This document shows positions 1-64,000 of a stretch of 64,000 nucleotides of DNA, piece after piece. This DNA is from Candidatus Curtissbacteria bacterium RIFCSPHIGHO2_12_FULL_41_17 (GTDB lineage Bacteria > Patescibacteriota > Microgenomatia > Curtissbacterales > GWA2-41-24). The notes beneath the pieces are model-generated. The model saw only the letters and a program-made list of their open reading frames with translations. It searched no databases and had not been told where the DNA came from. Within the stretch, counting starts at the first letter, position 1; each line of letters begins with the position of its first letter. Made by a program: the position numbers and the translations under genes. The stretch covers positions 529 through 64,528 of the forward strand of contig MFBL01000015.1 in NCBI GenBank assembly GCA_001774945.1, given 5' to 3'.

Positions 1-2
1 AA

Positions 3-452
3 AAGGCCAAACAGATCATTGAGAAAATTCTTTATATAACTCTTGCTACCATTTCCAAAGACGGTCAGCCTTGGAATTCACCCGTCTACTGCGCTTTTGA
101 TGAAAACTATAATTTCTACTGGATTTCTTGGAGAGAAAACCAACATTCTAAAAACATAAGAGATAACAATCGGGTATTTATAGTAATTTATGACAGCACT
201 GTTTCCGAAGGCCAAGGACAAGGCGTCTACATACAAGCCAAGGCGTACGAACTAAATGACGAGAAAAACATTAACAATGCCCTTAAATATCTTGACGGGA
301 GGATTGGTAAACAAGACCGACACAAAGCTTCTCAATTTCAAGGTAATATGCCAAGGAGGATTTACAAAGCAGTCCCAGAAAAAGCATGGGTAAACGTGGA
401 CAGCAGAATAAATGGTGAATTTGTAGATAAAAGAGTCGAGATAAAATTATGA
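3..452 (+). CDS. PNPOx-like FMN-binding split-barrel protein (5' end outside window)
   Basis: Frame 3 is open from the window edge to TGA at 450-452. It is absent from the ORF track because no start lies in the window. The translation ...ILYITLATISKDGQPWNSPVYCAFDENYNFYWISWRENQHSKNIRDNNRVFIVIYDS... resembles pyridoxamine-phosphate-oxidase-like proteins by eye. Confidence 0.5.
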   Translation, partial: KAKQIIEKILYITLATISKDGQPWNSPVYCAFDENYNFYWISWRENQHSKNIRDNNRVFIVIYDSTVSEGQGQGVYIQAKAYELNDEKNINNALKYLDGRIGKQDRHKASQFQGNMPRRIYKAVPEKAWVNVDSRINGEFVDKRVEIKL

Positions 453-525
453 AGGTAATTCTTTATATGGCAATTTGCGCAAATGCTCTTACTTCTTTAA
501 TTTTGTTTTTCCTAAAAAGTTCTTT

Positions 526-720
526 TCAGCAGGGAGAGCAGAGCCTAAAAATGGTGGTTAGAAGGCTGATGGCAACGGCCAGGACAAGCAGTAAAAGAGA
601 TACTAAAATGGCCATTTTAAGGCCAAATTTTCTTTTTACAAACAGAAACCCTTTAACTATGCCAAATGCGATTAAGGCAATTGCCGCAAAACCGATGATG
701 GTATAGAGTGAATCTTCCAT
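526..720 (-). CDS. small hydrophobic membrane protein (hypothetical)
   Basis: 64-aa ORF with two clearly hydrophobic segments. Its ATG is formed by the last bases of the upstream repeat element (..GGAAGTTTATG). Confidence 0.35.
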   Translation of the reverse strand: MEDSLYTIIGFAAIALIAFGIVKGFLFVKRKFGLKMAILVSLLLLVLAVAISLLTTIFRLCSPC

Positions 721-865
721 AAACTTCCGAGGACTAAGAGTCCTCGGTATTCTCCTTAAAGTTTACATGAGCGAGCAGATACCTTAGTCCTCGCAAGTAT
801 GTATTCGCTTTCGCATTCATCCGTCGAGTCAGACTCGACGGTGTTCTGCGAGCGAATATAAAATT
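719..865 (-). repeat. ~150-nt multi-hairpin intergenic repeat, copy A
   Basis: The reverse complement is about nine-tenths identical to 11532-11680. It contains hairpins CCGTCGAGTC..GACTCGACGG and CCGAGGACT-CTT-AGTCCTCGG. It starts on the stop codon of the upstream co-oriented CDS. Confidence 0.85.
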
Positions 866-2703
866 TAAGAAGAAGTGCGTCTGCCGGAGTATGAACCTTG
901 ACAGTTAAGGCTGAAACTTTGTCCTTCAACCGCACCCCCCCCACTGACCGTGATATTGCCTTTGACTTGTGCTTGGCCGCCCGATTGGTAAAAAGCATAA
1001 CTTTGAACAGCTTGGACACTAATGCCGCTGGCATTAACGTTTATGACCATTCGAGCTTGCCCCGAAGAATCAATTGGATAGCTGCCTCCTTGGGCATCAA
1101 ACACCCGATTCCCCTTGACAGTGAAATTGGTTGCCGACGGCAACAGTCCCGATGAGTAGATACCCGGGATGTTACAGCCCACATTGGCATTAACACTGTA
1201 GGTTCCGTCCCATGTTGCTTGCGGCTTCTGAGTCGGTTGGACCTGAGAAGTCGGCTTGGGGCCTGATCCATCAGAAGGCTCAGGTTCTTTTTGGACAATT
1301 CTTGGAACTAATCCCCGCTCGGGGCAGCCGGGATTGCCGCCCATGTACCTGCCGCCGGAATAGGTTAGCATATCCCAGCAGGCGCCATTTTGGTATTTGC
1401 AGGTCCTGCCATCTTCCGTTGTCGGCAGTCTTTCTTTGACTCCGCCCGTTCCCCCGACAATCCCGCCTTTGCTAGTACATTCGTTGAAAAATGCTTGAAC
1501 GGCTGGCGGGTATTGCGGTTGATTCTTATCACCTTGAGTAATACCAACTCCTCCCATCGAGTAGCCGGAAGCGTCAATTAGCGGTTCTGCATCTTTCCAG
1601 GCATTGTCCCAACTTGTGCCTGCGTCTTTTTCTCCTACCACGTATCCAAGCGCGGACATGTAGACCCCCTGGGCCATTTTTTTGACATCGCCAGCGCAGA
1701 CGGTTTTTGAAATACAGGGGTTACGTCTTTTTAGAGTACCTACCGGAATTTTGCGCCCAAGGGCGTAAACGGGACTTATTTCAAGCGAGAGGAAAGAAGG
1801 ATTTGTTGACTGATCAATACCATCAATCCAGTAGCTTTGTACTTGCAGCTTGGCGGCGATATAGCGCATTGCTTGTTTATCTGTACGGGAAATAGCGTCA
1901 TCGCCGTAGTCTTTTAGGCTGGCGATTTGCTCAACGCTGGATTTAAGCAGGCCCTGTGCTTGGGGATTCGTCAACTTTAAAGTGAAGGGACCCGGATCTT
2001 GTCCTAAAGTGTCCCAGTTTTTTTGGTCTTTTGAGAATGTGACCATGGCGTCTGCCCAATCATTGGCGGCCAGTTGATAATCACTAAGCCTTGATGGACT
2101 ATTAAGGGCTGTTAATCTTTCGGAAACGGTTTGGGCATTTTCGCCAACTTTTTGGAGTGAATAAGGCGCAGATTTACCGGCGGCTATTGCATCACCAACT
2201 GATTTGTTGACAAACAGTTCGGTTAAGTTATCCTGGATAAGGTCAAGATTTGGTTTTATCTGTTTGTATTTAAAGTCGCTAATTTTCATGCCGAAAACAA
2301 CTATTAAAATAAGCAAAATCGCCAAAAAACCGATTGCATATTTGGGTTTCTTAACAAAAAAGCTAAAAATTTTGCCAAAGATATTGCCAGTTCCCCCTAA
2401 GGATTTAAAAAATACACGGGCTAGTTCATATAAAAGAAAAAGCCAGAGAATCCCGGCCCCAACGCCGAAAATTATGGCTATACTTTTATTTGATGGATCG
2501 GAACTTTCTGCCGCAAATGCACTCAAGAGGGAAAAAATAATTATTAAGATTATGTAGCTGGCAATTTTTCTGCCCCTCGAAGGCGGTTTTTTCTCTGTTT
2601 TTGGAGCCTCGCTAACTTTCGAGTCGAGATCAGCTACTTCTCCGCAGTAGGTGCAGAACTTAGCTTTTTCTGGTATTTTCTTTCCGCAGCTTGCGCAGTA
2701 CAT
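865..2703 (-). CDS. zinc-ribbon / transmembrane protein with large extracytoplasmic domain (hypothetical)
   Basis: 612-aa ORF. The N-terminus MYCASCGKKIPEKAKFCTYCG is a zinc-ribbon motif, followed by hydrophobic helices and a Gly/Ser/Gln-rich C-terminal region. No family recognised. Confidence 0.7.
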   Translation of the reverse strand: MYCASCGKKIPEKAKFCTYCGEVADLDSKVSEAPKTEKKPPSRGRKIASYIILIIIFSLLSAFAAESSDPSNKSIAIIFGVGAGILWLFLLYELARVFFKSLGGTGNIFGKIFSFFVKKPKYAIGFLAILLILIVVFGMKISDFKYKQIKPNLDLIQDNLTELFVNKSVGDAIAAGKSAPYSLQKVGENAQTVSERLTALNSPSRLSDYQLAANDWADAMVTFSKDQKNWDTLGQDPGPFTLKLTNPQAQGLLKSSVEQIASLKDYGDDAISRTDKQAMRYIAAKLQVQSYWIDGIDQSTNPSFLSLEISPVYALGRKIPVGTLKRRNPCISKTVCAGDVKKMAQGVYMSALGYVVGEKDAGTSWDNAWKDAEPLIDASGYSMGGVGITQGDKNQPQYPPAVQAFFNECTSKGGIVGGTGGVKERLPTTEDGRTCKYQNGACWDMLTYSGGRYMGGNPGCPERGLVPRIVQKEPEPSDGSGPKPTSQVQPTQKPQATWDGTYSVNANVGCNIPGIYSSGLLPSATNFTVKGNRVFDAQGGSYPIDSSGQARMVINVNASGISVQAVQSYAFYQSGGQAQVKGNITVSGGGAVEGQSFSLNCQGSYSGRRTSS

Positions 2704-2946
2704 TTACTTAGTAATCTGATTCTAACACTACAAACAAAATTATTACACTTTTGATTTAGTAGCGTTACTTGCGCTTGGTTGACTGCCCGTAGTAATTTTG
2801 TTAGAATTCGCATAGATTTTTTAGCTCTAGTATCTAAATTGAGGAGGGGCGCCAAGTGCGCCTTTTTTAATAATAGTTCTGGGTTCATAGATCATAAACT
2901 ATGAACTGTGAACTCAAAACTAAGAACTAAATTCCAGAGGAATTTC

Positions 2947-4266
2947 ATGGCAATACAGGCAAGAACAGAATTTGCGTCAGCTTTAAATCAGGTTTGCTCC
3001 GAACGGGGAGTCGAACCGGAAGTGGTAATTGATTCTATAAAACAGGCGATTTTAGCGGCTTACCGAAAAGATTATGGCGATCCTGAAGGGATCGATGTCG
3101 ATCTTAATTCGGAAACAGGCGAAGTTGCTCTTTCAAAAGGCAAGAAAAAAATCACGCCTTCAGGTTTTGGTAGAATCGCCGCTCAAACTGCCAAGCAGGT
3201 TATTTTGCAAAGAATTAGGGAAGCCGAAAAAAATGCCATCCTTTCCGAATATTCCTCAAAAATTAATACAGTTGTTTCGGGCATTATCCAGCGAATTTCC
3301 GGCCCCATTATTACTGTTAATTTAGGTAAAACAGAAGGAATTATGCCGCCGCAAGAGCAAGCCCACAACGAAAAGTATGTCCTCAATCAAAGGATGAAAT
3401 TTTACGTTGTGGGTATTAAAGAAGGCGCAAGAGGTGAAGAAATAATAGTTTCAAGAAGCGCCCCCGGGCTTTTAGAGGGACTTTTCAGACAAGAAGTTCC
3501 TGAAATTTCAGCAGGTAGCGTCGAAATCAAGGTAGTGGCCAGAGAAGCCGGTTCCAGATCAAAAATCGCCGTTTATTCTTCTCAACTGGGGGTGGATCCG
3601 GTTGGATCTTGCGTTGGGCAAAAAGGGGTTAGAGTACAAGCGGTAATTAACGAACTTTCAGATGAGAAAATTGACGTTATTGCTTACCAGGAAGACCCAG
3701 TTGAATTTATAAAGGCAGCCCTTTCACCGGCGAAAGAATTAAATGTCACAATAAATGAGAAAGAAAAAACAGCCCTTGTCATTGCCCCTGATGATCAACT
3801 TTCACTGGCAATCGGTAAAGAAGGCCAGAATGTCAGGCTGGCCGCAAAGTTAACAGGTTGCAAAATTGATATTCGGGGTAAAAGCGGAACCCCGAAAGAA
3901 GTTGAGGCTAAAGAAAAAGCGGCACAAGAAGAAGCAAAGAAAGCCTTAGGGGTGATCGAAAAAATTGAGGCCAAGGAAGCGAAAACTCAGCCTGAAGACA
4001 AACAGGCCCAAATCCCAGGTCAACAGCCTCAAACTCCCGTTGATGATCAAGCCAAAGCTAAAGGAAGTAAAGTGGAAGACTCAGACGATGAAAAGGTTAC
4101 CAAGCAGGAAACACCTCAGGGCCAGATTAAAGAAGAATCAGTTACTAAGCCGATCAAAAAAAAGGCAACAGCCAGTCAATCTGAGACAGAAAACCCCACT
4201 CCAGAGCAAAAGGTCAATCCGCCCCGCCAGCTAGCGAACCAGACGGCGAAAAAACTACTTAAATGA
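2947..4266 (+). CDS. nusA: transcription termination/antitermination factor NusA with long K/E/Q-rich C-terminal tail
   Basis: MAIQARTEFASALNQVCSERGV.. N-terminus, with S1 and KH regions (GSCVGQKGVRVQAV, LAIGKEGQNVRLAAKLTG). The ATG at 2947 follows AGAGG. The ORF-track start at 2908 lies inside the upstream repeat array. Confidence 0.9.
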   Translation: MAIQARTEFASALNQVCSERGVEPEVVIDSIKQAILAAYRKDYGDPEGIDVDLNSETGEVALSKGKKKITPSGFGRIAAQTAKQVILQRIREAEKNAILSEYSSKINTVVSGIIQRISGPIITVNLGKTEGIMPPQEQAHNEKYVLNQRMKFYVVGIKEGARGEEIIVSRSAPGLLEGLFRQEVPEISAGSVEIKVVAREAGSRSKIAVYSSQLGVDPVGSCVGQKGVRVQAVINELSDEKIDVIAYQEDPVEFIKAALSPAKELNVTINEKEKTALVIAPDDQLSLAIGKEGQNVRLAAKLTGCKIDIRGKSGTPKEVEAKEKAAQEEAKKALGVIEKIEAKEAKTQPEDKQAQIPGQQPQTPVDDQAKAKGSKVEDSDDEKVTKQETPQGQIKEESVTKPIKKKATASQSETENPTPEQKVNPPRQLANQTAKKLLK

Positions 4267-4296
4267 GAGTTTGGCAGCCGTCAAAATTATTAATTT

Positions 4297-5733
4297 ATGG
4301 ACAAGAAGAAACAAGAAAATTTTCGACCGCCTATTGTTACCCTTATGGGTCACGTGGATCATGGAAAAACCACCTTACTTGATGCAATCCGCAAGTCAAA
4401 TGTAGTTGCCAAAGAGCACGGCGGTATTACCCAGCATATCGGGGCATATCAAATAACTTTTAATAGTAACCCCATTACTTTTGTTGATACTCCGGGACAC
4501 GCGGCCTTCGAAAAGATGCGTTCCCGCGGCGCAGAAGTTGCCGACATTGTTGTTTTGACGGTGGCGGCTACAGAAGGAGTAAAACCGCAAACCCAAGAGG
4601 CAATTAAACATATAAAATCAGCAAAAAAACCCACAATTGTCGCACTCACAAAAATAGACCTCCCAAACATAAATTTAGAAAAAGTTAAGAAAGAATTGCA
4701 AAAAGAAAATATTGTTATCGAAGAATTTGGCGGTGACGTACCCTTAGTTAAGGTGGCAGCCCCAAAGGGTAAGGGTATTGAAGAATTATTAGAGGTAATC
4801 CAGTTGGTCTGGCAACTTTCACCTGCTGTTTGCGAGCCAAATGCCCCTTTAGAGGCGGTAGTTGTTGAATCATTTTTGGATAAAAACCGAGGTTCAGTTG
4901 TAACAGTAATAGTTAAAAAAGGGACACTTAAAATTGGACAAAAAATAATTGTCGATAGTGAAACAATCACAGTTAAGGCTCTTGTAGATGACAGAAATCA
5001 AAGGCAAATGATTGCCGAGCCGTCAAAGCCGGTTGAAATTTTAGGTTTTAAAAGGATACTTGATGTTGGCAGTGTTGTCAAAGATCGGAATATAGTTAAC
5101 TTATCATCTTTTAAAAAGCCAGCAACTCTTTCAGAAATAATTGCCAAATCGCAGCAAGCTAAAGATAAATTTAAAGTAGTAATTAAAGCGGATGTTGCTG
5201 GAAGTCTGGAGGCTATTGAAGCGAATTTACCCCAAAAGGTTCTCGTTGTATTATCCGGCGTCGGAGAGGTTTCACCGGCCGATGTTTCATTTTCTAAGGC
5301 AGCCAGCGCACCGATATTGGCGTTTAATGTCAAGACATCACCTTCTGTAAAAAATCATGCCGAAAGGGAAGGTGTAGTTATTAAAGAATATAAAGTTATT
5401 TATGATCTTATTGCCGACCTGAAAGAAGTTGTTGCCAATTTTGAAGAGGCTAAGCATGAATCTAAAATTGCCGGTCGCGCAAAAGTTGTCGCAATTTTTG
5501 AAATTGAAGGCAAAAAAATAGCTGGTGCAGTCGTAACAGATGGGAAAATAAAAATTGGAGAGAAAATTATTATTAATCATAAAAACAACCGAAGAAGCGA
5601 CAATATACAGGTCTTGTCACTGAAGAGATTTAAAAAGGATGTTAACGTAGTAAGTAAAGGGCAAGAATTTGGCATAGGATTTGTTCAAAGTGTTGACTTT
5701 GAAGAAGGAGATATAATAGAATCTTTGGGTTAA
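4297..5733 (+). CDS. infB: translation initiation factor IF-2, short form lacking the N-terminal region
   Basis: G-domain motifs [21 protein letters not shown]. Follows nusA as in the canonical operon. 478 aa. Confidence 0.9.
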   Translation: MDKKKQENFRPPIVTLMGHVDHGKTTLLDAIRKSNVVAKEHGGITQHIGAYQITFNSNPITFVDTPGHAAFEKMRSRGAEVADIVVLTVAATEGVKPQTQEAIKHIKSAKKPTIVALTKIDLPNINLEKVKKELQKENIVIEEFGGDVPLVKVAAPKGKGIEELLEVIQLVWQLSPAVCEPNAPLEAVVVESFLDKNRGSVVTVIVKKGTLKIGQKIIVDSETITVKALVDDRNQRQMIAEPSKPVEILGFKRILDVGSVVKDRNIVNLSSFKKPATLSEIIAKSQQAKDKFKVVIKADVAGSLEAIEANLPQKVLVVLSGVGEVSPADVSFSKAASAPILAFNVKTSPSVKNHAEREGVVIKEYKVIYDLIADLKEVVANFEEAKHESKIAGRAKVVAIFEIEGKKIAGAVVTDGKIKIGEKIIINHKNNRRSDNIQVLSLKRFKKDVNVVSKGQEFGIGFVQSVDFEEGDIIESLG

Positions 5734-5814
5734 AAATTTATTCACCCCCGTCAAAATGACTTAGAGTCAGTTGATTTTCGAAAACTAAGGTTACTCGGGG
5801 TTCTGTAAATTAAA

Positions 5815-6738
5815 ATGGATCCAATTTCTAAAGAGAAAACTCTAGAGAGATTAACCAAGGCCCAGAGTGTTTCTATAATTATTTCAGACAATTCTGGGTT
5901 TGACGGACTAGCCTCAGGTTTAGGCTTATATCTTTCACTGACCAAAATTGGTAAAAATATCTCTGTTTATGCCAAACATCCAACTGTTAGTGATGCTTCA
6001 AAACTTTACGCAGTAGACAAAATCGGCAGATCTGGCGAGGGAAAAAATTTAGTTATCAATATCGATAATGCAGTTAACACAGTTGATAAAGTTACTTATT
6101 TTTTAAATCACGATAAATTAAAAATAGTTATTCATCCACTGACCGGGACAAACGGGGCTTCAACTGAACAAATTTCATTTGAGCATGCACCTTCAAAATC
6201 GGATTTACGTTTTGTCATCGGGTTCAAAACGGCAGAAGAATTGAATAAAGAATTTGTTCATGAGCAAACTTTTAGTTCAGATTCATGGACAGTCAGCATT
6301 TCATTAGAAGAAATGAATCAAAAATTTGCTCATGCAAGCGTTGGCAACCCTCAAGCGACTAGTTTAAGCGAGTTAACAGCAAACCTCTTAAGAGATTTAG
6401 CCTTGCCTCTCGATGAGGATACAGCCTACAATTTATATACCGGTATCGCTCATTCTACCAATAATTTTGATGTTGCCAAATCAACACCGGCGACCCTCGA
6501 AATTGCCTCTTGGCTAATCAAATTTGGAGCAGGTAGAGCCAGTTTTGCGCAAAAATCACAACCCGCATACGAAACACCACTCTCTTCTCCCGTTGGCTCA
6601 TTTCCAGCAACCTCCGACAGCTTTAAGCAGGTAGACGAGGTTTCTATCGATCAGGTCGAATTTGAAAAATCTCAAAAAGAGTGGCTTAAACCGCCAAAAA
6701 TTTACAAGGGCTCTAAATCTTTTGACACTGAGCATTAG
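5815..6738 (+). CDS. DHH/NrnA-like protein with degenerate motifs (hypothetical)
   Basis: 307-aa ORF in the position often held by a DHH phosphoesterase after infB. SIIISDNSGFDGLASGLGLYLSL resembles DHH motifs I/II, but the catalytic Asp/His residues are not obvious. Confidence 0.4.
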   Translation: MDPISKEKTLERLTKAQSVSIIISDNSGFDGLASGLGLYLSLTKIGKNISVYAKHPTVSDASKLYAVDKIGRSGEGKNLVINIDNAVNTVDKVTYFLNHDKLKIVIHPLTGTNGASTEQISFEHAPSKSDLRFVIGFKTAEELNKEFVHEQTFSSDSWTVSISLEEMNQKFAHASVGNPQATSLSELTANLLRDLALPLDEDTAYNLYTGIAHSTNNFDVAKSTPATLEIASWLIKFGAGRASFAQKSQPAYETPLSSPVGSFPATSDSFKQVDEVSIDQVEFEKSQKEWLKPPKIYKGSKSFDTEH

Positions 6739-6759
6739 ATTAGATATACTGATTTTCTC

Positions 6760-7023
6760 ATGAGCGATACATCAAAAAAGCAAGTAATAGATAAATTTAA
6801 AACGCACGAGGGCGATACAGGATCTCCGGAAGTCCAGATTGCCTTACTTTCCCAAAGAATCGAGAAGGTTAAGGATCATTTAAAATCACACGGACATGAT
6901 AATCATTCACGAAGGGGTTTGCTTTCTATGATAAATAAACGTAGAAGACTTCTCCACTATTTAACGAGAAAGGCAGAGGATAGATATAAGGATATTATCG
7001 GTAAGCTTGGCTTACCCCAATAA
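6760..7023 (+). CDS. rpsO: 30S ribosomal protein S15
   Basis: GDTGSPEVQIALLSQRIEKVKDHLKSHGHDNHSRRGLLSMINKRRRLLHYL is a typical S15 sequence. Immediately upstream of pnp. Confidence 0.95.
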   Translation: MSDTSKKQVIDKFKTHEGDTGSPEVQIALLSQRIEKVKDHLKSHGHDNHSRRGLLSMINKRRRLLHYLTRKAEDRYKDIIGKLGLPQ

Positions 7024-7245
7024 TATCCTTGCGGTGCTCGCTCAGTAACACTGAGCTGCGCGCCTAAAAGATATTATTGGTAAGTTAGGACTGCCAAAAT
7101 AGAAATAAGCAGCGCTTGCTATTTATCTATTATTGACTTAAAATATAACAGGGAATTGGGTTGTTGGAAGTTGAATAGTTCGAATCAATTTTTTTGATTC
7201 TCACTATCCGATTTCTAACTCCCGTAAATTCTCCAAGAATTTATA

Positions 7246-9432
7246 ATGCAAAAAACAGTCCGTAAAGAAATTGATCTTGCTGGAAAGAAACTCATTTTAG
7301 AAAGCGGCGAACTTGCAACTCAGGCAAATGCCTCCGTTTTAGCAAGCTACGGAGAAACCGTACTTTTAGCTACTGCTGTTTCCAAAAAAGCACCACCTGA
7401 TATGGACTTTTTTCCGCTTGCCGTTGATTATGAGGAGAGGCTATATGCTGGCGGAAAAATATCCACCTCAAGATTTATCAAAAGAGAAGGAAGACCATCC
7501 GAGAAAGCTATTTTAACAGCAAGGTTGATAGACAGGTCTATAAGACCTCTTTTCCCAAAAGACTACCAAGCCGAGGTTCAGGTTGTAATAACCGTATTAT
7601 CATTCGATCAGGAAAACGATCCCGATATTGTTGCCCTAATTGCCGCTTCCTGTGCCCTTTCACTTTCCGACATTCCCTGGAACGGTCCGATATCTGGTCT
7701 TAGAATAGGCAGACAAAACGGAGGTTATATTTTAAACCCGACAGATGCTGAAAAAGATTTTTCCAGTCTTGATCTGATTTTGGCATCCAATAAAGAAGAA
7801 GTGGTAATGATTGAAGCCGGGGCAAATGAAGTCGATGAAGAGTCTGTTATTGGAGCAATTAAGTTTGGAATTGATCATGGAAAAAACGTTATTAAACTGA
7901 TTGAAGATTTAACCAAAGAAGCCGGGAGAGAAAAACAGAAATACGAAAGAGTAAGTCTTGGAGAAAATAAGGATAAAATAATTAGGGAATTTATCGCAAA
8001 AAACATTATTAGTGGTCTTGAAAAACCGGAAGTTTCTCAAGACGAAAATTGGTTTAGCTATCAATTAACAAAACTTGAAGAAGAATTTATCAAAGAAGAA
8101 GAGAAACAAATTACTTCAAAATGGCTAGCAGGCATTTTAGACGAGGCAGTTTCCGACTTCTTAAGGAAACGCATCTTGCAAGACAAAAAACGAATTGATG
8201 GCAGATCTCCGGACGATATCAGGCCAATAACCGCAAGAGTCGGTATTCTGCCAAGAACTCATGGATCCGGGCTTTTCCAAAGAGGTGATACTCAAGTCTT
8301 ATCGATTGTTACCTTAGCATCTCCCGCCTTGGAACAACTGATTGAAGGGATGACCGGCGAGGGGACCAAGAAGTATATGCATCATTACAATTTTCCGCCG
8401 TTTTCAACCGGCGAAGTAAGACGTCTTGGCCCGCCGGGAAGAAGAGAGATTGGCCACGGAGCTTTAGCGGAAAGGGCTCTCTTACCCGTTTTGCCTTCAC
8501 AAGAAGACTTTCCATACACACTGCGGGTAGTTTCAGAAGTCTTATCTTCTGCAGGTTCAACATCAATGGCTTCCGCTTGTGGTTCTACTTTGGCGTTAAT
8601 GGATGCTGGTGTTCCCATAAAAGAACCGGTGGCAGGAATTTCAATCGGCTTAATTTGCGACAAGAAAGACAGGTCAAAATATGTAACATTGGTAGACATA
8701 GCTTACCAGGAAGATTCCCAGGGAGATATGGATTTTAAAGTAGCCGGCACCAAAAACGGCATTACCGCTATTCAAATGGATATTAAGTTGGATGGAATTC
8801 CAACCAGTATTGCAAAAGAAGCGCTAATGAAGGCTAAAAAAGCAAGACTTTCTATTCTTGAAACTATCATAAAAACGATCCCTGCCGCTAGAGAAAAAAT
8901 TTCACCTCATGCTCCCACTGTTATTTTAATAAAGATAGACCCTGCAAAAATTGGCGCTGTTATTGGTTCCGGTGGGCGAACAATTAATAAAATCATCGCC
9001 GAGACGGGTGCGGCTATAGATATTGACGACCAGGGTATTGTAACGGTAAGCGGGAAAGACGTCCAAGCATGTCAGACTGCAGCCAAAATTATTGAAGGAA
9101 TTGTAAAAGAAGCCGAGGTCGGTGAAATTTATGAGGGTGCAGTCAAAAGAATTCTTCCATTTGGCGCCATGGTCGAAATATTGCCCGGCAAAGAAGGTCT
9201 AGTTCACATTTCCCAAATTGCCAACTATCGAGTTGCCAAAGTCGAAGACGAGTTGAAGATAGGACAAAAGGTAAAAGTTAGGGTAGCGGAAATTGATGAT
9301 CAGGGTAGGGTAAATCTCTCCATGAAGTTTCAAGACGAGAGGCAGGGTTTAGGAACCAAAAGCGATGATTTTCCCAAAAGGAATTTTAGAAAAAAATTCG
9401 ACTATGGACCAGGCAGAAAACATAAAAAGTAA
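7246..9432 (+). CDS. pnp: polyribonucleotide nucleotidyltransferase (PNPase)
   Basis: 728 aa with two RNase PH-like regions, a KH domain (GAVIGSGGRTINKI) and an S1 domain (GEIYEGAVKRILPFGAMVEILPGKEGLVHISQI). Confidence 0.95.
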   Translation: MQKTVRKEIDLAGKKLILESGELATQANASVLASYGETVLLATAVSKKAPPDMDFFPLAVDYEERLYAGGKISTSRFIKREGRPSEKAILTARLIDRSIRPLFPKDYQAEVQVVITVLSFDQENDPDIVALIAASCALSLSDIPWNGPISGLRIGRQNGGYILNPTDAEKDFSSLDLILASNKEEVVMIEAGANEVDEESVIGAIKFGIDHGKNVIKLIEDLTKEAGREKQKYERVSLGENKDKIIREFIAKNIISGLEKPEVSQDENWFSYQLTKLEEEFIKEEEKQITSKWLAGILDEAVSDFLRKRILQDKKRIDGRSPDDIRPITARVGILPRTHGSGLFQRGDTQVLSIVTLASPALEQLIEGMTGEGTKKYMHHYNFPPFSTGEVRRLGPPGRREIGHGALAERALLPVLPSQEDFPYTLRVVSEVLSSAGSTSMASACGSTLALMDAGVPIKEPVAGISIGLICDKKDRSKYVTLVDIAYQEDSQGDMDFKVAGTKNGITAIQMDIKLDGIPTSIAKEALMKAKKARLSILETIIKTIPAAREKISPHAPTVILIKIDPAKIGAVIGSGGRTINKIIAETGAAIDIDDQGIVTVSGKDVQACQTAAKIIEGIVKEAEVGEIYEGAVKRILPFGAMVEILPGKEGLVHISQIANYRVAKVEDELKIGQKVKVRVAEIDDQGRVNLSMKFQDERQGLGTKSDDFPKRNFRKKFDYGPGRKHKK

Positions 9433-9441
9433 GAAATTCAA

Positions 9442-10455
9442 ATGATTGGGACCCCACGCCCAGAAGCTTACCGCAAGTTAAAACAATTTCCTATATTTGA
9501 AAATAAGTGGTTGATTTTAACGATATTTGTTATCCTTCTTTTAGTAATTTTTGTTATTTCTTCCAAATTCACAAATGCCGGCACAGGTTTAGAAATTACG
9601 CCAATTGGTAATAAATTTAGGCTCAATTTTCAAATACCCAAAAATGATCAAGAAAACTTTTCCCGCACACTATCCCAACTCAATCTGCCTCAAGAGGTAA
9701 AGGAAGGGGTCGAGTTTGAACTTGACGCAACCTCATCTGCCGCGCTTGCTTTTGCTTCACCAATAAATGCCAAATTAAATTTTAAAACGAAGCAAGTTAA
9801 AATCAAAGGTTTGACAAATTCAACCTCGCCAGTTTTATTTTTACCCGAAAGCTTTAAGCTGCCTCAATCAACAAAATTGGCTATTTTTGCGCCAGATATA
9901 AAGAATTTCCTTGATAGTCAGGTGAATATCCCGCCGGAACTTACCAGTTTTATAAATAATCTATTTTCCCAGAGAGGTCAGCTGCTTGCATTTTATAATG
10001 ACAATGATTTTCTTATGATTACAAAAGCAAACCAAGTCAATTTTGATGATCTTAGCAATTTAAAGATTCCCAAGGAAGAAGAATTTTATAAAAGAGAGCA
10101 GATTGAAGAATCTTTTGAAACTCACCTTTTAAAACTTCCCCAAAAAACAGAAAGTCAAAAATCTACACTGTCTATTTTCCAATTAGGGCAATGGATTTTT
10201 ATTGCGTCCTCGCAAGAGGCGGCACGCAAGTTTATTCAGGTACAAAAATTTGAAAAAGGCGCGATAGAATTTCCCAAAAGCAAACAAGCTACTTTAGTAG
10301 TTTTAATAAAAAATCCAGATATTGATACCGCAAGTTCTCTTGGGCAAATTTTACTAAGCTCAAAAAAAGATTGGCTGAATATATTCTCAAACATACAGGA
10401 ATTGGAATTTGTTTTGAAGGGCAATGTGTTTTCTGGTTTAATTAATCTAAAGTGA
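9442..10455 (+). CDS. N-terminally anchored hypothetical protein
   Basis: 337-aa ORF with one N-terminal hydrophobic helix (WLILTIFVILLLVIFVISS). No family recognised. Confidence 0.6.
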   Translation: MIGTPRPEAYRKLKQFPIFENKWLILTIFVILLLVIFVISSKFTNAGTGLEITPIGNKFRLNFQIPKNDQENFSRTLSQLNLPQEVKEGVEFELDATSSAALAFASPINAKLNFKTKQVKIKGLTNSTSPVLFLPESFKLPQSTKLAIFAPDIKNFLDSQVNIPPELTSFINNLFSQRGQLLAFYNDNDFLMITKANQVNFDDLSNLKIPKEEEFYKREQIEESFETHLLKLPQKTESQKSTLSIFQLGQWIFIASSQEAARKFIQVQKFEKGAIEFPKSKQATLVVLIKNPDIDTASSLGQILLSSKKDWLNIFSNIQELEFVLKGNVFSGLINLK

Positions 10456-11513
10456 ATTCAACTACTGCCCAATTCGAGGACATAAAACTTCTTGAGGATA
10501 AACTCAAATCAGCCAAAATCCCGCTGGATTTATACCAAAAAACGCAAGTAACGATCGAGCGGCTTACCAGGCTCGCGAAAACATCTTCTTATTCTCAAGA
10601 ATATGATCTTGTCACAAGATATTTGGAATGGATTGTTTCCTTACCATGGGATAAAAAAAGCGATGATATCCTATCGCTTGATAAAGCCCGCCAGGTTCTA
10701 AACGCCAATCATTACGGTCTTGACCAAATCAAGGAGAGGATACTCGAATATATTGCGGTTGCAATGTTAAAAAAGGATCAACCTGAAAGTACATCAAAAA
10801 ACAATAAAGCCCCCGCTCTTCTTTTAGTAGGGTTAGTTGGAACCGGTAAGACTACTATGGCTTATTCGATTGCCCAAACATTGGGCCGGCAGTTTGGAAG
10901 AATCCCGATGGGCGGTATGGGGGATGCATTACAGCTTAGAGGGAGATCACGCACCTTTCCGGATGCAGAACCAGGTCTTATAATGAAGGTACTTAGAAGA
11001 GTAGGCACCAAGAATCCTGTAATACTTCTTGACGAAATTGATCGGGTAACAGAAGAGGCCAGAGCAGACATCATGGGAGTGCTGGTGGAACTATTAGACC
11101 CTGAACAAAATAGTAAATTTCTTGACCATTTTATCGATTACCCGTTTGACCTATCCCAGGTACTCTTTATTGCAACTGCTAACAACACGGCAGGGATAGC
11201 GACAGCTGTACTGGACCGATTGGAGCTATTAGAAATGCCGTCTTATACTGATGAGCAGAAAACAATAATAGGCAAAAATTATCTTCTGCCGCGAGCCCTT
11301 GCAGCTTCTGGGCTTTCAAAAGAAGACCTAGTCTTGGAAGAGAATATTTGGCATCAAATTGTAAGACCATTGGGTTTTGATGCTGGTATGAGAACATTGG
11401 ACAGGACAATTAATGGTATTTGCCGAAAAATCGCCAAATTAAAAGTAGAAGAGAAAGTAGAAAGAGTTAATATAACAGGCGATAATCTCAAAGAATTTTT
11501 GCCCTCATGGTAA
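10452..11513 (+). CDS. Lon-like AAA+ ATPase module without a protease domain
   Basis: The Lon-type pre-AAA segment (LEWIVSLPWDKKSDD...NHYGLDQIKERILEYIAV), Walker A (GLVGTGKTT) and Walker B (VILLDEIDR) are present. The ORF stops where the Lon protease domain would begin. The GTG start overlaps the previous stop. Confidence 0.75.
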   Translation: MNSTTAQFEDIKLLEDKLKSAKIPLDLYQKTQVTIERLTRLAKTSSYSQEYDLVTRYLEWIVSLPWDKKSDDILSLDKARQVLNANHYGLDQIKERILEYIAVAMLKKDQPESTSKNNKAPALLLVGLVGTGKTTMAYSIAQTLGRQFGRIPMGGMGDALQLRGRSRTFPDAEPGLIMKVLRRVGTKNPVILLDEIDRVTEEARADIMGVLVELLDPEQNSKFLDHFIDYPFDLSQVLFIATANNTAGIATAVLDRLELLEMPSYTDEQKTIIGKNYLLPRALAASGLSKEDLVLEENIWHQIVRPLGFDAGMRTLDRTINGICRKIAKLKVEEKVERVNITGDNLKEFLPSW

Positions 11514-11531
11514 AGTGACCTATTCGGAGGA

Positions 11532-11680
11532 GAGTTTATATTCGCTCGCAGAATACCATCGAGTCAGACTCGACGGATGAATGCGAGAGCGAATACATAC
11601 TTCCGAGGATTGGAAGTATTCTGCTCGCTCATGTAAACTTGAAGAACAATACCGAGGACTCTTAGTCCTCGGAAGTTTAT
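11532..11680 (+). repeat. ~150-nt multi-hairpin intergenic repeat, copy B
   Basis: Same element as 719-865 in inverted orientation. Hairpins lie at 11556-11576, 11598-11618 and 11652-11672, with enclosing stems TATTCGCTCGC/GCGAGAGCGAATA and TAAACTT/AAGTTTA. Confidence 0.85.
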
Positions 11681-11778
11681 AATTTTCTAAAACTCTCCGG
11701 AGAAAGGGTTAGTTAAAACTAACCCTATAGCATTTATAGTCCGCTTGATGTAAAATAAAATTAGCTTCTGGAAAAATT

Positions 11779-13860
11779 ATGAGAAGGTATCGCAGAAACA
11801 AAATTGTATCGCCTCTAAATTTAGAAAAAAAGACAATAATGTCTATTTTAGGGGTTGTGACTTTAGCTTTTTCTGTACTGCTGCTCCTCTCATTTTTTAC
11901 CCAGGCGGGTATTTTGCTTTCTCTTAGAGCGTCACTATTTAGGGTATTTGGCGTAAGTATAGTTAGTATTCCGCTTTTTGGATTAATTTTCAGCCTGATA
12001 CTCTTTTCTATAAAATCAAGATTTACTAAAATTAATATTATACTTGGTAGTGTTTCACTGGTACTTTCAGCAAATGGACTTCTTGCGCCCTTTTCAACTA
12101 ATCTGGCTGGAGTTTTAGGAGTAACTCTTTATACGACTATTAAATCAATTGTTTCTCCAGTTGGAGCATTTTTTGTTCTAGGTTTTACTTTTCTGGTTTC
12201 AATAATAATTGTTGCAAATACCAGTCTGGATCAGGCACTGACAACCATTACTAATTTTTATAAGTTCATAAGCAGTTTTACTAGAATCACCAAAAGATTT
12301 TTTAAAGTCCATCAACCCAGAATAGTCACAAAGAACCAACAAGAAATTTCTCCTGCGCGCGCAAATCTTCCTAAAAATCTTGACACAACTCTTTCGTCTA
12401 CTTTAGTTGCCAATAGTCCTGCTGATACCAGGGTTTGGGAATATCCTCCATTATCGCTCCTTGCCGATCCCAGAGGCAGTTCGGCAAATAGGGGAAATAT
12501 AAAACAAAATGCCCAGATAATTGAAAAAACTCTTGAAAGTTTTGGTATTGTTGCCCAGGTAGTCGAGGTTAATCCTGGTCCTACAGTCACCCAATATGCC
12601 CTGAAGATTCCAATGGGAACTAAACTTTCTAAAATTCTGACTTTGCAAAATGACCTGGCGCTGGCACTGGCTACTTCTACCGGTAATGTCCGTATCGAAG
12701 CACCTATTCCGGGGAAATCCTTGGTAGGAATTGAAATACCTAATATTTCACCGGACATAGTTTCACTCAAGAGCATTCTTTCAAGCGATGTAATGAGGGG
12801 TACTAAATCAAAACTGGCAGTTGGACTTGGTCCTGATGTTTCTGGAAGCACCGTTATTGCCGATATCGGTAAAATGCCCCATGTTTTAATCGCCGGAACA
12901 ACCGGTTCCGGTAAGTCGGTACTTTTAAATTCGATTATTGCAACTCTTCTTTTTAGAGCAAGCCCCCAGGAAGTCAAATTAATATTGGCCGATCCCAAAA
13001 GAGTGGAACTTACAGAGTATCAGGATATTCCCCACTTACTTACGCCGGTCATAGTTGATGCGGATAAAATTTTATCTAGCCTTAAGTGGGCGATGGCTGA
13101 AATGGAGAGGCGCTATAAATTATTCCATGAAGCTCAGGTGAAAAATATCTCGGGTTATAATGAGTTATCCGGATTTCAGGTTTTACCTTATATTGTCATC
13201 GTCGTAGACGAATTGCATAGCTTAATGGAATTTGCCCCGGTTGAAGTTGAAGATGCAATTTGCCGTATTGCTGCTATGGCTAGGGCAACCGGTATTCATC
13301 TTGTAGTGGCAACCCAAAGGCCATCTGTTGATGTAATAACCGGCCTTATAAAAGCAAACATTCCGTGTAGAATTGCTTTCAATGTTTCTTCAATGGTCGA
13401 TTCGCGTGTAATTATTGACCAGCCTGGAGCAGAAAAATTGCTTGGAAAAGGTGATATGCTCTATGTTCCTCCGGATGCTTCAAAACCGATGAGAATTCAA
13501 GGGGTTTTTGTTTCTGATACGGAGATTAGAAACCTTATCGGTTTTCTTAAAAGGTCTGGAATTACCCCAGAATATGCCCAGGAGGTTACCCAAATGCCTG
13601 TCGGTAAAATTGCTGGAATGGTTGGCGGTGAAATCGACGAGCTCTTTGAGGAAGCGGTAAGGACTATAGTTCAGTACGATCGTGCCTCTGCTTCACTTTT
13701 GCAGCGCAGATTGCGCATCGGCTACGCCCGGGCGGCAAGGCTCTTAGACGAACTCGAGATGGCCGGTATTGTCGGTCCGGGGGAGGGTTCAAAGCCCAGA
13801 GACGTTTTAGTAAAAAATGCAGATGAATACTTTCAAAGTCAAGTTCAAAATTCCTCCTAA
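11779..13860 (+). CDS. ftsK: DNA translocase FtsK
   Basis: N-terminal transmembrane helices, motor domain with GTTGSGKS and VVDELH, and a C-terminal winged-helix gamma domain (ASASLLQRRLRIGYARAARLLDELE). Confidence 0.92.
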   Translation: MRRYRRNKIVSPLNLEKKTIMSILGVVTLAFSVLLLLSFFTQAGILLSLRASLFRVFGVSIVSIPLFGLIFSLILFSIKSRFTKINIILGSVSLVLSANGLLAPFSTNLAGVLGVTLYTTIKSIVSPVGAFFVLGFTFLVSIIIVANTSLDQALTTITNFYKFISSFTRITKRFFKVHQPRIVTKNQQEISPARANLPKNLDTTLSSTLVANSPADTRVWEYPPLSLLADPRGSSANRGNIKQNAQIIEKTLESFGIVAQVVEVNPGPTVTQYALKIPMGTKLSKILTLQNDLALALATSTGNVRIEAPIPGKSLVGIEIPNISPDIVSLKSILSSDVMRGTKSKLAVGLGPDVSGSTVIADIGKMPHVLIAGTTGSGKSVLLNSIIATLLFRASPQEVKLILADPKRVELTEYQDIPHLLTPVIVDADKILSSLKWAMAEMERRYKLFHEAQVKNISGYNELSGFQVLPYIVIVVDELHSLMEFAPVEVEDAICRIAAMARATGIHLVVATQRPSVDVITGLIKANIPCRIAFNVSSMVDSRVIIDQPGAEKLLGKGDMLYVPPDASKPMRIQGVFVSDTEIRNLIGFLKRSGITPEYAQEVTQMPVGKIAGMVGGEIDELFEEAVRTIVQYDRASASLLQRRLRIGYARAARLLDELEMAGIVGPGEGSKPRDVLVKNADEYFQSQVQNSS

Positions 13861-13866
13861 AACTGT

Positions 13867-14493
13867 ATGAGTGCAGTTGGTGAACTTTTTTCCCAGAAGA
13901 GAAAAGCAAAAAAGATATCACTTGCCAAAGTGTCGCATGATCTTTTAGTCAAACAAGAACACCTGGATGCAATAGAAAAAGGCCAGTGGGCCAATTTGCC
14001 GGAACCTACTTTCGCCAAAGGATTTATTAAAATTTATGCTCAGTATCTAGGCTTAGACACATCAAAAATCCTGCCTCTTTACCGACGGGAGTATGACGAA
14101 ACAAAATATCCTCACAAACAATCTCCCCTTCAGATTAAAAAGCGCCTAATGATTACTCCTAATAAATTTGCCTTATTACTTTTTATTGTTACGATTGCAA
14201 TTTTTGCCTCCTATTTACTTATTCAATATTTTTCTATTCTTTCAGCTCCCAAACTTGAAATTATTTCTCCACCTGACGATTTGACAACATCAGTTCCAGC
14301 TATCACGATTGATGGTCGCAGTGAAAAAGAGGCTATGGTTTCTGTAAATGGTCAGTTTATTCCAATTGATGATCAAGGAAAATTTTCTTATCAGTACAAA
14401 CTCACCCAGGGCAAAAATACAATTGAAATAATCGCCTCGAAGCGCCTTTCGCCAAAATCAAAAGTTACAAGGTTGGTGCGACTATCCAAGTAA
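13867..14493 (+). CDS. RodZ-like helix-turn-helix membrane protein
   Basis: The N-terminal HTH-like segment with ...LDAIEKGQWANLPEPTFAKGFIKIYAQYLGLD is typical of RodZ. A single transmembrane helix follows. Confidence 0.65.
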   Translation: MSAVGELFSQKRKAKKISLAKVSHDLLVKQEHLDAIEKGQWANLPEPTFAKGFIKIYAQYLGLDTSKILPLYRREYDETKYPHKQSPLQIKKRLMITPNKFALLLFIVTIAIFASYLLIQYFSILSAPKLEIISPPDDLTTSVPAITIDGRSEKEAMVSVNGQFIPIDDQGKFSYQYKLTQGKNTIEIIASKRLSPKSKVTRLVRLSK

Positions 14494-14512
14494 AAAAGTT
14501 ACCAATTATTAT

Positions 14513-14541
14513 TTGACAAAAGTGGGGGATTGAAGTAATCT
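14513..14541 (+). promoter_or_regulatory. candidate sigma70-type promoter (TTGACA-17-TAATCT)
   Basis: TTGACA at 14513-14518, a 17-nt spacer, and TAATCT at 14536-14541, just upstream of the shared leader element. Confidence 0.3.
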
Positions 14542-14565
14542 CAATTGGAAATTAAAAATTAAATT

Positions 14566-14657
14566 CCCAAATTTCAAAGAAATTTGGAAAGGAAAAATGC
14601 GAGTGCGCTAAAAGTCCACAATTGTGGACGATTAACAGCACGAGCAATTTTGACGCT
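14566..14657 (+). repeat. conserved structured 5' leader element, copy 1 (shared with tuf)
   Basis: Aligns with 40232-40320. Hairpin CCAAATTTCAAAGAAATTTGG is identical, the second hairpin covaries (GTCCACAATTGTGGAC versus GTTCTCAATAGAAC), and the tail AGCACGAGCAATTTTGACG is identical and abuts the ATG. Confidence 0.8.
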
Positions 14658-14939
14658 ATGCTGCCCTTAGAACTTTCGCAAATTGTGCTTCTTACTGTTA
14701 TTATCATCCTGACAATATTCTTAGTGGTTTTGGGCTTCCAGGTTTTTTTTGTCCTGAAAGATCTAAGACTTACCCTCAAAAGAATGAATCATCTGTTTGA
14801 TGATGCCAATGAACTTGTATCGGAAGTGAAAAAACCTATCGAAAAGGCTGGCAATTTCTTTACAGCATTGACTGCAGGTGCAGGTATTATGCACTTACTT
14901 AAAAAGGGGTCAAAAAATGAGCGATCACGAGAAAAATAA
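14658..14939 (+). CDS. DUF948-like small membrane protein
   Basis: MLPLELSQIVLLTVIIILTIFLVVLGFQVFFVLKDLRLTLKRMNHLFDDANELV shows a transmembrane helix followed by a coiled-coil segment. The start is placed at the ATG that follows the shared leader; the ORF-track TTG at 14622 lies inside the leader hairpin. Confidence 0.6.
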   Translation: MLPLELSQIVLLTVIIILTIFLVVLGFQVFFVLKDLRLTLKRMNHLFDDANELVSEVKKPIEKAGNFFTALTAGAGIMHLLKKGSKNERSREK

Positions 14940-15285
14940 CCTGCCTGCCGGCAGGCAAGGTAATATTTCATCTTTAATTGTAGGCATCGTTATCGGCGCT
15001 GCCGTAACTTACTTGTTTACCAATAAAGAAGGCCAAAAGTTAAAAAATAAACTTCTTGCTGAAGGTGAAAAGCTCCTGTCTAGTTTGAGGGAGAGTTTAG
15101 AAGAAGTCGAAGAAGAGACAAAAGAAGCCAGGGAAGAAATCGGTCAGAAGTTATCTTCGGGCGTCGAAGAAGTTAAAGAAAAAGTCGAAGAGGAAGTTAC
15201 TGAAATTCCAAAGCATATAGAACAAATTCAAAAAAAAGGCCGCCGTTTCTTCTTCCGAAGAAGTCATACTTCTCAGGAAAGTTAG
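14917..15285 (+). CDS. YtxH-like protein
   Basis: A transmembrane helix (LIVGIVIGAAVTYLF) followed by TNKEGQKLKNKLLAEGEKLL and an E/K-rich helix is typical of the YtxH family. It contains an in-frame copy of the CTGCCTGCCGGCAGGCA palindrome, encoding LPAGRQG. Confidence 0.65.
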   Translation: MSDHEKNNLPAGRQGNISSLIVGIVIGAAVTYLFTNKEGQKLKNKLLAEGEKLLSSLRESLEEVEEETKEAREEIGQKLSSGVEEVKEKVEEEVTEIPKHIEQIQKKGRRFFFRRSHTSQES

Positions 15286-15397
15286 ACCAAGTCAGACTTG
15301 GTTAGACTTTCCGCTGCCACGTTTCCAAATCATAACAGAAATTTTCGTTTGCAATCAGTATTATTTTAATAACGATAGTTAGTTATAATTAGGAGAA

Positions 15398-17167
15398 GTG
15401 AAATCAGGTGAGCTTCGGCAAAAATTCTTGAAGTTTTTTGAGGACCGCGGGCATAAAATTATTCCTTCAGCTTCCCTTGTTCCACCCGAATCTGTCGAGC
15501 TTGCACCAACCCAGAGAGTTCTATTTACTACAGCCGGGATGCATCCACTGGTGCCATATCTTTTGGGTCACCCTCACCCAGAAGGTAAACGTCTGGTTAA
15601 TGTCCAGAGGTGTCTTAGAACAGATGATATTGACGATGTTGGCGATGCCGTCCACAATACCTTTTTTGAAATGCTTGGCAACTGGTCTTTGGGCGACTAC
15701 TGGAAAAAAGAGGCAATTAGTTGGTCTTATCAATTTTTGGTTGATGTCCTCAAGCTTGATCCTAAAAGAATTTACGTTTCAGTTTTTGTCGGTGATGCCG
15801 ATGCCCCTTTTGACGAGGAATCGTATGAAATCTGGAAAAAGCTGGGGATGCCTCAAGACCATATTTTCCGTTACGGCAAAAATCAAAACTGGTGGGGACC
15901 AGTCGGCCCAGTTGGTCCGTGTGGTCCTGATACGGAAATGTTTTATGATCTTTCTCCTCAAAAATCAGGCAAGATTGATCCAACCGCCGACCCCAACCGC
16001 TTCGTCGAAATCTGGAACGATGTTTTTATGCAGTATGACAAGCAAGCTGATGGAACATTTAAATCTCTAAAACAAAAAAATGTCGACACAGGGATGGGCC
16101 TTGAGCGAATACTTGCGGTTCTAGCACTTGCACCGACGGTTTATGAGACGGATGTTTTTTTGCCATTAATGAAATTGATTGAGGATAAAGCGGCTAATTT
16201 TAATATTAAATCCGCAAGAATCATTGCCGACCACTTGCGGGCAAGTGTATTTTTGGCATCAGATGGAGTTATTCCTTCCAATGTTGAGAGAGGTTATGTT
16301 TTAAGACGCCTGATAAGAAGGGCTATTCGTCATGCTTATCTTGTTCAAATTGAAGGAGATTTTCTTAAGGATTGTACCAAGACCGTTGTCAAAATTTATG
16401 GGTCTTTTTATCCAAAACTTGTCGAGTTTGAAAAGTCGATTATTGATACCTTAACAATCGAAGAAAAAAAGTTTAAAAAAGCCTTAGCTTTCGGAATCAG
16501 ACAGTTTGAGAAAATTAAAGGAAATATTTCCGCAACAAACGCTTTTGATCTGTACCAAAATTACGGGTTTCCTATCGAGCTTACTGTTGAACTGGCGAAG
16601 GAAAGAAATAAAAAGGTAGACGTTTTAGGATTTGAAAAAGAGCTTAAAAAGCATCAAGAACTTTCAAAAAAAGCCGGCATCAAGACAAAAGGTGGCCTTG
16701 CTGTTCAATCAGATCGAGCCGCAAAACTCCATACAGCTACCCACCTTTTACATCAGGCTTTGCGAGATGTTTTAGGTAAACACGTTCATCAAACAGGATC
16801 ACATATCACAGAAGAAAGACTAAGATTTGATTTTTCCCACTTCGAAAAATTAACCGATGAACAAATAAGAAGAGCTGAAAATATCGTTAATGAAAAAATT
16901 AAAGAAAATCTTAAGGTCAATAAAAAAACGATGCCTAAAGAAGCGGCGGATGAACTTGGCGCAATCGGCCTTTTTGCCGAGAAATATAAAGACCTGGTAA
17001 ATGTTTACTATATTGGATCATCCAACGATATCAATAACGCATATTCTAAAGAGTTTTGTGGCGGTCCGCACGCCGTTTTAACCGGAGTACTTGGTTCATT
17101 TAAGATAATAAAAGAAGAGTCTGCAGGCGCAAACATTCGCCGAATTTATGCTACAATTAGTGGGTAA
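15398..17167 (+). CDS. alaS: alanine--tRNA ligase, short form (no C-Ala domain)
   Basis: The N-terminus LRQKFLKFFEDRGHKIIPSASLVP, then FTTAGM, WGP.GPCGPDTE, and the editing motifs HTATHLLH / CGGPH. 589 aa. Confidence 0.9.
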   Translation: MKSGELRQKFLKFFEDRGHKIIPSASLVPPESVELAPTQRVLFTTAGMHPLVPYLLGHPHPEGKRLVNVQRCLRTDDIDDVGDAVHNTFFEMLGNWSLGDYWKKEAISWSYQFLVDVLKLDPKRIYVSVFVGDADAPFDEESYEIWKKLGMPQDHIFRYGKNQNWWGPVGPVGPCGPDTEMFYDLSPQKSGKIDPTADPNRFVEIWNDVFMQYDKQADGTFKSLKQKNVDTGMGLERILAVLALAPTVYETDVFLPLMKLIEDKAANFNIKSARIIADHLRASVFLASDGVIPSNVERGYVLRRLIRRAIRHAYLVQIEGDFLKDCTKTVVKIYGSFYPKLVEFEKSIIDTLTIEEKKFKKALAFGIRQFEKIKGNISATNAFDLYQNYGFPIELTVELAKERNKKVDVLGFEKELKKHQELSKKAGIKTKGGLAVQSDRAAKLHTATHLLHQALRDVLGKHVHQTGSHITEERLRFDFSHFEKLTDEQIRRAENIVNEKIKENLKVNKKTMPKEAADELGAIGLFAEKYKDLVNVYYIGSSNDINNAYSKEFCGGPHAVLTGVLGSFKIIKEESAGANIRRIYATISG

Positions 17168-17169
17168 TT

Positions 17170-17871
17170 ATGGATCCAACTGCCCTCAACGATGATCCCA
17201 AAATAGGTGATAAAACACCAGATCCATCTGGTGACTCTCACACAAGTCCGATTCAGCCAGGGCAATTTGTAGTTGCGCAGGAAGAACCCGAAAGCGCAGC
17301 CGCAAATATTGGGTCGCCCCCGCAAAATCAGCCAGATTCAAATATATCAGGTCCAGTCCAAACCCAAACAGAGCCGCAAAATATACCCCCAAGTACTCCT
17401 CTGCCTTCGTCGGTTGCACCTACCCCGCCCGAAACTGCAGATCACTCACTGGCAAGTTCTCTCTCTACACCTCTTGCCGAAAGTACGAAGGTACAAACTC
17501 CACCGCCCCCAGAAAATGCGCCTAGCCAGCCGGATCCTACGCCATTTGTATCCCCACAACAGTCGCAAGATCCAGCTCAAATGGGCGGCGCGGATCAAAC
17601 CTCTAAAATTGAAAAATTTAAACTCGTACTGCTTGTAGGGGCTGCTTTAGTTTTAATTTTAATTATTGCTGCCCTTGTTTGGTTTTTCATTTTGAATAAA
17701 AAAGAAAAGGAGCCCGCCAAAACACAACTTCAGGAACAGGTTGAAGAGCCGCAGCTGCCTCCAAAAAGAACCACTGGCGGTTTTGGAGAACTGCCGCCGG
17801 CAACACCCGAGGCAACAGAATCTGCTAGTCCTTCGCCAGAATCGCAACCAACGGCTTCTCCAACGCAGTAG
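17170..17871 (+). CDS. proline-rich membrane-anchored protein (hypothetical)
   Basis: 233-aa ORF with P/Q/S-rich low complexity and one transmembrane helix (LVLLVGAALVLILIIAALVWFFIL). Confidence 0.55.
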   Translation: MDPTALNDDPKIGDKTPDPSGDSHTSPIQPGQFVVAQEEPESAAANIGSPPQNQPDSNISGPVQTQTEPQNIPPSTPLPSSVAPTPPETADHSLASSLSTPLAESTKVQTPPPPENAPSQPDPTPFVSPQQSQDPAQMGGADQTSKIEKFKLVLLVGAALVLILIIAALVWFFILNKKEKEPAKTQLQEQVEEPQLPPKRTTGGFGELPPATPEATESASPSPESQPTASPTQ

Positions 17872-17890
17872 TCACAAAGACTTGATATAA

Positions 17891-20146
17891 TTGGAATCGC
17901 TTGTGAAGCTACCGAACTTATTTGGCAATTTTTTTAAAAAAACTCAAGAGGAAGAAACAAATTACTTATCTCTGATTTTAACGCCCGCAGAAATCTTAGC
18001 ATCAATCTGGGAATTTGAAGTGGAAAATCCCAAGATAATCGGATTTGAAAAAAGATCTTTTACCACAATTGACAACTTAGTCCATCAGGCAGCAGTGACT
18101 ATTGATAAAGCAGCAAGTCTTGCCCAAAGTGACGTTTCGAAAGTCACATTTGGACTTAGTCACTTTTGGCTGGAAAATGGCCAACTAACTAAGGAAACTG
18201 CCAAAATTCTAAAAACTCTTTCGGAAGATTTAGAACTTGAAGCACAAGCTTATATTTCTCTAGCCTCTGCCATCAATCATTTATTGAAATTTGAGGATTC
18301 AATCACCCCCCAGGCAATTTTAATAGGCAACTTCGAGGATTTTTGTGAGGTTCATTTATTGGAGAAGAATCAAGTGATTGAGACAAAAATAGCCAAAGGA
18401 AAAGTCAACAGTGAAAAGTTAACTGCTCTTATCAGTCAATTTAAAAAAGAGGACAAGGATCTGCCTTCCCGGCTGATTTTTTATGGCAAAGAGCTCGCAG
18501 GCGAGTTTAAGGAAGATGCTTGGCAAAACTTATTCCAAGCGAAAAACTCCGACATTGATGCCCAAGATGAAAAGAGTTTTGAAGCGAGGAAGAGAGAACC
18601 ACGGCCGAAAGAATACGGGAATCTATTTATACATGAGCCCAAAATTGAATTCCTTCAAGATTCCCAACTGACCAAAGCAGTTGCCTTGTCTCAGGCACAA
18701 GACATATTAGGTCATGAGCCGATTTCAAAAGCTGCTTTGACCAATACAACTAAAATTCCAAAAACTGAACAGTTCGATTTTGTTGAAGGAGAAGACGTCT
18801 TATTGACCAGGGGCGCGAAAGACCCACAAACCGAAGAAAAAATTTCAGTTGACAAAGAAGAGGAAAAAGAGCAGCTGCCGATTGAAAGGGCTCATCCGTT
18901 CGAAAAAGAAAACTATGCTATTGAGCAAGAAGCACAAAATAAGGAAGATGTGCCCAGAGAAAATTTTATCGAAGTTGCCACTACTGTAGGCTGGATTCCT
19001 AAATTATTGAATATTTTTAAAAATAGACCATCCGCTAAAGTAATAGCGATTATATTGGGGGCCTTAATCGTCTTGGCGATCGCAGCAAGCTTTATTGTCG
19101 GTCAGTTTCTAACTACAGCCGATATTACTATTAAGGTCCAGTCAAAAAGCCTTGAAGATGATTTTAAAACCCAAGTTATTGCCCAAAATGCCAACTCATC
19201 CCAAATAAATGGCGAGGAAATTACGGCTGTAACGAATGGTGTTCAAAAAGCAGTGGCTACAGGAAAGAAAAAGATTGGTCAGGCGGCCAAAGGTGAGGCG
19301 ACAATTTTTAATATCACGTCTACCCCTAAGACTTTCCCAAAAGGGACTGTAATAATTACAAATAGTGGACTCAAGTTTACTTTAGACGAGGAAGTAGAAG
19401 CTACGTCAGCGGGTAAACCAGGACAGCCAAGCACAATAAAAGCGCATATCACCGCCAGTGAGGTAGGGCCGCAATATAATTTAGATCTCGGACAACAACT
19501 TTCTTTCACACAATTTGACGAATATTCTTATTGGGCACAGAATGACGCACCGTTTTCCGGTGGTGAAGAAAAAGAGGTGACTGTTGTTTCTAAAGACGAT
19601 CTGGATGGACTTTCTAAATCTCTAAAGGATACATTGACCGAGAAAGCAAAATCGCTTCTTAAAGAAAAGGCAACAAACAAAAATTTTGATGATCAGGCCC
19701 TTATTATTAAAGTTCTAAAATCAGAATTCGACAAAAAGCCGGACGAAGAAGCTTCTCTTGTCAATTTATCAATGGAAATTGAAGCCTCAGTGATTGTCTA
19801 TGACCAGATAAAACTTAAAGAAAATTTAGCCCAGTCTCTAAAAGACCAAGTGCCCGAAAATTCACAAATTAGAGCCCAAGACATTGAAATACTGGATTTA
19901 TCAACAACGAGAAATGATAACAGCCTTACTCTTGGCGGAAAATTTAAAGCATTATTGGTACCCAAATTTAATGAGGAAGAATTGAAAGGGAAAATTACCG
20001 GAAAAAGCCAAAAGACAGCAAGGTCAATTATTAAAGAAATACAGGAAGTTACGGATGTCGAATTTAAATATAGCCCGAATTTATCAATCACAAGTTCTAT
20101 CCCGCGAAATAGGTCAAAAATTAAATTCAATATCGAAGCGATATAA
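17891..20146 (+). CDS. large hypothetical membrane protein
   Basis: 751-aa ORF with a central transmembrane helix (VIAIILGALIVLAIAASFIVG). The N-terminal ~200 aa are loosely reminiscent of a PilM/FtsA-like fold, but this is not verifiable here. Confidence 0.6.
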   Translation: MESLVKLPNLFGNFFKKTQEEETNYLSLILTPAEILASIWEFEVENPKIIGFEKRSFTTIDNLVHQAAVTIDKAASLAQSDVSKVTFGLSHFWLENGQLTKETAKILKTLSEDLELEAQAYISLASAINHLLKFEDSITPQAILIGNFEDFCEVHLLEKNQVIETKIAKGKVNSEKLTALISQFKKEDKDLPSRLIFYGKELAGEFKEDAWQNLFQAKNSDIDAQDEKSFEARKREPRPKEYGNLFIHEPKIEFLQDSQLTKAVALSQAQDILGHEPISKAALTNTTKIPKTEQFDFVEGEDVLLTRGAKDPQTEEKISVDKEEEKEQLPIERAHPFEKENYAIEQEAQNKEDVPRENFIEVATTVGWIPKLLNIFKNRPSAKVIAIILGALIVLAIAASFIVGQFLTTADITIKVQSKSLEDDFKTQVIAQNANSSQINGEEITAVTNGVQKAVATGKKKIGQAAKGEATIFNITSTPKTFPKGTVIITNSGLKFTLDEEVEATSAGKPGQPSTIKAHITASEVGPQYNLDLGQQLSFTQFDEYSYWAQNDAPFSGGEEKEVTVVSKDDLDGLSKSLKDTLTEKAKSLLKEKATNKNFDDQALIIKVLKSEFDKKPDEEASLVNLSMEIEASVIVYDQIKLKENLAQSLKDQVPENSQIRAQDIEILDLSTTRNDNSLTLGGKFKALLVPKFNEEELKGKITGKSQKTARSIIKEIQEVTDVEFKYSPNLSITSSIPRNRSKIKFNIEAI

Positions 20147-20871
20147 TGGTGCAAGCAGTTTACGTTAAAGCAAAACCCAAGATTTTAGGACAAGCAAAAG
20201 ACACGAGACGGGATAGATATTTTTTTGCGCTAGTAAGTCTTATCGGGTTGTCTGCGATTATTTTTGCCGCCTGGCCCATACTGATTTGGCAAATAACAAC
20301 ACTCCCTAGATTAACAGCAGGAGTTAATAGGTTGCCGATCCCCAAAAGTGAAGTTCTTTCGGCAAAATCAACCTTGGAATCAAACGTTCAGGTTGTCAAA
20401 GATCCTGACGGTTTTTCCTATTTCGTACCGACGAATTTAGTAATAGAAGAAAAGGACAGACCAACGGAATTTTATCTTTCCATTCCCAAACTTAAAATTT
20501 TTAAGGCGAAAGTAAAGGTAGATAATCTTAATTTTTATAGCTCGCTTTCCCATTTTCCAAATTCAGCGCTTCCCGGGGAAGTAGGCAATAGCTTTATAAC
20601 AGGACATTCTGTCCTTCCTCAATTTTATGACCCAACTAATTACCTGACCATTTTTTCTAAACTTTCTGATTTAGAAATCGGAGATGATGTGATTGCCGAA
20701 CTTGGTGGAAATAAATTTCAGTATACAGTTGGCTATTCAAAAATTGTTGACCCCCATGATCTTTCAGTACTTTCTAAAATATCTCCAAATGGACGCAACT
20801 TAACATTAATGACATGCGTTCCTCCGGGAGCAAATACCAAAAGATTAGTTGTAGTGACTTCTCTCTTATGA
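20146..20871 (+). CDS. sortase-family transpeptidase
   Basis: N-terminal transmembrane helix, catalytic His context (SFITGHS), the TLMTCVPPG (TLxTC) motif, and a downstream Arg (KRLVVV). Confidence 0.8.
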   Translation: MVQAVYVKAKPKILGQAKDTRRDRYFFALVSLIGLSAIIFAAWPILIWQITTLPRLTAGVNRLPIPKSEVLSAKSTLESNVQVVKDPDGFSYFVPTNLVIEEKDRPTEFYLSIPKLKIFKAKVKVDNLNFYSSLSHFPNSALPGEVGNSFITGHSVLPQFYDPTNYLTIFSKLSDLEIGDDVIAELGGNKFQYTVGYSKIVDPHDLSVLSKISPNGRNLTLMTCVPPGANTKRLVVVTSLL

Positions 20872-21257
20872 GATTTATTGGTATTGATTTAGGAAGAAGG
20901 TCAACAGGAATTGCGGTCTCGGAGGGTAAGTTTGCACAGCCGTACACAACAATAACTCATGCAAATACTAAAGAGGCACAAGAAAAGGTTGCCAAATTAA
21001 TTAAAAGTCTAAATGGTCAAAAAGTGGTAATTGGTTATGTTGAGGGCAAAATCGCCAAATTATTTGGGAATTTTGCAAGTGGCCTTAAGAAGAAAATGCC
21101 CAATATCGATATAATTTTGCACGATGAAACATTAACCTCTAGACAAGCGCAAGATACTATGATTAAACTTGGAATCGGTAAATTTCGCCGAAGAAAAAAA
21201 GAACATGAAATAGCTGCTGCAATTATTCTGCAAAGCTATTTACAAAGTAATGATTAA
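20868..21257 (+). CDS. ruvX: putative pre-16S rRNA nuclease / Holliday junction resolvase-like YqgF
   Basis: MRFIGIDLGRRSTGIAVSEG is the YqgF N-terminal signature. The ATG overlaps the sortase stop (ATGA). The ORF-track start at 20814 is an upstream extension inside the sortase gene. Confidence 0.8.
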   Translation: MRFIGIDLGRRSTGIAVSEGKFAQPYTTITHANTKEAQEKVAKLIKSLNGQKVVIGYVEGKIAKLFGNFASGLKKKMPNIDIILHDETLTSRQAQDTMIKLGIGKFRRRKKEHEIAAAIILQSYLQSND

Positions 21258-21456
21258 AAGACTTCTTGCTCCAGTTCAGGCTTGGATACTCCTGCAGGGT
21301 AAATGCCCGGGCTGTGGTAAACATTTATCATTAGGTCGAAAGTTTGAAAGATCAGACAATAGCCAAAAAATTATTTGTTCCTGCGGAAGGATTTATATTT
21401 TTGACAAACGCAAAGGAAAATATAGAAGAGCGGCTTTTACGGAGGCAGGAAATTGA
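21250..21456 (+). CDS. small zinc-ribbon protein (hypothetical)
   Basis: 68 aa with CPGCG ... CSCG cysteine pairs. Tightly coupled to its neighbours through overlapping stop/start codons. Confidence 0.5.
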   Translation: MIKRLLAPVQAWILLQGKCPGCGKHLSLGRKFERSDNSQKIICSCGRIYIFDKRKGKYRRAAFTEAGN

Positions 21457-22445
21457 TCAAAAAAAGATTTTTCGCATTTGCGATACTTTTTGTTTTATTA
21501 ATTATCGCGCCAATAGCACTTAGCCAGTATTACAATTATCTGCTTAAATCGAAATCGCAGGACCAAACACCTAAAATTTTTGTAGTCACACCCGGCCAGC
21601 CAGTTTCACAAATAGCTAAAAATTTACAAGAAGAAGGATTGGTTAAGAACGCTTTTGCCTTCAGATTACTAGTTTCGCAAATGGGAATTGGTAAGAATAT
21701 TCAGGCTGGCGATTTTAGGCTATCGAGCAGTCTTTCTTCAAGAGAAATTGCCACTCTTTTAACGCATGGGGCAATTGACGTTTGGGTGACAATTCCCGAA
21801 GGTATGAGGGTCGAGGAACAGGCTCAAAAAATTGAACAAGTTTTAAAATTCGGCTCAAATGACAAATACCAGTTTGATAAAAGCAAGTACATAAAAACAG
21901 CCGAAGAAGGGTATATGTTTCCCGATACTTACCTGATTCCCAAAGATGCAACTGCCCATGATGTAGCTGCCAAGCTCAAGAATACTTTTGATCAAAAAGT
22001 TCCAATAGCTGTTCTTGACAAAGGAACTGAAATTAATTTGACACCAAAAGAGGTCGTCATTTTAGCATCTTTGGTTGAAAGGGAAGCAAAAAATAATGAG
22101 GAAAGGCAACTGATTGCCGGCGTACTTGTCAATAGACTGAAAGCAGGTATTGCTCTTCAGGTTGATGCTACTGTCCAGTACGCCAAAGGTTATGATAGCG
22201 CCAAAAACACATGGTGGCCTTTTATAAATTCGAGTGATTACCAAACTGTTCAATCTCCCTACAATACCTATCTTTTCGCAGGTTTACCGCCTTTGCCAAT
22301 TGCCAGTCCGGGTTTGGAGTCAATTAGGGCTGCAGCAAATCCTGCTCAAACAGAATATTTTTATTATCTCCATGATAGTGACGGCAATATCCACTTTGCA
22401 AAAACAATAGAAGAACATAATCAAAATATCCAAAAGTTTCTCTAA
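21453..22445 (+). CDS. mltG: endolytic murein transglycosylase MltG (YceG-like)
   Basis: N-terminal transmembrane helix, then ILASLVEREAK, VLVNRLKAGIALQVDATVQY and SPYNTYLFAGLPPLPIASPG, which are YceG family signatures. Confidence 0.88.
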   Translation: MIKKRFFAFAILFVLLIIAPIALSQYYNYLLKSKSQDQTPKIFVVTPGQPVSQIAKNLQEEGLVKNAFAFRLLVSQMGIGKNIQAGDFRLSSSLSSREIATLLTHGAIDVWVTIPEGMRVEEQAQKIEQVLKFGSNDKYQFDKSKYIKTAEEGYMFPDTYLIPKDATAHDVAAKLKNTFDQKVPIAVLDKGTEINLTPKEVVILASLVEREAKNNEERQLIAGVLVNRLKAGIALQVDATVQYAKGYDSAKNTWWPFINSSDYQTVQSPYNTYLFAGLPPLPIASPGLESIRAAANPAQTEYFYYLHDSDGNIHFAKTIEEHNQNIQKFL

Positions 22446-22760
22446 GCAGTCCGAATCCCGAAGGTCCTAAGGAACACAGTGACGAAGGGCGCCCCAAACC
22501 TCCCTAATCTTGCCACCATCTCTTTCTCCCAGCTAATCCACTTCTGGAGTGGATGTAACAGAATAAACTGCTATTTTGGATTGCAAGTCATATCCTTCGA
22601 GGACTATTCCCGAGATACGAGATATAAATCCAATGACCTTAAAAACCCGGTAGATTATCTAATTACGAGAGGGGGAATGTCTAAAATGACTATACTCTAT
22701 ACAAAAACTTGATTTTTGCTCCCTTTTATGCTACAAGTTTACATCCGAAAAGGAAGCTGA

Positions 22761-23264
22761 ATGCCGGAACTAAAAGGTACGACATTTACTGCAGAAGAAA
22801 GCAGAGGCGTTGCTCTTGAAGCCCTGGCTAAAGCAGAGGCCATATCTTTAAGTGGAGAACCTGATAGAGCACAAGGTGAATACGAAGATATAATACGGTT
22901 TTGTGAAGACAATCGAATTACAGCAACCCATCCTTATTTGAAAGCAGTATTTAATTTGGCCGGTCTTTTTGTAAGCGGAGGGAGATTAGAAGAAGCAAGG
23001 GATTTGCTTCATGGTAAAGGCAAGATTGAACCGGTATTGGGAGAACAGTTTGAACTTCACGAAACCTTAGGTAAAATCGAGCAAGGACTTGGCAATATGG
23101 AAGCCGCAAAATCTTCTTATCGAAAGGCAATTGATCTTGGGAAACAAAAGGGAAGGAGCCTTTCCTCGGTTGTTTTGCCACTTTGTGATATCTTAAGCCA
23201 AGAAGAAGAATTTGAAGAAGCCTATTTGGCGCTCCGAAATAACTTACCTTATATATCTGAATAA
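22761..23264 (+). CDS. TPR-like repeat protein (hypothetical)
   Basis: 167 aa of helical-repeat sequence (GNMEAAKSSYRKAIDLGKQKG, EEFEEAYLALRN). Confidence 0.55.
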   Translation: MPELKGTTFTAEESRGVALEALAKAEAISLSGEPDRAQGEYEDIIRFCEDNRITATHPYLKAVFNLAGLFVSGGRLEEARDLLHGKGKIEPVLGEQFELHETLGKIEQGLGNMEAAKSSYRKAIDLGKQKGRSLSSVVLPLCDILSQEEEFEEAYLALRNNLPYISE

Positions 23265-23403
23265 GTTTCAATCCCCTCCTGATTTTTGGACAATTATTGA
23301 ACCTAATTTTCCTGGTTCCAATTGAACTTCAATTTAAATGACTCTGTGTTCAAAAATCACCCCGTAGTTTGATTTTTTAGCTTCGAGTAGTATAATTCTC
23401 CCT

Positions 23404-23712
23404 ATGTCTGAACAAGAACCAATAGAATACAAATCTAAAGAGTTTGAGATATTAGGAGAGCGTTTTACCGGTGTTTGCGATAGCTACGGCTTAGAACCCA
23501 GGCATTCAGCACTAATTGATGCTGTTTTGACTGAATTTTCAGGCAGGCCAGCAGAAATTGTCGGGAAACTGAATGCTTTGGTAGAAAAAATTGGCGATGA
23601 TCCACAGAAGAAGGATATTGCTGCTGCCTTGGTTGAGATTAGTCATGCTTACATAGAAAGACACCCTATTTCTCCGATGGGAAGGTTCGCCAGACGTTCG
23701 GGTTCAAATTAA
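23404..23712 (+). CDS. hypothetical protein
   Basis: 102-aa ORF. No recognisable motif. Confidence 0.45.
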   Translation: MSEQEPIEYKSKEFEILGERFTGVCDSYGLEPRHSALIDAVLTEFSGRPAEIVGKLNALVEKIGDDPQKKDIAAALVEISHAYIERHPISPMGRFARRSGSN

Positions 23713-23817
23713 AGAGAATGTTTTGTCCGACAAGCGCCCCGTCACAAAAACACCGGCTCAAACTCTTCTTCCGTTTCTAGAAAATACGTCCGAAGTGAGC
23801 TAATATTCGGGAGCCAA

Positions 23818-24390
23818 ATGAAATTAGATCAAAAAAGCAGATTAAAACAGCTTCAAGATGCCTCAGAACTTTTATCTGATTCCCTCGAAAAGATTGAGTC
23901 TGGTGATTCTAAGTACTTAGTTGTTTTAGGCACTCAGTTGAGAGCGTTAATTTGCACAGGGGGGAGAACCTTTAACCCACTCCTGTTAGATCTTTCCGAG
24001 GAACTGAATAAACCAATAGAATGTTTTGGACCACCAGACAAAAATCCCAATGACCCTTTGTTTAATGGCTTAGTTTTAGGTTTTCCTGGGCGATTAATTG
24101 GCTTCGAGCCATATTCTCCGGCTCAACGAAAATATCTATTAAAGGATTGGTTAAATGCTAATGTTTTAGTGGTAGGTGGTTTATTCTATACTCCAAACGA
24201 AGTTCTGAGATCATTTGCTGATAAAGAAGCCAGTCATTACGATCCTAAGTCAGACTCCAGGATGGATAAGCTTAGGGGTATCATACATCACAACTATTTC
24301 CAGGGAAGAAACATAAACGAGATAGATAGATTTCTTATTCAAACAGCAGAATTTGTAGTTGGAAGCACAAAGGAATTACTAACACTCTAA
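23818..24390 (+). CDS. hypothetical protein
   Basis: 190-aa ORF. No recognisable motif. Confidence 0.5.
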   Translation: MKLDQKSRLKQLQDASELLSDSLEKIESGDSKYLVVLGTQLRALICTGGRTFNPLLLDLSEELNKPIECFGPPDKNPNDPLFNGLVLGFPGRLIGFEPYSPAQRKYLLKDWLNANVLVVGGLFYTPNEVLRSFADKEASHYDPKSDSRMDKLRGIIHHNYFQGRNINEIDRFLIQTAEFVVGSTKELLTL

Positions 24391-24569
24391 TAATAGGTTC
24401 GATGTTGTCTATTAGGTAGAGCTAAGTTGTTCTTAATATAACCTCAAATTTCAGCAAAAAGAGGGTGTGCCAAGCTAGGTCACATTGAAGGTGGTTTAGA
24501 TGGTTTAGAGGTTTAGAGTTTTTTTATGATGGCTGCAAATTATAAAGTGTAGTTCGAAAATCGTCTTGT

Positions 24570-24578
24570 TGCTATAAT
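24570..24578 (+). promoter_or_regulatory. extended -10 promoter element (TGCTATAAT) for the EEP gene
   Basis: TGnTATAAT at 24570-24578, 15 nt upstream of the ATG at 24593. There is no obvious SD, which suggests a very short leader. Confidence 0.4.
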
Positions 24579-24592
24579 TACACATAATTGAT

Positions 24593-25282
24593 ATGCAACT
24601 TAAGGTTTTGTCTTGGAACATCTGGATAAAAGGGTACTTTGACCAAATTGCGGATTTTTTGAAAGGTTCAGGGGCAGACATTATTGGTTTACAGGAAGTA
24701 TCGCCCGATGATCCTACAAGAGATGTTGTAGATTTTCTTGACAAGTTAGGTTATCAACATGCTTTTGCTCCGTTTAAACATACTTGGAGAGGCAAAGTAT
24801 TTAACGACGGCCCGGCGATCTTTAGTAAATACAAAATTCGCAAAACCCAAACTTATATATTATCTAAGAAAAATGGCAGGGTTGCGGTCAGAGCTGACAT
24901 TCTGGTCGGTGAGGAAACATTACACGTATTTAGCACCCACCTTATCCATACCCATCAGAAGCCATCTAAAGTGCAAGATGAGCAAGCAATGACTCTTATC
25001 AGTAAGTTGCCGAAAGAGCATGTCATTGTAATAGGAGATTTTAATGCTACAGGGGAAAGCTCAGTCATTAAGAATATGCGAAAAGTTCTTTTAGACTGCG
25101 ATCCGGCTTCTAAACCAACTTGGAGCATGTATAAAGAGGGATGTTTGGTATGTTACCCCGGCGGAGTGAAAATTCGCCTCGATTACATCTTTACTACGAA
25201 AGATATTAAGGCAAATTCATTCAAAGTTGAAGATTCAAAAGCTTCTGATCATTTGCCCATTTCAGTTATGATTGAGGTATAA
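24593..25282 (+). CDS. endonuclease/exonuclease/phosphatase (EEP) family protein
   Basis: Motifs LKVLSWNIW, IIGLQEV, FSTHL, VIGDFNA and SDHLPI occur in the canonical EEP order. Confidence 0.85.
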   Translation: MQLKVLSWNIWIKGYFDQIADFLKGSGADIIGLQEVSPDDPTRDVVDFLDKLGYQHAFAPFKHTWRGKVFNDGPAIFSKYKIRKTQTYILSKKNGRVAVRADILVGEETLHVFSTHLIHTHQKPSKVQDEQAMTLISKLPKEHVIVIGDFNATGESSVIKNMRKVLLDCDPASKPTWSMYKEGCLVCYPGGVKIRLDYIFTTKDIKANSFKVEDSKASDHLPISVMIEV

Positions 25283-25373
25283 AACAAGTTCTAACTTCGT
25301 CGCGTCGTCCTCGAAACTTTAGCGAAGCGGACCACGAGGCGGAACTTAGTAGTTCTTACTCGAACCCCGCAGA

Positions 25374-25430
25374 TGGTATAATTTCTTCAAAATATAATAT
25401 CTTGTAATTTGTATTACATTGTAATATAAT
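25374..25430 (+). promoter_or_regulatory. putative brnTA promoter/operator
   Basis: TGGTATAAT (extended -10) at 25374-25382, direct TTGTAAT repeats at 25402 and 25419, and the palindrome TATTACA-T-TGTAATA at 25412-25426, directly before the ATG. Confidence 0.4.
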
Positions 25431-25718
25431 ATGACTCGAATAGTAATTAAGGAACTAATTTGGAATAAGCGGAACCTTGAGCATATCAAGAAGCATAATG
25501 TCACCGTTGATGAGGTAGAAAGTATAGCTAGAAAAATAGTAGTTCACAAAAAAGCCAAGCAAGGAAGATACTCAATTGTTGGTAGAGTTGGTTCAAGAAT
25601 TATAACAGTGATTATTAACAGAATCGGGCCAGGGATTTATTATCCAGTGACAGCAAGAGATGCAGCTAAGAAAGAAAGGAAGCGCATATATGAAAAAGAA
25701 AAAAAGCAAATTTCCTGA
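25431..25718 (+). CDS. brnT: BrnT-like (DUF497) type II toxin
   Basis: 95 aa. ELIWNKRNLEHIKKHNVTVDEVESI ... ITVIINRIG...YPVTARDAAKKERKRY matches the BrnT pattern. Overlaps the downstream antitoxin gene. Confidence 0.7.
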   Translation: MTRIVIKELIWNKRNLEHIKKHNVTVDEVESIARKIVVHKKAKQGRYSIVGRVGSRIITVIINRIGPGIYYPVTARDAAKKERKRIYEKEKKQIS

Positions 25719-25971
25719 TTTTAATAAGATGACATATGAAAAAGAGGCAAAGTGGTGGGATACCCACGATTTGGGAGACTATTGGGACGAAATGGAGGAT
25801 GTTGAGATAGTGTTCGATCTCAAAAAGCCTCGCGATGAGACTCTTATTGTGCGTCTTCAAAAAGAACTCAAGGATAGACTAGAACGTGTAGCAAGAAGTC
25901 GAGGGTTAAACATGTCCACCCTAGCCCGCATGTGGCTGATTGAGAAACTTCGTCAGACTCAATCCAAATAA
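25690..25971 (+). CDS. brnA: BrnA-like CopG/RHH antitoxin
   Basis: EAKWWDTHDLGDYWDEMEDVEIVF, plus a C-terminal RHH-like segment IVRLQKELKDRLERVARSRGLNMSTLARMWLIEKL. The ATG at 25690 is preceded by AAGGAAG. Confidence 0.7.
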   Translation: MKKKKSKFPDFNKMTYEKEAKWWDTHDLGDYWDEMEDVEIVFDLKKPRDETLIVRLQKELKDRLERVARSRGLNMSTLARMWLIEKLRQTQSK

Positions 25972-26135
25972 GCAGAGCTTGCGGTCCTTGATTAAAGTCT
26001 GTGGGCCTAAAGTTCGAAAATCGTCGTTCGTCTTCGTAGCTTCCAGCGGAGTGGACCCAAACTATAGAAACTACTGATAGGCTAAGAACTTAGTTATTAG
26101 TTATAGGAATTCATTTTCAAAGATAGTATTATTAA

Positions 26136-27239
26136 TTGAATATCCCAGTGAATAAAATACTCCAAATCGGTCCACCCTTTATTATTATCGCCGCACTACT
26201 TTGGAGTCTTGACGGACTTTTAAGAAGAAGCCTTTTTGTGTTACCCCCGGCTCTTATTGTGTTTTGGGAACATGTTTTAGGTGCAGTTATATTAATACCA
26301 TTTGTCCTTTTTTTAGGTCTGAAACTAGGCAAAATGACCAAGAAAGAATGGCTGGCAATTGTTTTTGTAAGCCTTTTCTCTGGAGCCCTCGGAACTATTT
26401 TTTATACGGCGGCTCTTGGTAAAGTTAATTATATCCAGTTTTCGGTTGTAGCTATGCTGCAGCAGCTTCAGCCAATCTGGACCATTACAACCGCAGCTAT
26501 TATCCTAAAAGAAAAATTGACAGGCAATTTTTTAAGGTGGGCAGCATTGGCACTTATTGCTTCTTATTTTGTTACCTTTAGGGATTTAAAAGTTAATCTT
26601 GAAAGCGGCAGCCAAACAATAGTTGCTGCAGGATTTGCTCTTGCGGCTGGGATGATGTGGGGTTCATCAACCGCATTTTCCAAAGTGGTCTTAAAGCAAG
26701 TTTCGTTTATAACGGCCACTTTTTTAAGGTTTATGGCATTGGCACTTATTGCTTCTTATTTTGTTACCTTTAGGGATTTAAAAGTTAATCTTGAAAGCGG
26801 CAGCCAAACAATAGTTGCTGCAGGATTTGCTCTTGCGGCTGGGATGATGTGGGGTTCATCAACCGCATTTTCCAAAGTGGTCTTAAAGCAAGTTTCGTTT
26901 ATAACGGCCACTTTTTTAAGGTTTATGATAGCACCTATATTTGCCCTGCTTTTTTTAGTTGGTTCAAATAAGGGCAGCAGTCTTTTTGCAATCACATTGC
27001 CTCAGGCATTTACACTGCTTGTTATTACTCTCACAACCGGAATGGTTGCTCTTCTTATTTATTATTTTGGCTTAAAAAAAACACCGGCTAGAGTTAGCAC
27101 AATTTTAGAACTTGTCTGGCCTGCTTCGGCAATTTTTATTGACTATGTTTATTTCAAAAAAACTTTATCGACGACTCAGCTGTTGGGGGTTTTTGTATTA
27201 CTTTTTGCAATTTACCAAGTGTCTAAATTCAAAAAGTGA
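26136..27239 (+). CDS. EamA/DMT-family transporter carrying an internal 64-aa tandem duplication
   Basis: Polytopic membrane protein with EamA-like repeats. The segment ALALIASYFVTF...ATFLRFM occurs twice, identically. Confidence 0.8.
   Translation: MNIPVNKILQIGPPFIIIAALLWSLDGLLRRSLFVLPPALIVFWEHVLGAVILIPFVLFLGLKLGKMTKKEWLAIVFVSLFSGALGTIFYTAALGKVNYIQFSVVAMLQQLQPIWTITTAAIILKEKLTGNFLRWAALALIASYFVTFRDLKVNLESGSQTIVAAGFALAAGMMWGSSTAFSKVVLKQVSFITATFLRFMALALIASYFVTFRDLKVNLESGSQTIVAAGFALAAGMMWGSSTAFSKVVLKQVSFITATFLRFMIAPIFALLFLVGSNKGSSLFAITLPQAFTLLVITLTTGMVALLIYYFGLKKTPARVSTILELVWPASAIFIDYVYFKKTLSTTQLLGVFVLLFAIYQVSKFKK
26544..26927 (+). repeat. perfect 2 x 192-bp in-frame tandem duplication inside the DMT gene
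   Basis: 26544-26735 equals 26736-26927 base for base. The junctions share the microhomology TTTTTTAAGGT (26528, 26720, 26912). Confidence 0.9.
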
Positions 27240-27619
27240 TAAATAGGTGGTTTAGGGAGAAAGTAGTAAAAGGAGACGGCTCCGGTAAAAAAATCGGTTT
27301 TCCAACCTTAAACCTTGATAAGCAAAAGCTCGAAGGGAAAATTAAAGAGGGAATTTATGCCTGCTTGGTTCGTTATAAAAAAAAAGTTTATCCAGGTGTT
27401 CTTTTTTATGGCCCCAGATTGGTCAAGCGAGAATCTCATAATGTCTTGGAAATATATGTAATTGATTTCGATAAGAACATATACGGTCGCAAGATTGAGT
27501 ATAAGGTCAAAAATTTTATACGCAAGGTTAAAAACTTTAAGGGCACAAAAGAACTAAGGGAGGAAATTGCCAAAGACGTTGCCAAAACCTTGAAGTTGTT
27601 GACAAATACTAAAGTCTGA
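27236..27619 (+). CDS. riboflavin kinase domain protein (RibF C-terminal-type)
   Basis: GSGKKIGFPTLNL, GIYACLV...YPGVLFYGPR and LEIYVIDFDKNIYGRKIEYKV are the riboflavin-kinase pattern. No FAD synthetase domain is present. Confidence 0.75.
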   Translation: MINRWFREKVVKGDGSGKKIGFPTLNLDKQKLEGKIKEGIYACLVRYKKKVYPGVLFYGPRLVKRESHNVLEIYVIDFDKNIYGRKIEYKVKNFIRKVKNFKGTKELREEIAKDVAKTLKLLTNTKV

Positions 27620-27786
27620 TATAAAATCTAAAAAGATACATCCCTAATAGGGGGTACTTTTTGTACCTTCTTATTTTTGTTGTGTCAAGTTTATATTCCT
27701 GTGGATCATCCCAAGACAAATTAGCATATTCGGTTGCATTCGTATTTTCTTAGGGCCTGATCCTCAAAATTAGAAAGAAAACACCA

Positions 27787-30700
27787 GTGGCAAAACGAAT
27801 TTTTTGGGGCCAGCACAAAAATATCGATTTACCCCATCTTGATTTAGTCCAAGTTCAGAGGGAATCTTTTCAAGATTTTCTTGAGAACGGAATTAAAGAG
27901 ATACTGGAAGAAATTTCGCCAGTTTCTGATTTTACAGAAAAGAATTTCTCCCTCTCATTTGGTCAGTATAGCTTTGGTAAATCCAAATATACTCCAGAGG
28001 AAGCCATTGAAAAAGGAGTAACCTATGATGTTCCTCTAAAAATCCAAGCAGAAGTTGTTAATAAACAAACCGGAGCCAAAAACTCTCAGGAAGTTTTTTT
28101 GTGTGATCTTCCTTTAATGCTTGAAAAGGGCTCTTTTATTATTAATGGAATAGAAAGAGCAGTAGTCAGTCAGCTGGTGCGGGCACCGGGTGCTTATTAT
28201 TCTGCGGAAATTGATCCTTCGACTGGAAAAGTTCTTTACAGTTGTGAGATTAGACCATTGAGAGGTTCCTGGCTCGAATTTGCCATCACAAAAAATGACA
28301 TCATAACCGTTAAAATCGATAGACGCAGAAAATTTCCTGTTACTACTTTCTTGCGAGCAATCGGGTTTTCAGATGATCAATCAATCGAGAGTCTTTTTGC
28401 CTTTGTCACAGATGAAACAGCAAAAGAATTTCTTAAAAATACTTTTAGCAAAGACCCGACAAGCAATCAACAGGAAGCACTATTGGAAATTTATCGAAGG
28501 ATGCGTCCCGGGGATCATGTAATTTTGGATAATGCTAAATCGTTGATTGAAAATATGTTTTTCAATGATCGTAGATATTCCCTTGGAAAAGTAGGCAGAT
28601 ACAAAATTGAAAAGCGTCTCGGTCATATCAAAGGAAAGATAAAGTATGCTAAAGAAGAAACTGCCGCAAGCCAGATTTTAACTCCATCAGATTTTGTTGC
28701 CGCAATCTACTATTTGTTTGAACTAATATCGGGTAAAGGCAGGGTAGATGACATCGACCATTTAGGCAATAGAAGAGTAAGAAGAGTTGGAGAATTAGTA
28801 GCGCAGAATGCTTTTAGAGTCGGAATTTTAAGACTTGAAAGGGTTATCAAAGAAAGAATGAGTTTAACCCCGACTGATACCGTACCTGCGCCTGCATCAC
28901 TTATCAATGCCAGACCAATTATTTCGGCAATCAACGAGTTTTTCCGATCTTCGCAACTCTCCACAATACTAGACCAAACTAATTCTCTTTCGGAACTGGA
29001 CAATTTGAGGCGCTTGACAGTCATGGGCACCGGAGGTATCGCCAGAGAGCGTGCTGCTTTTTCTATTCGCGACATTAATCATTCCCAGTATTCAAGAATC
29101 TGCCCTATTCGCTCACCGGAAGGACCAAATATTGGTTTAGTTACTTATTTGGCACTGTACTGCAAAGTTAATGAATATGGTTTTTTGGAAGCACCTTACA
29201 GAAAAGTAATTCAGGACAAAAACGATAAAGCTAAGGTTTCTGATGAAATCGTCTATCTTGCTGCCGACGATGAAGAAAATTACTACATAACTCATGCTCA
29301 AATTCCCGTAGACGATAAAGGTTATATTTTAGATGAAGTCGTACCTGTCCGGTACATAGGGGAGTTTACAACTGCTCATAAAAGTATGGTTAATTTTATC
29401 GATGTAGTTCCAAGACAGGTCGTTGGAACATCGGCTTCCCTTATACCGTTTTTGGCCCACGATGAAGCAAATCGTGCCCTAATGGGAACCCATATGCAGT
29501 GTCAGGCAGTTCCACTTTTGACACCCGAAGAACCAATTGTCGGTACAGGAATGGAAGAAGTTGTCGGTAATAATTTAAAGGATGTAACTCGGGCTCAAAC
29601 AGAAGGGAAAGTAATTTATGTGGATAGTAAAAAAATCATTATCAAGACTAAAACCAAGGATGGATCGGCTCACGAACTTACAATTCCAATTAATAAATTC
29701 ACTAGGTCCCCTCAAAGCACATGCCATTCACAAAGGCCCAAAGTTTTAACAGGACAGGCTGTTAAAAAGGGGGACATTTTAGTCGATGGTTCATCCACCG
29801 ATGATGGCGAACTAGCTCTTGGTAGAAACTTACTAATTGCTTATATGAGTTTTGACGGACTTGGTTATGAGGACGCAATTGTAATTTCTGACAGATTATT
29901 CAAAGAAGACGTATTAACCTCTATTCATATAGAGGAATACGATACATCTGTTGTTGAGACAAAACTCGGACCGGAAGAAACTACAAGAGATATCCCGAAC
30001 GTATCAGAAGAGGATTTGGCAAGTCTTGATGAAGAGGGAATTGTTGTGGTTGGCGCAGGGGTAGGACCTAATGATATTCTTGTTGGCAAAATTGCCCCAA
30101 AAGGTGAAACAGAACTTAGCGCAGAAGAAAGACTCCTAAGAACCATTTTTGGCGAGAAGGCAAGGGAAGTAAGGGATACATCACTGCGAATGCCTCATGG
30201 TGAAAAAGGCACGGTTATAGATGTAAAAATTTTATCCCGCGACAAGGGAGATGAGTTAGAACATGGAGCGTTGACTAAAATTTTCGTGAAGGTTGCCCAA
30301 GTTAGAAAAGTTGTTGTTGGTGACAAGCTGGCTGGTCGACATGGAAACAAGGGAGTCATTTCTAAAATTGTATCATCTGCCGATATGCCTTATCTTCCGG
30401 ATGGTACTCCTGTTGATATCATAATTAGCCCGCTTTCCGTATTATCACGTATGAATTTGGGGCAGCTCTTGGAAACTCATCTTGGCTGGGCTGCACACAA
30501 ACTTGATTACAAAATCGCCTTACCAGTATTTGAAAGCGGTTCAGAGACTCGAATTGTCGAAGAACTTAAAAAAGCAAACCTTCCGGTTGACGGACGTACT
30601 AACCTTTACGACGGAAGAACCGGATTACCTTTTGATAGACCGATTGTCGTTGGCTACGGTTATATTATGAAGTTAATTCATATGGTCGAAGATAAAACTC

Positions 30701-31146
30701 ATGCTAGATCTACCGGACCATATTCGCTAATTACCCAACAGCCTCTTGGAGGAAAAGCCCAAATGGGTGGGCAAAGACTCGGTGAAATGGAAGTATGGGC
30801 TCTTGAGGCATACGGAGCTGCTTATAGCCTGCAGGAGATGCTAACCATAAAGTCTGACGATGTAATTGGTAGGGCCAAAGCTTTTGAAGCCATTATTAAA
30901 GGAACAGAAATTCCGCAAGCATTAATACCTGAATCATTTAAGGTTTTGGTTAAAGAATTAAACAGTTTAAATCTCAATGTTGCTACAATTGGTGCCAAAA
31001 CGCAAGAGGAGGCAAAAGTTGTTCCCCAAACCGAAGAAGAGGCTCGCGCCGCGCAGGAATTTACTCAGGTAGCGGGAGCGCAGAACATAATCTCACCCGC
31101 CGACATCACCGGACCCAATAGCGCTATTAAGATAGAAAGTCACTAG
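27787..31146 (+). CDS. rpoB: DNA-directed RNA polymerase subunit beta
   Basis: 1119 aa. Contains canonical blocks such as GSFIINGIERAVVSQLVRAPG, DDIDHLGNRRVR, GRHGNKGV and GGQRLGEMEVWALEAYGAA. Confidence 0.97.
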   Translation: MAKRIFWGQHKNIDLPHLDLVQVQRESFQDFLENGIKEILEEISPVSDFTEKNFSLSFGQYSFGKSKYTPEEAIEKGVTYDVPLKIQAEVVNKQTGAKNSQEVFLCDLPLMLEKGSFIINGIERAVVSQLVRAPGAYYSAEIDPSTGKVLYSCEIRPLRGSWLEFAITKNDIITVKIDRRRKFPVTTFLRAIGFSDDQSIESLFAFVTDETAKEFLKNTFSKDPTSNQQEALLEIYRRMRPGDHVILDNAKSLIENMFFNDRRYSLGKVGRYKIEKRLGHIKGKIKYAKEETAASQILTPSDFVAAIYYLFELISGKGRVDDIDHLGNRRVRRVGELVAQNAFRVGILRLERVIKERMSLTPTDTVPAPASLINARPIISAINEFFRSSQLSTILDQTNSLSELDNLRRLTVMGTGGIARERAAFSIRDINHSQYSRICPIRSPEGPNIGLVTYLALYCKVNEYGFLEAPYRKVIQDKNDKAKVSDEIVYLAADDEENYYITHAQIPVDDKGYILDEVVPVRYIGEFTTAHKSMVNFIDVVPRQVVGTSASLIPFLAHDEANRALMGTHMQCQAVPLLTPEEPIVGTGMEEVVGNNLKDVTRAQTEGKVIYVDSKKIIIKTKTKDGSAHELTIPINKFTRSPQSTCHSQRPKVLTGQAVKKGDILVDGSSTDDGELALGRNLLIAYMSFDGLGYEDAIVISDRLFKEDVLTSIHIEEYDTSVVETKLGPEETTRDIPNVSEEDLASLDEEGIVVVGAGVGPNDILVGKIAPKGETELSAEERLLRTIFGEKAREVRDTSLRMPHGEKGTVIDVKILSRDKGDELEHGALTKIFVKVAQVRKVVVGDKLAGRHGNKGVISKIVSSADMPYLPDGTPVDIIISPLSVLSRMNLGQLLETHLGWAAHKLDYKIALPVFESGSETRIVEELKKANLPVDGRTNLYDGRTGLPFDRPIVVGYGYIMKLIHMVEDKTHARSTGPYSLITQQPLGGKAQMGGQRLGEMEVWALEAYGAAYSLQEMLTIKSDDVIGRAKAFEAIIKGTEIPQALIPESFKVLVKELNSLNLNVATIGAKTQEEAKVVPQTEEEARAAQEFTQVAGAQNIISPADITGPNSAIKIESH

Positions 31147-31149
31147 CCA

Positions 31150-34100
31150 ATGAACGAGCTAATCGATTTTGAATCATTAAAACTGTCGCTTGCTTCACCG
31201 GATGATGTGAAAACCTGGTCATTTGGCGAAGTTACTAAACCTGAAACAATCAATTATAGAACTCTCAAACCGGAAAAGGATGGTCTTTTTGATGAAAGAA
31301 TTTTCGGCCCGACCAAAGATTGGGAATGTTACTGTGGTAAATATAAAAGGATTAGATATCGTGGAATAATTTGTGACAAGTGTGGAGTTGAGGTTACGCA
31401 ATCAAGAGTTCGAAGAGAAAGAATGGGGCATATAACACTTGCTGCTCCAGTAGTCCACAACTGGTTTTTTAAAGGTAGTCCCTCAAAATTGGGACTTCTT
31501 TTAGAAATTTCTCCAAGAAATTTAGATGCTGTTGTTTATTTTGCTTCATATTTAGTAATTGATGTTGATGAGGATAAAAGAAAGCAGGTCGTAAAAAAAC
31601 TCGAAGAAGAGCAAGACAGAAAGAGAAAAGAACAACAAAATATTTTAAAAAGAAAACTTGAAGATGAAGAAAAAGGAGCAAAAAAAGAAGTTGCGGCCAT
31701 TAAATCAAAAGGAAAAGTAAAAGAACATGCCGATCTTAAAATAGAAGAAATCCAACTTACAATGCGTGCTCGACAGGCAAAGATGCGCGAAGAACATGCC
31801 GTTGAAGTTTCTAGACTTGAAGAAATCTACAAGAACATTACAGATATGGTGGCCGCAATTAAGGTAAGAGATCTTTTATCCGAAGAGGAATATTTTAAGC
31901 TTATCGACTATGATGCTGCCGATTTTATAAAAGTTGGAATGGGAGCAGAAGCACTTATGCAAGTTTTGGAGAAAATTGATCTGGCGAAGTTGGCAGTTTC
32001 ACTTAGAGAGGAAATTACCAAAACGACGGGCCAAAGGCACCTGAAAGCGACAAGGAAACTGCGGGTTGTCGAAAGTATGCGCAAGGCCACGATCAGTCCC
32101 AATTGGATGATAATCAGGATATTGCCTGTTTTACCGCCAGATTTAAGACCAATGGTTCAGCTTTCGGGCGGCAGGTTTGCGACCTCAGATTTAAATGATC
32201 TTTACAGAAGGGTGATTAACAGAAATAACAGGTTAAAAAAATTAATTGAATTGGGTGCGCCTGAGATTATTTTAAGGAATGAAAAAAGAATGCTTCAGGA
32301 GTCTGTTGACGCGCTAATTGATTCACAAAGAGTTAAATCAACAAGAGCATCGCAAGAACTGCGGTCACTTTCCGATATGCTTAGAGGTAAACAGGGTAGG
32401 TTTAGACAGAATTTACTTGGAAAACGTGTCGATTATTCTGGAAGATCGGTAATTGTGGTCGGGCCTGAATTAAATTTGAATCAAGCTGGAATCCCCAAGG
32501 AAATGGCCCTGGAGATGTTCAAACCCTTCGTTCTAAGAGAGGTTATAGCCAGAGGATATGCCCCTAACGTGAAAAGCGCTAAACATTTTTTGGAAAGAAG
32601 GAGCGGCGAGGTTTGGGATATTTTAGAAGAAATAACCAAAGGACACCCTATCCTTTTAAACAGGGCTCCAACGCTTCATCGGCTGGGAATTCAAGCTTTC
32701 TACCCGATTCTTATTGAGGGAGATGCTATCAGAATTCATCCGTGCATATGCGCCGGCTTCAACGCGGATTTTGATGGAGATCAGATGGCTGTTCACGTCC
32801 CCCTTTCGGTTAAGGCACAAGAGGAAGCTATTGGTCTTATGATGTCAGCCAGGAATTTACTGCGACCAGCAGACGGTTCTCCAATTACTTTACCAAACAA
32901 AGAAATGGCTTTAGGTATTTATTATTTAACATCCCCTGATCCTAACATCTCGCCTCACGAAGGCATTTTTAAAAGCGAGGATGAAGTGCTGCTTGCCCTA
33001 AAATCCGGCAAGATTTCACAAAGACAGCAGACAAAAGTGATAGTTGGAAAACAAGTAATGGAAACAACCCCCGGCAGAGTTCTATTTAATATCCAAATCC
33101 CCCTTTCAATGCGTTTTATCAATGAGACAATCTCAGCTTCAATTATAAAAAGAATAATATCGAAAGCTATTGATGAAATTGCCGAAGAGCAAGTTGTAGA
33201 GCTGATAGATAGACTAAAAAGCCTTGGGTTTGATGGAGCAACCGCATCGGGTCTTTCAGTTTCGGTTTTTGATTGTGTAATTGTTGATAACAAGCCTCAA
33301 ATTATCCAAAGAGCGGAAAAAGAAGTTGCTCAAATTGAGAAAAATTTTAGTATGGGCCTTATAACAAAAGAAGAATCTAAACGCCTTTCACAGGAAATAT
33401 GGCTTTCAACGACCAATGAACTTGCTGATTTAACTTGGAAAAATTTACCTAAAGATAATTCGATCAAAATTATTTCCGATTCTGGCGGGTCTAGGGCGAC
33501 TGCCGAGCAAATTAAACAGCTTGCGGCAATTAGAGGTCTTGTGACCGATCCTTCGGGGAGAATCGTATCTCTTCCAATTAAATCCAACTTTAGAGAAGGA
33601 CTTTCTGCGTTTGAGTATTTCACCAGTGCCAGAGGAGCAAGAAAAGGTTTGGCAGATCGGGCAATAAAAACTGCCGAATCCGGATATTTGACAAGACGTC
33701 TGGTTGATGTAGCTCATGATGCCATTATAAGAACCGAAGATTGCGAAACGAAAGAAGGAATCGTTATCGCTAAGGAAGACAAGCGACAAGCGGCATTTAT
33801 CATGCGGATTCAGGGGCGGGTGACAACGGAAGACATAACTGCGCAAAAAAGCAAAAAGCAAATAGTTAAAAAAAATACAATAATCACAGAGGAAATTGCC
33901 CGTGAAATAGAAAAAAACGCAATTGTCCAAGTAAAAGTAAGGAGTGTTCTTGCATGTGAGGCTAAATACGGACTCTGCAGTATGTGCTACGGAGTCGACT
34001 TAGTTACCAGGAAGTTGGTAACAGTTGGAACACCGGCTGGAGTGATTGCAGCCCAGTCAATCGGAGAGCCGGGAACACAGCTTACAATGAGGACATTTCA

Positions 34101-34833
34101 CACAGGCGGAATTGTCGGATTAGATATTACCCAAGGTCTGCCGAGGGTAGAGGAACTTTTTGAAGCGCGTACCCCTAAATTTTCAGCTCAAATCACAGAA
34201 ATTGCCGGCAAGGTTAAAATTGAAGAAACGTCAGATGGTAGTGTCGTCAAAGTTAAAAATGCAAACCTTAAACCGCTGGTCGAAAAGGAGTATCTTATTC
34301 CACCTACTTCTGAATTGAAGGTAACAGATGGACAACTTATCGCTGCGGGAGCGCCGCTTTCTGCAGGCTATCTTGATATTAAAGAGATTCTAGCTGTTTC
34401 CGGACTAAGAGAAGCCCAAAAATACCTTATAAGTGAGGCTCAGGAAGTATATGAAACTCAAGGTGTAGCCATTAATGACAAGCATTTTGAGGTTATAGCC
34501 AGAAAAATGAGCGAAAAAGTACGAGTAGAATCATCCGGCGATACAGTTCTATTACCAGGTGAGCTTATAGACAGAAACAGGTTTACGGAAGAGAATGCCA
34601 AGGTTTTAGCCGAAGGAGGAGAACCGGCAACAGCCCAAGTAATAATTTTGGGAATCACCAAGGCCGCACTTTATACCGAAAGTTTCTTATCGGCAGCCTC
34701 ATTTCAAGAAACCACTAGGGTTTTGACTGACGCAGCGATTGAGGGTAAAGTAGACAGGTTGTTAGGATTAAAGGAAAATGTCATAATTGGACGCCTAATT
34801 CCAACTAGTCCTGAAAGAGCAAGGATACAATAG
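31150..34833 (+). CDS. rpoC: DNA-directed RNA polymerase subunit beta'
   Basis: 1227 aa. Zinc motif [23 protein letters not shown], the catalytic [14 protein letters not shown], and the trigger-loop/bridge-helix blocks. Confidence 0.97.
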
Positions 34834-34861
34834 GCGGACAATTATATCAGAGGAGCGTACT

Positions 34862-35344
34862 ATGCCTACTATTAACCAACTTATCAGAAAAGGCAGAAAA
34901 CCAAAAATTAAAAGAGTGAGGGCCACGGCGCTTAGACGTGCCTTTAATTCTCTTAAAAACCGATACGTATACTATCCGGCAAGCCAGAAAAGAGGGGTGT
35001 GTGTGGTTGTCAAAACCATGACTCCCAAAAAACCTAATTCTGCTCTAAGAAAAGTAGCTAGAGTCCGTCTTTCCAATAAGCAGGAAATTACCGCTTATAT
35101 TCCGGGCATTGGTCATGAACTTGCAGAACACTCAGTTGTTTTAATACGGGGTGGTCGCGTCAGAGATCTGCCCGGAGTAAAATATCATGTTATTCGCGGG
35201 AAATATGATACTACTGGAGTAGTTGGCCGAAAGCAAGCAAGATCGCTGTATGGAACCAAAAAATCAGGTGCGGTTACCGGTGCCCAGGCAGCAGCTACAG
35301 TTGGTGCCACCGCAGCCGCAGCGCAGCCACCACCAGAAACTTAA
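34862..35344 (+). CDS. rpsL: 30S ribosomal protein S12 with Ala/Pro-rich C-terminal tail
   Basis: [51 protein letters not shown]. About 25 extra C-terminal residues ([25 protein letters not shown]). Confidence 0.95.
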
Positions 35345-35352
35345 GTATGAAA

Positions 35353-35405
35353 ACTTATCACTTATCACTCATCACTTATCACTTATCACTGCGACCGAAG
35401 GGAGC
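35353..35405 (+). repeat. heptamer array (ACTTATC x5) plus conserved CGACCGAAGGGAGC box upstream of rpsG
   Basis: Units lie at 35353, 35360, 35367 (ACTCATC), 35374 and 35381. The box at 35392-35405 contains the SD. The same architecture occurs upstream of rpsC. Confidence 0.85.
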
Positions 35406-35408
35406 ATC

Positions 35409-35906
35409 ATGCCCAGAGCAGGAAAGGTAGAAAAAAAACAAATTGCTCCGGATCCCCTTTACCAAAGTTCGCTTGTTGCTAAACTAATCAATAAAGTAAT
35501 GGTCAGCGGCAATAAGTCTCTCGCCCAGAGAGTAGTTTATGATGCGCTCGAAAGTTTAAAATCTGGCGGGCAAGATCCAGTCAAAACCCTAGATAAGGCA
35601 GTTGAGAATATTACGCCAAGAATGGAGGTTAGACCAAGAAGGGTTGGCGGTGCATCTTATATGGTTCCCATGGAAGTCAGGGGATCAAGACGGCTTTCAT
35701 TGGCAATTTCATGGCTGGTTAATGCCGCCAGAAGCAGGAAAGCTTCGGACATTACTCCCAAACCTAAGAATAAGCCCTTAATTATTGCCAAGTTGTCCCA
35801 AGAAATACTGCAAGCATCAGAGAATACCGGCAAGGCAGTCGCCAAAAAAGACGAAATGCACCGCATAGCCGAAGCGAACAAAGCTTTCGCCCATTTCAGA
35901 TGGTAA
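35409..35906 (+). CDS. rpsG: 30S ribosomal protein S7
   Basis: MPRAGKVEKKQIAPDPLYQS.LVAKLINKVM..GNKS and ...ANKAFAHFRW. The ATG at 35409 is preceded by AAGGGAGC. The ORF-track start at 35223 lies inside rpsL. Confidence 0.95.
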   Translation: MPRAGKVEKKQIAPDPLYQSSLVAKLINKVMVSGNKSLAQRVVYDALESLKSGGQDPVKTLDKAVENITPRMEVRPRRVGGASYMVPMEVRGSRRLSLAISWLVNAARSRKASDITPKPKNKPLIIAKLSQEILQASENTGKAVAKKDEMHRIAEANKAFAHFRW

Positions 35907-36117
35907 GCCGGAGTTTACACTGAGCTTGTCGAAGTGCGCATTCCCGCTGGTAATGTGCTCAGCCTTGCGGTCCTCGTCCTTCGTTAAACTCAGGACTGCG
36001 GGCCTAAAAGCTTTCGCCCACTTCCGCTGGTAGCGAAATGTGGTTTGCCGCCTTGCGATAGCTCCGCACTACGCGCGTAGTAGCTATCTAAAGGCGTTTG
36101 CACATTTCCGGTGGTAA
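35907..36117 (+). repeat. array of displaced rpsG 3'-end copies separated by GC-rich palindromic inserts
   Basis: KAFAHFRW-stop is re-encoded at 36007-36033 and 36091-36117 with synonymous differences only. A degenerate copy (AHSRW-stop) lies at 35936-35953. Confidence 0.85.
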
Positions 36118-36122
36118 TTTCC

Positions 36123-37067
36123 CTACAACGAGAATAAATCTAGCACTTGCTTTTTTCCTGTCATGGCTAAATCAAATATCTTTTCCCGATCTTGGGAAAT
36201 TCTTGAGATGGGCATCTCGGAAGGAGCAATAATCCCAATATTTATTGAATCTCCATGCAATCCAATTAGCTCTGCCGCTCGCGAATATTGTTTATGTCTT
36301 GCTAACATAGCAGTTCTAAATTCGGAGGAAAACTTACGCATATATACACTTGTAAGTAAACGTTCTAATAAACTGGCCCCATTTGCTCGCTCGCCTACAG
36401 TATTATTCAAAACCACCAATATATCTGTACACCCTTCCTGTATTGCTAAATCGATTGGAATACCATTCCCTATAGAACCATCACTGTACTTTTTTCCATT
36501 AATACTTATGGTACGGTTATAAACAATAGGAAATGCCGAGGAAGCGATGACTACTTTGACAATATCACACTCCTCTTTCACATCTATAAACTCACTTTTG
36601 CCCGTTTGGGCATCCGTAACGACAATAAAAAAACTCGAACGGGATGACCTAATTGTTTCCTGATCAAGCGGTTTTGTCTTTCGCATTATGTGTTCAGCAT
36701 AATCAAGGTCTAAAACACGCCTTAGACGCCTAACATCGATGAATCTTCTGTCCACTAAATCTTCATGCCAAAGCGAAGCTCCTAACTCTGTCTGTTTAGC
36801 AAGAAAATAAGCAAGGTCAGCAGCCCCAGACGAAACACCGACAACAACATCAAAAGTGTCATGGAAACCCAATTGTTCTAGGCCAACAAGTACTCCGGCA
36901 CCAAATGCTCCACGCACCCCACCGCCACCCATTACTAATGCGGTTTTAATCCTCTCGTGTGTATTGTCACCTTGATCAAGCAGTCTCTTTTTCTCAAGTA
37001 AATTTCTCACGAGCGTTGAATTTCTCGCTGATTCACCTTCTAAAACTTTGGAGCGTAATCTTTCCAT
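36123..37067 (-). CDS. patatin-like phospholipase
   Basis: Oxyanion motif GGGGVRGAFGAGVL, nucleophile elbow GVSSGA (GxSxG), and the catalytic Asp context DGSIGNGIP. Confidence 0.85.
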   Translation of the reverse strand: MERLRSKVLEGESARNSTLVRNLLEKKRLLDQGDNTHERIKTALVMGGGGVRGAFGAGVLVGLEQLGFHDTFDVVVGVSSGAADLAYFLAKQTELGASLWHEDLVDRRFIDVRRLRRVLDLDYAEHIMRKTKPLDQETIRSSRSSFFIVVTDAQTGKSEFIDVKEECDIVKVVIASSAFPIVYNRTISINGKKYSDGSIGNGIPIDLAIQEGCTDILVVLNNTVGERANGASLLERLLTSVYMRKFSSEFRTAMLARHKQYSRAAELIGLHGDSINIGIIAPSEMPISRISQDREKIFDLAMTGKKQVLDLFSL

Positions 37068-37287
37068 GGCTAAAATTGTAGCAAAAATAGTTCTTTAAGA
37101 GAAAAATCTTCTCTCTTGCATACTCATTTAACTTAAGATATAATTCCCGACTAGTTTGTACTTATCTGCCGGTCTTCGACCCTGAGGGCTCAGACCCGAA
37201 TGGGCAGGCAGGCGCCTGTCAAACGCCTAATTTAGCTTCCGCCTGGCTAAATCCAAAGAAGAATTTTTATATTTGGGAAATGATATA

Positions 37288-37316
37288 TTGACTTTTGGCA
37301 GGGTTTTATTGATAAA
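37288..37316 (+). promoter_or_regulatory. candidate promoter TTGACT-17-GATAAA
   Basis: TTGACT at 37288-37293, a 17-nt spacer, and GATAAA at 37311-37316, upstream of the ORF at 37328. Confidence 0.3.
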
Positions 37317-37327
37317 AGAGTAAGATC

Positions 37328-37606
37328 ATGAAAATAATTTCATTATCAAAGGCACAAAAACTGAAAAGCCTTAGAAAAAAACTCACGGAGCTTGAGGAAG
37401 TTAAGCTAAAAGAGGCTTTGGCTAAGTATGGGGAAGCCTACCAGGAGTCAGGAGCGGCCTGGCAGGAAAATGCCGCCTGGGAGCTGGCAGACGAAGAAGT
37501 GTCGGTTATTCGGGCAATGATTTCGGAAATAAAAAGAGAAATCACCGGTTTGGAACATCCTCTTCCTACTACTTCCATCCCGCTCACTATTAAAAAACAA
37601 AAATAA
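37328..37606 (+). CDS. small coiled-coil protein (hypothetical)
   Basis: 92-aa ORF of helical, charged sequence. No family recognised. Confidence 0.45.
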   Translation: MKIISLSKAQKLKSLRKKLTELEEVKLKEALAKYGEAYQESGAAWQENAAWELADEEVSVIRAMISEIKREITGLEHPLPTTSIPLTIKKQK

Positions 37607-37642
37607 TCCAAATTAGAAAAATATATGACGCAAACTGCTGAT

Positions 37643-37791
37643 CAATTTATTTTCGCTTCGCGAAAACCGTGGATTATTAATCCTCGGATGAAGCGAAGGG
37701 AAAACATACTTCCAAGGAAGTTTGGAGCCTAGACCAAAGACGAATGATATGATAGGTGAAAACCGAGGGTTCTTAACTCTCGGAAGTTTAT
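37643..37791 (+). repeat. ~150-nt multi-hairpin intergenic repeat, diverged copy C
   Basis: Collinear with copy B, with the same stem positions but different stem sequences (TTCGCTTC/GAAGCGAA, CCGTGGATT/AATCCTCGG, ACTTCC/GGAAGT, CCGAGGGTT/AACTCTCGG). The terminal CGGAAGTTTAT is identical. Confidence 0.7.
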
Positions 37792-37833
37792 TTTGCAACA
37801 CAAAAAGACATATTTAGCTTGGAGGAAAAAATA

Positions 37834-39975
37834 ATGGCCGAAAAACAAGCCAGACTTTATTCGCTGGACAGAATAAGAAATATAGGCATCATTGCTCATA
37901 TCGACGCGGGAAAAACGACCACTACCGAGAGAATCCTTTTTTACACAGGTAGGACCTATAAACTCGGAAATATCGATGAAGGCACCACCGTTACCGACTG
38001 GATGGCTCAGGAAAAAGAAAGGGGAATTACGATTGTATCGGCTGCCGTAACAACATTTTGGAAACCCAAAGATGGCCCGTTTGCCAACATTGACACACGT
38101 ATAAACATTATTGACACCCCGGGGCATGTCGATTTTACTGCCGAGGTTGAAAGATCACTGCGTGTTCTAGATGGAGGAGTCACCGTTCTTGATGCAGAAG
38201 AGGGGGTCCAGTCACAATCGGAAACAGTCTGGCGCCAAGCCGACAAATATAAAGTTCCCCGTATTTGTTTCGTTAATAAGATGGATAAAATCGGCGCAGA
38301 TTTTTTCGCAACGCTCTCCTCGATCCGCAAAAAATTACAGGCACCGGCAGTTGCCTACAATTTACCAATCGGCAAGGAAAATGATTTTAAGGGAGTTATC
38401 GATTTACTAACACAAAAGGCCTATATTTGGGAAGAAGAGGCTGTCAAAAAAGGAGGAATGGATTTTGTCAAGGTACCCATCCCAAGTGAATTGCTTGCTG
38501 AAACCGAAAAACATAGAGCCCACTTAATTGAAAAAATTGCAGAATGTGACGATAGTCTTGTGGAAAAATACCTTAAGGGTGAAGAATTGGGAATAGACGA
38601 ACTTAAATCAGCACTTCGACGTGCAGTCATCGAATATAAAATAGTTCCCGTGCTTGCAGGTTCCAGTCTACGCAATAAAGGTGTTCAAATGCTTCTTGAC
38701 GCAACTGTAGAATACTTACCTTCTCCTTTAGATATAGAAACGGTAGAGGGTATTAATCCTAAAACAGGTGAGAAGGAGATCCGCAAACAAGTAGTCGAAG
38801 CTCCATTTTGTGCCTTGGCATTTAAAGTCCAGATCGATCCGCATGTCGGTAAATTAAATTTCATCAGAATTTATTCGGGAACACTAAAATCCGGTACTTC
38901 TGTTTTGAATACGACAAAAAGGGAACATGAAAGAGTCGGCAGAATTTTACTAATGCATGCCAATACCAGAGAAGAGATTGCCGAAGCATACGCAGGAGAA
39001 ATTGTGGCAGTTGTCGGACTTAAATCAACCACCACAGGAGACACGCTCTGCGCTGAAAATTCTCCGATTATTTTAGAATCGATTTCGTTTCCGGACCCGG
39101 TCATTTCACTGGCAATTGAGCCAAGTACAAAGGCTGATCAGGAGAAACTTGGTTACGCTTTGGGCCGGCTTTCCGAGGAAGATCCGACGTTTAAGATTAA
39201 AGGTGATCCGGAAACCGGGCAAACAATTATTTCCGGAATGGGAGAACTGCATCTGGAAATCCTGGTTGACAGAATGAAGAGAGAGTTTGCAGTCGCTGCC
39301 AAAGTCGGCAGTCCGCAAGTTGCTTACAAGGAAACCATTAGAGAAACAGGCAGAGGTGAAGGTAAATATATTCGGCAGTCCGGTGGCAGAGGCCAATACG
39401 GGCACTGTTTTTTGAGGGTTGAGCCTAATCCTCGCGGTGAGGGTTATCAATTCGTTTCCGAGATTAGAGGTGGCGCTATTCCGCAAGAGTTTATTTCCTC
39501 AGTAGAAAAAGGAGTTCGCGAAAAAATGGAAACCGGGGTTTTAGCTGGATATCCGATGGTCGATATAAAGGTAGCAGTTTATGATGGTACTTATCATGAC
39601 GTTGACTCTTCCGATATTGCTTTTAAAATCGCCGGCTCTCTTGCTTTGGAAGAAGCCGTCAAAAATGCCAGTCTTGCGCTTTTGGAACCGATCATGAAAG
39701 TGGAAGTGACCATTCCCGAAGAATTCATGGGTGATGTAATTGGGGATTTATCTGCCAAGCGTGCTCAAATACTTTCAAGCGAACATCGGGCAAACAGCGT
39801 GATTATTACAGCCCTTGTGCCGCTTGCAGAGATGTCCGGCTATGTTACAACTCTTAGGTCTATGACTCAAGGGAGAGGATCAGCATATATGGAACCGTCA
39901 CATTACGAAGAAGTTCCCCAGAGTATAGCAGACAAAATCGTAGCAAGGGCCAAAGGTGAGGTAAAAGAAAGTTAG
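37834..39975 (+). CDS. fusA: elongation factor G
   Basis: [40 protein letters not shown]. The ATG at 37834 is preceded by GGAGG. The ORF-track TTG at 37819 would include the SD. Confidence 0.95.
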
Positions 39976-40024
39976 TAAAGAGTTTACCATGAACGAAGTC
40001 GCGTCAGACGCGACGAAGTGAAGG

Positions 40025-40072
40025 GCCGATAAAATAGTCGCAAAGGTTAAGGGTGAAACTAACCAAAGCTGA
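40025..40072 (+). repeat. displaced second copy of the fusA 3' end
   Basis: Encodes ADKIVAKVKGETNQS-stop, compared with the genuine end [15 protein letters not shown]-stop at 39928-39975. Confidence 0.8.
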
Positions 40073-40089
40073 CAATGTGATTTAGTCAA

Positions 40090-40150
40090 TGCAAGAAGTA
40101 TTAGAAGCTTTTGGTACCTGTGGTACTTTTAAATCTTCCTCTTGCATTTT
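40090..40150 (+). terminator. candidate intrinsic terminator after fusA
   Basis: A long imperfect hairpin TGCAAGA...(GTACC-TGT-GGTAC)...TCTTGCA, followed by TTTT. Confidence 0.35.
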
Positions 40151-40231
40151 GTTGTCAGAATAATATAAACTATTCCAACTAATATCAGCCTGTCAGGTTT
40201 TAACTTGGCAAAAAGCCTGATATTATTTTTA

Positions 40232-40320
40232 CCCAAATTTCAAAGAAATTTGGAGAGGAAAAATTTGAGTGCGTTTAATGTTCTCAATAGAACATGAATA
40301 GCACGAGCAATTTTGACGAC
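40232..40320 (+). repeat. conserved structured 5' leader element, copy 2 (tuf)
   Basis: See 14566-14657. An SD-like GGAGAGG is followed by a short uORF whose TGA overlaps an in-frame ATG at 40294. Confidence 0.8.
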
Positions 40321-41505
40321 ATGGCAGCAGAAAAATTTGAACGAACAAAACCACACGTAAATATTGGCACGATTGGCCATGTTGATCATGGTAAAACTAC
40401 GCTGACCAGTGCTATTACTCAGGTCCTATCCAAAAAAGGTCTGGCTCAGGCGAAATCCTTTGATCAGATAGATAATGCCCCGGAAGAGAAACAAAGAGGA
40501 ATTACTATTAATATTACTCATGTGGAGTACGAAACGGAAAAGCGTCACTATGCCCACATTGATGCCCCCGGCCATGCCGACTACATCAAAAACATGATTA
40601 CAGGTGCCGCCCAAATGGACGGTGCAATTCTGGTTGTAAGCGCTCCGGACGGGCCGATGCCGCAGACGAGAGAGCATGTTCTTTTGGCCAGACAGGTAAA
40701 CGTTCCGGCAATCGTAGTTTTTCTAAACAAAACGGATATGGTTCAGGATGCAGAACTTTTGGATCTTGTGGAACTTGAGGTGCGCGAACTTCTGGATAAA
40801 TATCAGTTTGATGGAAAAAATGCGACAATCATTCGCGGTTCGGCACTTAAAGCGATTGAAGGAGATGCACAAGCCGTTAAAGCGATTGAAGACTTAATGG
40901 CCGCAGTTGATGAAAAAATCCCCACTCCCGCAAGGGATTTAGACAAACCTTTCCTGATGCCGGTTGAAGATGTCTTTTCCATAAAAGGCCGAGGGACTGT
41001 TGTTACAGGCAGAGTTGAACGGGGCGTTATAAAAGTCAATGAGGAGATCGAAATTGTCGGAATTAGACCTACAAAAAAAACTATTGTAACAGGAGTAGAA
41101 ATGTTTAGAAAAGAGCTAGACCAGGGACAAGCCGGTGACAATATCGGCGTACTACTTCGAGGGATTGAAAAAGATGACGTTGAAAGAGGGCAGGTTTTGG
41201 CAAAGCCCGGCTCGACAACACCGCATACCGAATTCGAGGCAGAGGTGTATATCCTAACTAAAGAAGAAGGCGGACGACACACCCCCTTCTTTACCGGTTA
41301 TAGACCCCAGTTTTATATAAGAACGACCGATGTTACCGGAGAAGCAACTCTTCCCGAAGGAACAGAAATGGTTATGCCGGGAGACAATATTAAAATGAAA
41401 GTTAAACTTATCGAGCCGGTTGCTATGGAAGAAGGACTTAGATTTGCCATCCGCGAGGGTGGCCACACAGTAGGCGCCGGCGTAGTCAGCAAGATAATTG
41501 CGTAA
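40321..41505 (+). CDS. tuf: elongation factor Tu
   Basis: [41 protein letters not shown]. The start is placed at the canonical EF-Tu N-terminus. The alternative ATG at 40294 would add MNSTSNFDD. Confidence 0.95.
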
Positions 41506-41545
41506 GAGATTTGGGTCTCCTCAGAGCTTGCCAGAAGGCCGTAGG

Positions 41546-41576
41546 CCCTGAGCTTGCGAAGGGGGGATTTTTTTTG
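41546..41576 (+). terminator. candidate intrinsic terminator after tuf, built from a CCTGAGC..CGAAGGGG repeat
   Basis: CCCT..AGGGG stem followed by a T8 run (GGGGGGATTTTTTTT). Confidence 0.35.
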
Positions 41577-41936
41577 CTAGAATACCTTACTTTTGTCATT
41601 CTCGCGAAAGCGAGAATCCAGATTCTCAGTCAAGTCTTCGACCGTGAGTCCCAAAGAGACTCCGCTCAGACCGAATCGGCTGAGAATGACATGAGGGGGT
41701 CTTGGCGAAGGATTGTTCGAGCGAAGTCGAGAACTATTAAAGTATGTCAATAATAAGATTTTACTTCAAGCCTAACCGCTTAAGAATCTAACTTCTCAAC
41801 TCGACAATTCCGCTCGAAGATTATCAATTGCTGTCCGAAAGGAATTGTGATTTTGAATTTTGCCTGCCTGCCGGCAGGCAGGCACTTTAAATTTTACTTC
41901 TTGCGAAGCAAAACCTCGTAAGATCATTAAACGTCA

Positions 41937-42245
41937 ATGCCAAAAGGAAGAATCAGAGTCAAAATTAAAGCATATGATGCACGGGTAATCGATGCGGCCT
42001 GTCGTGACATAATCAATACCGCGCTTTCAACAGGCGCGAAGATTTCCGGTCCAATACCGCTACCGACCAAGATTGAAAGATTTATAGTCCTTACCAGTCC
42101 GCACACCGATAAAGACGCCCGTGAACAGTTTGAAATGAGAATTCATAAGCGTCTGATAGACATAATCGAACCAACGAATAAGACAATTGATAGTTTGACT
42201 CATTTGGACTTACCTGCCGGTGTGGATATAGAACTCAAGATGTAG
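41937..42245 (+). CDS. rpsJ: 30S ribosomal protein S10
   Basis: [40 protein letters not shown]...[12 protein letters not shown]. Confidence 0.95.
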
Positions 42246-42253
42246 GTTAATTT

Positions 42254-42289
42254 CTAATTGTCCTAATTAACCTAATTGACCTAAATAAT
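42254..42289 (+). repeat. 9-bp tandem array (CTAATTNNC x4) after rpsJ
   Basis: CTAATTGTC CTAATTAAC CTAATTGAC CTAAATAAT. Confidence 0.7.
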
Positions 42290-42497
42290 TTAAAATTAGG
42301 AAATTGGGATTTGTTTAGAAATTATAAATTGTCAAAATGGAGGTATTAAAAACTAACAACTAAATATACAATTTAACGATTAACCACAAGCGATTTGCGT
42401 TAATCGGTGGGACACCTGAAAATCCTGAGCTCGTCGAAGGAATAATTTTAAGGTATCCTACTTTTTTAGTATTTATTTGGTGAATGAAGGAGTAAAG

Positions 42498-43310
42498 ATG
42501 ATAAATAGCCTAATGGGTTTAAAACTGAATATGACAGCAAGATTTGATAAGTGGGAACATCGTGTTCCGGTTACTTTAATCAAAGCTGATCCTAACGTCA
42601 TTCTGTCGCAAAAAGATGGAAAGGTTGAGCTCGGCTTCGGTCGAAGAAAGAAGGTAAAAAAAACCCAGAATGCGCATGTTTCGGTTGCCGGGTTTGCTCC
42701 GAGATTTATTAAAGAAGTGACAACTGGCGAATCCAATTTTGCTTCCGGAGACAAAGTTACAGTTTCAGTTTTTGAGCCGGGAGATTTAGTTAAAGTCACC
42801 GGGATCACCAAAGGTAAAGGTTTTGCCGGTGGTGTTAAGAGATGGGGTTTTGCTGGAGGACCCAAAACCCACGGTCAGTCCGACCGCCATCGTGCGCCAG
42901 GTTCCATCGGCCAAACAACAACACCGGGCAGAGTTTTTAAAGGTAAAAAAATGGCCGGTCACTTGGGTGCTTCAAAAAAAACAATAAATAATTTGGAAGT
43001 CCTTGAAGTAGACAGTGAGAACAACTTATTAGTCATCAAAGGTTCCGTGCCTGGTGCCAGAATGGGGCTTTTGCTAATCACCAAAACTGGTAAGGCAAAA
43101 GCCGTGCCTGCCGGCCCGCCTCGCGAGGCGAGCAGACAGGGATACACGCTGCCACCTTCACCAAAAGAAGATGAAAAGCAAGATAGACAAACAACAAAAA
43201 AAGAAACAAGCAAGCAAGATGAGAACCAGCAAGTAACCACAAAAGAAAATCGAAAAGGTGATAGAAAATCAGAGGAAAAGGAGAAAGAAAATGCCACAGA
43301 AAATCAGTAA
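42498..43310 (+). CDS. rplC: 50S ribosomal protein L3 with ~60-aa K/E/Q-rich C-terminal extension
   Basis: MINSLMGLKLNMT..., GITKGKGFAGGVKRWGF.GGPKTHGQSDRHRAPGSIG. The ATG at 42498 is preceded by AAGGAG. Confidence 0.92.
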   Translation: MINSLMGLKLNMTARFDKWEHRVPVTLIKADPNVILSQKDGKVELGFGRRKKVKKTQNAHVSVAGFAPRFIKEVTTGESNFASGDKVTVSVFEPGDLVKVTGITKGKGFAGGVKRWGFAGGPKTHGQSDRHRAPGSIGQTTTPGRVFKGKKMAGHLGASKKTINNLEVLEVDSENNLLVIKGSVPGARMGLLLITKTGKAKAVPAGPPREASRQGYTLPPSPKEDEKQDRQTTKKETSKQDENQQVTTKENRKGDRKSEEKEKENATENQ

Positions 43311-44046
43311 AAAGATACGCCAAAAAATATCAATTAAAAAGACACAAATAAGTCAAGAAATGCATTCAAAAAAAATAGAAAGTAACAAAATAACCAAACC
43401 AATTTCTAAAAAATTAACACAGAAAGTTAAGGTAACGACCAACTTTCCCGTTTTTGATATTAATGGTGCAAAACAAGGTGTAATAAATTTACCGAAAGAA
43501 ATTTTTGGACAAGAGCCCAATAAATTATTACTGGCACAAGCAGTAAGGGTTTATCTGGCGAATATGTCAACCCATAAATCATCGACTAAAACTCGTGCAG
43601 AAGTTCGTGGTGGAGGGACTAAACCCTGGCGGCAAAAAGGAACAGGTAGGGCAAGGGCCGGATCTATCAGATCACCACTTTGGGTTGGTGGAGGTGTAGT
43701 TTTTGGACCAAAACCTAGAAATACCAAGCTAATACTTTCTAAAAAAATGAAGAAAAGGGCCCTAATAAGCGCCCTTTCTTTTAAAAACGCCGACGGCGCA
43801 GTCAAGGTAATTTCAAATTTTGAAAAGTTGGAACCAAAAACAAAGCAGGCGCAGCAACTTCTTAACAAACTCGAAATTCATGGCAGAACATTAATAATCC
43901 TGGAAGATACAAAACCGAATGTAAAGCTTGCAACCAGAAATATTCCCGGCCTTTCTGTCGATTTGACGGCAAACCTCAATGCTTATGAAGTTCTAGCCCA
44001 CAATAATTTACTCTTTTCTAAAAGTGCAATCGAGGACATAAAATGA
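43291..44046 (+). CDS. rplD: 50S ribosomal protein L4 with lysine-rich N-terminal extension
   Basis: [43 protein letters not shown]. The ATG at 43291 is preceded by AAGGAG and overlaps the rplC tail. The exact start is uncertain. Confidence 0.88.
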
Positions 44047-44417
44047 AACAAGCAAGTTTAATTGAAAAAGCTCTGCAATCCGAAAAAGCCTACAAACAGA
44101 TGACCAGCGGCATCTATACATTTGTGGTTGCGCAGTCTGCTAAAAAAAAGCAAATAAAAAAACTTATTGAAAATCAGTTTTCCGTAAAGGTTAAAAAGGT
44201 AAATATGGCCAAATTTGCCCCAAAGAGGAAAAGAATTGCCAAAAGTCGAAAAACAACAGCAGTTGGCGGAGGCAAAAAGGCCATTGTCTATCTTAGGGAA
44301 GGTCAGGAAATTGCCATGTTTATGCCCAAAAGGACAGAAAAAAATAAAAAACAGCAGTTAAAAGGCGTTAAAGAAAAAGAAACCGAGCAAGTTTCTGCAG
44401 AAGGGAAAGAACTATAG
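44043..44417 (+). CDS. rplW: 50S ribosomal protein L23 with K/E-rich C-terminal tail
   Basis: YTFVVAQSAKKKQIKKLIENQFSVKVKKVN... Correct operon position between rplD and rplB. Confidence 0.88.
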   Translation: MKQASLIEKALQSEKAYKQMTSGIYTFVVAQSAKKKQIKKLIENQFSVKVKKVNMAKFAPKRKRIAKSRKTTAVGGGKKAIVYLREGQEIAMFMPKRTEKNKKQQLKGVKEKETEQVSAEGKEL

Positions 44418-44540
44418 TGGTAGTCCAAATTTTTAAAAAAACTAAAATTAAATTTGAATCTGGCTTTGCCAGTTCAAATTTGTCCATTGGAGAAAGAGGA
44501 ATACCAAGGGGAAACCTTGGTTTTCCCTTGGAGTAAATAC

Positions 44541-45362
44541 ATGTCTCTTAGGGTTTTTAAACCGCAAACACCAGGACAAAGATTTAAATCAATTCTGGAA
44601 AATAAAGTAATTACTAAATCTAAACCTGAAAAGACTTTATTGATTCCTCTTCCTAAATCTTCTGGAAGATCTCATGGAAGAGTAACAGCAAAGGGTCGGG
44701 GCGGAAGACATAAAAGAAATCTAAGGTTAATCGATTTTAAGCGAGATAAAAGGGAGATTCCTGCGGTAGTTGCCGCTATCGAGTATGATCCGAATAGAAG
44801 CGCCTCAATTGCCCTTTTACACTACAAGGACGGGGAAAAAAGATATATTCTATCCCCAGTCGATCTTAAAGTCGGTGATGAGGTCGTCGCCGGCCAGAAG
44901 GTAGAGATAAAACCAGGCAATGCTCTTGAGATTGGCAAAATCCCGATTGGGACTGTTGTCCATAATCTTGAACTTATTCCCGGTCGCGGCGCACAAATTG
45001 TCAGAAGCGCAGGCACAGGCGCGATTATATCCGCAAAAGAAGGCCAGTGGGTACATGTAAAATTGCCTTCAAAAGAAATCCGCAAGATTCACGGCAAATG
45101 TTATGCAGCCATTGGTCAAATAGGCAATGAAGATTGGAAAAATATCACTTTCGGAAAGGCTGGCAAATCACGTCATTTCGGAATTAAACCCCATGTTAGA
45201 GGTGTAGCAATGGATCCAAGATCACACCCCCATGGCGGTGGTGAAGGAAAATCAGGAACAGGTATGAACCCGAAGACTCCAAGCGGAAAACGAGCTTTTG
45301 GAAAGACCAGAAAGAAAACTAAACTATCTACGAAGTTCATACTGCAAAGAAGGAGAATTTAA
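44541..45362 (+). CDS. rplB: 50S ribosomal protein L2
   Basis: [15 protein letters not shown]..., [22 protein letters not shown]. The ATG at 44541 is preceded by GGAG. The ORF-track start at 44454 lies in the structured spacer. Confidence 0.95.
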
Positions 45363-45366
45363 AAAA

Positions 45367-45651
45367 ATGAGCAGATCAATCAAAAAAGGTCCATATATTG
45401 ACAAGAAGCTTATTAAAAAGGTTTTAGCCCAAAAAGAATCCGCTAAAAAAGAACCGATTAAAACCTGGGCAAGGGCAAGTCAAATTCCGCCTGAATTTGT
45501 TGGGCATACATTTGCTGTTCACAACGGACGAATTTTTATTAATGTATTTGTCTCGGAACCCATGGTAGGTCATAGATTGGGGGAATTTGCCCCTACCAGA
45601 ACTTTTAGAGGTCATGGCAAGATAACAGAAAAATCATCTGCTAAAAAATAA
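45367..45651 (+). CDS. rpsS: 30S ribosomal protein S19
   Basis: [12 protein letters not shown]..., [31 protein letters not shown]. Confidence 0.95.
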
Positions 45652-45653
45652 GT

Positions 45654-46070
45654 ATGAATCAAATTACAGCTTACGCAAAAAATATCAGAATATCCGGGCA
45701 AAAGATCTTTCTTGTGGTAAATCAAATTAAAAAAATGAAACCGACTGATGCGGTAAAAATTTTGGACTTCGTCCCTAACAAGTCGTCAAAGATTATTAAA
45801 AAAGTATTGCTCTCTGCAATGGCCAATGCCCGTAACAATTTTGGGCATAAAGATGAGTCTTTACTTATTAAAGAGATAATAATCTCAAAAGGACCGGTGT
45901 TTAAGAGGTCCCGGGCTGTTGCCAGAGGAAGGGTTCACCCTATTTTAAAAAGAACAACCCACATCAAAGTCATACTTGAGGCAGAAGAGACTAAAGAAGT
46001 ACCAAAGGCACCAGAAGTATCAAAAGGCGAAGACCCGAAATCAAATATTAAAAATCAAAAATCAAAATGA
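45654..46070 (+). CDS. rplV: 50S ribosomal protein L22 with C-terminal tail
   Basis: AKNIRISGQKIFLVVNQIKKMKPTDAVKILDF...ARGRVHPILKRTTHIKVIL. Confidence 0.92.
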   Translation: MNQITAYAKNIRISGQKIFLVVNQIKKMKPTDAVKILDFVPNKSSKIIKKVLLSAMANARNNFGHKDESLLIKEIIISKGPVFKRSRAVARGRVHPILKRTTHIKVILEAEETKEVPKAPEVSKGEDPKSNIKNQKSK

Positions 46071-46100
46071 CAAATCAAAATTCAAAAATATTTTTAAATA

Positions 46101-46147
46101 ACTATTCACTATTCACTATTCACTATTCACTACCGACCGAAGGGAGC
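46101..46147 (+). repeat. heptamer array (ACTATTC x4) plus CGACCGAAGGGAGC box upstream of rpsC
   Basis: Units lie at 46101, 46108, 46115 and 46122. The 14-nt box at 46134-46147 is identical to 35392-35405. Confidence 0.85.
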
Positions 46148-46151
46148 TGTC

Positions 46152-46790
46152 GTGGGCCAAAAGGTTAATCCAATTGGATTTAGATTAGGAAACGTCTATA
46201 CTTGGAGCTCTAGATGGTTTGCTTCTGGTAAAATCTACTCCCAGTATCTTTTAGAAGATCGCCAACTTCGTCAGTTTCTAATGTTAAGACTAAAAAGTGC
46301 TGGTATTGCAAAAGTCGAAATTGAACGATCATTTGACAAAAGAACAATTATTGTTCATGTTTCCCGTCCCGGAATTGCTATTGGTCGCGGCGGAACAGGG
46401 ATCGAGCAGTTAAAAGAAGAATTGATTAAAAAATTTAAAATCCAAGACCCCAAAAAATTAGAAATAAAATTTGAAGAAATTAAAAATCCAGACTTGGATG
46501 CTTATCTTATTGCTGCAAACGTTGCAGACCAGCTGGAGAGAAGAATCCCATTTAGAAGAGTAATCAATCAAGCCTTAGAAAGGATAAAAAGATCCGGAGC
46601 AAAAGGAGCCAGAATATCAGTTTCAGGCAGGCTTGGCGGTTCAGAAATTGCCAGAACCGAAACTTTAAAATTTGGGGCGATTCCACTCCATACGATTCGG
46701 GCAAATATTGATTTTGCCAAAATAGATGCAAAAGTGCCCAAATCAGGAGTAGTAGGAGTTAAATCCTGGATTTATAAGGGCGAAACATAG
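46152..46790 (+). CDS. rpsC: 30S ribosomal protein S3
   Basis: GTG start. MGQKVNPIGFRLG..., KH-like IAIGRGGTGIEQLK, SGRLGGSEIARTE. Confidence 0.95.
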   Translation: MGQKVNPIGFRLGNVYTWSSRWFASGKIYSQYLLEDRQLRQFLMLRLKSAGIAKVEIERSFDKRTIIVHVSRPGIAIGRGGTGIEQLKEELIKKFKIQDPKKLEIKFEEIKNPDLDAYLIAANVADQLERRIPFRRVINQALERIKRSGAKGARISVSGRLGGSEIARTETLKFGAIPLHTIRANIDFAKIDAKVPKSGVVGVKSWIYKGET

Positions 46791-46958
46791 TTTCGTCCTT
46801 GCGAGAATTTCGCTTCTATTGAAATAGCTTTTTCAATAGAGCTCCATTCTTTAAAAAGCAACTATTATGAGAAGTAATAATTGGAAATTGGAAATTACTC
46901 GCCGCAAGCGAGTTTCGAGTCGAAATGGAAATTGGAAATTCCTCCGAAGGAGGGTTAT

Positions 46959-47363
46959 ATGCTAGCGCCAAAACGAGCAAAATATCGAAAGCAATTCAGA
47001 AACAACATAAAAGGTTTATCAAGATCCAGAACTTCTCTTGTATTTGGGTCTTGGGGTTTAAAGAGTTTAGAGCTTGGATGGATTACTGCAAGGCAGATTG
47101 AGGCCGCACGAAGAGCTATGACTCATTATACAAAAAGAGGAGGTAGAATTTGGATTAGAGTTTTTCCGGATAAACCCGTGACAAAAAAGCCATCAGAAAC
47201 AAGAATGGGTTCCGGAAAAGGTGATGTTGATCATTATGTAGCTGTAGTAAAACCCGGAACTATAATTTTTGAAATGGGAGCTGTTACAAATGAGACAGCA
47301 AATGAGGCAATGAGACTCGCATCTCATAAATTACCCATTAAAACATTAATTATCTCAAAATGA
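46959..47363 (+). CDS. rplP: 50S ribosomal protein L16
   Basis: [15 protein letters not shown]..., [42 protein letters not shown]. The ATG at 46959 is preceded by GGAGGG. Confidence 0.95.
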
Positions 47364-47608
47364 AAAAAAAGGATTTAATGGAACTTAAAAATAAAAATAT
47401 TGAAGAGATCCAGAAAAAAATTGATCAGTTGGTAAGTGAAATCGTAGTCAACAAGCTCGAATTAAAAATGGGAAAGTTAAAGAATGTACATCTAATAAGT
47501 AAAAAAAAGAAGGATCTGGCACGTCTCGAAACTATTTTAAAACTTAAATATTTTGCGATAAAACCTAACATATCTGAAAAGAAAGTAAAGAAAAATGTCA
47601 CAAGTTAA
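47360..47608 (+). CDS. rpmC: 50S ribosomal protein L29
   Basis: Position between rplP and rpsQ. Helical, lysine-rich, 82 aa, with [16 protein letters not shown]... Confidence 0.85.
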
Positions 47609-47825
47609 AACGGGAACTGTAATTTCCAACAAAATGCCAAAAACTGTGGTGGTAAAGGTTTTGGTAAAGACAAAACACCCTCTTTATAAAAAGATGATTA
47701 CTAAAACTAAAAATTTTAATGCTTATAATGATCGCCAGTTGGCAATCGGTCAAAAAGTCAAAATAATTGAAACCAGACCACTTGCCAAACAAGTACATTT
47801 TAAAATCCTGGAGGTTTTAGACTAA
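47595..47825 (+). CDS. rpsQ: 30S ribosomal protein S17
   Basis: [18 protein letters not shown]....HPLYKK...KTKNF.AYND....[12 protein letters not shown]. Confidence 0.92.
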
Positions 47826-47826
47826 T

Positions 47827-48198
47827 ATGCTTTCGGTAAGATCAAAACTGACAGCAGCAGATAATAGCGGTGCAAAAATCCTAGTGATTATAGGAATCGG
47901 TAAAGGTACCAAAAGACGATTTGCGAAACTGGCAGATGTTGTAACCTGTACTGTTAGAGGGGCAATTCCTACTGGTACAGTCAAAGATCACGAGATAGTC
48001 AAAGCAGTTGTTGTTAGAACTAAAAAGGAAACTAGACGTAAAGACGGTTCATATATCAGGTTTTCCGATAATGCAGCGGTTATAATTGATTCTCCGTCAA
48101 ATGCCCCTCGCGGGACAAGAATATTTGGCCCTGTGGCGGTTGAAGTTAAAGAAAATGGTTTTACGAAAATCGCATCACTGGCAAAGGAGGTTGTTTGA
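47827..48198 (+). CDS. rplN: 50S ribosomal protein L14
   Basis: [10 protein letters not shown]....IG.G...RFA.L.DVV...V..A.P.G.VK...[23 protein letters not shown]. Confidence 0.95.
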
Positions 48199-48199
48199 A

Positions 48200-48508
48200 A
48201 TGTTCAAATTCAAAGTTGGTGATGAAGTTTTGGTAAGTGCGGGAAAGGATAAAGGTAAAAAGGGAAAGATCGGCAAAATTTTTCCAAAAGAAAGTAAGGT
48301 ATTAATAGAATCAATTAATATAATTAAAAAACATAAAAAGGTTTCAAAAGGTCAGTCTAGCGGAATTTATGAAATTTCCAGGTCAGTTTCAGTTGCCAAA
48401 GTATCATTAATTTGTCCAAAATGCGGCAAACAAACACGAATAGGTTTTTTAATTGAAGCGGGCAAAAAAAATCGAATCTGTAAAAAATGTAAAGGAATAC
48501 TCAAATGA
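48200..48508 (+). CDS. rplX: 50S ribosomal protein L24 (with CxxC..CxxC zinc ribbon)
   Basis: MFKFKVGDEVLVSAGKDKGKKGKI. CPKCGK ... CKKCKG. The ATG at 48200 is preceded by AAGGAGG. Confidence 0.92.
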   Translation: MFKFKVGDEVLVSAGKDKGKKGKIGKIFPKESKVLIESINIIKKHKKVSKGQSSGIYEISRSVSVAKVSLICPKCGKQTRIGFLIEAGKKNRICKKCKGILK

Positions 48509-49047
48509 CCAATCTATATTCGAAATTTCAGACAGAAGTCACACCAAAACTAAAAGAGGAATTTGGTCTAAAAAATGATTTATCAGTGCCTATAATTGAA
48601 AAAATTACTGTTAACGTGGGAGTAGCTGATGCTTTAATTAATAAAGATGTAATCGGGAAAGTGACTGAACAGATTTCTCTTATTTCTGGGCAAAAACCTA
48701 AATGGACAAAAGCCAAAAAGGCAATCGCCGGTTTTAAATTAAGACAAGGAGATGTTATCGGTGTAAAGGTGACTTTAAGAGGCAAGAAAGCCTGGCAATT
48801 TTTAGAGAGGCTGATCAGAGTAGCAATCCCCAGAATTCGAGATTTTAGGGGTATCTCCCAATCAAAATTTGATAAGGATGGTAATTATACACTTGGGTTA
48901 ACAGAACAGATAATTTTTCCCGAAATAGAGTATTCAAAAATAGATAAAATTAGAGGTTTGTCAGTAACAATTTCGATAAAAAATACAAACCCTGAAAAAT
49001 CGAAAAGAGTACTTGAGCTTTTAGGATTACCATTTAAAAACGAATAA
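48505..49047 (+). CDS. rplE: 50S ribosomal protein L5
   Basis: [11 protein letters not shown]....[50 protein letters not shown]. Confidence 0.95.
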
Positions 49048-49052
49048 ATTTT

Positions 49053-49238
49053 ATGGCGAAAAAATCAAAAATAATTAAAAATGACAAGAAGCAAAAATTT
49101 TACGTACGATATGTTAATAGATGTAAAATTTGCGGTCGACCTCGCGCTTATATGAGAAAATTCGGACTTTGTAGGCTATGTTTTAGAGAATTAGTTCACA
49201 AAGGAGAAATTCCGGGAGTCAAAAAAGCTTCCTGGTAA
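49053..49238 (+). CDS. rpsN: 30S ribosomal protein S14, zinc-binding type Z
   Basis: 61 aa. [38 protein letters not shown]. Confidence 0.95.
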
Positions 49239-49247
49239 AAGAGATAT

Positions 49248-49622
49248 ATGGATCCAGTTTCAGATATGCTTGTTGCCATTAAAAATGGCTATATGGCAAA
49301 AAAATCTAGCGTTGCTGTTCCCTTTTCTAAATTCAAACAAGAAATAGCAAAATTATTAGAGAGAGAAAATATTGTAGGTAAAACTACTAAAGAAAATTCA
49401 CATATAATGATTGAACTTCAATATGAAAATCAAAAACCTAAAATAACTCAAATTGAAAGAATTTCTAAACTTGGATTGCGGGTATATAAAAAAAGCAAAA
49501 ATATTAAAAGAGTAAAGGGAGGTAAAGGTATATCAATCGTTTCCACATCAAAAGGGTTGATGACCGGTGACCAAGCAAAAGCTAAAAAATTGGGAGGCGA
49601 AATAATTTGCCGGATTTGGTAA
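49248..49622 (+). CDS. rpsH: 30S ribosomal protein S8
   Basis: DPVSDMLVAIKNGYMAKK..V.VPFSK....A.LL..E..., GISIVSTSKGLMT...AKKLGGEIICRIW. Confidence 0.95.
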   Translation: MDPVSDMLVAIKNGYMAKKSSVAVPFSKFKQEIAKLLERENIVGKTTKENSHIMIELQYENQKPKITQIERISKLGLRVYKKSKNIKRVKGGKGISIVSTSKGLMTGDQAKAKKLGGEIICRIW

Positions 49623-49627
49623 AAAAT

Positions 49628-50179
49628 ATGTCTAAAATAGGAAAGCTACCGATAATAATTCCAAAAGACGTAAGAGTAAGTATTATAGATTCTCAGGTTA
49701 AAGTTGTGGGCCCAAAGGGAGAACTGGTGTTTGGATTTCATGGGCAAATAAAAGTAGAAATTTCAGAAGATAAAGTGGTAATTTCCCGTAAAGATGAAAC
49801 TAAATTTACCAAATCATTGCACGGTTTAACCCGAAGTATTATTGCTAACATGATTAAGGGAGTAACAGTTGGGCACCAAAAGACTCTCGAATTAATTGGA
49901 GTTGGTTATCGGGCTGCAAAACAGGGTGATGATTTAGTTTTAAATGTAGGTTATTCTCATCCGGTAATTATTCCAAAGACCCCGGGAGTAGATATGGAAA
50001 CTCAAGAAAATAAAATAATTGTTTCCGGTTCTGATAAAGCAGTTGTCGGTGAAATTGCAGCGAGAATCAGAAAAGTAAGGCCACCGGAGCCATACAAAGG
50101 AAAAGGTATCAAATATTTCGGTGAAATCATAAGAAAAAAAGCCGGAAAAACTGTTAAAGCAGTAGGGGGTAGTATTTGA
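49628..50179 (+). CDS. rplF: 50S ribosomal protein L6
   Basis: [17 protein letters not shown]......[16 protein letters not shown]...[22 protein letters not shown]. Confidence 0.93.
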
Positions 50180-50562
50180 AAGTCACAAAATCAAACGGCA
50201 AAAACCATTGGCAAAGAAGGTTAATAAGACATGCGCAAGTCCGCAAAAAAGTTATTGGGACTTCTTCTGTGCCTAGACTTGCAGTTTTCCGTTCGAATAA
50301 ACATATTTATGCACAGATCATAGATGATGCGGCTAGTCACACCATTATTTCTTTATCTGACCTAAAATTTCCAAGAGCAAAATCAAAAGAAATATCTAAA
50401 ACTAGCAAAATAAAACAGGCTTATGAGGTAGGTCTAAATCTTGCAAAAACTGCACTTTCCAAAAAAATAAAAAAGACTGTATTTGACCGTGGTGGTTACA
50501 AATATCACGGCCGAATAAAATCTTTAGCCGAAGGAGCAAGAAAAGGAGGATTGATTTTCTGA
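50176..50562 (+). CDS. rplR: 50S ribosomal protein L18
   Basis: [33 protein letters not shown]......, [29 protein letters not shown] start. Confidence 0.92.
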
Positions 50563-51023
50563 TGGCACAAATTGCCCAAAAATACATAGAAACGGCAAAG
50601 GATTTCGAAGAAAAAGTTGTCCAAATTAATCGTGTTTCAAAAAAAACTCAAGGGGGCAACAGAATTGGATTTTCAGCATTATTAGTAGTTGGAGACAGAA
50701 AAGGAAAAGTAGGTGTAGGTAAAGGTAAATCAAGAGACGTGGCTTCCGCTATTAGAAAAGGAATAGCCTATGCCAAGAAACATTTAATAGACGTGTCGAT
50801 TATAAAAGGATCGATTCCTGCCGATATCTACATAAAAAGAGGTGCGGCCAAGATTTTACTAAAGCCAGCACCAGAAGGGACTGGCGTTATTGCCGGAGGT
50901 GCAGTCAGAGCCGTAGTTGAAGCCGCAGGTATCAGAAATATTTCAAGTAAGATTCTAGGGACTAAAAATAAAGCCTCAAATGTCTATGCTACCCTTGAGG
51001 CATTAAAAGAATTATCAAAATGA
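50562..51023 (+). CDS. rpsE: 30S ribosomal protein S5
   Basis: [69 protein letters not shown]. Confidence 0.95.
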
Positions 51024-51466
51024 AACTAAGTAATTTACCAAAAATAAATAAAAAAAGAAAAAAAATAATTGGACGAGGATTGGGATCCGGTAAGGGTAAA
51101 ACGGGGGGAAAAGGTACGAAAGGACAAAATGTCAGAGGAAAAATTCCTATAACCCATCCTCATTATGAAGGTGGTCAAAGGCCGATTTTTAAAAGACTTC
51201 CATACAAGAGAGGTAAGGGAAATAGTAAGATTTCCAAAAAACCGATTGTAATAAATTTAAAAGTTTTAAACCTTTTGCCAAAAGGATCCATCGTGGACCT
51301 TGAATCTTTAATTAAATTCGGAATTGTTGACAAGGAAGATGCGGTACGTTTCGGGGTGAAAGTATTAGGAGATGGTCAATTAAACTTTCCTCTTGAAATA
51401 AAATTACCAATGTCCAAGAGGGCATTACAAAAAGTGGCAAAAATAAAAGACAAATCCAATAGCTAA
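51020..51466 (+). CDS. rplO: 50S ribosomal protein L15
   Basis: [24 protein letters not shown]-like [15 protein letters not shown]. Follows rpsE directly, with no rpmD between them. Confidence 0.93.
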
Positions 51467-51471
51467 GTCTT

Positions 51472-52773
51472 ATGAATCAATTGCAGAAGTTACTGGAAAC
51501 AATAGTTAAAATCTTCAATGTTAAGGAATTAAGGGGAAAGATTCTTTTTACTGCTTTTGTTTTTTTCGTCTTCAGGGTTTTTGTTTTTGTCCCTGTCCCC
51601 GGTGTTGATTTGGAATCCATTAAGAGATTATTTGGCGAAAATCAGCTTCTTTCCCTTTTAGATATTTTTTCTGGAGGAACGCTTGCAAATTTTTCTGTTA
51701 TGTCTTTGGGGTTAAACCCATATATCAATGCCAGTATTATTATGCAGCTTTTACAAATGGTTTTTCCCAAACTGGAAGAACTTGCCAAAGAAGGAGAATC
51801 CGGAAGGGAGAAAATAAATCAGTATACCAGATACTTGACGGTTCCGCTTACGGTTATCCAAGCATTTGGAATGTATATTCTTCTTCTCAATGCCAAGATT
51901 ATTGAAAGACTTGATCCAATTACATTAATTTCACTTGTTTTTACAATGACTACGGGAACCATACTTTTGATGTGGCTTGGTGAGTTAATTTCGCAAAGAG
52001 GTGTCGGCAATGGTATCTCCATGATAATTTTCGCAGGCATTGTAGGCAGATTACCAATAGGATTTGCCCAACAGGTTTCTGTTTTTGATCCCTCCCAAAT
52101 TAGAAACCTGGTTATCTTTGTAGCAATGGCACTACTGGTTGTAGTTTCAATAGTAATTGTAACTGAGGCAAGAAGACCTATTAAGGTGCACTATTCAAGA
52201 AGGGCGCAAGAAGGTGCTCCTTCTGCGGTATCAAGTTATATTCCCCTTAGGGTCAATCAGGCGGGGGTTATTCCAATCATTTTTGCTGTCTCATTGATTC
52301 TTTTGCCCACAACCTTCGCCAGATTTTTCGAAAGGTCACCTAATGTAGTAATTGCCAATTTTGCCCAAAGCCTCCAAAGGCTTTTTAGCCCAGACCAAAT
52401 TGTATATAACGTCACGTATTTTTTATTGGTAGTTGCCTTCACTTACTTTTACACAACAGTAGCATTCAATACCAAGCAAATATCCGAAATGCTAATGAAG
52501 CAGGGAGGGTTTTTGCCAGGGATCCGGCCCGGTTCTCCGACTAAATCATATTTAGACTTTGTTTCTTTAAGAATTACTCTCTTTGGTGCCATATTTTTGG
52601 GTTTAATCGCAATACTGCCTTCAATTGGGCAATCTTTGACAGGAATACAGACACTCCTAATCGGGGGAACTGGTCTTTTAATAGTTGTGGCAGTCATTTT
52701 GGAAACGTCTAAAAATATAGAATCTCAACTGGTAATGAGAGACTACGACACATTCCTAAGGAGGGGTATATGA
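51472..52773 (+). CDS. secY: preprotein translocase subunit SecY
   Basis: 433 aa, 10 transmembrane helices. [29 protein letters not shown]. Canonical position. Confidence 0.95.
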
Positions 52774-53312
52774 AATTGCTATTTTTAGGAAGTCAGGGAA
52801 GTGGTAAGTCGACGCAGGCGAAATTACTGGCCGGAAAATTGGACTTGCCCTATATTGAAATGGGCCAACTTTTTAGGGATAAGTCTAAATCGCAAAGTCA
52901 GGGTGGTGCCGATATTAAAAGAGCTCTTGACGTGGGTAATCTGGTCCCTGATCATTTGGCGACTAAAACCTTGCATGAGCGTCTTTTGCAACCGGATTGC
53001 AAAAGAGGCTATGTCCTTGACGGCTACCCTCGAAATTACGCTCAACTTGAGGGGTTGGATCAAGATATAGACAGAGTATTTTACATTAAAGTCTCTGACC
53101 AGGAAGCAATTAGAAGATTACTTGCAAGAGCAAGAACCGATGACAATCTCAAAGTACTAACCAGAAGACTGGAAATTTATCATAAAGAGACTGAACCTTT
53201 ACTTGGATATTTCAGAGAAAGGGGGATATTGGAAGAGATAGACGGGGAAAGACCGGTTGAAATGATTGCAAAAGAAATCAGCCAAAAAATTGCCAATGAA
53301 AACTATAGATAA
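52770..53312 (+). CDS. adk: adenylate kinase (short, no zinc lid)
   Basis: P-loop [25 protein letters not shown]. Confidence 0.9.
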
Positions 53313-54066
53313 TCGCAAAAGTTTACAAAAAACAAGAAGAGAAATAGAGCTTATGGAAACTTCGGGCAAAATCTGCTCTCTCGTTTTAAAAAAATTAACT
53401 GAGATGGTAAAAGCCGGAGAGTCTTGCAGCAATTTGAATGATATTGCCAGAGCTGAAATGGAAAAAAGAGGAGCTGGTCCTTCATTTATGACTGTTGATG
53501 ACTATAAGTGGACAATTTGTACAACAATAAATGAGGAAGTTGTTCATGGAATCCCTAAAAGACGTCTGCTTAAAGACGGCGATATTTTGGGTATCGATAT
53601 TGGTGTTTTGTACAAGGGGTATCATAGCGATATGGCCGTTTCTCTTTGTGTAGGAAAGATTACAGAAGACAAAAAAAAATTTCTTGACGTAGGCAAAAAA
53701 ACATTAAAGCGCGCAATAGAAAGGGCAAGAATCGGCAATCGTATTGGAGATATATCAGCAACCATTCAGGACGGAATTGAAAGTAATGGCTATTCAGTTG
53801 TTAGAAATTTGACAGGGCACGGAATTGGCAAGAATCTTCATGAGGATCCTGTCATTCCTTGCTTTGGGAAAAGACAAACAGGTCCTAAAATTTTAGAAAA
53901 TATGGTTCTTGCAATAGAAGTAATTTACACCCAAGGATCAGGTGAGGTAAAGCTTGAGCAAGACGGATGGACGATTACTACAAGCGACGGGTCGCTGGGA
54001 GGACTTTTTGAACAAACAGTCGTAATCTCAAAAGATGGCCCTATAGTATTGACACCTTATTTATGA
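53296..54066 (+). CDS. map: type I methionine aminopeptidase
   Basis: VVHGIP, DILGIDIGV.YKGYHSDMA, GHGIG..LHEDP, AIEV/FEQT metal-ligand contexts. The start could be 53266 or 53296. Confidence 0.9.
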   Translation: MKTIDNRKSLQKTRREIELMETSGKICSLVLKKLTEMVKAGESCSNLNDIARAEMEKRGAGPSFMTVDDYKWTICTTINEEVVHGIPKRRLLKDGDILGIDIGVLYKGYHSDMAVSLCVGKITEDKKKFLDVGKKTLKRAIERARIGNRIGDISATIQDGIESNGYSVVRNLTGHGIGKNLHEDPVIPCFGKRQTGPKILENMVLAIEVIYTQGSGEVKLEQDGWTITTSDGSLGGLFEQTVVISKDGPIVLTPYL

Positions 54067-54102
54067 AACTGGTAAAATTTAAATTTAATATAATTTTTTA
54101 AC

Positions 54103-54345
54103 ATGGCAAAACCAGGTATTATTGAAATTGAAGGTGAGGTAACCGAAGCTTTGCCCAACACGATGTTTAGGGTGATGGTAAAAACTGGACAAATTCCATC
54201 TGTCACCGAGGACAAAATTGTTTTATGTCATCTTTCCGGGAAAATGAGAATTCATTATGTGCGTATTTTACCGGGAGATAAAGTAAAACTGGAGATAACT
54301 CCCTATGATTTAACAAAAGGAAGGATAATTTTTAGATACAGATGA
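54103..54345 (+). CDS. infA: translation initiation factor IF-1
   Basis: [18 protein letters not shown]......[38 protein letters not shown]. Confidence 0.95.
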
Positions 54346-54455
54346 AAGTACAAGCAAGTATTAAAAAAAGATGTATTAGTTGCAAAATCGTAAAACGCAA
54401 GGGAAGACTTTACGTAATTTGTCCAAACCCGCGTCATAAGCAACGTCAAGGATAA
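54342..54455 (+). CDS. rpmJ: 50S ribosomal protein L36
   Basis: Not in the ORF track (37 aa). Hand translation gives [37 protein letters not shown]. The ATG overlaps the infA stop (ATGA). Confidence 0.93.
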
Positions 54456-54460
54456 TTAAG

Positions 54461-54868
54461 ATGACGAGAATTTCAGGGATAGATTTACCAAACGACAAAA
54501 GAATCGAAGCGGCCTTACCGTATATTTATGGAATAGGTCCGACCTTGACAAAACAGATACTTGCTGTCTGTCAAATTGATCCCAATACTAGAACAAAAAA
54601 TTTGAAAGAAGAGGAAATCGCAAAACTTCAAAAAGAAATTGAAAAGTACAAAATTGAGGGAGATTTAAGAAGAGAGATACAAAGCAGCATTAAAAGACTG
54701 CAAGAAATTGGTTCATATAGAGGAATAAGACATAGTAAAAATTTACCAGTAAGAGGTCAAAGAACCCGGGTAAATGCAAGAACAAAAAGGGGTAAAAGAG
54801 TGACTATTGGTACTGTTAGGAAGGAAGTTGCAGTCCGTATGGAAAAGACAACGCAACAAGGTAAATAA
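54461..54868 (+). CDS. rpsM: 30S ribosomal protein S13
   Basis: [49 protein letters not shown]. Confidence 0.95.
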
Positions 54869-54871
54869 TAT

Positions 54872-55261
54872 ATGGCAAAAGAACCAAAAGAATCAAAAAA
54901 AATAATTGCTAAAAATATAAGCCATGCAAAGGCTTATGTGACAGCCACTTTTAATAATACCATCATCACTCTTACCGATCAGAATGGTCAAACACTAGTA
55001 TGGGGTTCTGCAGGTGCCTCCGGCTTCAAGGGTGCGAGAAAGTCTACACCATATGCTGCCACAACAGCTGTTGAAGATGTAGCTAAAAAAGCTAGAGAAC
55101 TTGGTATAAGAAGTGTCGAAATTTTTGTAAAAGGACCGGGACCGGGGAGGGATGGAGCAATCAGAGCATTTAAATCGCAAGGATTAAATATAACTATGAT
55201 TGCTGATGTTACTCCCATTCCGCACAACGGACCGCGTCCATCAAAAAGGAGAAGAGTTTAA
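54872..55261 (+). CDS. rpsK: 30S ribosomal protein S11
   Basis: [59 protein letters not shown]. Confidence 0.95.
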
Positions 55262-55265
55262 GAAA

Positions 55266-55874
55266 ATGGCTAGATATACTGGACCAAAACATCGACTATG
55301 TAGGGCAGAAGGTGTTGCTTTATGTGGACAAGCCAAGTGCCCGGTGATAAAAAGAAATGCAGCACCTCCTGGGCAACATGGAGGCAGAATTCGTAAAAAA
55401 TCCTCTGAATTTGCGATCCAGCTGCGAGAAAAACAAAAAGTCAAAAGAATTTACCAAGTACTTGAGAGACAATTTAAAAGGTATTTTGAAATTGCTTCAA
55501 GGAAAAAAACTACAACCGGTCAAGCACTCCTGGCTCTTTTGGAAACGCGCCTTGACAACGTTGTTTACAGACTTAATTTGGCAAAAACCAGGTATCAGGC
55601 AAGACAGCTTGTATCTCATGGTCACGTAAAAGTGAATGACAGAAGAGTGACTATTCCTTCATACAATGTTAAAATCGGCGATGTAATATCTCTTTCTACA
55701 AAAGCCGCAAATTTTGATTTTATTAAAAAACTGTCTGAGGAAACTAAAGATTTAAAAATACCGTCATGGCTTACAAAAAAGGCTATAGTAGGAAAAGTTG
55801 TTTCAGAACCTGAAAGAGAAGATATTGATGCGCAAGTAGATGAAACGCTTATAGTTGAATATTATTCTCGATAG
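55266..55874 (+). CDS. rpsD: 30S ribosomal protein S4
   Basis: MARYTGPKHRLCR.EG, LE.RLDNVVYRL.LA.TR.QARQLVSHGHV.VN.RRV.IPSY. Confidence 0.95.
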   Translation: MARYTGPKHRLCRAEGVALCGQAKCPVIKRNAAPPGQHGGRIRKKSSEFAIQLREKQKVKRIYQVLERQFKRYFEIASRKKTTTGQALLALLETRLDNVVYRLNLAKTRYQARQLVSHGHVKVNDRRVTIPSYNVKIGDVISLSTKAANFDFIKKLSEETKDLKIPSWLTKKAIVGKVVSEPEREDIDAQVDETLIVEYYSR

Positions 55875-55927
55875 AGAACAAGATGCTAGTCAGCTTATTC
55901 AAGATAAAAGTTAAGGAGGTGAATTAA

Positions 55928-56848
55928 ATGTTGGACTTATCACAAATAGAAGTAGTTACAGAAAAAGAAACCACAGAATTTGGAAAATTTATAATCGAGC
56001 CGCTGGATCAAGGTTATGGTCACACTATCGGGAATTCGCTTCGTCGAGTACTTTTAAGTTCTCTTGCTGGGGCGGCAATAACTCAAGTAAAAATTTCACA
56101 GGCTAAGCATCAATTTTCATCTTTGCCTGGGATGACAGAGGATGTTGTCGAATTTATATTAAACTTAAAAAAAGTTAAACTCAAAATCTCAGGAGAGAAA
56201 CCAGTTAAATTAACCTTAGACTTAAGGGGGCCTAAAGAAGTTAAAGCCAAAGATATCGAAAAGGCTGCTGGGGTGGAAATTACAAATGGGGATTTAGTTT
56301 TAGCCCACCTTTCTGATTCAAAAGCAAGATTGACCGTCCAAATGGTTGCGGAAAATGGCAGAGGATACTCACTTGCCACAGAGAGGGCCGCAGCCGAAAT
56401 TGGAGTAATTCCAATTGATGCGAATTTCTCCCCAATTTCCAGTGTTAATTATAGCGTGGATTCTACCCGTGTTGGTCGAATAACCAATTATGATAAATTG
56501 ACAATCGAATTAAAAACCGACGGCACAATTAAACCATCAGAGGCTTTAAAACAGGCTTCAAAAATATTGCAAGATCTCTTTATGATAATTTATCAACCAC
56601 CGGCAAGTACAAAGAAAACAAAGCATGAAGAAACAGTTGCTTTAACTTCTGAAGTATTGAATACATCACTGGAGGAACTGGATTTACCAGTAAGACTTAC
56701 CAACAGTCTTAAAGCAGGTAAAGTAGAAACAATTGGAGATTTTTTAACTAAAGACAGAAAAGAGCTTACCAAAATGAAGAATGTCGGACCTAAATCAATC
56801 GAGCTAGTTGAAGAGAAACTGAGAGAAAGAAGTATTGAGAAAAAGTGA
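55928..56848 (+). CDS. rpoA: DNA-directed RNA polymerase subunit alpha
   Basis: GKFIIEPLDQGYGHTIGNSLRRVLLSSL.GAA, and the C-terminal domain LELPVRLTNSLKAGKVETIGDF....ELTKMKNVGPKSI.E. Confidence 0.95.
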   Translation: MLDLSQIEVVTEKETTEFGKFIIEPLDQGYGHTIGNSLRRVLLSSLAGAAITQVKISQAKHQFSSLPGMTEDVVEFILNLKKVKLKISGEKPVKLTLDLRGPKEVKAKDIEKAAGVEITNGDLVLAHLSDSKARLTVQMVAENGRGYSLATERAAAEIGVIPIDANFSPISSVNYSVDSTRVGRITNYDKLTIELKTDGTIKPSEALKQASKILQDLFMIIYQPPASTKKTKHEETVALTSEVLNTSLEELDLPVRLTNSLKAGKVETIGDFLTKDRKELTKMKNVGPKSIELVEEKLRERSIEKK

Positions 56849-57306
56849 GACATTTGGTATTCGGTAAAAGACTCTCAAGAGATACTGCAAGCAGAAAGGC
56901 TCTACTTGCAAATCTGGCAAATTCGCTAATTGAAGAAGGCAGGGTGACTACTACCCTTGCTAAGGCGAAGTTTGCAAGACCGTTTGTGGAAAAATTGGTA
57001 ACTTATATTAAAAGCAATAAGTTATATAAAAAAAGAGAGCTGGCAGCTTTTTTAACTAAAAAAGCTTTTAGAAGGCTGCTTTTGGATATTACTCCAAAAT
57101 TAAATGATAGAACTAGTGGTTACACCAGAATTATTAAATTAGGTCCCAGAAGGGGCGACTCTGCCCCGATGGCTAGAATTGAATTTCTTAACTGGGAGAA
57201 ATCGAAAGCTTCACAAACTACACCTTCAAAAAAGAAAAATGGAAGACGTGTTAAAAATTTAAAAATTAATACAAAAAATAAGGAAGGGAACAAAGATGAA
57301 AAATGA
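56845..57306 (+). CDS. rplQ: 50S ribosomal protein L17 with lysine-rich tail
   Basis: GTG start. MRHLVFGKRLSRDTASRKALLANLANSLIEEGRV.TT..KAK, GGYTRI-like SGYTRIIKLGPRRGD.A. Confidence 0.92.
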   Translation: MRHLVFGKRLSRDTASRKALLANLANSLIEEGRVTTTLAKAKFARPFVEKLVTYIKSNKLYKKRELAAFLTKKAFRRLLLDITPKLNDRTSGYTRIIKLGPRRGDSAPMARIEFLNWEKSKASQTTPSKKKNGRRVKNLKINTKNKEGNKDEK

Positions 57307-57754
57307 CCAAATAAATAGAAACTGGCATCTTATCGATGCAAAAAGAAAAGTTTTGGGAAGACTTGCCAGTGAAGCCGCTTATCTTTTAATGGGCAAAAAT
57401 AAATCATCATATGTGCCATATCTTGATTCTGGAGATTATGTAGTGGTCATAAATGCCAAAGATGTTGTTCTGTCTGGAAAAAAAGAATTTCATAAAAAAT
57501 ACTATCATCATTCGCATTTTCCCGGAGGATTAAAAATAAAGACTGCCGCACAAATTAGGGAAGAAAATCCCCAAAAATTAATAAGAAATGCCATTACCGG
57601 AATGATGCCAAAAACAAAACTTGGCAAAATGATGCTTAAAAAACTTTTTGTCTATTCAGATAATAATTATCCTTATGCGAGCAAGTTTATAGCCACTGTC
57701 AGCACTACGCCTCAGCAACTAAAACATACCAGCTTGAAAGTTGCCAGAAAATGA
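57296..57754 (+). CDS. rplM: 50S ribosomal protein L13
   Basis: RNWHLIDAKRKVLGRLASEAAYLLMGKNK, GDYVVVINA..V..SGKK...K.YY.HS.FPGG. Confidence 0.93.
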   Translation: MKNDQINRNWHLIDAKRKVLGRLASEAAYLLMGKNKSSYVPYLDSGDYVVVINAKDVVLSGKKEFHKKYYHHSHFPGGLKIKTAAQIREENPQKLIRNAITGMMPKTKLGKMMLKKLFVYSDNNYPYASKFIATVSTTPQQLKHTSLKVARK

Positions 57755-58161
57755 AAAAGGAAAATCAAAAATCGGAGATTATTTCGGCGCATGGGCGCAG
57801 AAAAGAAGCCGTGGCCAGAGTAATGCTTTATAAGGGAGATGGGCAAATTTTGGTAAATGGACAGGCAATTAATCAATATTTCCCAAGTAAAGTTGCCAAG
57901 AGTTTATGGCAAAAGCCTTTTGTTCTGACAAAATCCCAAAATGATTACTGGGCAACCATTAAAGTTTCAGGTTCTGGAAAGAGCGGGCAACTGCTAGCGG
58001 TGGTTCATGGTTTGTCGCGGGCATTATCTAAAGCTAACTTGGAATTTAGACCGATTCTTAAAAGAGCTGGACTTTTAACAAGAGATCCCCGGGTTAAGGA
58101 AAGACGTAAATACGGCCTTGCCCAGAAGGCTAGAAAAGGTAAGCAATCACCTAGGAGGTGA
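57751..58161 (+). CDS. rpsI: 30S ribosomal protein S9
   Basis: GRRKEAVARV.L..G.G.I.VNG, V.GSGKSGQ..A...GLSRAL, LTRDPR.KERRKYG...ARK..Q.SPRR. Confidence 0.95.
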   Translation: MKKENQKSEIISAHGRRKEAVARVMLYKGDGQILVNGQAINQYFPSKVAKSLWQKPFVLTKSQNDYWATIKVSGSGKSGQLLAVVHGLSRALSKANLEFRPILKRAGLLTRDPRVKERRKYGLAQKARKGKQSPRR

Positions 58162-58180
58162 TTGCCCTGAGTCTATCGAA

Positions 58181-58201
58181 GGGCAGTCGCCCAGGCGGTA
58201 G
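58181..58201 (+). repeat. displaced second copy of the rpsI 3' end
   Basis: GGGCAGTCGCCCAGGCGGTAG encodes GQSPRR-stop. The genuine end at 58138-58161 encodes GKQSPRR-stop. The two are separated by the hairpin GCCCTGAGTCTATCGAAGGGC. Confidence 0.75.
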
Positions 58202-58258
58202 CAAGTCCTCCCAAATTCGCACCTCGAACCGTGTACGAATAGTACTGAAATTTTCCTA

Positions 58259-58432
58259 TTATTGTTGAGGTTCCGATGGCGGCGTTTGGTTTTGGCTATT
58301 AGCCGGATTTTGAGGATTCATAAATTGGCCATCACCAGATTGCGTTGGTTGATTAGCTGATTCGCTAGGTGATGTTGGCGGCGGTTGCTCTTTTTTCCCA
58401 AAAAGATTTTTGACAAGATCCAGAAAACCCAT
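58259..58432 (-). CDS. small P/Q-rich hypothetical protein
   Basis: 57-aa ORF below the track threshold, MGFLDLVKNLFGKKEQPPPTSPSESANQPTQSGDGQFMNPQNPANSQNQTPPSEPQQ. Low complexity, so coding status is uncertain. Confidence 0.3.
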   Translation of the reverse strand: MGFLDLVKNLFGKKEQPPPTSPSESANQPTQSGDGQFMNPQNPANSQNQTPPSEPQQ

Positions 58433-58480
58433 TTATTATATCTAAACCTTTTTATTCCCCGTTGTCAAATTTTTATTTTG

Positions 58481-58554
58481 TCGGGGTGGCCGGACTTGAA
58501 CCGGCGACTTCCAGACCCCCAGCCTGGCGTTCTAGCCAACTGAACTACACCCCG
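58481..58554 (-). tRNA. tRNA-Pro (anticodon GGG)
   Basis: Hand-folded cloverleaf of CGGGGTGTAGTTCAGTTGGCTAGAACGCCAGGCTGGGGGTCTGGAAGTCGCCGGTTCAAGTCCGGCCACCCCGA. It has a 7-bp acceptor stem, D stem GTTC/GAAC, anticodon loop CTGGGGG and T arm GCCGG-TTCAAGT-CCGGC. No CCA is encoded. Confidence 0.9.
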
Positions 58555-58835
58555 TAAGTATTCGGTAATACATCAGACAAAGTGCTGATATACTCCGTTC
58601 GTCGAAATAAGCAAAGCTTGCGATCCTCGACTTCGTCCACGGGTCTAGGACTTCGCTTTAACGTTAACATACCATTTGGTACACGACTTTTTCGCTTAGT
58701 CATTCCTCCTCTTCAAATGCTAAAGCATTTGATTATAACTCCACAGAAAATTCTTGAATATTTTATCACCTCTTGTAATTTTGGCAAATCTGTAGTAAAA
58801 CTAGTCGTGAAAATAACTGCTTTAAACAAAGTTTG

Positions 58836-59909
58836 ATGAGTACCTCCGACGCCAAAAAACAAGCAATTTTAACTGCAATTTCCCAGATAGAAAAAGCCTA
58901 CGGCAAAGGGGCCATCATGAAAATGGGGGAAGCGGTTGGTAAACTGGAGGCAGAAATTATTTCCACCGGATCTATTCCTGTAGATTTAGCTCTTGGAATC
59001 GGCGGTTTTCCAAGAGGAAGAATTATTGAAATATTCGGACCGGAAGCGTCAGGTAAAACTACACTGGCACTAGCAGTAATTGCCCAAGCCCAAAAAAATG
59101 GAGGATCGGCGGCACTTATTGATGTTGAGCATGCTCTTGACCCGTCTTGGGCTCAAACTGTTGGTGTTAATCTGGATGATTTACTAATTTCCCAGCCGGA
59201 TACCGGAGAACAAGCTTTAGAAATAACAGAGACATTGATTCGATCCGGTGCAATTGATGTAATAGTTGTTGATTCTGTTGCAGCTTTAGTACCCCGGGCA
59301 GAAATAGAAGGAGAGATGGGAGATTCCATTATGGGGGTTCAGGCAAGATTAATGTCGCAGGCCTTAAGAAAACTAACTGGTGCGATTTCAAAATCAAAAA
59401 CTGCGGCCGTTTTTACAAATCAATTACGGGAGAAAATTGGCGTGATGTTCGGCAATCCGGAAGTAACCCCCGGAGGCAGAGCGCTTAAATTTTACTCCTC
59501 AATCAGGTTGGATGTCAGAAAAATTGAAAATATTAAAGAAGGAGAAAAAGTAATTGGAACAAGACATAGGGTTAAGGTAGTTAAAAATAAATTAGCGCCG
59601 CCATTTCGGGTAGCCGAATTTGACATTATGTCAGATGAAGGGATTTCCAAAGAAGGCGGAATTTTGGATGTAGCATTGGAGCTTGGTTTAGTAACAAAGT
59701 CAGGGGCATTTTTTAGATGGAGTACAAAACTAATCGGTCAAGGTAGGGAAAGTGCCAAAGCCTACTTCAATGAACATAAAAAGGATTATACTGCTCTTGA
59801 AAAAGAAATTTGGAACAAAGTAAAAAAAGGAATTCCACAAAAGTCCAAAAAAGTTACTGATTCAGAAAGCGAAAGCGACGAAATCTTAGAAGAAATAGCT
59901 GTTGCTTAA
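58836..59909 (+). CDS. recA: recombinase RecA
   Basis: [22 protein letters not shown], Walker [60 protein letters not shown]. Confidence 0.96.
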
Positions 59910-60566
59910 GTGCCCCTTATTACTTCGATAGAACCCCAGAAAAAGAAAGTTAACCGCTTCAATATTTATTTGGATGGGGTTTTTGGTATTGGAATTGATG
60001 CCGAAATTCTTCTAAAAAACAATTTAAAAGTTGGCCAGAACTTATCAGAAAAACAGATAAGTGAATTAATCTCAAAAGAAGAATTATCAAAACTTACGGA
60101 TAAAACTCTGCATTTTTTATCTTTTAGGCCGCGTAGTGAAAGAGAAACATTCCAGTATTTATCTAAAAAAATCGCAAAATCTCAAAATATCACTTTTAGG
60201 CAAGCACAGGAAAGCCATATCGTTAAAAGTATTGTTGAAAAACTAAAAAAATATAATTATTTAGATGATAGTGAATTTGCAAAATGGTGGGTGCACTCTC
60301 GAATAAGATCAAATCCTAAGGGAACCATCGTCCTTAAAAGAGAACTAATAAATAGGGGAATCACAAAAGAAATCATAGATCTTGTTTTGTCAAAATATCA
60401 AAATCAAACTGCAATTGCCCAAAAAGCCCTTCAAAAGAAATTAAAATCGTGGAAAAATCTTTCTGAGCAAGATTTTAAAAAAAAGGTCTATTCTTATCTT
60501 ATAACTCGCGGTTTCGACTTTGAAACAATTAAAGAAGTGTTTGCAAATTTTGCAAAAAAGCGATAA
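59910..60566 (+). CDS. recX: recombination regulator RecX
   Basis: GTG start directly after recA. NRFNIYLDGVFGIGIDAEILLKNNLKVGQNLSEKQI, and helical repeats with YLDD.EFA..W. Confidence 0.8.
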   Translation: MPLITSIEPQKKKVNRFNIYLDGVFGIGIDAEILLKNNLKVGQNLSEKQISELISKEELSKLTDKTLHFLSFRPRSERETFQYLSKKIAKSQNITFRQAQESHIVKSIVEKLKKYNYLDDSEFAKWWVHSRIRSNPKGTIVLKRELINRGITKEIIDLVLSKYQNQTAIAQKALQKKLKSWKNLSEQDFKKKVYSYLITRGFDFETIKEVFANFAKKR

Positions 60567-60662
60567 AATTGTTTCTTGAAAGTAGCCAAATAGAGGGTTG
60601 TTTACTTAAAGTGTTATGGAGTATTTTGCAAACTCTTGCTTCTTAAAACTTAACAAATAACC

Positions 60663-60689
60663 GCTTGCCAAAACGGCAAGCCTTCTTTT
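60663..60689 (+). terminator. candidate intrinsic terminator after recX
   Basis: GCTTGCC-AAAAC-GGCAAGC hairpin followed by CTTCTTTT. Confidence 0.5.
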
Positions 60690-60710
60690 GGCACACTTTC
60701 CACAATATAA

Positions 60711-62171
60711 ATGGCTAATTTTGACAAATCACCTAAAAAAGTTGTTGTGTCCGTGGGCGGGCAGGCTCATACAGATGATGTTAGATCAACAGCCAGAGAA
60801 ATCATTCAGGATGCCAGAGATGAAGCTTTTAGGATTAAAAAGTCTGCAGAGGAAGAAACAAGAAAAATTCGCCAAGAGTCTCTTGATATTGAGAAAAGAA
60901 TCGTCCAAAAAGCAGAACTTTTAGAATCAAGACTTTCGCAGGTAGAAAAGTCTGAAAAAGATACAGGATCTTTAAGAGAAGCGCTCACAAGACAAGAACA
61001 AGAACTTTCTAAGATCAGATCAGAGTTAATCAGTAAACTTGAAAAAATCACCTCCCTAACGGCCGAAGAAGCCAAAAAAATCATTCTGGAAAACCTCGAG
61101 GAACAGCTTAAAAATGAGATTGCTAAAAAAATTAAGGAAGCGGAAGAAAAAGTTAGGGTACAGAAAGATATTAAATCACGGGAAATATTAGTTAACGCCA
61201 TGGCAGCCGGTGCTACTGACTGGGTCGCCGAATATACAGTTTCTACAATCAAATTAGAGTCAGATGAAATTAAAGGCAGAATTATTGGTAAGGAAGGAAG
61301 AAACATTCGTGCCTTTGAACTGGCAACCGGGGTTGACGTTGAACTGGACAGTGACACGCCTAATGAAGTAAGGCTTTCATCCTTTGATTCTGTAAGGCGT
61401 GAGATTGCCAGAATTGCTTTGGAGGATTTAGTTAAAGATGCCAGAATTCAGCCGACCAGAATCGAACAGTTGGTAGAAAAAGCAAAGAACCAGGTTGCTT
61501 TGGACATGTCCGAAACCGGCAGACGTGCGGCTTATTCCTTGGGATTATACAACCTGCCGCAGGAGGCGATGGATGCCTTAGGAAGGTTAAAGTTTAGGTA
61601 TTCTTATGGACAAAACCAGCTGATTGCTGCCATCGAAACAGGAAAAATTGCCAAGAAAATAGCTCAAGAGATTGGAGCCAACGACGTAGTTTGTGCTACC
61701 GGAGGCCTTTTTCATGATATTGGTAAAACCCAAATTGAAAAAGAAGGGACTCACGTACAACTTGGTGTAGAACTGGCTAAAAAATGGAATTTCCCCAAAG
61801 AAGTCGTAAACTGTATTGCCCAGCACCATGAGGATGAACCATTCACCTCGCAAGAATCAGTAATAGTTCACGTCGCAGATGCTGTTTCAGGTGCAAGACC
61901 AGGTGCAAGACATGAACCGGTTGAAGATTACGTTAAAAGATTAACAGACATTGAGAAAATTGCTAATAGTTTTAGCGGTGTTGATAAGGCATTTGCTATT
62001 CAAGCGGGACGGGAAATTCGGGTCATAGTTAACCCAAGTGCGGTAGATGATGCCGGTATAGTTAAACTCTCACACGATATCAGCTCGCGCCTGGAAAAGG
62101 AGCTGACCTACCCCGGCCAGATTACCGTAACGGTTATTAGAGAAACTAGGGCAGTTGATATTGCCAAATAA
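60711..62171 (+). CDS. rny: ribonuclease Y (no obvious N-terminal membrane helix)
   Basis: Long E/K coiled coil, KH domain (IKGRIIGKEGRNIRAFE.ATGV), HD domain (GGLFHDIGK...AQHHED), and C-terminal YPGQITVTVIRETRAV. Confidence 0.92.
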   Translation: MANFDKSPKKVVVSVGGQAHTDDVRSTAREIIQDARDEAFRIKKSAEEETRKIRQESLDIEKRIVQKAELLESRLSQVEKSEKDTGSLREALTRQEQELSKIRSELISKLEKITSLTAEEAKKIILENLEEQLKNEIAKKIKEAEEKVRVQKDIKSREILVNAMAAGATDWVAEYTVSTIKLESDEIKGRIIGKEGRNIRAFELATGVDVELDSDTPNEVRLSSFDSVRREIARIALEDLVKDARIQPTRIEQLVEKAKNQVALDMSETGRRAAYSLGLYNLPQEAMDALGRLKFRYSYGQNQLIAAIETGKIAKKIAQEIGANDVVCATGGLFHDIGKTQIEKEGTHVQLGVELAKKWNFPKEVVNCIAQHHEDEPFTSQESVIVHVADAVSGARPGARHEPVEDYVKRLTDIEKIANSFSGVDKAFAIQAGREIRVIVNPSAVDDAGIVKLSHDISSRLEKELTYPGQITVTVIRETRAVDIAK

Positions 62172-62246
62172 AGTTTGGGTTCCACACCCAACTTCATCCT
62201 GAGCAAACAAAGTGAGTCGAAGGATTTCGCATAGATTAATTCGCAT

Positions 62247-62275
62247 TTGACCAATTGAGTTGTATTGGATATAAT
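62247..62275 (+). promoter_or_regulatory. sigma70-type promoter for hup (TTGACC-17-TATAAT)
   Basis: TTGACC at 62247-62252, a 17-nt spacer, and TATAAT at 62270-62275, about 29 nt upstream of the hup ATG. Confidence 0.55.
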
Positions 62276-62303
62276 CCATTTCGTCGGAATACTTTAGAAA
62301 TCA

Positions 62304-62576
62304 ATGACCAAAAACGAACTAGTTGAAAGGGTAGCCAAAAAAGTCGGGCTTACCAAAAAGGCAGCATTTGAAACTGTCAATGCAGTTTTTGGAAATATTC
62401 GCGATGCATTGGCCAAAGGTGATAAGGTAGTAGTTTCAGGTTTCGGGACATTTAAAATTAGACAAAGAGCAACCCGTACCGGCAGAAATCCTCAAACAGG
62501 TTCCTCAATTAAAATAGCCGGGCATAAACTTCCCGGTTTCACCGCAGGCAAAGCCCTCAAAAGATTTATTAAATAA
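62304..62576 (+). CDS. hup: HU-family DNA-binding protein
   Basis: MTKNELVERVAKKVGLTKK.A...V.AVF..I...L.KGDKV...GFGTF.IR.RA.R.GRNPQTG..I.I. Confidence 0.95.
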   Translation: MTKNELVERVAKKVGLTKKAAFETVNAVFGNIRDALAKGDKVVVSGFGTFKIRQRATRTGRNPQTGSSIKIAGHKLPGFTAGKALKRFIK

Positions 62577-62592
62577 TGGAGAAAAGTGACAA

Positions 62593-62892
62593 TTAGCGGC
62601 TTTTCTTCCTAACTCGCCCCGCAAGAATCCTAAGTCCGGTTGCCGAATAGGCAACATCTAAATTTTCGGCAGACACTTCTTGATTTTCAGAACTATTGCT
62701 CACAGCACTCTGGGAAATATTGTCACTGACCAGTATTGGGCCTAAGATGTCCTCATCAGAAACGTCAACAACCGTTCCAGTTGCCTCGGTTGCTCGACGC
62801 AGAGAGTCGAGAGTCGATGCGATATACTCGTCAGAGCTGGTGGTAACTTCCGATTTTCCCGGAAGTATTTCTTTCTCTTTCTGCTCAGGCAT
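62593..62892 (-). CDS. acidic hypothetical protein
   Basis: 99-aa ORF, S/E/D-rich, convergent with hup. Confidence 0.4.
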   Translation of the reverse strand: MPEQKEKEILPGKSEVTTSSDEYIASTLDSLRRATEATGTVVDVSDEDILGPILVSDNISQSAVSNSSENQEVSAENLDVAYSATGLRILAGRVRKKSR

Positions 62893-62988
62893 AAAAAAGG
62901 CCCTTTCAGGTGTCTAGAATATACTTCTTTTATGGGTAAAAGTCAACCGAGTCTGACTCGGTTAAGGAAAGTTACAATCGGGGTCAAT

Positions 62989-63396
62989 TTAATCTATTTC
63001 AAGTCTTATTCTTACAATTTGGCCAATAGATTGCAAAATCGTCGCAAACCTATTAAAAGGCGTATCAAATTTTCCAAGGTCCAAATCACCATCTACATAT
63101 TTTGGATATCTTAAAGAAGCGACTATTGCTTGTTTTGATATTGACTCAACTACATGCTGGTCAGCAACACTTTTAGCTTCCCGCAAGCATTCCAAAGCCG
63201 CTGTCATGTGAGGAAAACTTTGCTTCAGTCTGGCAAGGCCGGCAAGAACAATAGCTTCTTCGACTGCCAATTCCAAACTTGCTTCAATTTTATCTGGATC
63301 TGTTCGCCAGTTTTTCGGCTGTTGAATCTGATCAAGCTGATTAATTATCAGACGATGAGCGCACTCTAGCCTCCCTACCTGTGCCTCTTTACTCAT
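62989..63396 (-). CDS. hypothetical helical protein
   Basis: 135-aa ORF. No motif recognised. Confidence 0.5.
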   Translation of the reverse strand: MSKEAQVGRLECAHRLIINQLDQIQQPKNWRTDPDKIEASLELAVEEAIVLAGLARLKQSFPHMTAALECLREAKSVADQHVVESISKQAIVASLRYPKYVDGDLDLGKFDTPFNRFATILQSIGQIVRIRLEID

Positions 63397-63472
63397 AGAC
63401 CGATAGTTTATATAAATACTAAAAATAAATCAAATCAGTACACTTCCAATTTAGTCGTGATAAGATATTTTT

Positions 63473-63844
63473 GTGGAAAAACGTGACAGTTTTATTAAGC
63501 ATCAACTGGTAAGTTTTTCGTATGCAATCGAAGGCATTGTTTATAGCTACAAAAAAGGAACACACTTTAAAATCCACATAATTGCAGCAGTCATTGTTGT
63601 TATTTTAGGTTTTGTTTACTCAATCAGCTCGTTAGAATGGTTAATAGTCGTATTGATTTCCTCGTCCGTTATTGCTGCAGAGGCTATCAATACTGCTATT
63701 GAAGAAACTTGTGATGTTCTTCACCCAGAACATCATCCAGGAGCAAAACTTGCCAAACACTGTGCAGCCGGTGGGGTTCTGATACTATCAATAGCCGCGT
63801 TATTGATAGGAATTATTATTTTTACCCCAAAAATTTTAGGTTAA
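63473..63844 (+). CDS. dgkA: diacylglycerol/undecaprenol kinase DgkA family
   Basis: GTG start. FSYAIEGIVY.....HF.IH, three transmembrane helices, and EAINTAIEETCD.. followed by AK..AAGGVL. Confidence 0.85.
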   Translation: MEKRDSFIKHQLVSFSYAIEGIVYSYKKGTHFKIHIIAAVIVVILGFVYSISSLEWLIVVLISSSVIAAEAINTAIEETCDVLHPEHHPGAKLAKHCAAGGVLILSIAALLIGIIIFTPKILG

Positions 63845-63873
63845 TTTTCTTCTTGTGTTAAAATTCCATACTG

Positions 63874-64000
63874 ATGCAGGACAGTTTCTTTATTAAGACC
63901 TTCGGTTGCCAGCAAAATTTAGCAGATAGCCAGCGTATCGCGAGCTATTATTTAGCTCGCGGTTTTAAGATAGCAAAGAGCATAAAGTCTGCCTCAGAAA
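63874..64000 (+). CDS. MiaB/RimO-like radical-SAM methylthiotransferase, N-terminus only (runs off the window)
   Basis: Hand translation gives MQDSFFIKTFGCQQNLADSQRIASYYLARGFKIA. This is the UPF0004 N-terminal signature (F.I.TFGCQ.N..DS). Confidence 0.7.
   Translation, partial: MQDSFFIKTFGCQQNLADSQRIASYYLARGFKIAKSIKSASE

Follow-up and report, generated by a model that had tools for sequence, protein, structure and literature searches.

Three copies of a gene-less repeat in the window, the 64,000-nucleotide stretch of Curtissbacteria DNA analysed here, probably (at roughly 60%) belong to a Curtissbacteria-specific family of non-autonomous mobile DNA that lacks open reading frames (ORFs) and matches in its anatomy the 'peel-and-paste' elements of the IS200/IS605 group and their ORF-less relatives, the PATEs. 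The reading draws on precise insertion boundaries, a defined target pentamer and a hairpin near each end. Because a transposase was not found, we can only infer the mechanism.

Anatomy of the three window copies

An earlier note on this DNA had aligned 719-865, reverse-complemented, over its full length with 11532-11680, with about 12 substitutions and one 2-nt indel, and the alignment was reproduced; a repeat search returned its two arms as 788-862/11535-11609 at 93% identity and 719-779/11620-11680 at 95%. The note had also spoken of three copies, and the third was located on the plus strand at 37646-37791, between a 92-aa ORF (37328-37606) and fusA, which it precedes. It has diverged from the other two. 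A three-block pattern has exactly three sites within the window, against zero expected. The copies and their parts are as follows.

719-857, minus strand: copy A, element proper, type 1; 160.4 bits with covariance model R1; 93-95% identity to copy B
Parts of copy A, minus strand: P2, 821-841; P1, 848-858 with 802-814; mid block, 759-780; H5, 727-747; tail, 719-726
858-862, minus strand: TTTAT target of copy A, 2 nt past the TAA stop codon (865-867) of a gene for a 612-aa zinc-ribbon protein
11540-11680, plus strand: copy B, element proper, type 1, ATTCGC...GGAAGTTTAT; 161.5 bits with R1; ends taken from filled/empty comparisons; lies between a Lon-like AAA ATPase gene (10452-11513) and ftsK (11779-13860)
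11535-11539, plus strand: TTTAT 5' of copy B; target DNA outside the inserted DNA, a TAM-like motif
11539-11595, plus strand: left-end domain of copy B, in which folding and covariation place P1 at 11539-11549 with 11583-11595
11599-11608, plus strand: ACTTCCGAGG block of copy B, a copy of the 5' strand of the terminal hairpin
11619-11640, plus strand: mid block of copy B, TTCTGCTCGCTCATGTAAACTT, with two complementary partners
11652-11672, plus strand: H5 of copy B, the hairpin of the right end; 9 bp with a CTT loop, ending 8 nt before the 3' terminus
11673-11680, plus strand: 3' tail of copy B, AAGTTTAT, whose terminal TTTAT is encoded by the element (TEM-like)
37651-37791, plus strand: copy C, element proper, type 2 (TTTCGCTTCGCGAAAACC...); 116.9 bits with R1
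Parts of copy C, plus strand: P2, 37667-37687; P1, 37650-37661 with 37693-37704; H5, 37763-37783
37646-37650, plus strand: TTTAT target of copy C, from the pentamer survey

In copy B, P1 surrounds an internal loop (AGAATA/ATGAAT) and the hairpin P2 (11556-11576). Much of the fold drawn in the note is confirmed, namely the outer stem TATTCGCTCGC/GCGAGAGCGAATA surrounding CCRTCGAGTC-NNN-GACTCGACGG and the perfect hairpin CCGAGGACT-CTT-AGTCCTCGG flanked by TAAACTT/AAGTTTA; a further hairpin, TACTTCCGAGGATTGGAAGTA, is confined to copy B. The ACTTCCGAGG block is able to pair with CCTCGGAAGT at 11667-11676, as an alternative or pseudoknot pairing that is 93% paired. The mid block complements the 5' end region (TTTATAT..GCAGAA), while its TAAACTT complements AAGTTTA in the 3' tail, and H5 is flanked by an A-rich tract on its 5' side and by AAGTTTAT on its 3' side. 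RNA folding z-scores are -6.6 for copy B, -7.2 for copy A and -3.9 for copy C. In all public same-species contigs read, the three copies are present with unchanged spacing, so that recent activity is not evident; assemblies GCA_001774845.1 and GCA_001776535.1 carry them.

Two of the note's remarks on placement fare less well. The note had each copy starting at or just after a co-oriented stop codon, which holds for copy A (2 nt) and copy B (21 nt) but is no rule of the family. It had also remarked that the end of copy A supplies the ATG of the next gene; this ATG does open a 64-aa ORF (526-720, minus strand), but public calls on identical contigs place an 85-aa ORF on the opposite strand, which leaves the point uncertain.

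Insertion sites, boundaries and extent of the family

Five comparisons of filled and empty sites delimit the inserted DNA as exactly 5'-ATTCGC...GGAAGTTTAT-3'. Its 5' end abuts a TTTAT-like pentamer that the empty site already contains. By these comparisons the first five bases of the element as originally drawn, TTTAT, are target and not element. The filled locus L144 reads CCCTTCATTCAT, then the element from ATTCGCTGCAG to GGAAGTTTAT, then AACCGCAAAA, and the empty locus L076 joins CCCTTCATTCAT directly to AACCGCAAAA. The same precise boundaries are seen between L097 (filled) and L180 (empty), whose flanks are 86% identical, and the flank resumes exactly when L139 (filled) is compared with its four empty relatives (the window, L171, L033 and L096). 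None of these comparisons reveals a target-site duplication. Terminal inverted repeats are likewise missing, the 5' terminus ATTCGCTCGCAG being unrelated to the reverse complement of the 3' terminus ATAAACTTCCGAGG. The suggestion of a miniature inverted-repeat element (MITE) with a strict target preference is borne out in its multiple copies, restriction to one lineage, presence or absence at orthologous sites and defined pentamer, but not in inverted termini or duplication. The window itself is empty at sites that are filled in L008, L033/L171, L139 and L163, two of which are located here.

54342-54345, no strand assigned: unoccupied site at the infA stop/rpmJ start overlap (ATGA); the corresponding spacer of L008 is filled, antisense
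63852-63867, minus strand: unoccupied site, GGAATTTTAA followed by CACAAG; the L139 ortholog reads ATTTTAT, element, CACAT

Of 108 distinct copies, 85 have TTTAT as the 5' pentamer, and the rest have ATTAT, CTTAT, TCTAT, GTTAT or TTCAT. Copies with a variant pentamer keep TTTAT at the 3' end, although both collection patterns demanded a 3' GTTTA(T). In 7 of 48 copies the 5' pentamer is unlike the 3' TTTAT. A variable 5' pentamer combined with a constant 3' TTTAT is not expected from target-site duplication. Where elements stand in tandem, as in L085, the terminal TTTAT of one is the 5' pentamer of the next.

The family comprises at least 177 copies (146 non-redundant) from genome and metagenome contigs. 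An exact pattern gave 45 matches in 43 genome loci, whose record titles name Curtissbacteria, Microgenomates, Patescibacteria or TPA bins with other labels; the organism-labelled copies are Candidatus Curtissbacteria or Microgenomates. Model R1 recovered 51 copies at 72-162 bits from these loci and the window, with antisense matches at 28 bits or below, and at least 126 further copies in 119 metagenome loci. One metagenome-assembled genome, MFBV01, has at least 14 copies. Elements span about 105-240 nt, typically 140, and, as the note had stated for the window copies, have no coding capacity, with no open frame conserved across the family. One copy (L019) lies antisense and in frame within a 458-aa membrane-protein ORF, which stays open across it.

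The note's failure to recognise a known family also stands for Rfam, searched in release 15: at the gathering threshold only a tRNA passes in the whole window, and at permissive thresholds the best matches of copies B and C fall far below threshold. Two patterns found no match in viral contigs, distant blastn found none in phage and plasmid collections, and no description of such a repeat family was found in the literature on repeats, MITEs and non-coding RNAs of Curtissbacteria and other CPR bacteria.

Internal-deletion derivatives are found (L072/L134/L173, L119/L179, L139 and L153/L158), and in L085 and L073 another mini-element is nested inside; decay of both kinds is characteristic of selfish repeats. 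Subfamilies are 88-95% identical across species even though their flanks are unalignable, and the positions of copies are not conserved between species. None of the genes flanking the three window copies recurs beside a copy elsewhere.

Hairpins, covariation and the proposed transposition

P1, P2 and H5 carry abundant compensatory changes. Pairing holds in 93.6% of all cells, and double changes occur in 24 of 37 pairs, values that 0 of 500 shuffles reach, while controls with slid positions are at most 50% paired; all six inner P2 pairs and seven of nine H5 pairs have compensatory changes. These figures refer to hand-defined helices, which were tested because the RNAalifold consensus on the raw MAFFT alignment was poor, the variable P2 being misaligned. 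P2 is separated from the 5' end by 16 nt, and H5 from the 3' end by 8 nt. The two hairpins are often alike, sharing on average 13 of 21 positions, and each has a similar A-rich 5-6-mer on its 5' side. Among copies, P2 has been swapped wholesale for unrelated hairpins with its pairing kept.

Pairing beyond these hairpins also covaries. The first mid-block helix is 92% paired with four compensated pairs, and the mid block covaries fully in the third element of L085 and in L090/L160. In the type-3 copies L027 and L038 the ACTTCCGAGG block and its partner change jointly, to CTCCAGC/GCTGGAG, and in L002, L008, L028 and L029 the 5' strand covaries with both of its partners (TAATCGC / GCGATTA / CTCTTGTAAAC). 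The blocks AGAACA, AUGAAU, ACAUACUU and CAUGUAAACUU are conserved and unpaired. The earlier note had expected covariation only of an RNA; the covariation is strong, and it is equally expected of hairpins that are read in single-stranded DNA. Counts of G.U against A.C pairs (23:3 in P1, 9:9 in P2 and 6:6 in H5) favour folding of the top strand for P1 alone, and the DNA folding energies of the top and bottom strands are similar and do not discriminate.

Under the IS200/IS605 reading, a Y1 HUH transposase (TnpA) acting in trans would recognise the folded hairpins and excise the top strand as single-stranded DNA, with short internal 'guide' bases pairing with the left TTTAT (the target) and the right TTTAT (the element end). 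The excised strand would then be pasted 3' of another TTTAT exposed on a lagging-strand template, and insertion of this kind would yield more copies with the G-rich strand as their sense strand than with the other. G-rich flanks on the element strand are seen for 82 copies against 34 (p = 3e-5), a skew that was taken from 8-kb flanks and is confounded with gene orientation, the orientation bias being only about 70%. As a side-effect, the GC-rich H5 with its A-rich and U-rich flanks may act on read-through as a terminator or stabiliser in either direction. In a simple scan H5 scores as terminator-like on the antisense strand in copies A and B. In copy C it does so on the sense strand, where H5 followed by AAGTTTATTT on the plus strand gives the score; the sense-strand tail of type 1, AAGUUUAU, is U-poor.

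No Y1 transposase was seen beside the 177 copies, the 1,146 predicted flanking proteins include no transposase-like recurrent neighbour, and the approximately 121 right-end matches listed from metagenomes include no long parent element, all being short elements or deletion derivatives. A tblastn search of 1.17 Mb of fetched DNA for TnpA, a weak test with IS200 and IS608 queries, returned nothing real. A marginal TnpA match in L030 was rejected, as it falls inside an unrelated 333-aa gene on the opposite strand.

Two observations sit uneasily beside this mechanism. The sequence of P2 is so variable that base-specific reading by one transposase is hard to picture, a point against the IS200/IS605 reading. 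P1, the pairing of the 5' end with the mid block and that of ACUUCCGAGG with CCUCGGAAGU are covarying pairings beyond the needs of transposition, and these extra pairings hint at a constraint at the RNA level.

With respect to genes, the orientation-specific placement in operon spacers that the earlier note had proposed is not general. Among the 146 non-redundant copies, those in tandem gene contexts are co-oriented in 44 cases and antisense in 22, another 39 lie between divergent or convergent genes, and one (L008) is antisense at the infA-rpmJ junction. The downstream gene is co-oriented in 80 cases and not in 46. Judged by eye from translations, downstream genes are unrelated housekeeping genes (among them ftsK, fusA, dnaA, mreB, metK, infC, a release factor and tRNA synthetases), and the recurring neighbours resemble glycosyltransferases, PMT-like membrane proteins, metallo-beta-lactamase-fold proteins and pilins. 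A pathway-specific riboswitch is ruled out by these unrelated downstream genes; no neighbours of the copies were found to be shared between species, and one-third of the copies in tandem contexts are antisense.

Competing explanations, related systems and implications

Mobilization of the element by other machinery that leaves no duplication is rather unlikely. Such machinery could be a tyrosine or serine site-specific recombinase that uses TTTAT as its core, a rolling-circle HUH enzyme of the IS91/Helitron type or an IS110-type recombinase; alternatively, the folded RNA could be reverse-transcribed and then integrated at specific sites. Presence or absence at orthologous sites, a defined 5' pentamer, the lack of a duplication and non-inverted termini apply here too, direct repeats of TTTAT at the two junctions are also what would remain after a recombinase crossover within a 5-bp core, and no TnpA was seen. 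On the other hand, similar subterminal hairpins with similar 5' flanks, one at each end, are a specific hallmark of IS200/IS605 elements, whereas in rolling-circle elements the hairpin is confined to the 3' end. Neither a recombinase nor a reverse transcriptase recurs near the copies, and the head-to-tail junction GGAAGTTTATWTTCG, a trace that circular or tandem forms might leave, is absent from all 181 loci.

It is improbable that each copy is a dispersed guide-RNA gene used in trans by a TnpB-, IscB- or TldR-like protein from another locus of these CPR genomes of roughly 1 Mb. The conserved scaffold would, with the same low probability, consist of P1/P2, the mid block and the long-range pairing of ACUUCCGAGG with CCUCGGAAGU near the 3' end. 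This scaffold stops exactly at the transposon boundary, so that a transcript would continue into flanking DNA as its guide. Such RNAs might let the element home or might regulate the gene that follows it; regulation would agree with the 80:46 excess of copies that face a gene start. On this view an RNA fold, not DNA hairpins, would underlie the three-way covariation of the 5' strand. The omega-RNAs (reRNAs) of TnpB and IscB, encoded at the right end of IS200/IS605 elements, are similarly structured, at about 100-150 nt, and end exactly at the 3' boundary of their transposon, as the scaffold-like structure does here; the long-range pairing by the 3' end would resemble their guide-adjacent pseudoknot, a likeness of architecture only. 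Unlike omega-RNAs, the Curtissbacteria element is not matched by the HEARO/omega-type Rfam models, and inspection of ORF translations by eye found no TnpB or IscB gene in the 64-kb window.

Also improbable is a host-selected RNA module, be it a cis-acting terminator, attenuator, mRNA-stability element or small RNA, with mobility secondary or absent and with the alternative pairings (P1 against the 5' end:mid block helix, H5 against ACUUCCGAGG:CCUCGGAAGU) serving as a conformational switch. The strong covariation, the highly conserved unpaired blocks and the three-way covariation of the 5' strand speak for it, as do the cross-species identity of subfamilies amid unalignable flanks, the co-orientation of downstream genes and the preponderance of G.U over A.C pairs in P1; H5, too, appears from its sequence to resemble a bidirectional intrinsic terminator. 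Against it, positions are never conserved between species, a third of the tandem-context copies, including the infA-rpmJ copy, are antisense, no Rfam family matches, and deletion derivatives and nested insertions are tolerated. A conventional MITE derived from a DDE-transposase element, with the 5' end (TTTATATTCGCTCGCAGAA) and mid block (TTCTGCTCGCTCATGTAAA) as its inverted repeats and the 3' hairpin module as a passenger, is very improbable, for although these two segments are inverted repeats at 15 of 19 positions that covary between subfamilies, the conserved element always runs on for another 40 nt after the mid block and stops sharply at GTTTAT, which the filled/empty comparisons set as the right boundary without any duplication, and the true termini have no common inverted repeat.

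The IS200/IS605 reading has close parallels in other bacteria. Elements of this group in G. stearothermophilus have TTTAT (ISGst2) or TTCAT (ISGst5) as their transposon-adjacent motif and ORF-less PATE relatives that are mobilised in trans and are reported often to carry omega-RNAs (bioRxiv 10.1101/2023.03.14.532601). Like the PATEs (related to ISGst1/ISGst5, with IS608, ISDra2 and ISGst2 as parents), the Curtissbacteria element is short and gene-less, has non-inverted termini, no target duplication and a hairpin near each end, inserts on the 3' side of a fixed pentamer, ends in a terminal motif of its own, and has more copies than any autonomous partner. Unlike the PATEs, it has no tnpA/tnpB partner with the same ends in the flanks of the 177 copies, its left hairpin sits inside another covarying helix, P1, which begins with the element's first base, the sequence of that hairpin is freely exchanged between copies, its left-flank motif is the same pentamer as its own terminal motif, and its host is a CPR lineage.

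Other interspersed repeats share parts of this anatomy. REP/BIME sequences have hairpins that an HUH enzyme, a Y1 transposase of the RAYT/TnpA-REP type, reads in single-stranded DNA, and these repeats, like the Curtissbacteria element, are intergenic and form hairpins with covarying stems and a short motif beside them. REPs, however, are single palindromes of 20-65 nt, usually in inverted pairs and with a GTAG-type motif, whereas the element described here is 140 nt long, folds into several helices, stands alone and has a definite left and right end. BOX, RUP, Correia/CREE and ERIC repeats (streptococci, neisseriae) are multi-copy and intergenic, fold strongly when transcribed, fall into subfamilies in which internal modules have been exchanged or lost, and may contain terminator-like hairpins. 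They are multi-copy, folding and modular in the manner of the Curtissbacteria element, but they have either terminal inverted repeats with TA or similar duplications (RUP, Correia) or boxA/boxC complementarity, in contrast to its termini without inversion or duplication. The likeness to Rickettsia palindromic elements (RPE) consists of the single in-frame copy in L019, no frame being open across the Curtissbacteria family.

A single mobile family reaches a dozen or more copies in a very small genome and sits beside core genes (ftsK, fusA, HU, infA-rpmJ). The family is a ready-made marker of Curtissbacteria contigs. Its copies generate spurious ORF extensions and start codons, and they are probably a factor in assembly breaks, given that several contigs terminate within copies. 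If the IS200/IS605 reading is true, the Curtissbacteria lineage would have single-strand 'peel-and-paste' transposition and a TnpA that reads TTTAT, possibly also a TnpB with TTTAT as its TAM. Should the additional RNA-like constraints prove real, the family might be a set of dispersed guide or switch RNAs, which would be far more interesting.

The repeat family and its distribution

Judged by eye from ORF translations, with partial confirmation from Pfam marks, the window consists of core housekeeping DNA from a CPR bacterium; its genes, identified by eye, include nusA, infB, pnp, ftsK, alaS, rpoBC, the str and ribosomal-protein operons, recA and those for RNase Y and HU. The kinship that the earlier note claimed for two stretches of this DNA was borne out, some twelve substitutions and a single 2-nt gap separating the reverse complement of 719-865 from 11532-11680, and a repeat finder returned 93% and 95% identity for the two halves. 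Their strong folding is likewise evident, with RNA z-scores of -6.6 and -7.2, far beyond shuffled controls; for DNA folds of the copies the z-scores lie between -6.1 and -8.2, whichever strand is taken. A three-block pattern drawn from the unpaired conserved stretches has exactly three occurrences in the window where none is expected, namely those two and a third, diverged copy:

719-857, minus strand: copy A, subfamily type 1
11540-11680, plus strand: copy B, subfamily type 1
37646-37791, plus strand, 5' target pentamer included: copy C, subfamily type 2, directly upstream of fusA

Identical proteins with identical spacing are found in public contigs MFBE01000026.1 and MFBW01000031.1 and in several ENA assemblies, and all such public contigs read keep the three copies. 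The str operon is broken up in the window (35344-37836), with two genes between rpsG and fusA, after which copy C comes next:

36123-37067, minus strand: patatin-like gene
37328-37606: 92-aa ORF, function unknown

Two other duplications lie in the window. A stretch of some 95 nt that precedes tuf and takes in its first ten codons is duplicated (14566-14660 and 40232-40323, 79-87% identity) ahead of a small membrane-protein ORF (14622-14939, MWTINSTSNFDAM...), a copied leader or promoter plus start region. A 367-aa membrane-protein ORF (26136-27239) contains a perfectly tandem 192-nt duplication (26520-26903; 2 x 64 codons, 96% identical).

Scanning one genome for each species with the pattern gave 45 matches, spread over 43 loci, and the MAGs concerned bear the titles Candidatus Curtissbacteria, Microgenomates or Patescibacteria, the remainder being TPA bins labelled otherwise; MFBV01 holds 12 matches and MFCA01 five. 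A covariance-model scan of the kind that the earlier note proposed, here trained on 48 copies, recovered 51 copies at 72-162 bits, with the reverse strand never above 28 bits. A metagenome search using a right-end-only pattern added at least 119 loci, in which the model found at least 126 copies, and with identical locus duplicates removed the total is at least 146 non-redundant copies. Besides types 1 and 2 there are a subfamily whose central region is longer, a TAATCGC form, a type 3 whose terminal hairpin differs and yet more diverged forms (element 3 of L085, and loci L090 and L160); one genome can hold several subfamilies, and the same subfamilies are met again in other genomes. Nothing similar turned up in viral contigs or in phage and plasmid records. 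Typical copies on contigs of 'uncultured Gammaproteobacteria' TPA MAGs (L005, L007, L009, L013, L017, L023 and L039) probably reflect mislabelled or contaminated bins, the element being otherwise restricted to Curtissbacteria. Several public contigs stop inside or right beside a copy (L050, L051, L052, L091, L123, L155 and L157); the repeat probably breaks short-read assemblies of host genomes.

Junctions and target site

The comparison of filled and empty sites is the decisive result of this analysis. Filled locus L144 reads ..CCCTTCATTCAT[ATTCGCTGCAG...CGGAAGTTTAT]AACCGCAAAATT..., inner brackets enclosing the insert, and its empty close relative L076 reads ..CCCTTCATTCATAACCGCAAAAAT... The same picture emerges from L097 against L180 (86% flank identity) and from L139 against four empty relatives, window positions 63852-63867 among them. 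The insert thus starts with ATTCGC and finishes with GTTTAT; the 5' pentamer is the target's own, and there is no target duplication. Of 108 distinct copies, 85 have TTTAT as this pentamer and the others a near-cognate variant of it, and in the three-element run at L085 the terminal TTTAT of one element doubles as the 5' pentamer of the next. No inverted repeat connects the two termini. A left-end hairpin, P2, lies 16 nt inward of the 5' end and the right-end terminal hairpin, H5, 8 nt inward of the 3' end; they are often alike, each preceded by a similar A-rich 5-6-mer.

IS200/IS605 elements and their ORF-less derivatives, the palindrome-associated transposable elements (PATEs), are defined by five traits: non-inverted termini, the absence of a target duplication, a fixed pentamer 3' of which they insert, hairpins near both ends of one strand and an element-encoded terminal motif. 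All five are common to the present family. TTTAT and TTCAT are, moreover, documented transposon-adjacent motifs of IS200/IS605-type elements in Geobacillus stearothermophilus, where PATEs mobilised in trans have been described and are reported to bear omega-RNAs frequently (bioRxiv 10.1101/2023.03.14.532601). On the strength of this co-occurrence and precedent, we favour, with a probability of roughly 0.6, a non-autonomous, PATE-like element that moves by peel-and-paste transposition. Its anatomy and the presence or absence of copies are read directly from the loci; the movement itself would call on an enzyme and a single-stranded intermediate. Counting against this reading, no transposase was found beside any copy, in the right-end matches listed or within the 1.17 Mb of DNA examined. 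Another mechanism without duplication (a site-specific recombinase, rolling circle or retro-integration) would suit the junctions but not the two-hairpin layout, and we think it unlikely.

Paired structure

In a model-based alignment of 111 copies, 93.6% of cells are paired in a fold comprising P1 (which encloses P2), P2, TAAACTT/AAGTTTA and H5, with double-sided changes in 24 of its 37 pairs. None of 500 shuffles matched the observed values for pairing and double changes, and with the partners slid at most 50% pairing remained. P2 stands out most among the helices: it is nearly always closed by C-G, and its interior is swapped for unrelated 15-30-nt hairpins. Copies of different subfamilies in MAG MFBV01 (L001, L002, L006, L011, L022, L033, L038 and L042) share the same 30-nt P2 (CCCCGCCAAAAATTGAATATTTGGGCGGGG), suggestive of gene conversion among the copies or of selection favouring a hairpin specific to this genome.

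An additional set of pairings is maintained too, joining the 5' end to a mid block and ACUUCCGAGG to the tail together with the 3' strand of H5, and both covary in diverged subfamilies. They compete with P1, the TAAACTT/AAGTTTA helix and H5, and the sequence therefore admits two folds. G.U exceeds A.C by 23:3 in P1, with no G.U excess in P2 or H5, and fold stability is about equal for both DNA strands; the data fit either RNA or single-stranded DNA as the folded molecule. Two further features speak against a PATE: P2 varies too widely for recognition to be simply base-specific, and transposition does not need the extra covarying pairings.

As the earlier note held, the element lacks coding capacity, no reading frame staying open across the family. 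A solo ..ATCATACTACCTCGGAAGTTTAT at L012 (5911-5924, minus strand), with hairpin and left end absent upstream, looks like a remnant in which the CATACTT block is joined straight to the 3' end. A second, unrelated mini-element (...GCGGTCCTC...GGGCCTAA, TA/TAA-flanked) is nested in copies at L085 (1534-1370, minus strand) and L073 (7956-8194, plus strand), at the same insertion point, TGTA|AACTT, a hint that these genomes harbour one more small mobile family. Short GC-rich palindromes, (T)GTCAT(T/C)(G/C)CGAGCG(C)AGCGAAG(C/G)AATC, recur beside several copies and are another small repeat class:

L018: ~7210-7240
L028: 685-712 and 7345-7371
L015 and L032: 5' flanks of the copies

Placement and competing readings

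No gene bordering a window copy lies next to a copy in other genomes, and at loci syntenic with the window but filled elsewhere the window has no copy; L008 carries an antisense copy in the infA-rpmJ spacer, and these genes overlap by ATGA in the window. Among the at least 146 non-redundant copies, 44 are co-oriented and 22 antisense in tandem gene contexts, 21 lie between divergent and 18 between convergent genes (background gene pairs: 786 tandem, 134 divergent, 138 convergent), the downstream gene is co-oriented in 80 cases and not in 46, and flanks are G-rich on the element strand in 82 versus 34. The 44:22, 80:46 and 82:34 counts therefore make placement biased rather than strict, and the orientation-specific placement in operon spacers described in the earlier note does not extend to the family as a whole, which includes the 22 antisense copies and the 39 between divergent or convergent genes. 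Downstream genes, by eye from their translations, are unrelated housekeeping genes. At L019 a copy (7253-7398, plus strand) lies antisense within a 458-aa multi-pass membrane protein ORF (6602-7978, minus strand) that is still open across it, adding 48 residues in frame between hydrophobic segments, RPE-like; copies extend or replace ORF ends in L038 and L125.

A dispersed family of omega-RNA-like guides used in trans strikes us as improbable. We consider quite improbable an RNA module under host selection, be it a terminator, an attenuator or a small RNA: covariation, conserved loops, the 2:1 orientation bias and the terminator-like H5 all fit it, but the absence of conserved positions, the antisense copies and the decay products do not. 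A DDE-type MITE is contradicted by the junctions and is scarcely credible.

Miniature IS200/IS605-type repeats are a known kind; this family, its host range and its covarying architecture are absent from the literature searched and from Rfam, where, in keeping with the earlier note's failure to recognise the element, neither curated nor permissive thresholds produced a match. The readings are partly compatible: a selfish element can also terminate or stabilise transcripts crossing it, and a PATE can also carry a guide RNA, so that they are not all exclusive.

Follow-up and report, generated by a model that had tools for sequence, protein, structure and literature searches.

Duplicated gene ends around hairpin cassettes in Candidatus Curtissbacteria and related Patescibacteria point to a small recombining DNA element

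The rpsO gene, encoding ribosomal protein S15, lies (as now translated) at positions 6760–7023 on the plus strand of a 64-kb stretch of DNA from a Candidatus Curtissbacteria bacterium; this whole stretch is referred to here as the window. The gene was recognized from the ORF list and from a match to the Pfam family Ribosomal_S15 (E = 2e-33), and a homologue search places its product nearest to the S15 proteins of Candidatus Curtissbacteria. As an earlier note on this DNA had claimed, the end of the gene is encoded twice, in nearly synonymous copies, and both the sequence and the coordinates bear this out. The last 36 nt of the coding sequence (tail 1, KDIIGKLGLPQ-stop, AAGGATATTATCGGTAAGCTTGGCTTACCCCAATAA, 6988–7023, plus strand), i.e., the eleven codons of the S15 end, are translated and are supplied by an inserted cassette; they are followed by a 43-nt insert (7024–7066) with a GC content of 58%, as compared with 39.8% in the window, and then by an untranslated second copy (tail 2, KDIIGKLGLPK-stop, AAAGATATTATTGGTAAGTTAGGACTGCCAAAATAG, 7067–7102, plus strand), which is out of frame because it is offset from tail 1 by 79 nt. 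The tails differ at 10 of 36 nt, with nine of the differences located within sense codons, and at a single amino acid; when nine substitutions were placed at random in the tail 20,000 times, no placement gave one residue change or fewer (P < 5e-5). The rpsO bodies are 70–83% identical, and the divergence between tails 1 and 2 equals such an ordinary between-species distance. Tail 1 is in fact nearest to the tails of L121 (six differences) and of L081 copy A2 (seven), as compared with ten differences from its neighbor, tail 2. Almost only synonymous divergence of between-species size supports the earlier proposal that the copies are not a slippage duplicate but independently evolved S15 tails.

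Tail 2 ends in accordance with the S15 family consensus (...GKLGLPK) and is contiguous with the pnp promoter and leader; comparison with L002, L107, L117, and L121 shows that the pnp promoter-like site (TTGCTA, 17 nt, TAAAAT; 7116–7144, plus strand) marks native post-stop sequence. In six relatives or lineages, rpsO has a single gene end followed directly by the pnp promoter, and tail 2 together with its downstream sequence fits that layout. Copy 2 lines up collinearly with the rpsO loci of insert-free relatives, and the alignments thus show it to be the original rpsO end, and the downstream copy to be the resident one, which answers a question that the earlier note had raised. A scan of a genome collection with the whole S15 protein yielded two relatives among the 80 matches listed, with universal S15 motifs dominating.

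The source is a metagenome-assembled genome, and repeats and hairpins trouble assemblers, so an assembler might have joined two strain alleles of the rpsO end in tandem or produced a palindrome-induced chimera. However, comparison with two other assemblies (JGI and ENA; 22 further contigs with the same S15 protein were reported as similar places, and the sequence comparison covers two) showed no difference in the rpsO region, and nine further contigs, which come from different samples and assemblers (JGI, ENA MEGAHIT k141, ENA scaffolds, Logan), are identical to the rpsG array described below over whatever part of it they include. The identity of both regions across independent assemblies, the presence of the same architecture in about 20 other lineages, and the fact that no native sequence has the rpsO insert as an allele make an assembly artefact very unlikely as a source of the rpsO duplication, and we give it next to no weight.

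The unit inserted at rpsO is a 79-nt cassette (6988–7066, plus strand), missing from the rpsO loci of L001, L002, and L107–L121, that consists of a replacement tail, an inverted arm (T'), a GC dinucleotide, a core hairpin, and a TA dinucleotide, rather than of the hairpin only, as had been thought. T' (ATAATATCCTT, 7020–7030, plus strand) is perfectly complementary, in inverted orientation, to the opening 11 nt of tail 1 (AAGGATATTAT) and overlaps the stop codon; this arm, an inverted copy of the start of the unit's own tail, was absent from the earlier description. Tail 1 and T' form a hairpin, H1 (6988–7030, plus strand), with a predicted folding energy of −11.3 kcal/mol (z = −6.1), as compared with −3.3 kcal/mol for tail 2, which has no H1-like hairpin. 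The GC, a stem-loop closed by a G-C pair (H2, 7033–7064), and the TA make up the type-I core (7031–7066, plus strand), identified from folds and alignment, and the insert with its flanks folds far more stably than shuffled sequence (z = −5.8).

Cassettes at other genes are built in the same way. Each starts with a copy of the final 4–11 codons of its target gene, from a Lys codon (AAR) to the stop codon, and continues with a T' arm, an inverted copy of the first 7–21 nt of its own tail that is placed at or just past the stop; tail and T' fold into an H1 hairpin that encloses the stop codon, and are followed by the GC dinucleotide, a GC-rich stem-loop H2 with a G-C closing pair, and the TA dinucleotide. 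The cassettes are ∼60–105 bp long and contain no ORF, the inserts being gene-free and 22–100 nt in length. Because a cassette lies exactly 5' of the resident tail's Lys codon, the target gene reads into the cassette tail. In stacked cassettes, the resident tail is the last one, and an array has n tails but n−1 cores. Across cassettes, the H1 hairpins have z scores of −6 to −9, the displaced tails do not fold, and T' agrees with the tail of its own unit at 28 discriminating positions as against 5 for the downstream tail. The segment T'-GC-core-TA-T also folds, with an outer helix of 5–11 bp, a 2x2 GC/TA internal loop, a G-C-closed inner helix, and a variable apex of 4–40 nt. All type-I junctions found without a search pattern have YTT-GC as their left border and TA-AAR as their right border.

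The hairpin repeat had been noted to recur at rpsG, rpsC, and brnA, and we located cassettes of the same architecture at all three genes (all on the plus strand). At rpsG (S7), two units are stacked in a tail array (35880–36117) whose complete tails are all synonymous: the tail KAFAHFRW-stop (35880–35906) is followed by an insert (35907–35935) and a decayed tail (35936–35953), then by T' (35954–35966), GC, a type-I core (35969–36004), TA, and a tail (36007–36033), and lastly by T' (36034–36054), GC, a core (36057–36088), TA, and the resident tail (36091–36117). The cassette at brnA, which encodes a CopG-type antitoxin (25945–26039; assigned from BrnA family tails and an empty site in L143), comprises the translated tail (KLRQTQSK-stop, 25945–25971), T' (25972–25980), GC, a type-I core (25983–26007), and TA, and is followed by a decayed displaced tail with one base missing (26010–26039). 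At rpsC (S3; 46776–46877; assigned from folds and from relatives L141 and L142), the tail KGET-stop and T' form a perfect hairpin H1 (46776–46800), followed by GC, the core (46803–46851), TA, and a decayed displaced tail (46854–46877). The relative L141 has the same cassette and then an intact second tail, AAAGGAGAA... (KGEADV-stop), which shows this to be the true displaced rpsC tail that has decayed in the window. An alternative assignment, with KSNYYEK-stop after the core as the displaced S3 tail and KGET-stop as foreign, was ruled out, since S3 homologues naturally end in KGE(S/T)-stop.

The cores at rpsO, rpsG, and brnA have common invariant ends (TTGCGGTsCTyG...CTGyGssCCTAAA; alignment within one genome) and gene-specific outer arms, and the duplicated segments of these three genes are unrelated except for the initial AAR. 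The duplicated length is 15 nt at rpsC, 27 nt at rpsG and brnA, and 36 nt at rpsO, always from a Lys codon to the stop; the dispersed family to which the insert belongs abuts a Lys codon in every case. The GC...TA core is not necessary for tail duplication, because the duplications at rpsI and fusA (window), rpoC (L093), and rplB (L142) lack it.

Empty sites are known for three genes, namely rpsO (in the relatives above), rpsC (L142), and brnA (L143). Filled sites include a three-unit array of the same architecture at rpsO in L081 and an rpsG array in L137, and arrays in related Patescibacteria reach four tails. In a metagenome scan with a pattern of CTA plus the S7 tail only, 19 of 19 matches were rpsG arrays of the cassette kind; as the selection required an intact tail behind CTA, this set is by itself no evidence for intact downstream tails. 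Whole downstream tails, including the stop codons, are intact in examples found free of this selection bias (window rpsG, L081, and L137), and distal (displaced) tails are decayed in L090, L098, L102, and L081 and at brnA and rpsC. Viral contigs gave no matches to the S7 junction and type-I core patterns, and the S15 junction pattern matched only unrelated phage proteins containing LKDIIGKL. Sequence comparison establishes the architecture and polarity of the cassettes, their presence or absence among relatives, and their occurrence at four genes with a shared core; the family is present in Candidatus Curtissbacteria and in other, related Patescibacteria.

From lineage to lineage, the tails, T' arms, and cores occur in new combinations (T' arms and cores re-assorting independently of each other), and neighboring tails therefore have many synonymous differences and almost none in protein. 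In a random-substitution test, the synonymous-only divergence of neighboring tails gave P < 5e-5 for most pairs. The mean tail difference is 4.6/24 nt within one array and 4.8/24 nt between unrelated arrays, so that there is no excess of young in situ duplicates; the nearly identical neighboring tails of L090 (one difference) are of the opposite kind. At the level of sequence, these data show the divergence between neighboring tails to be import-like. Strain L137 is 99.66% identical to the window upstream, yet has a different rpsG array; all eight S7 differences between the two are synonymous and fall within the last 40 nt, and the recoded tract starts about 15 nt upstream of the Lys codon. 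Similarly, the tuf tail and 3' UTR are swapped between strains that are 99.9% identical, and in both replacements the breakpoints lie inside the final 20–40 nt of the gene. Between-strain variation was seen only at rpsG (L137) and tuf: the rpsO cassette is fixed in all contigs of the species compared, with no presence/absence polymorphism, and no excised circle, precise excision, or empty-versus-filled polymorphism was seen at rpsO among these same-species contigs.

The same kind of insert at several conserved genes points to a small recombining DNA element. The reading we favor, with a probability of roughly 0.5, is that the rpsO duplication is a member of a family of miniature, ORF-less, non-autonomous tail cassettes that would have been inserted at CTA/AAR, probably by structure-specific recombination. 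A folded, probably single-stranded, DNA would recombine at the CTA/AAR junction, giving both insertion and exchange, and T' may pair with the start of the target's tail, which would result in gene-specific homing. The enzyme might be supplied in trans and be integron-integrase-like or a HUH transposase of the IS200/REP-associated type. The resident tail is shifted out of frame and then decays, and homologous recombination among relatives is a likely additional route of spread. This reading is weakened by the negative recombinase search described below, by the fixed state of the rpsO cassette in the contigs compared, and by the tail duplications that lack the core. Against a site-specific crossover, the start of the L137 tract ∼15 nt upstream of the Lys codon suits ordinary homologous recombination better, and against a single crossover point stands the independent re-assortment of T' arms and cores. 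In a sense-strand folding test there was no asymmetry (29 G-U pairs on the sense strand versus 35 on the antisense strand; bottom strand more stable in 15 of 22 cases), which gives no support for one active single strand. A bolder version, possible but tentative, is that the cassettes represent a new class of programmable homing DNA, in which T' would act as a "guide" arm that pairs with the first 7–21 nt of the tail and steers a structure-specific enzyme so that it cleaves precisely on the 5' side of the Lys codon; the recoded replacement tail would make insertion into an essential gene harmless, and the arrays would be integron-like, with gene ends as cassettes.

The earlier note had interpreted the two rpsO copies as the attL/attR signature of an integrative element, with tyrosine-recombinase ICEs and IMEs as precedent. 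In its general form, this explanation holds that a larger element with its own rpsO 3' end was once inserted by a tyrosine or serine integrase specific for double-stranded DNA, that the present insert is a CIME-like, att-only remnant that related elements can mobilize in trans, and that stacked tails are accretions. The insert is indeed flanked by direct repeats of the gene 3' end, of which the upstream copy looks foreign, the arrays look like tandem accretion, and the precedent that had been invoked is confirmed in the literature, which documents insertion of streptococcal ICEs and IMEs at the 3' ends of rpsI, rpmG, and rplL (PMC5357655, PMC4701971; see also PMC5704250). However, a search for recombinases found no recombinase, integrase, or transposase encoded in the 64-kb window (nor any Phage_integrase domain, Y1 HUH transposase, RAYT or TnpA gene, intI, attI, or Pc; the recombinase domain scan covered part of the window ORFs, the rest being read as ribosomal-protein or translation genes by translation and position), and none was noticed in the fetched relative loci. 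Among about 20 distinct arrays at rpsO, rpsG, and rpsC, there is no larger, ORF-bearing version of the cassette. One core family with gene-specific arms, at rpsO, rpsG, rpsC, and brnA with their unrelated tails, is not expected of a protein reading one att core and is hard to reconcile with an ordinary protein-recognized, double-stranded attP/attB site; nor does the explanation predict T' or a duplicated length that varies from 15 to 36 nt by gene but always spans Lys codon to stop. The attL/attR mechanism is thus unproven, and we consider it unlikely. A reading that dispenses with a mobile element altogether is that replication errors such as template switching and fold-back synthesis, induced by the hairpins at the ends of genes, make T' and the tail duplication in situ, after which frequent recombination with diverged alleles taken up from relatives, for which the conserved gene and the tail would serve as homology arms, would replace the proximal tail and spread the arrangement. 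RecA, RecX, and RuvX are encoded, T' is templated by the tail beside it and carries compensatory changes, and the breakpoints at rpsG (L137) and tuf, the start of the L137 tract upstream of the Lys codon, the symmetric folding, the duplications that have no type-I core, and the L090 array all agree with such a process. It leaves unexplained, however, why unrelated genes have common core ends and uniform YTT-GC and TA-AAR junctions, n tails with n−1 cores suit insertion and not unequal crossing-over, and young, similar tail pairs are not in excess; we find it rather doubtful.

The cassettes might also be under selection as cis-acting RNA elements: the ribosome would open H1, and T' would then pair with the next tail copy and extend H2, so that highly expressed operons would gain a translation-coupled switch or a barrier against 3' exonucleases, with the duplicated tail kept as pairing partner. 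Both pairings fold well (in H1, T' pairs with its own tail; in the alternative, it pairs with the downstream tail and encloses the core), T and T' co-vary, and the elements are located in spacers that are transcribed within ribosomal operons and a short distance upstream of pnp. On the other hand, in the folding test above the sense strand has no excess of G-U pairs over the antisense strand and the more stable strand is usually the bottom one, a terminator-like U tract and an Rfam family are both absent, pairing would need only the first 7–20 nt and yet entire downstream tails with their stops are intact in the unbiased examples, and neither the source of the recoded tails nor arrays of up to four tails are explained, so we hold this role to be quite improbable. 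An intrinsic terminator or a known RNA family was ruled out: there is no terminator-like site in 6700–7300 and no U tract after the GC hairpin, and the sole Rfam match in the window is a tRNA. A diversity-generating retroelement was ruled out as well, the ten rpsO differences involving all four bases and being mostly synonymous rather than adenine-specific, and the window encodes no reverse transcriptase. A MITE does not fit either, as the T/T' inverted repeats are gene-specific and the duplicated length varies (15–36 nt).

Full-text literature searches for gene-end duplications with hairpins, in Patescibacteria or elsewhere, returned no description. The cassettes have features in common with several known systems. 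Like integrons, they form tandem arrays of short, promoterless coding units, each with a trailing imperfect hairpin, and these hairpins are organized like attC sites: a small unpaired internal loop separates the outer helix from the inner one, the terminal part is highly variable, and there are few conserved basal bases. The outer arm is complementary to the start of its own coding part, as expected of a circularizing unit, and the resident tail is last, as would be expected if new units enter beside the gene. In contrast to attC (RYYYAAC...GTTRRRY), the cassettes conserve YTT-GC...TA-AAR, no strand bias or extrahelical bases were detected in them, the window has no intI, attI, or Pc, the cargo is 4–11 codons of the target gene's own end and not a gene, and the arrays lie inside many housekeeping genes rather than at one platform. 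In streptococci, integration of ICEs, IMEs, and prophages into gene 3' ends has been described together with non-autonomous CIMEs (PMC5357655, PMC4701971, PMC5704250). As in these systems, a replacement 3' end is supplied and the target gene stays intact, the old end is left as a direct repeat on the far side with the proximal copy derived from the element, ribosomal protein genes are typical targets, and tandem accretion occurs; unlike them, the tail cassettes have gene-free inserts of 22–100 nt with no integrase found, always include T', and have one core family with gene-specific arms at unrelated genes instead of one conserved att core per integrase family.

REP/RAYT and IS200/IS605 ends or their miniature derivatives are single-strand hairpins cut by HUH Y1 enzymes (PMC3733652, PMC2817692, PMC6006769). 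The cassettes resemble them as short GC-rich extragenic hairpins with few conserved foot bases, several per 64 kb and just downstream of genes, with no fixed-length target duplication. There is also a likeness to IS608, in that the bottom-strand unit lies 3' of a CTTT-like tetranucleotide and ends in YTT, which echoes the pairing of hairpin-adjacent bases with the cleavage site. The cassettes lack the GTAG/CGTC tag, however: their feet are TTGC-G and C-TAAA in top-strand orientation and TTTAG-G when read from the bottom strand. Within a genome, the stems have no conserved sequence, and no RAYT or TnpA gene was seen in the window. No REP or IS200/IS605 derivative is known to carry a copy of the neighboring gene's end. 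In fungal mitochondria, mobile endonuclease ORFs, such as that at Allomyces atp6, carry a foreign C-terminal gene segment that displaces the resident one. The atp6 case involves a homing-endonuclease ORF in a mitochondrial genome, whereas the tail cassettes are hairpins only, with no ORF, but in both an insertion near the 3' end brings an equivalent foreign tail in frame and leaves the resident tail as an untranslated downstream remnant.

If the cassettes are mobile, they would be selfish DNA that colonizes the most conserved, essential genes of very small genomes harmlessly, each insert bringing a synonymously recoded spare gene end. The combination of a gene-specific inverted arm with a common hairpin core hints that targets are chosen through DNA pairing and not through recognition by a protein, and programmable insertion tools rely on DNA pairing to choose their targets. 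The tail arrays are recombination landmarks at rpsO, rpsG, rpsC, rpsI, fusA, tuf, and rpoC, genes that commonly serve as phylogenetic markers, and errors in gene calling, strain typing, and marker-gene phylogenies can arise from 3' ends that are mosaic and horizontally exchanged and from the displaced pseudo-tails. The arrays are a record of how frequently diverged lineages of uncultured bacteria exchange short segments of DNA.

The rpsO (S15) open reading frame (6760–7023; Pfam Ribosomal_S15, E = 2e-33) of this Candidatus Curtissbacteria bacterium (Patescibacteria) ends, as translated, in AAGGATATTATCGGTAAGCTTGGCTTACCCCAATAA (copy 1, 6988–7023, KDIIGKLGLPQ*), followed by a 43-nt insert (7024–7066; 58% GC by hand count versus 39.8% for the window) and a second end, AAAGATATTATTGGTAAGTTAGGACTGCCAAAATAG (copy 2, 7067–7102, KDIIGKLGLPK*), which a 79-nt offset places out of frame; the sequence agrees with an earlier note's description. 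Between the copies, 10 of the 36 nucleotides differ, nine lying within sense codons, and a single residue changes; when nine substitutions were placed at random 20,000 times, no trial gave as few amino-acid changes. S15 and S7 proteins identical to those encoded here are each found on >20 contigs (JGI, ENA, and Logan assemblies), the rpsO region is unchanged in both other assemblies compared, and the rpsG array (stacked copies, see below) shows no differences in nine further contigs over the extent of each. An assembly artefact at rpsO, a concern raised in the earlier note, is thus very unlikely.

In several relatives (L001, L002, L120, L121, and the P0004 [L107–L116] and P0025 [L117–L119] lineages), rpsO has a single end, with the pnp promoter (CTTGCTAT–17 nt–TATAAT) directly after it. 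Because in the window this promoter comes after copy 2, and because copy 2 ends in the family-consensus C-terminus ...GKLGLPK, copy 2 is the resident tail and 6988–7066 is the insertion; copy 2 thus corresponds to the native end of insert-free relatives, the match that the earlier note had proposed to look for. rpsO bodies across these lineages are just 70–83% identical in nucleotide sequence, so that a distance of 10/36 nt is what would ordinarily be expected between species. Copy 1 more closely resembles the L121 tail (6 differences) and copy A2 in L081, the closest rpsO relative having a long contig (7); copy 2 more closely resembles the tails of L117 (5) and L081 copy A1 (6). The S15 tail at the empty (unit-free) rpsO site of L121 (1073–1108) holds a hairpin, GGTAAAC-TTG-GTTTACC, that appears in copy 1 (7000–7017) with a compensatory double change, GGTAAGC-TTG-GCTTACC; an internal tail hairpin therefore exists also in a cassette-free lineage.

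At and past the stop codon of copy 1 lies ATAATATCCTT (T', 7020–7030), an exact inverted complement of the opening 11 nt of that copy, AAGGATATTAT; then come a GC dinucleotide (7031–7032), a stem-loop with a closing G-C pair (the core, 7033–7064), and a TA dinucleotide (7065–7066), directly before the Lys codon with which copy 2 opens. Two folds are available at rpsO: tail 1 and T' form a hairpin (H1, −11.3 kcal/mol, z = −6.1), or T' and the start of copy 2 lengthen the core hairpin (z = −5.8). When only positions at which upstream and downstream tails differ are considered, T' complements the tail upstream of it, the one in the same unit, at 28 and the downstream tail at 5, and hence goes with that unit. 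Long T' arms in S7 units reproduce as many as 21 nt of tail sequence; a small bulge recurs at a fixed position, and compensatory changes are seen between lineages. H1 hairpins reach z-scores of −8 to −9. Displaced tails that were tested gave no fold, neither folding energies nor G-U counts revealed a strand asymmetry, and the rpsO region has no terminator-like site.

The same unit is present at all three further genes named in the earlier note: rpsG (S7; 35880–36117, three and a half tail copies and two cores), brnA (25945–26039, one unit), and rpsC (46776–46877, one unit, with a TTA variant at the right junction). In our alignment, TTGCGGTsCTyG...CTGyGssCCTAAA is common to the rpsO, rpsG, and brnA cores of this genome, whose outer arms are gene-specific, and a strict structural scan recovers the true elements, shuffled windows giving ∼2 weak matches each. 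The rpsO array of L081 consists of three complete S15 tails and, fourth, a truncated one, with three cores between them; YTT-GC lies before every core and CTA|AAAG after it. A metagenome scan using nothing but CTA plus any sequence encoding KAFAH(F/Y)RW returned 19 loci (14 distinct), every one of them an rpsG end with 2–4 tails and the same unit architecture. The rpsC unit of L141 is followed by an intact second tail, and empty sites occur in L142 (rpsC) and L143 (brnA). At brnA, the translated tail is the normal one, as judged by the BrnA family C-terminus, and the downstream copy can be read as a tail only once one missing base is restored.

Among pairs found independently of the search pattern, synonymous-only divergence is highly significant throughout: P < 5e-5 for the rpsO pair, L081 A1/A2/A3, the three rpsG tails of the window (B1/B2/B3), the L093 rpoC pair, and S7 in the window versus L137; P = 5e-5 for tuf in the window versus L122; P = 9e-4 for the window rpsI pair; and P = 4e-3 for the window fusA pair. 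Where synonymous divergence is saturated without amino-acid change, the downstream copies cannot have drifted in place, in keeping with the earlier reading of the rpsO ends as two alleles under purifying selection. S7 tails differ on average by 4.6/24 nt within an array and by 4.8/24 between unrelated arrays; there is thus no excess of young duplicates. These comparisons suggest that the copies either diverged first and were joined later or were all repeatedly exposed to selection. Distal tails are frequently decayed or truncated, which fits the resident tail being last in the array.

L137 (Logan SRR2090157) is 99.66% identical to the window across 2.3 kb upstream and encodes an identical S7 protein, with all 8 S7 nucleotide differences synonymous and in the final 40 nt; its array, a single unit with an ATAGCTCC...AGCTAT core, is unrelated to that of the window (35860–36120). 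In L122–L124 (99.9% identical to the window), the tuf tail encodes VVSKIIA* with 6 nt changed, among them an AGC/TCC switch at Ser, and the 3'UTR is unrelated as far as the terminator T-run (tuf end in the window, 41485–41561); the pattern resembles an allelic exchange of tail plus UTR, with no duplication. Both are strain-level events and show recent import.

The insertion of a modular unit has thus occurred precisely on the 5' side of a Lys codon, leaving the resident tail downstream of it; four genes carry the unit, with a core in common, units stack, and tails have been exchanged between lineages. We propose that the units are non-autonomous cassettes whose movement would rely on structure-specific recombination at the CTA|AAR junction, with T' pairing with the tail start of the target, and that homologous recombination may add to their spread; there is a substantial chance of the mechanism being new. 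The main rival dispenses with dedicated mobility: replication errors at hairpins would create both T' and the duplications, which would spread via recombination of diverged alleles. That the recoded tract in L137 starts upstream of the Lys codon, and that rpsI, fusA, rpoC (L093), and rplB (L142) carry core-free tail duplications, speaks for such a process; against it stand the invariant junctions, the core shared by unrelated genes, and arrays with n tails but n−1 cores.

The 64-kb window encodes RecA, RecX, RuvX, and FtsK but no recombinase, integrase, transposase, or reverse transcriptase, none of the arrays examined contains an ORF, the units match no Rfam family, and the literature searched holds no description of tail-duplicating hairpin units. 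The closest analogue in structure to the proposed cassettes is the integron attC cassette array, but its defining sequence motifs and integrase are missing here. ICEs and IMEs integrate into gene 3' ends and have att-only derivatives (PMC5357655, PMC4701971, PMC5704250), a functional likeness that breaks down at the size of the units, the combination of a common core with gene-specific arms, and T'. Elements of the REP and IS200 types have the single-strand hairpin logic in common with the units but carry no tail, and their sequence tags are missing here. We file the finding among site-specific integrative or cassette elements, as a variant.

Several duplicated ends lack the GC...TA core. At rpsI (58138–58262), the S9 tail GKQSPRR* (58138–58161) is a perfect 10-bp hairpin spanning its stop codon, and a synonymously recoded (G)QSPRR* (58181–58201) is followed by a different structured element of ∼60 nt (GTCCTCCCAAATTCGCACCTCGA...), also seen between rpsG tails in L093. 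At fusA (39931–40072), a 14-residue EF-G tail is followed by DKIVAKVKGETNQS*; the copies have 5 amino-acid differences, so this duplication is older, and it is also present in L142 (1692–4115). The motif AGTTTACmCTGAGCTTGTCGAAGkGC of fusA-type inserts recurs in the rpsG array (35913–35938) and, in a shorter form (CCTGAGCTTGCGAAGGGG), in the tuf 3'UTR (within ∼41562–41600). The L093 RpoC tail (1980–2230, minus strand) is duplicated with 12 of 14 codons recoded and one residue changed, around a 37-nt insert containing ATATCAG...CTGATAT; the translated copy has extra small hairpins (e.g., CGCCCGAAAGGGCG). In the L142 rplB-rpsS spacer (9140–9252), the rplB tail AGGAGGAAATGA, which looks like the rpsS ribosome-binding site as well, returns as AGGAGGAAATAA on the far side of a long hairpin (ATATCAGAGGAGCGACATTGCGAGGGCGAAGTCTCGCAAGGCGACCTGCTGATAT), a duplication that seems to preserve the start signals of the downstream gene.

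rpsG and fusA are usually adjacent. In the window, they are separated by a minus-strand gene for a patatin-like phospholipase and by a 92-aa ORF (36123–37606); with different content in L137 and none in L096, L097, and L101, this spacer appears to form a variable island. Genes downstream of rpsG in L137 also differ, and the patatin gene is absent there. L127, from the same species, joins the window sequence at 46836 (L127 from 823 onward), within the core of the rpsC cassette, where the contig diverges and continues into a CRISPR-like array (47-nt repeats, GTTGTTTATCAATATGTCAAAGATACAAAATGAAAGCAAATCACAAC; spacers of ∼30 nt); the join reflects a genuine rearrangement or else chimeric assembly. 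A ∼125-nt structured intergenic repeat (TTTATATTCGCTCGCAGAAyACCrTCGAGTCwGACTCGACGGATGAATGCGArAGCGAATACATACTT...) occurs twice in opposite orientations (∼707–865 and ∼11514–11690), has no Rfam match, and may represent an undescribed small RNA or else a mobile repeat. Finally, a 192-nt unit is present in two tandem copies (26520–26903, 96% identical) within an EamA-family transporter gene (26136–27239).

Follow-up and report, generated by a model that had tools for sequence, protein, structure and literature searches.

Heptanucleotide arrays and a Shine-Dalgarno box with hairpin potential in ribosomal protein leaders of Candidatus Curtissbacteria

Two arrays, one box

The question raised by this locus is why, in Candidatus Curtissbacteria, a groundwater bacterium not yet in culture, a short tandem array of 7-nt units stands before each of two ribosomal protein cistrons and runs into one and the same 14-nt box. 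In the window, by which we mean the whole 64-kb stretch of DNA that was analyzed, array A (35353..35390, + strand) consists of 5.4 copies of ACTTATC (93% matches and a score of 69 in TRF), with ACTCATC as its third unit. It starts 8 nt past the rpsL stop codon (35342-35344) and occupies the whole rpsL-rpsG spacer. After a single G follows the 14-mer CGACCGAAGGGAGC (box A, 35392-35405, + strand), and then ATC and the ATG at 35409 of rpsG (ribosomal protein S7, 35409..35906, + strand, PF00177), whose product opens with MPRAGKVEKK. Array B (46101..46132, + strand; 4.6 copies of ACTATTC, 100% matches, score 64) is followed by a C, the same 14-mer (box B, 46134..46147, + strand), TGTC and the GTG start of rpsC (ribosomal protein S3, 46152..46790, + strand, PF07650 and PF00189; opening with MGQKVNPIGFRLG). 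Both arrays are G-free and non-coding, both lie between a stop codon and the following ribosome-binding site (RBS), and both end 18-19 nt ahead of the start codon, with a canonical Shine-Dalgarno (SD) sequence, GGGAG, in between.

The preliminary description of these arrays and of their identical box was borne out by TRF, by the 14-mer search and by the assemblies considered below, and the units indeed differ while sharing the period of 7, the phase and the box. The related box that it had placed before rplP is likewise real, namely CCTCCGAAGGAGG (46941..46953, + strand), but the heptamers in front of that box had been overlooked: the rplP leader (46880..46940, + strand) contains two GGAAATT units at 46880-46896, a GC-rich, palindromic 30-nt insert at 46897-46926 (ACTCGCCGCAAGCGAGTTTCGAGTCGAAAT), and two further GGAAATT units at 46927-46940, and the true rplP start is the ATG at 46959, not the TTG at 46881. 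Also overlooked was the nusA leader (2897..2942, + strand), in which 4.9 GAACTNN heptamers (2897-2930) are followed by TTCCAGAGGAA, with a putative mini-hairpin, TTCC-AGA-GGAA, at 2932-2942, and then by the nusA start at ATG 2947 (NusA domains found). Arrays are thus carried by the ribosomal protein junctions rpsL-rpsG, rplV-rpsC and rpsC-rplP, a further array of AAATCAA units (46038-46089) spans the rplV stop codon, and one 64-kb window accommodates ACTTATC, ACTATTC, GGAAATT and GAACTNN as heptamer units.

Could this pattern simply be a chance resemblance, or low-complexity sequence that collapsed during assembly? The arrays are short and A/T-rich, as such a reading would have it, and that some 14-mer pair recurs within 64 kb is by our own arithmetic not improbable by itself. 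The exact 14-mer occurs at two places only in the window, the rpsG and rpsC leaders, and allowing up to 2 mismatches brings the count to 3 where 0.23 would be expected, a number reached in none of 100 shuffles. The significance of the box comes from its position 4-5 nt before two ribosomal protein starts, from the period-7 array in the same phase each time, and from its conservation across species. Moreover, the rpsG and rpsC leaders are base-for-base identical across 10+10 independent assemblies (ENA, JGI, NCBI and Logan), and as these come from different assemblers, the arrays are not collapsed artefacts, contrary to what the preliminary description had considered possible. With shuffles not reproducing the box, simulation not reproducing the arrays, and both being kept at orthologous sites of other species, the chance or collapse reading is refuted and retains practically no probability. 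The variation in array length that had been envisaged was absent as well: no copy-number polymorphism was seen among the 20 assemblies, which are consensus sequences of one apparently near-clonal population that rare length variants could escape, and the only length difference (in locus L096) is a scaffold gap of Ns.

Linkage, turnover and exchange among relatives

Arrays and boxes go together. When 98 leaders of nine ribosomal protein genes from 17 Curtissbacteria-level loci were sorted, 71 had neither element, 4 an array only, 7 a box only and 16 both (Fisher 9e-10, a value that overstates independence because the leaders share their phylogeny), and in four of the seven box-only leaders the array is split by an insert. 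In Curtissbacteria relatives, the pair of array and box is found only at rpsG, rpsC, rplP and rpsH, and none of 30 box-like matches away from start codons has an array. This linkage is accompanied by a general excess of period-7 arrays (at least 3 copies), of which 48 were found in 804 kb of loci from the candidate phyla radiation (CPR) versus 3.2 in Markov-1 simulations, i.e. about 15-fold more, and any other period accounts for at most 12 arrays there. The non-CPR loci contain 77 such arrays in 669 kb, the Acidobacteria loci, with GAACTGA/GAACTAA units, being richer still than the CPR loci.

Across species, the arrays are internally homogeneous, while copy number and unit differ. The rpsG unit ACTTATC is repeated 5.4 times in the window and 2.6 times in L111, and L106 has four copies of ACTTTTC. 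Orthologous rpsC arrays of ACTATTC/ACTTTTC units are present in L103, L107 and L111, and at rplP both L102 and L107 have an uninterrupted AGAAATT x4 array together with a conserved rplP box. The two main unit families are roughly reverse complements (TTTTCAM vs TTGRAAA), and all box-adjacent units with at least two G/C positions use C alone or G alone. Together, the period-7 excess, these differences between species and the array-box linkage support in part the earlier suggestion of a repeat-generating process tied to the box. The cassette of array and box is missing at rpsG in L002, L102, L104, L105 and L108, and at rpsC in L002, L104 and L108; in L102 (EF-G 85%), the S12-S7 spacer measures 8 nt. 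Since these genes are also expressed in close relatives that have no cassette at all, the cassette is dispensable.

The cassette has also changed places. GGAAATT units with a box stand before rplP in the window, before rpsC in L101, L102, L115 and L018, and before rpsH in L002 and L102, and ACT-type units with the CGAC box stand before rpsG and rpsC in the window and, in L101, before rplP, where the cassette is rpsG-like (ACTCATC..CTG-CGACTGAAAGGAGC-ACC-ATG). In the same relative (EF-G 89%), the GGAAATT cassette of rpsC lies beside a leftover CACTATT. Among related species, the leader has been exchanged between four ribosomal protein genes, and this combination of repeat and hairpin is a lineage-specific variety of the 7-base repeat excess known from the DNA between bacterial genes. 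At the same time, the junctions are gene-specific across species (ACTAC-CGA at rpsC, TG-CGACC at rpsG). A recent duplication as the source of the two identical boxes was rejected, given these shared gene-specific junctions and the presence of the 13/14-mer at rpsG of L103 and L111.

Several arrays are split by GC-rich, hairpin-forming inserts: that of rplP in the window, those of rpsC in L101, L103 and L111, and those of rpsH in L002 and L101. Small dispersed repeats, reportedly described by Elhai et al. in 2008, are said to be embedded in a like manner in the heptamer arrays of Nostoc, but the inserts found here are mutually dissimilar. Neither the window nor any of the other loci compared contains a second copy of the 30-nt rplP insert, so that it is ruled out as a multi-copy mobile element, and the inserts of the relatives are unrelated in sequence. 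No dispersed-repeat family containing the box or the arrays was found within the window.

How do these arrays compare with known heptamer repeats? The STRR heptamers of heterocystous cyanobacteria were reportedly described by Mazel in 1990. As with these and with the heptanucleotide long simple-sequence repeats (SSRs) of prokaryotes (Mrazek, Guo & Shah 2007, as far as summarized in PMC4679880 and PMC4692102), we find tandem, intergenic, non-coding 7-nt units in few to several copies (at least 3 of high identity), a dominance of period 7, genome-specific unit families whose length and sequence differ between relatives, and inverted pairs in some genomes. Length polymorphism within the population, which belongs to the picture of SSRs, was not seen in the 10+10 assemblies, and, unlike in the known cases, a subset is here fused to one SD hairpin, limited to four ribosomal protein cistrons and to 2-5 copies. 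Another published parallel are the TAACTGA direct repeats upstream of starts in Beggiatoaceae, cyanobacteria and Bacteroidetes (MacGregor 2015, PMC4679880), which also occur inside ribosomal protein operons (fusA, L3, S4, S1). They share with our arrays the sense heptamers just 5' of starts, the position within such operons and a suggested translational role, and the unit is nearly the same at the nusA leader of the window (GAACTNN) and in Acidobacteria (GAACTGA/GAACTAA). However, the BOGUAY genome has a single predominant unit, its repeats extend over the place where the RBS is expected, and few canonical SDs occur in it (PMC4679880), whereas here several unit families exist and the arrays stop 1-2 nt before a canonical SD box in a conserved mini-hairpin, so that neither a single genome-wide unit nor a replacement of the RBS is found. 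The G-rich, quadruplex-forming GGGAATC/GGGGAYT repeats of Xanthomonas and Nostoc (Rehm 2015, PMC4692102) differ in that the arrays described here are A/T-rich, C-only or G-only, and cannot form quadruplexes. The preliminary view that such arrays are not a standard feature therefore needs to be narrowed, since an intergenic heptamer excess and start-proximal heptamers in ribosomal protein operons had already been published; our literature searches returned no report of such heptamer repeats in Patescibacteria.

A predicted SD hairpin and its 5' tract

The box consensus can be written as a mini-hairpin, NN-CGAC(C)-GAA-(G)GGAG-N'N', in which the SD forms the 3' arm and the 5' arm faces GGAG via C-G, G.A, A.G and C-G (tandem sheared G.A) or via an all-Watson-Crick CUCC. 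For box A, the hairpin (35390..35406, + strand; predicted -5.4 kcal/mol, with covarying flanking pairs) folds as U G C-G.A-A.G-C-C / GAA loop / G-G-G.A-G C A, and the SD GGGAG, which the preliminary description had rightly placed within the box, is its 3' arm. Box B has the same core with a mismatched outer flanking pair (C/C), and the rplP box would form an all-Watson-Crick hairpin of predicted -7.3 kcal/mol. The pairing is present in 94% of the cells versus 80% in shuffles (0/500) and 32-64% in slid registers, and the covariation score is 0.458 versus 0.204 in shuffles (0/500), with the reservation that the 10-18 hairpin instances share their phylogeny and these p-values overstate independence. 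The two flanking pairs vary as GC/CG/UA and UA/AU/CG types, the 18 distinct box instances keep their arms with loops of 3 to 5 nt, the inner C-G pair co-occurs with the extra G of GGGAG, and in the L101 rplP box a C->U goes together with a G->A. At -2 to -7 kcal/mol, the predicted hairpins are weak and do not surpass shuffled versions of these short sequences, and the box hairpin of rpsC differs from the predicted minimum free energy (MFE) structure. We infer from pairing and covariation that the box is a conserved small hairpin that would form in vivo with the SD as its 3' arm.

That the box is under constraint follows from its wider distribution. Across 184 loci with about 2.6 Mb of DNA, every occurrence of the exact 13-mer CGACCGAAGGGAG is at a ribosome-binding site, namely at rpsG in the window, L103 and L111, at rpsC in the window and L115, and at rpsH in L101, although the neighboring proteins share just 65-78% identity and the spacer from SD to start varies. 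Even the 14-mer is identical at rpsG of L103 and L111, with S7 proteins of just 65-70% identity.

As to the sequence 5' of the hairpin, the two G-free arrays A and B (32-38 nt) have a predicted MFE of 0, as do 9/17 related arrays versus 12-44% of GC-matched controls. Others are predicted to fold: the rpsH-type arrays of relatives (TTTAAAT/TTGAAAT) are self-complementary and reach about -6 kcal/mol, and in L102, L107 and Acidobacteria, arrays occur as inverted pairs with predicted long hairpins. Stable RNA structure of whole leaders was rejected, as folding z values were +0.07 to +1.24 versus shuffles, with +0.4 and +1.2 for the two focal leaders. This brings to mind de Smit & van Duin's model of ribosome standby (Sterk, Romilly & Wagner 2018, PMC5934652), for which translation was found to be strongly increased by single-stranded tails, 16-18 nt of CA or AU repeats, that directly adjoin an RBS stem-loop on its 5' side (PMC5934652). 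The focal arrays resemble such standby sites in being predicted single-stranded, repeat-like tracts of at least 16-18 nt in front of a putative RBS stem-loop, but the hairpins of the studied standby systems are stable and clearly inhibitory, whereas those described here are small and weak, so that a standby site is possibly not needed. The unstructured standby site that had been suggested for this locus thus agrees with the G-free focal arrays, predicted to be unfolded, and with the small SD hairpin, and less well with the hairpin stability of about -5 kcal/mol and with the related arrays that fold.

Weighing the readings

We consider it best compatible with these data, with a probability of roughly 0.45, that heptamer microsatellites generated by slippage have become fused to a conserved SD hairpin and serve mostly as a structure-free spacer or standby platform. 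The leader would then be a composite device of translation initiation, peculiar to Curtissbacteria and some further Microgenomates, with the conserved SD-containing hairpin box as its first part and, as its second, a heptanucleotide microsatellite abutting the 5' side of the box, which may arise, homogenize and change its copy number through slipped-strand processes. The cassette would lengthen an otherwise compact intercistronic junction, would be inherited at a given gene, sometimes lost, and sometimes copied to the RBS of another ribosomal protein cistron. The array could be kept because it provides 30-40 nt of G-free or C-free, largely unstructured RNA directly 5' of a partly sequestered SD, and this single-stranded stretch may act as a track on which 30S subunits, or ribosomes that terminate on the upstream cistron, land or stand by, thereby keeping the initiation of S7, S3, L16 and S8 efficient across a long spacer.

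What alternatives exist for this standby-spacer leader? The arrays may be functionless microsatellites that expand in unconstrained spacers between stop codon and RBS, with the box simply being the RBS of this lineage. An excess of period 7 pervades these loci, extends across phyla, and is known from prokaryotes at large (Mrazek 2007, as summarized in PMC4679880 and PMC4692102); array A takes up an entire spacer, the array-less relatives have compact or overlapping junctions, unit, orientation and copy number are free to vary, and as some arrays fold, freedom from structure is not universal. Such neutral filler would nevertheless be expected in spacers generally, whereas the arrays are tied to one RBS type and four genes, persist at the same junction although the proteins are merely 65-75% identical, and have exclusively C-only or G-only units next to the box where at least two positions are G/C, which makes this reading possible but on the whole doubtful. 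Rather unlikely in our view is that array and box form a selfish or gene-converting cassette that spreads by ectopic gene conversion or a transposition-like process and, as it carries its own SD, is tolerated inside operons. The appearance of both cassette types at different genes in different species, the remnant CACTATT adjoining the incoming cassette at rpsC of L101, and the frequent splitting of arrays by GC-rich palindromic inserts would fit such mobility, but the gene-specific junctions common to several species point to mostly vertical inheritance, only four genes are targeted, there are neither terminal repeats nor target-site duplications nor an associated enzyme, and the window holds no further copies. 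Two other notions were discarded: phase-variation SSRs, as the downstream genes are essential ribosomal protein cistrons and the arrays are not polymorphic and lie outside promoter predictions, and DNA-binding heptads of the DnaA-box/ctx type, as the arrays are inside operons rather than at promoters and their units presumably do not match the DnaA box.

Could the leader be an operator instead, in which a ribosomal protein, S1, a cold-shock-domain protein or a CsrA-like protein binds the tandem-G.A hairpin or the 7-nt register and thereby coordinates the translation of S7, S3, L16 and S8? Tandem sheared G.A pairs are common protein-recognition elements and would suit this role, the 5' arm and the loop are conserved beyond the needs of an SD, the same box serves four cistrons of three classical operons, and binding of S1, Csp or CsrA was proposed for the TAACTGA repeats (MacGregor 2015). 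However, a single protein that recognizes one single-stranded sequence could hardly serve units that differ, in families that are roughly reverse complementary; moreover, a plain Watson-Crick arm can take the place of the G.A arm, and close relatives do without the cassette. Rfam gave no match at the gathering threshold, nor at E<=5 across 34800-47400, and the leader neither matches a curated family nor is conserved clade-wide at an orthologous site, as the autoregulatory leaders S7/str, L4/S10 and S8/spc would lead one to expect. The earlier idea of an autoregulatory binding platform finds no direct backing and such an operator is improbable, while the conserved tandem-G.A hairpin leaves room for a protein ligand. 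It would be similarly improbable to read the 7-nt register not as a product of slippage but as the footprint of a single-strand RNA-binding module (S1 OB folds, a cold-shock-domain protein) or of the 30S platform, with heptamers as cross-phylum translational landing pads and the Curtissbacteria leader as a portable RBS cassette coordinating S7, S3, L16 and S8; the phyla in question are Patescibacteria, Acidobacteriota and Beggiatoaceae. Still less probable is an extended SD, i.e. that CGACCGAAGGGAG forms no hairpin but pairs lengthwise with a 16S rRNA 3' tail that is unusually long or has diverged. This tail would have to be complementary to CGACCGAA, unlike an ordinary ...CACCUCCUUUCU-type 3' end, and many other leaders indeed read (U)CCGAA(A)GGAGG, suiting a tail ...CCUCCUU(U)CGG; no 16S rRNA gene is present in any of the loci compared. 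The distance from CGAC to GGAG varies from 3 to 5 nt, however, the 5' arm alternates between CGAC and CUCC, and linear pairing to a fixed rRNA would not cause the flanking nucleotides to covary. We attribute the slightest chance among the functional readings to intercistronic RNA processing, with a cut by RNase Y or a similar enzyme in the A/U-rich strand by the hairpin, through which operon segments would become independent in their stability. The window encodes RNase Y (60711-62171), the cassettes lie within long ribosomal protein operons, and a consensus scan gave neither promoter nor terminator at the arrays, but the arrays vary too much in sequence to provide a specific cleavage signal, and C-rich, G-free units are not known to be typical of RNase Y sites.

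In many bacterial genomes, no tandem repeats are as strongly over-represented as the heptanucleotide ones, which has been known since 1990/2007, and the locus described here offers an unusually clean handle on their origin and function, as short arrays adjoin an SD hairpin that is conserved and covaries at four essential cistrons, and as relatives supply natural 'mutants' with another unit, another copy number, split arrays, swapped cassettes or no cassette. For gene calling, the arrays have practical consequences, since the start of rplP, and those of S7 and S3 in relatives, are mis-called through them. If the arrays are neutral, the compact operons of CPR bacteria still tolerate repeat-plus-RBS cassettes and pass them between cistrons. 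If the proposed standby or spacer role is true, it would explain the build-up of arrays directly 5' of ribosome-binding sites in three phyla, and the leader would represent a new translation-initiation device for CPR bacteria, whose gene expression is almost unstudied.

Leaders of rpsG, rpsC, rplP and nusA

Both rpsG and rpsC are preceded by a tandem heptamer array that adjoins an identical 14-nt box carrying the Shine-Dalgarno (SD) sequence, and this arrangement, claimed in the preliminary description, was confirmed. At rpsG, the rpsL stop codon (35342-35344) is followed after 8 nt by ACTTATC x5.4 (35353-35390, third unit ACTCATC), one G, the box CGACCGAAGGGAGC (35392-35405), ATC and the start codon ATG at 35409. 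At rpsC, 30 A/T-rich nt separate the rplV stop codon (46068-46070) from ACTATTC x4.6 (46101-46132), which is followed by one C, the same 14-mer (46134-46147), TGTC and the start codon GTG at 46152. The units within each array are homogeneous. The 64-kb window contains no third exact copy of the 14-mer, and with up to two mismatches there are 3 matches versus 0.23 expected. As both leaders are identical across 10+10 independent assemblies (ENA, JGI, NCBI, Logan), an assembly artefact, which had been considered for the arrays, is excluded, and the slippage polymorphism that the preliminary description had proposed to look for was not seen as a copy-number difference at either leader at the consensus level of these assemblies. 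A chance resemblance is excluded as well. One of the assemblies (L096, 3700-3930) differs by 222 nt in the stretch from rpsC to rplP and has a run of N there, which is a scaffolding gap and no biological insertion.

The true start of rplP is ATG 46959, and its leader consists of GGAAATT x2, a 30-nt palindromic insert, GGAAATT x2 and the box CCTCCGAAGGAGG (46941-46953), so that the related box noticed there is indeed present and also preceded by heptamers. In case of nusA, GAACTNN x4.9 and TTCC-AGA-GGAA lie 5' of ATG 2947. Four window genes thus share the order of heptamer array, predicted mini-hairpin whose 3' arm is the SD, and start codon.

The EF-G of the window matches, at 100% identity, that of Candidatus Curtissbacteria bacterium RIFCSPHIGHO2_02_FULL_40 (Microgenomates, CPR/Patescibacteria), and the genes comprise nusA-infB-rpsO-pnp, ftsK, alaS, rpoBC, the str, S10 and spc r-protein clusters, RNase Y and HU. 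The str operon is interrupted between rpsG and fusA by an oppositely oriented gene for a patatin-like phospholipase (36123-37067, - strand) and a 92-aa ORF without Pfam match (37328-37606); relatives carry other genes in this gap. S12 (34862-35344) is 160 aa long (162-164 aa in relatives) and exceeds typical S12 by ~36 aa at its C-terminus, an extension rich in Ala, Gln and Pro.

Several other repeats occur. An AAATCAA period-7 array (x7.6, 46038-46089) spans the rplV stop codon and thus encodes a low-complexity C-terminal tail of L22 (...KSNIKNQKSK*). A 9-nt array, CTAATTGAC x3.4 (42254-42288), lies immediately 3' of the rpsJ stop, ~190 nt upstream of rplC, and in relatives, too, heptamer arrays (CAATTGA and others) lie in the long spacers between S10 and L3. 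The last 26 nt of rpsG (35880-35905, ...KAFAHFRW*) recur at 36007-36032 and 36091-36116 (88% and 77% identity), alternating with GC-rich hairpin-like segments as also found after rpsG of the relative L103, which looks like serial insertions that each regenerated the rpsG 3' end. A 192-nt tandem duplication (26520-26903, 96-100% identical) lies inside an EamA-family transporter ORF (26136-27239), and the tuf leader with the first codons (CCCAAATTTCAAAGAAATTTGGA...ATGAATAGCACGAGCAATTTTGAC, 40232-40323) is duplicated with 79-87% identity ~25.7 kb upstream, at 14566-14660, in the spacer before ORF 14878. A terminator-like hairpin family, ACCGAGGACTCTTAGTCCTCGGAAGTTTAT, has four copies (723-755, 11648-11680, 37663-37695, 37759-37791), and ...CCTGAGC..GTCGAAGG... 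palindromes occupy many other spacers.

The box and its linkage to arrays in relatives

Relatives were sampled as loci centred on fusA, with 10 kb on either side, taken from species-representative genomes as well as metagenomes, together with contigs of the closest EF-G clusters, and upstream regions were extracted by tblastn. The exact box recurs at rpsG of L103 and L111, despite an S7 identity of only 65-70%, at rpsH of L101, and at rpsC of L115, which belongs to Microgenomates and has an EF-G identity of 69%; its exact 13-mer form is confined to ribosome-binding sites in 184 loci (~2.6 Mb). All box variants (UGAUCGAAGGGAG, CGAUCGAAGGGAG, CGACCAAAGGGAG, CGACCGGAGGGAG, CGACUGAAAGGAG, CCCGAC(A/G)AAGGAGGG and CCUCCGAAGGAGG) are preceded by an array, with the units ACTTATC, ACTATTC, ACTTTTC, TTTTCAA, GGAAATT, AGAAATT or TTTAAAT/TTGAAAT. 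Among 98 leaders of nine r-protein genes in 17 Curtissbacteria-level loci, 16 have both box and array, 71 neither, 4 the array only and 7 the box only (4 of these 7 being insert-split arrays); as the leaders are phylogenetically related, the Fisher p-value of 9e-10 states the evidence at its strongest. Box and array together are restricted to rpsG, rpsC, rplP and rpsH among these nine genes, and 30 box-like matches away from start codons all lack an array. With this strong co-occurrence, the independence of box and arrays that would have refuted the preliminary description, by its own terms, was not seen. Several records of the species-representative collection (L001, L003, L004 and others) titled "uncultured Gammaproteobacteria" or "Pseudomonadales" are Microgenomates MAGs, with EF-G 65-82% identical to Curtissbacteria, and are probably mislabelled.

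Among 18 distinct instances of the box, CGAC (or CGAU/UGAU) always lies opposite GGAG as C-G, G.A, A.G and C-G; an alternative arm, CUCC, forms four Watson-Crick pairs with GGAG, and no intermediates between the two arm types were found among the 18. An inner C-G pair accompanies the extra G of GGGAG, the loops are GAA, AAA, GGA, UGAAA or UAAAA, and the flanking nucleotides pair with each other (G-C, C-G, U-A or G-U). A gap-free alignment of ten instances has 94% paired cells versus 80% in shuffles and a covariation score of 0.458 versus 0.204 (0/500 each), with double-sided changes at both flanking pairs, and slid registers lower the pairing to 32-64% in every case. The predicted hairpins are weak (rpsG -5.4, rplP -7.3, nusA -2.1 kcal/mol), the one at rpsC differs from the predicted MFE structure, and none folds better than its shuffles, so that the evidence is comparative rather than energetic. 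Judged by these comparisons, the box is a putative hairpin with the SD as its 3' arm.

ATATCAGAGGAGCG-[variable hairpin]-GCGACCTGCTGATAT is a dispersed element with 7 copies in Curtissbacteria loci (L002, L101, L102, L103 twice, L106, L107) and uses the same words as the box (GGAGCG / GCGACC) in reversed order; its left half alone supplies the SD in the rpsL leader of the window (34844-34857).

Heptanucleotide arrays and their folding

Among the long simple-sequence repeats of many prokaryotes, those with a heptanucleotide unit were described as the most over-represented, with polymerase slippage proposed as cause (Mrazek 2007, as cited in PMC4679880 and PMC4692102). In Beggiatoaceae, TAACTGA heptamers lie immediately 5' of start codons, including sites inside r-protein operons, and a translational role via S1, Csp or CsrA was proposed (PMC4679880). 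Where a single-stranded tail of CA or AU repeats, 16-18 nt long, precedes a stem-loop with the RBS, it raises translation by ribosome standby (PMC5934652). Literature searches turned up no report of heptamer arrays in Patescibacteria.

The CPR loci (804 kb) contain 48 arrays of period 7 with 3 or more copies, versus 3.2 in Markov-1 simulations and at most 12 for each other period; other loci have 77 in 669 kb. Certain Acidobacteria loci have 12-19 arrays per 22 kb, often in inverted pairs and immediately before the RBS of rpsG, rpsJ, rplP and rplN, and five Acidobacteriota MAGs (L040, L041, L054, L065, L072) have 5-19 per ~22 kb of r-protein region, with the units GAACTNN, AGCTNNN, GTCCCTA and GTTATAG, many as inverted pairs around a GC-rich core that end just 5' of a T-rich stretch and a GAGG RBS. 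We know of no published description of these.

The rpsG and rpsC arrays are G-free with a predicted MFE of 0, which 14-17% of GC-matched controls also reach, and predicted folding of the entire leaders does not exceed that of shuffles. As 9 of 17 related box-adjacent arrays have MFE 0 and the rpsH TTTAAAT/TTGAAAT arrays fold at ~ -6 kcal/mol, these predictions are no more than suggestive of selection for a structure-free tract.

Origin and role of the composite leader

We tentatively favour, at a probability of roughly 45%, a lineage-specific composite leader, in which slippage would generate a heptamer microsatellite joined to a conserved SD mini-hairpin, and the array would provide a spacer or standby track with little structure; we infer both origin and function. 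At rpsG the unit is kept and the copy number changed (ACTTATC x5.4 in the window versus x2.6 in L111), and at rpsC the unit drifts between species (ACTATTC versus ACTTTTC). The period-7 excess and the linkage partly support the earlier idea of a repeat-generating process tied to the box, and a standby role would fit the two G-free arrays.

What else could account for these leaders? The array may be a neutral microsatellite in the sole free space of a compact operon, a possible but less probable reading. L102 (EF-G 85%) has an S12-S7 spacer of 8 nt and no cassette (array plus box), and junctions without cassette are compact or overlapping, so that the cassette is dispensable and lengthens the spacer; beside this stands the array-box linkage. 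Slightly less probable again is a mobile or gene-converting RBS cassette, which overlaps with the composite-leader reading. In L101 (EF-G 89%), rpsC carries a GGAAATT cassette next to a leftover CACTATT, and rplP an rpsG-like one (...ACTCATCACTCACCACTAAACTACTG-CGACTGAAAGGAGC-ACC-ATG); the junctions are gene-specific across species (ACTAC-CGA at rpsC, TG-CGACC at rpsG), which argues for mostly vertical inheritance. Recent copying as cause of the identical rpsG and rpsC boxes was rejected in favour of conservation by cross-species comparison. That the cassette is a putative operator for a protein, close to the autoregulator platform of the preliminary description, is unlikely, an extended SD pairing with a putative unusual 16S tail is more doubtful still, and a putative processing site for RNase Y, which the window encodes, is the least probable.

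The earlier view that such arrays are not a standard feature holds only in part, as heptanucleotide intergenic repeats, including start-proximal ones, are known already. What is new is the SD hairpin with tandem G.A pairs, putative but conserved, the strict linkage of array and box at four r-protein cistrons, and the exchange of cassettes between cistrons in CPR bacteria.
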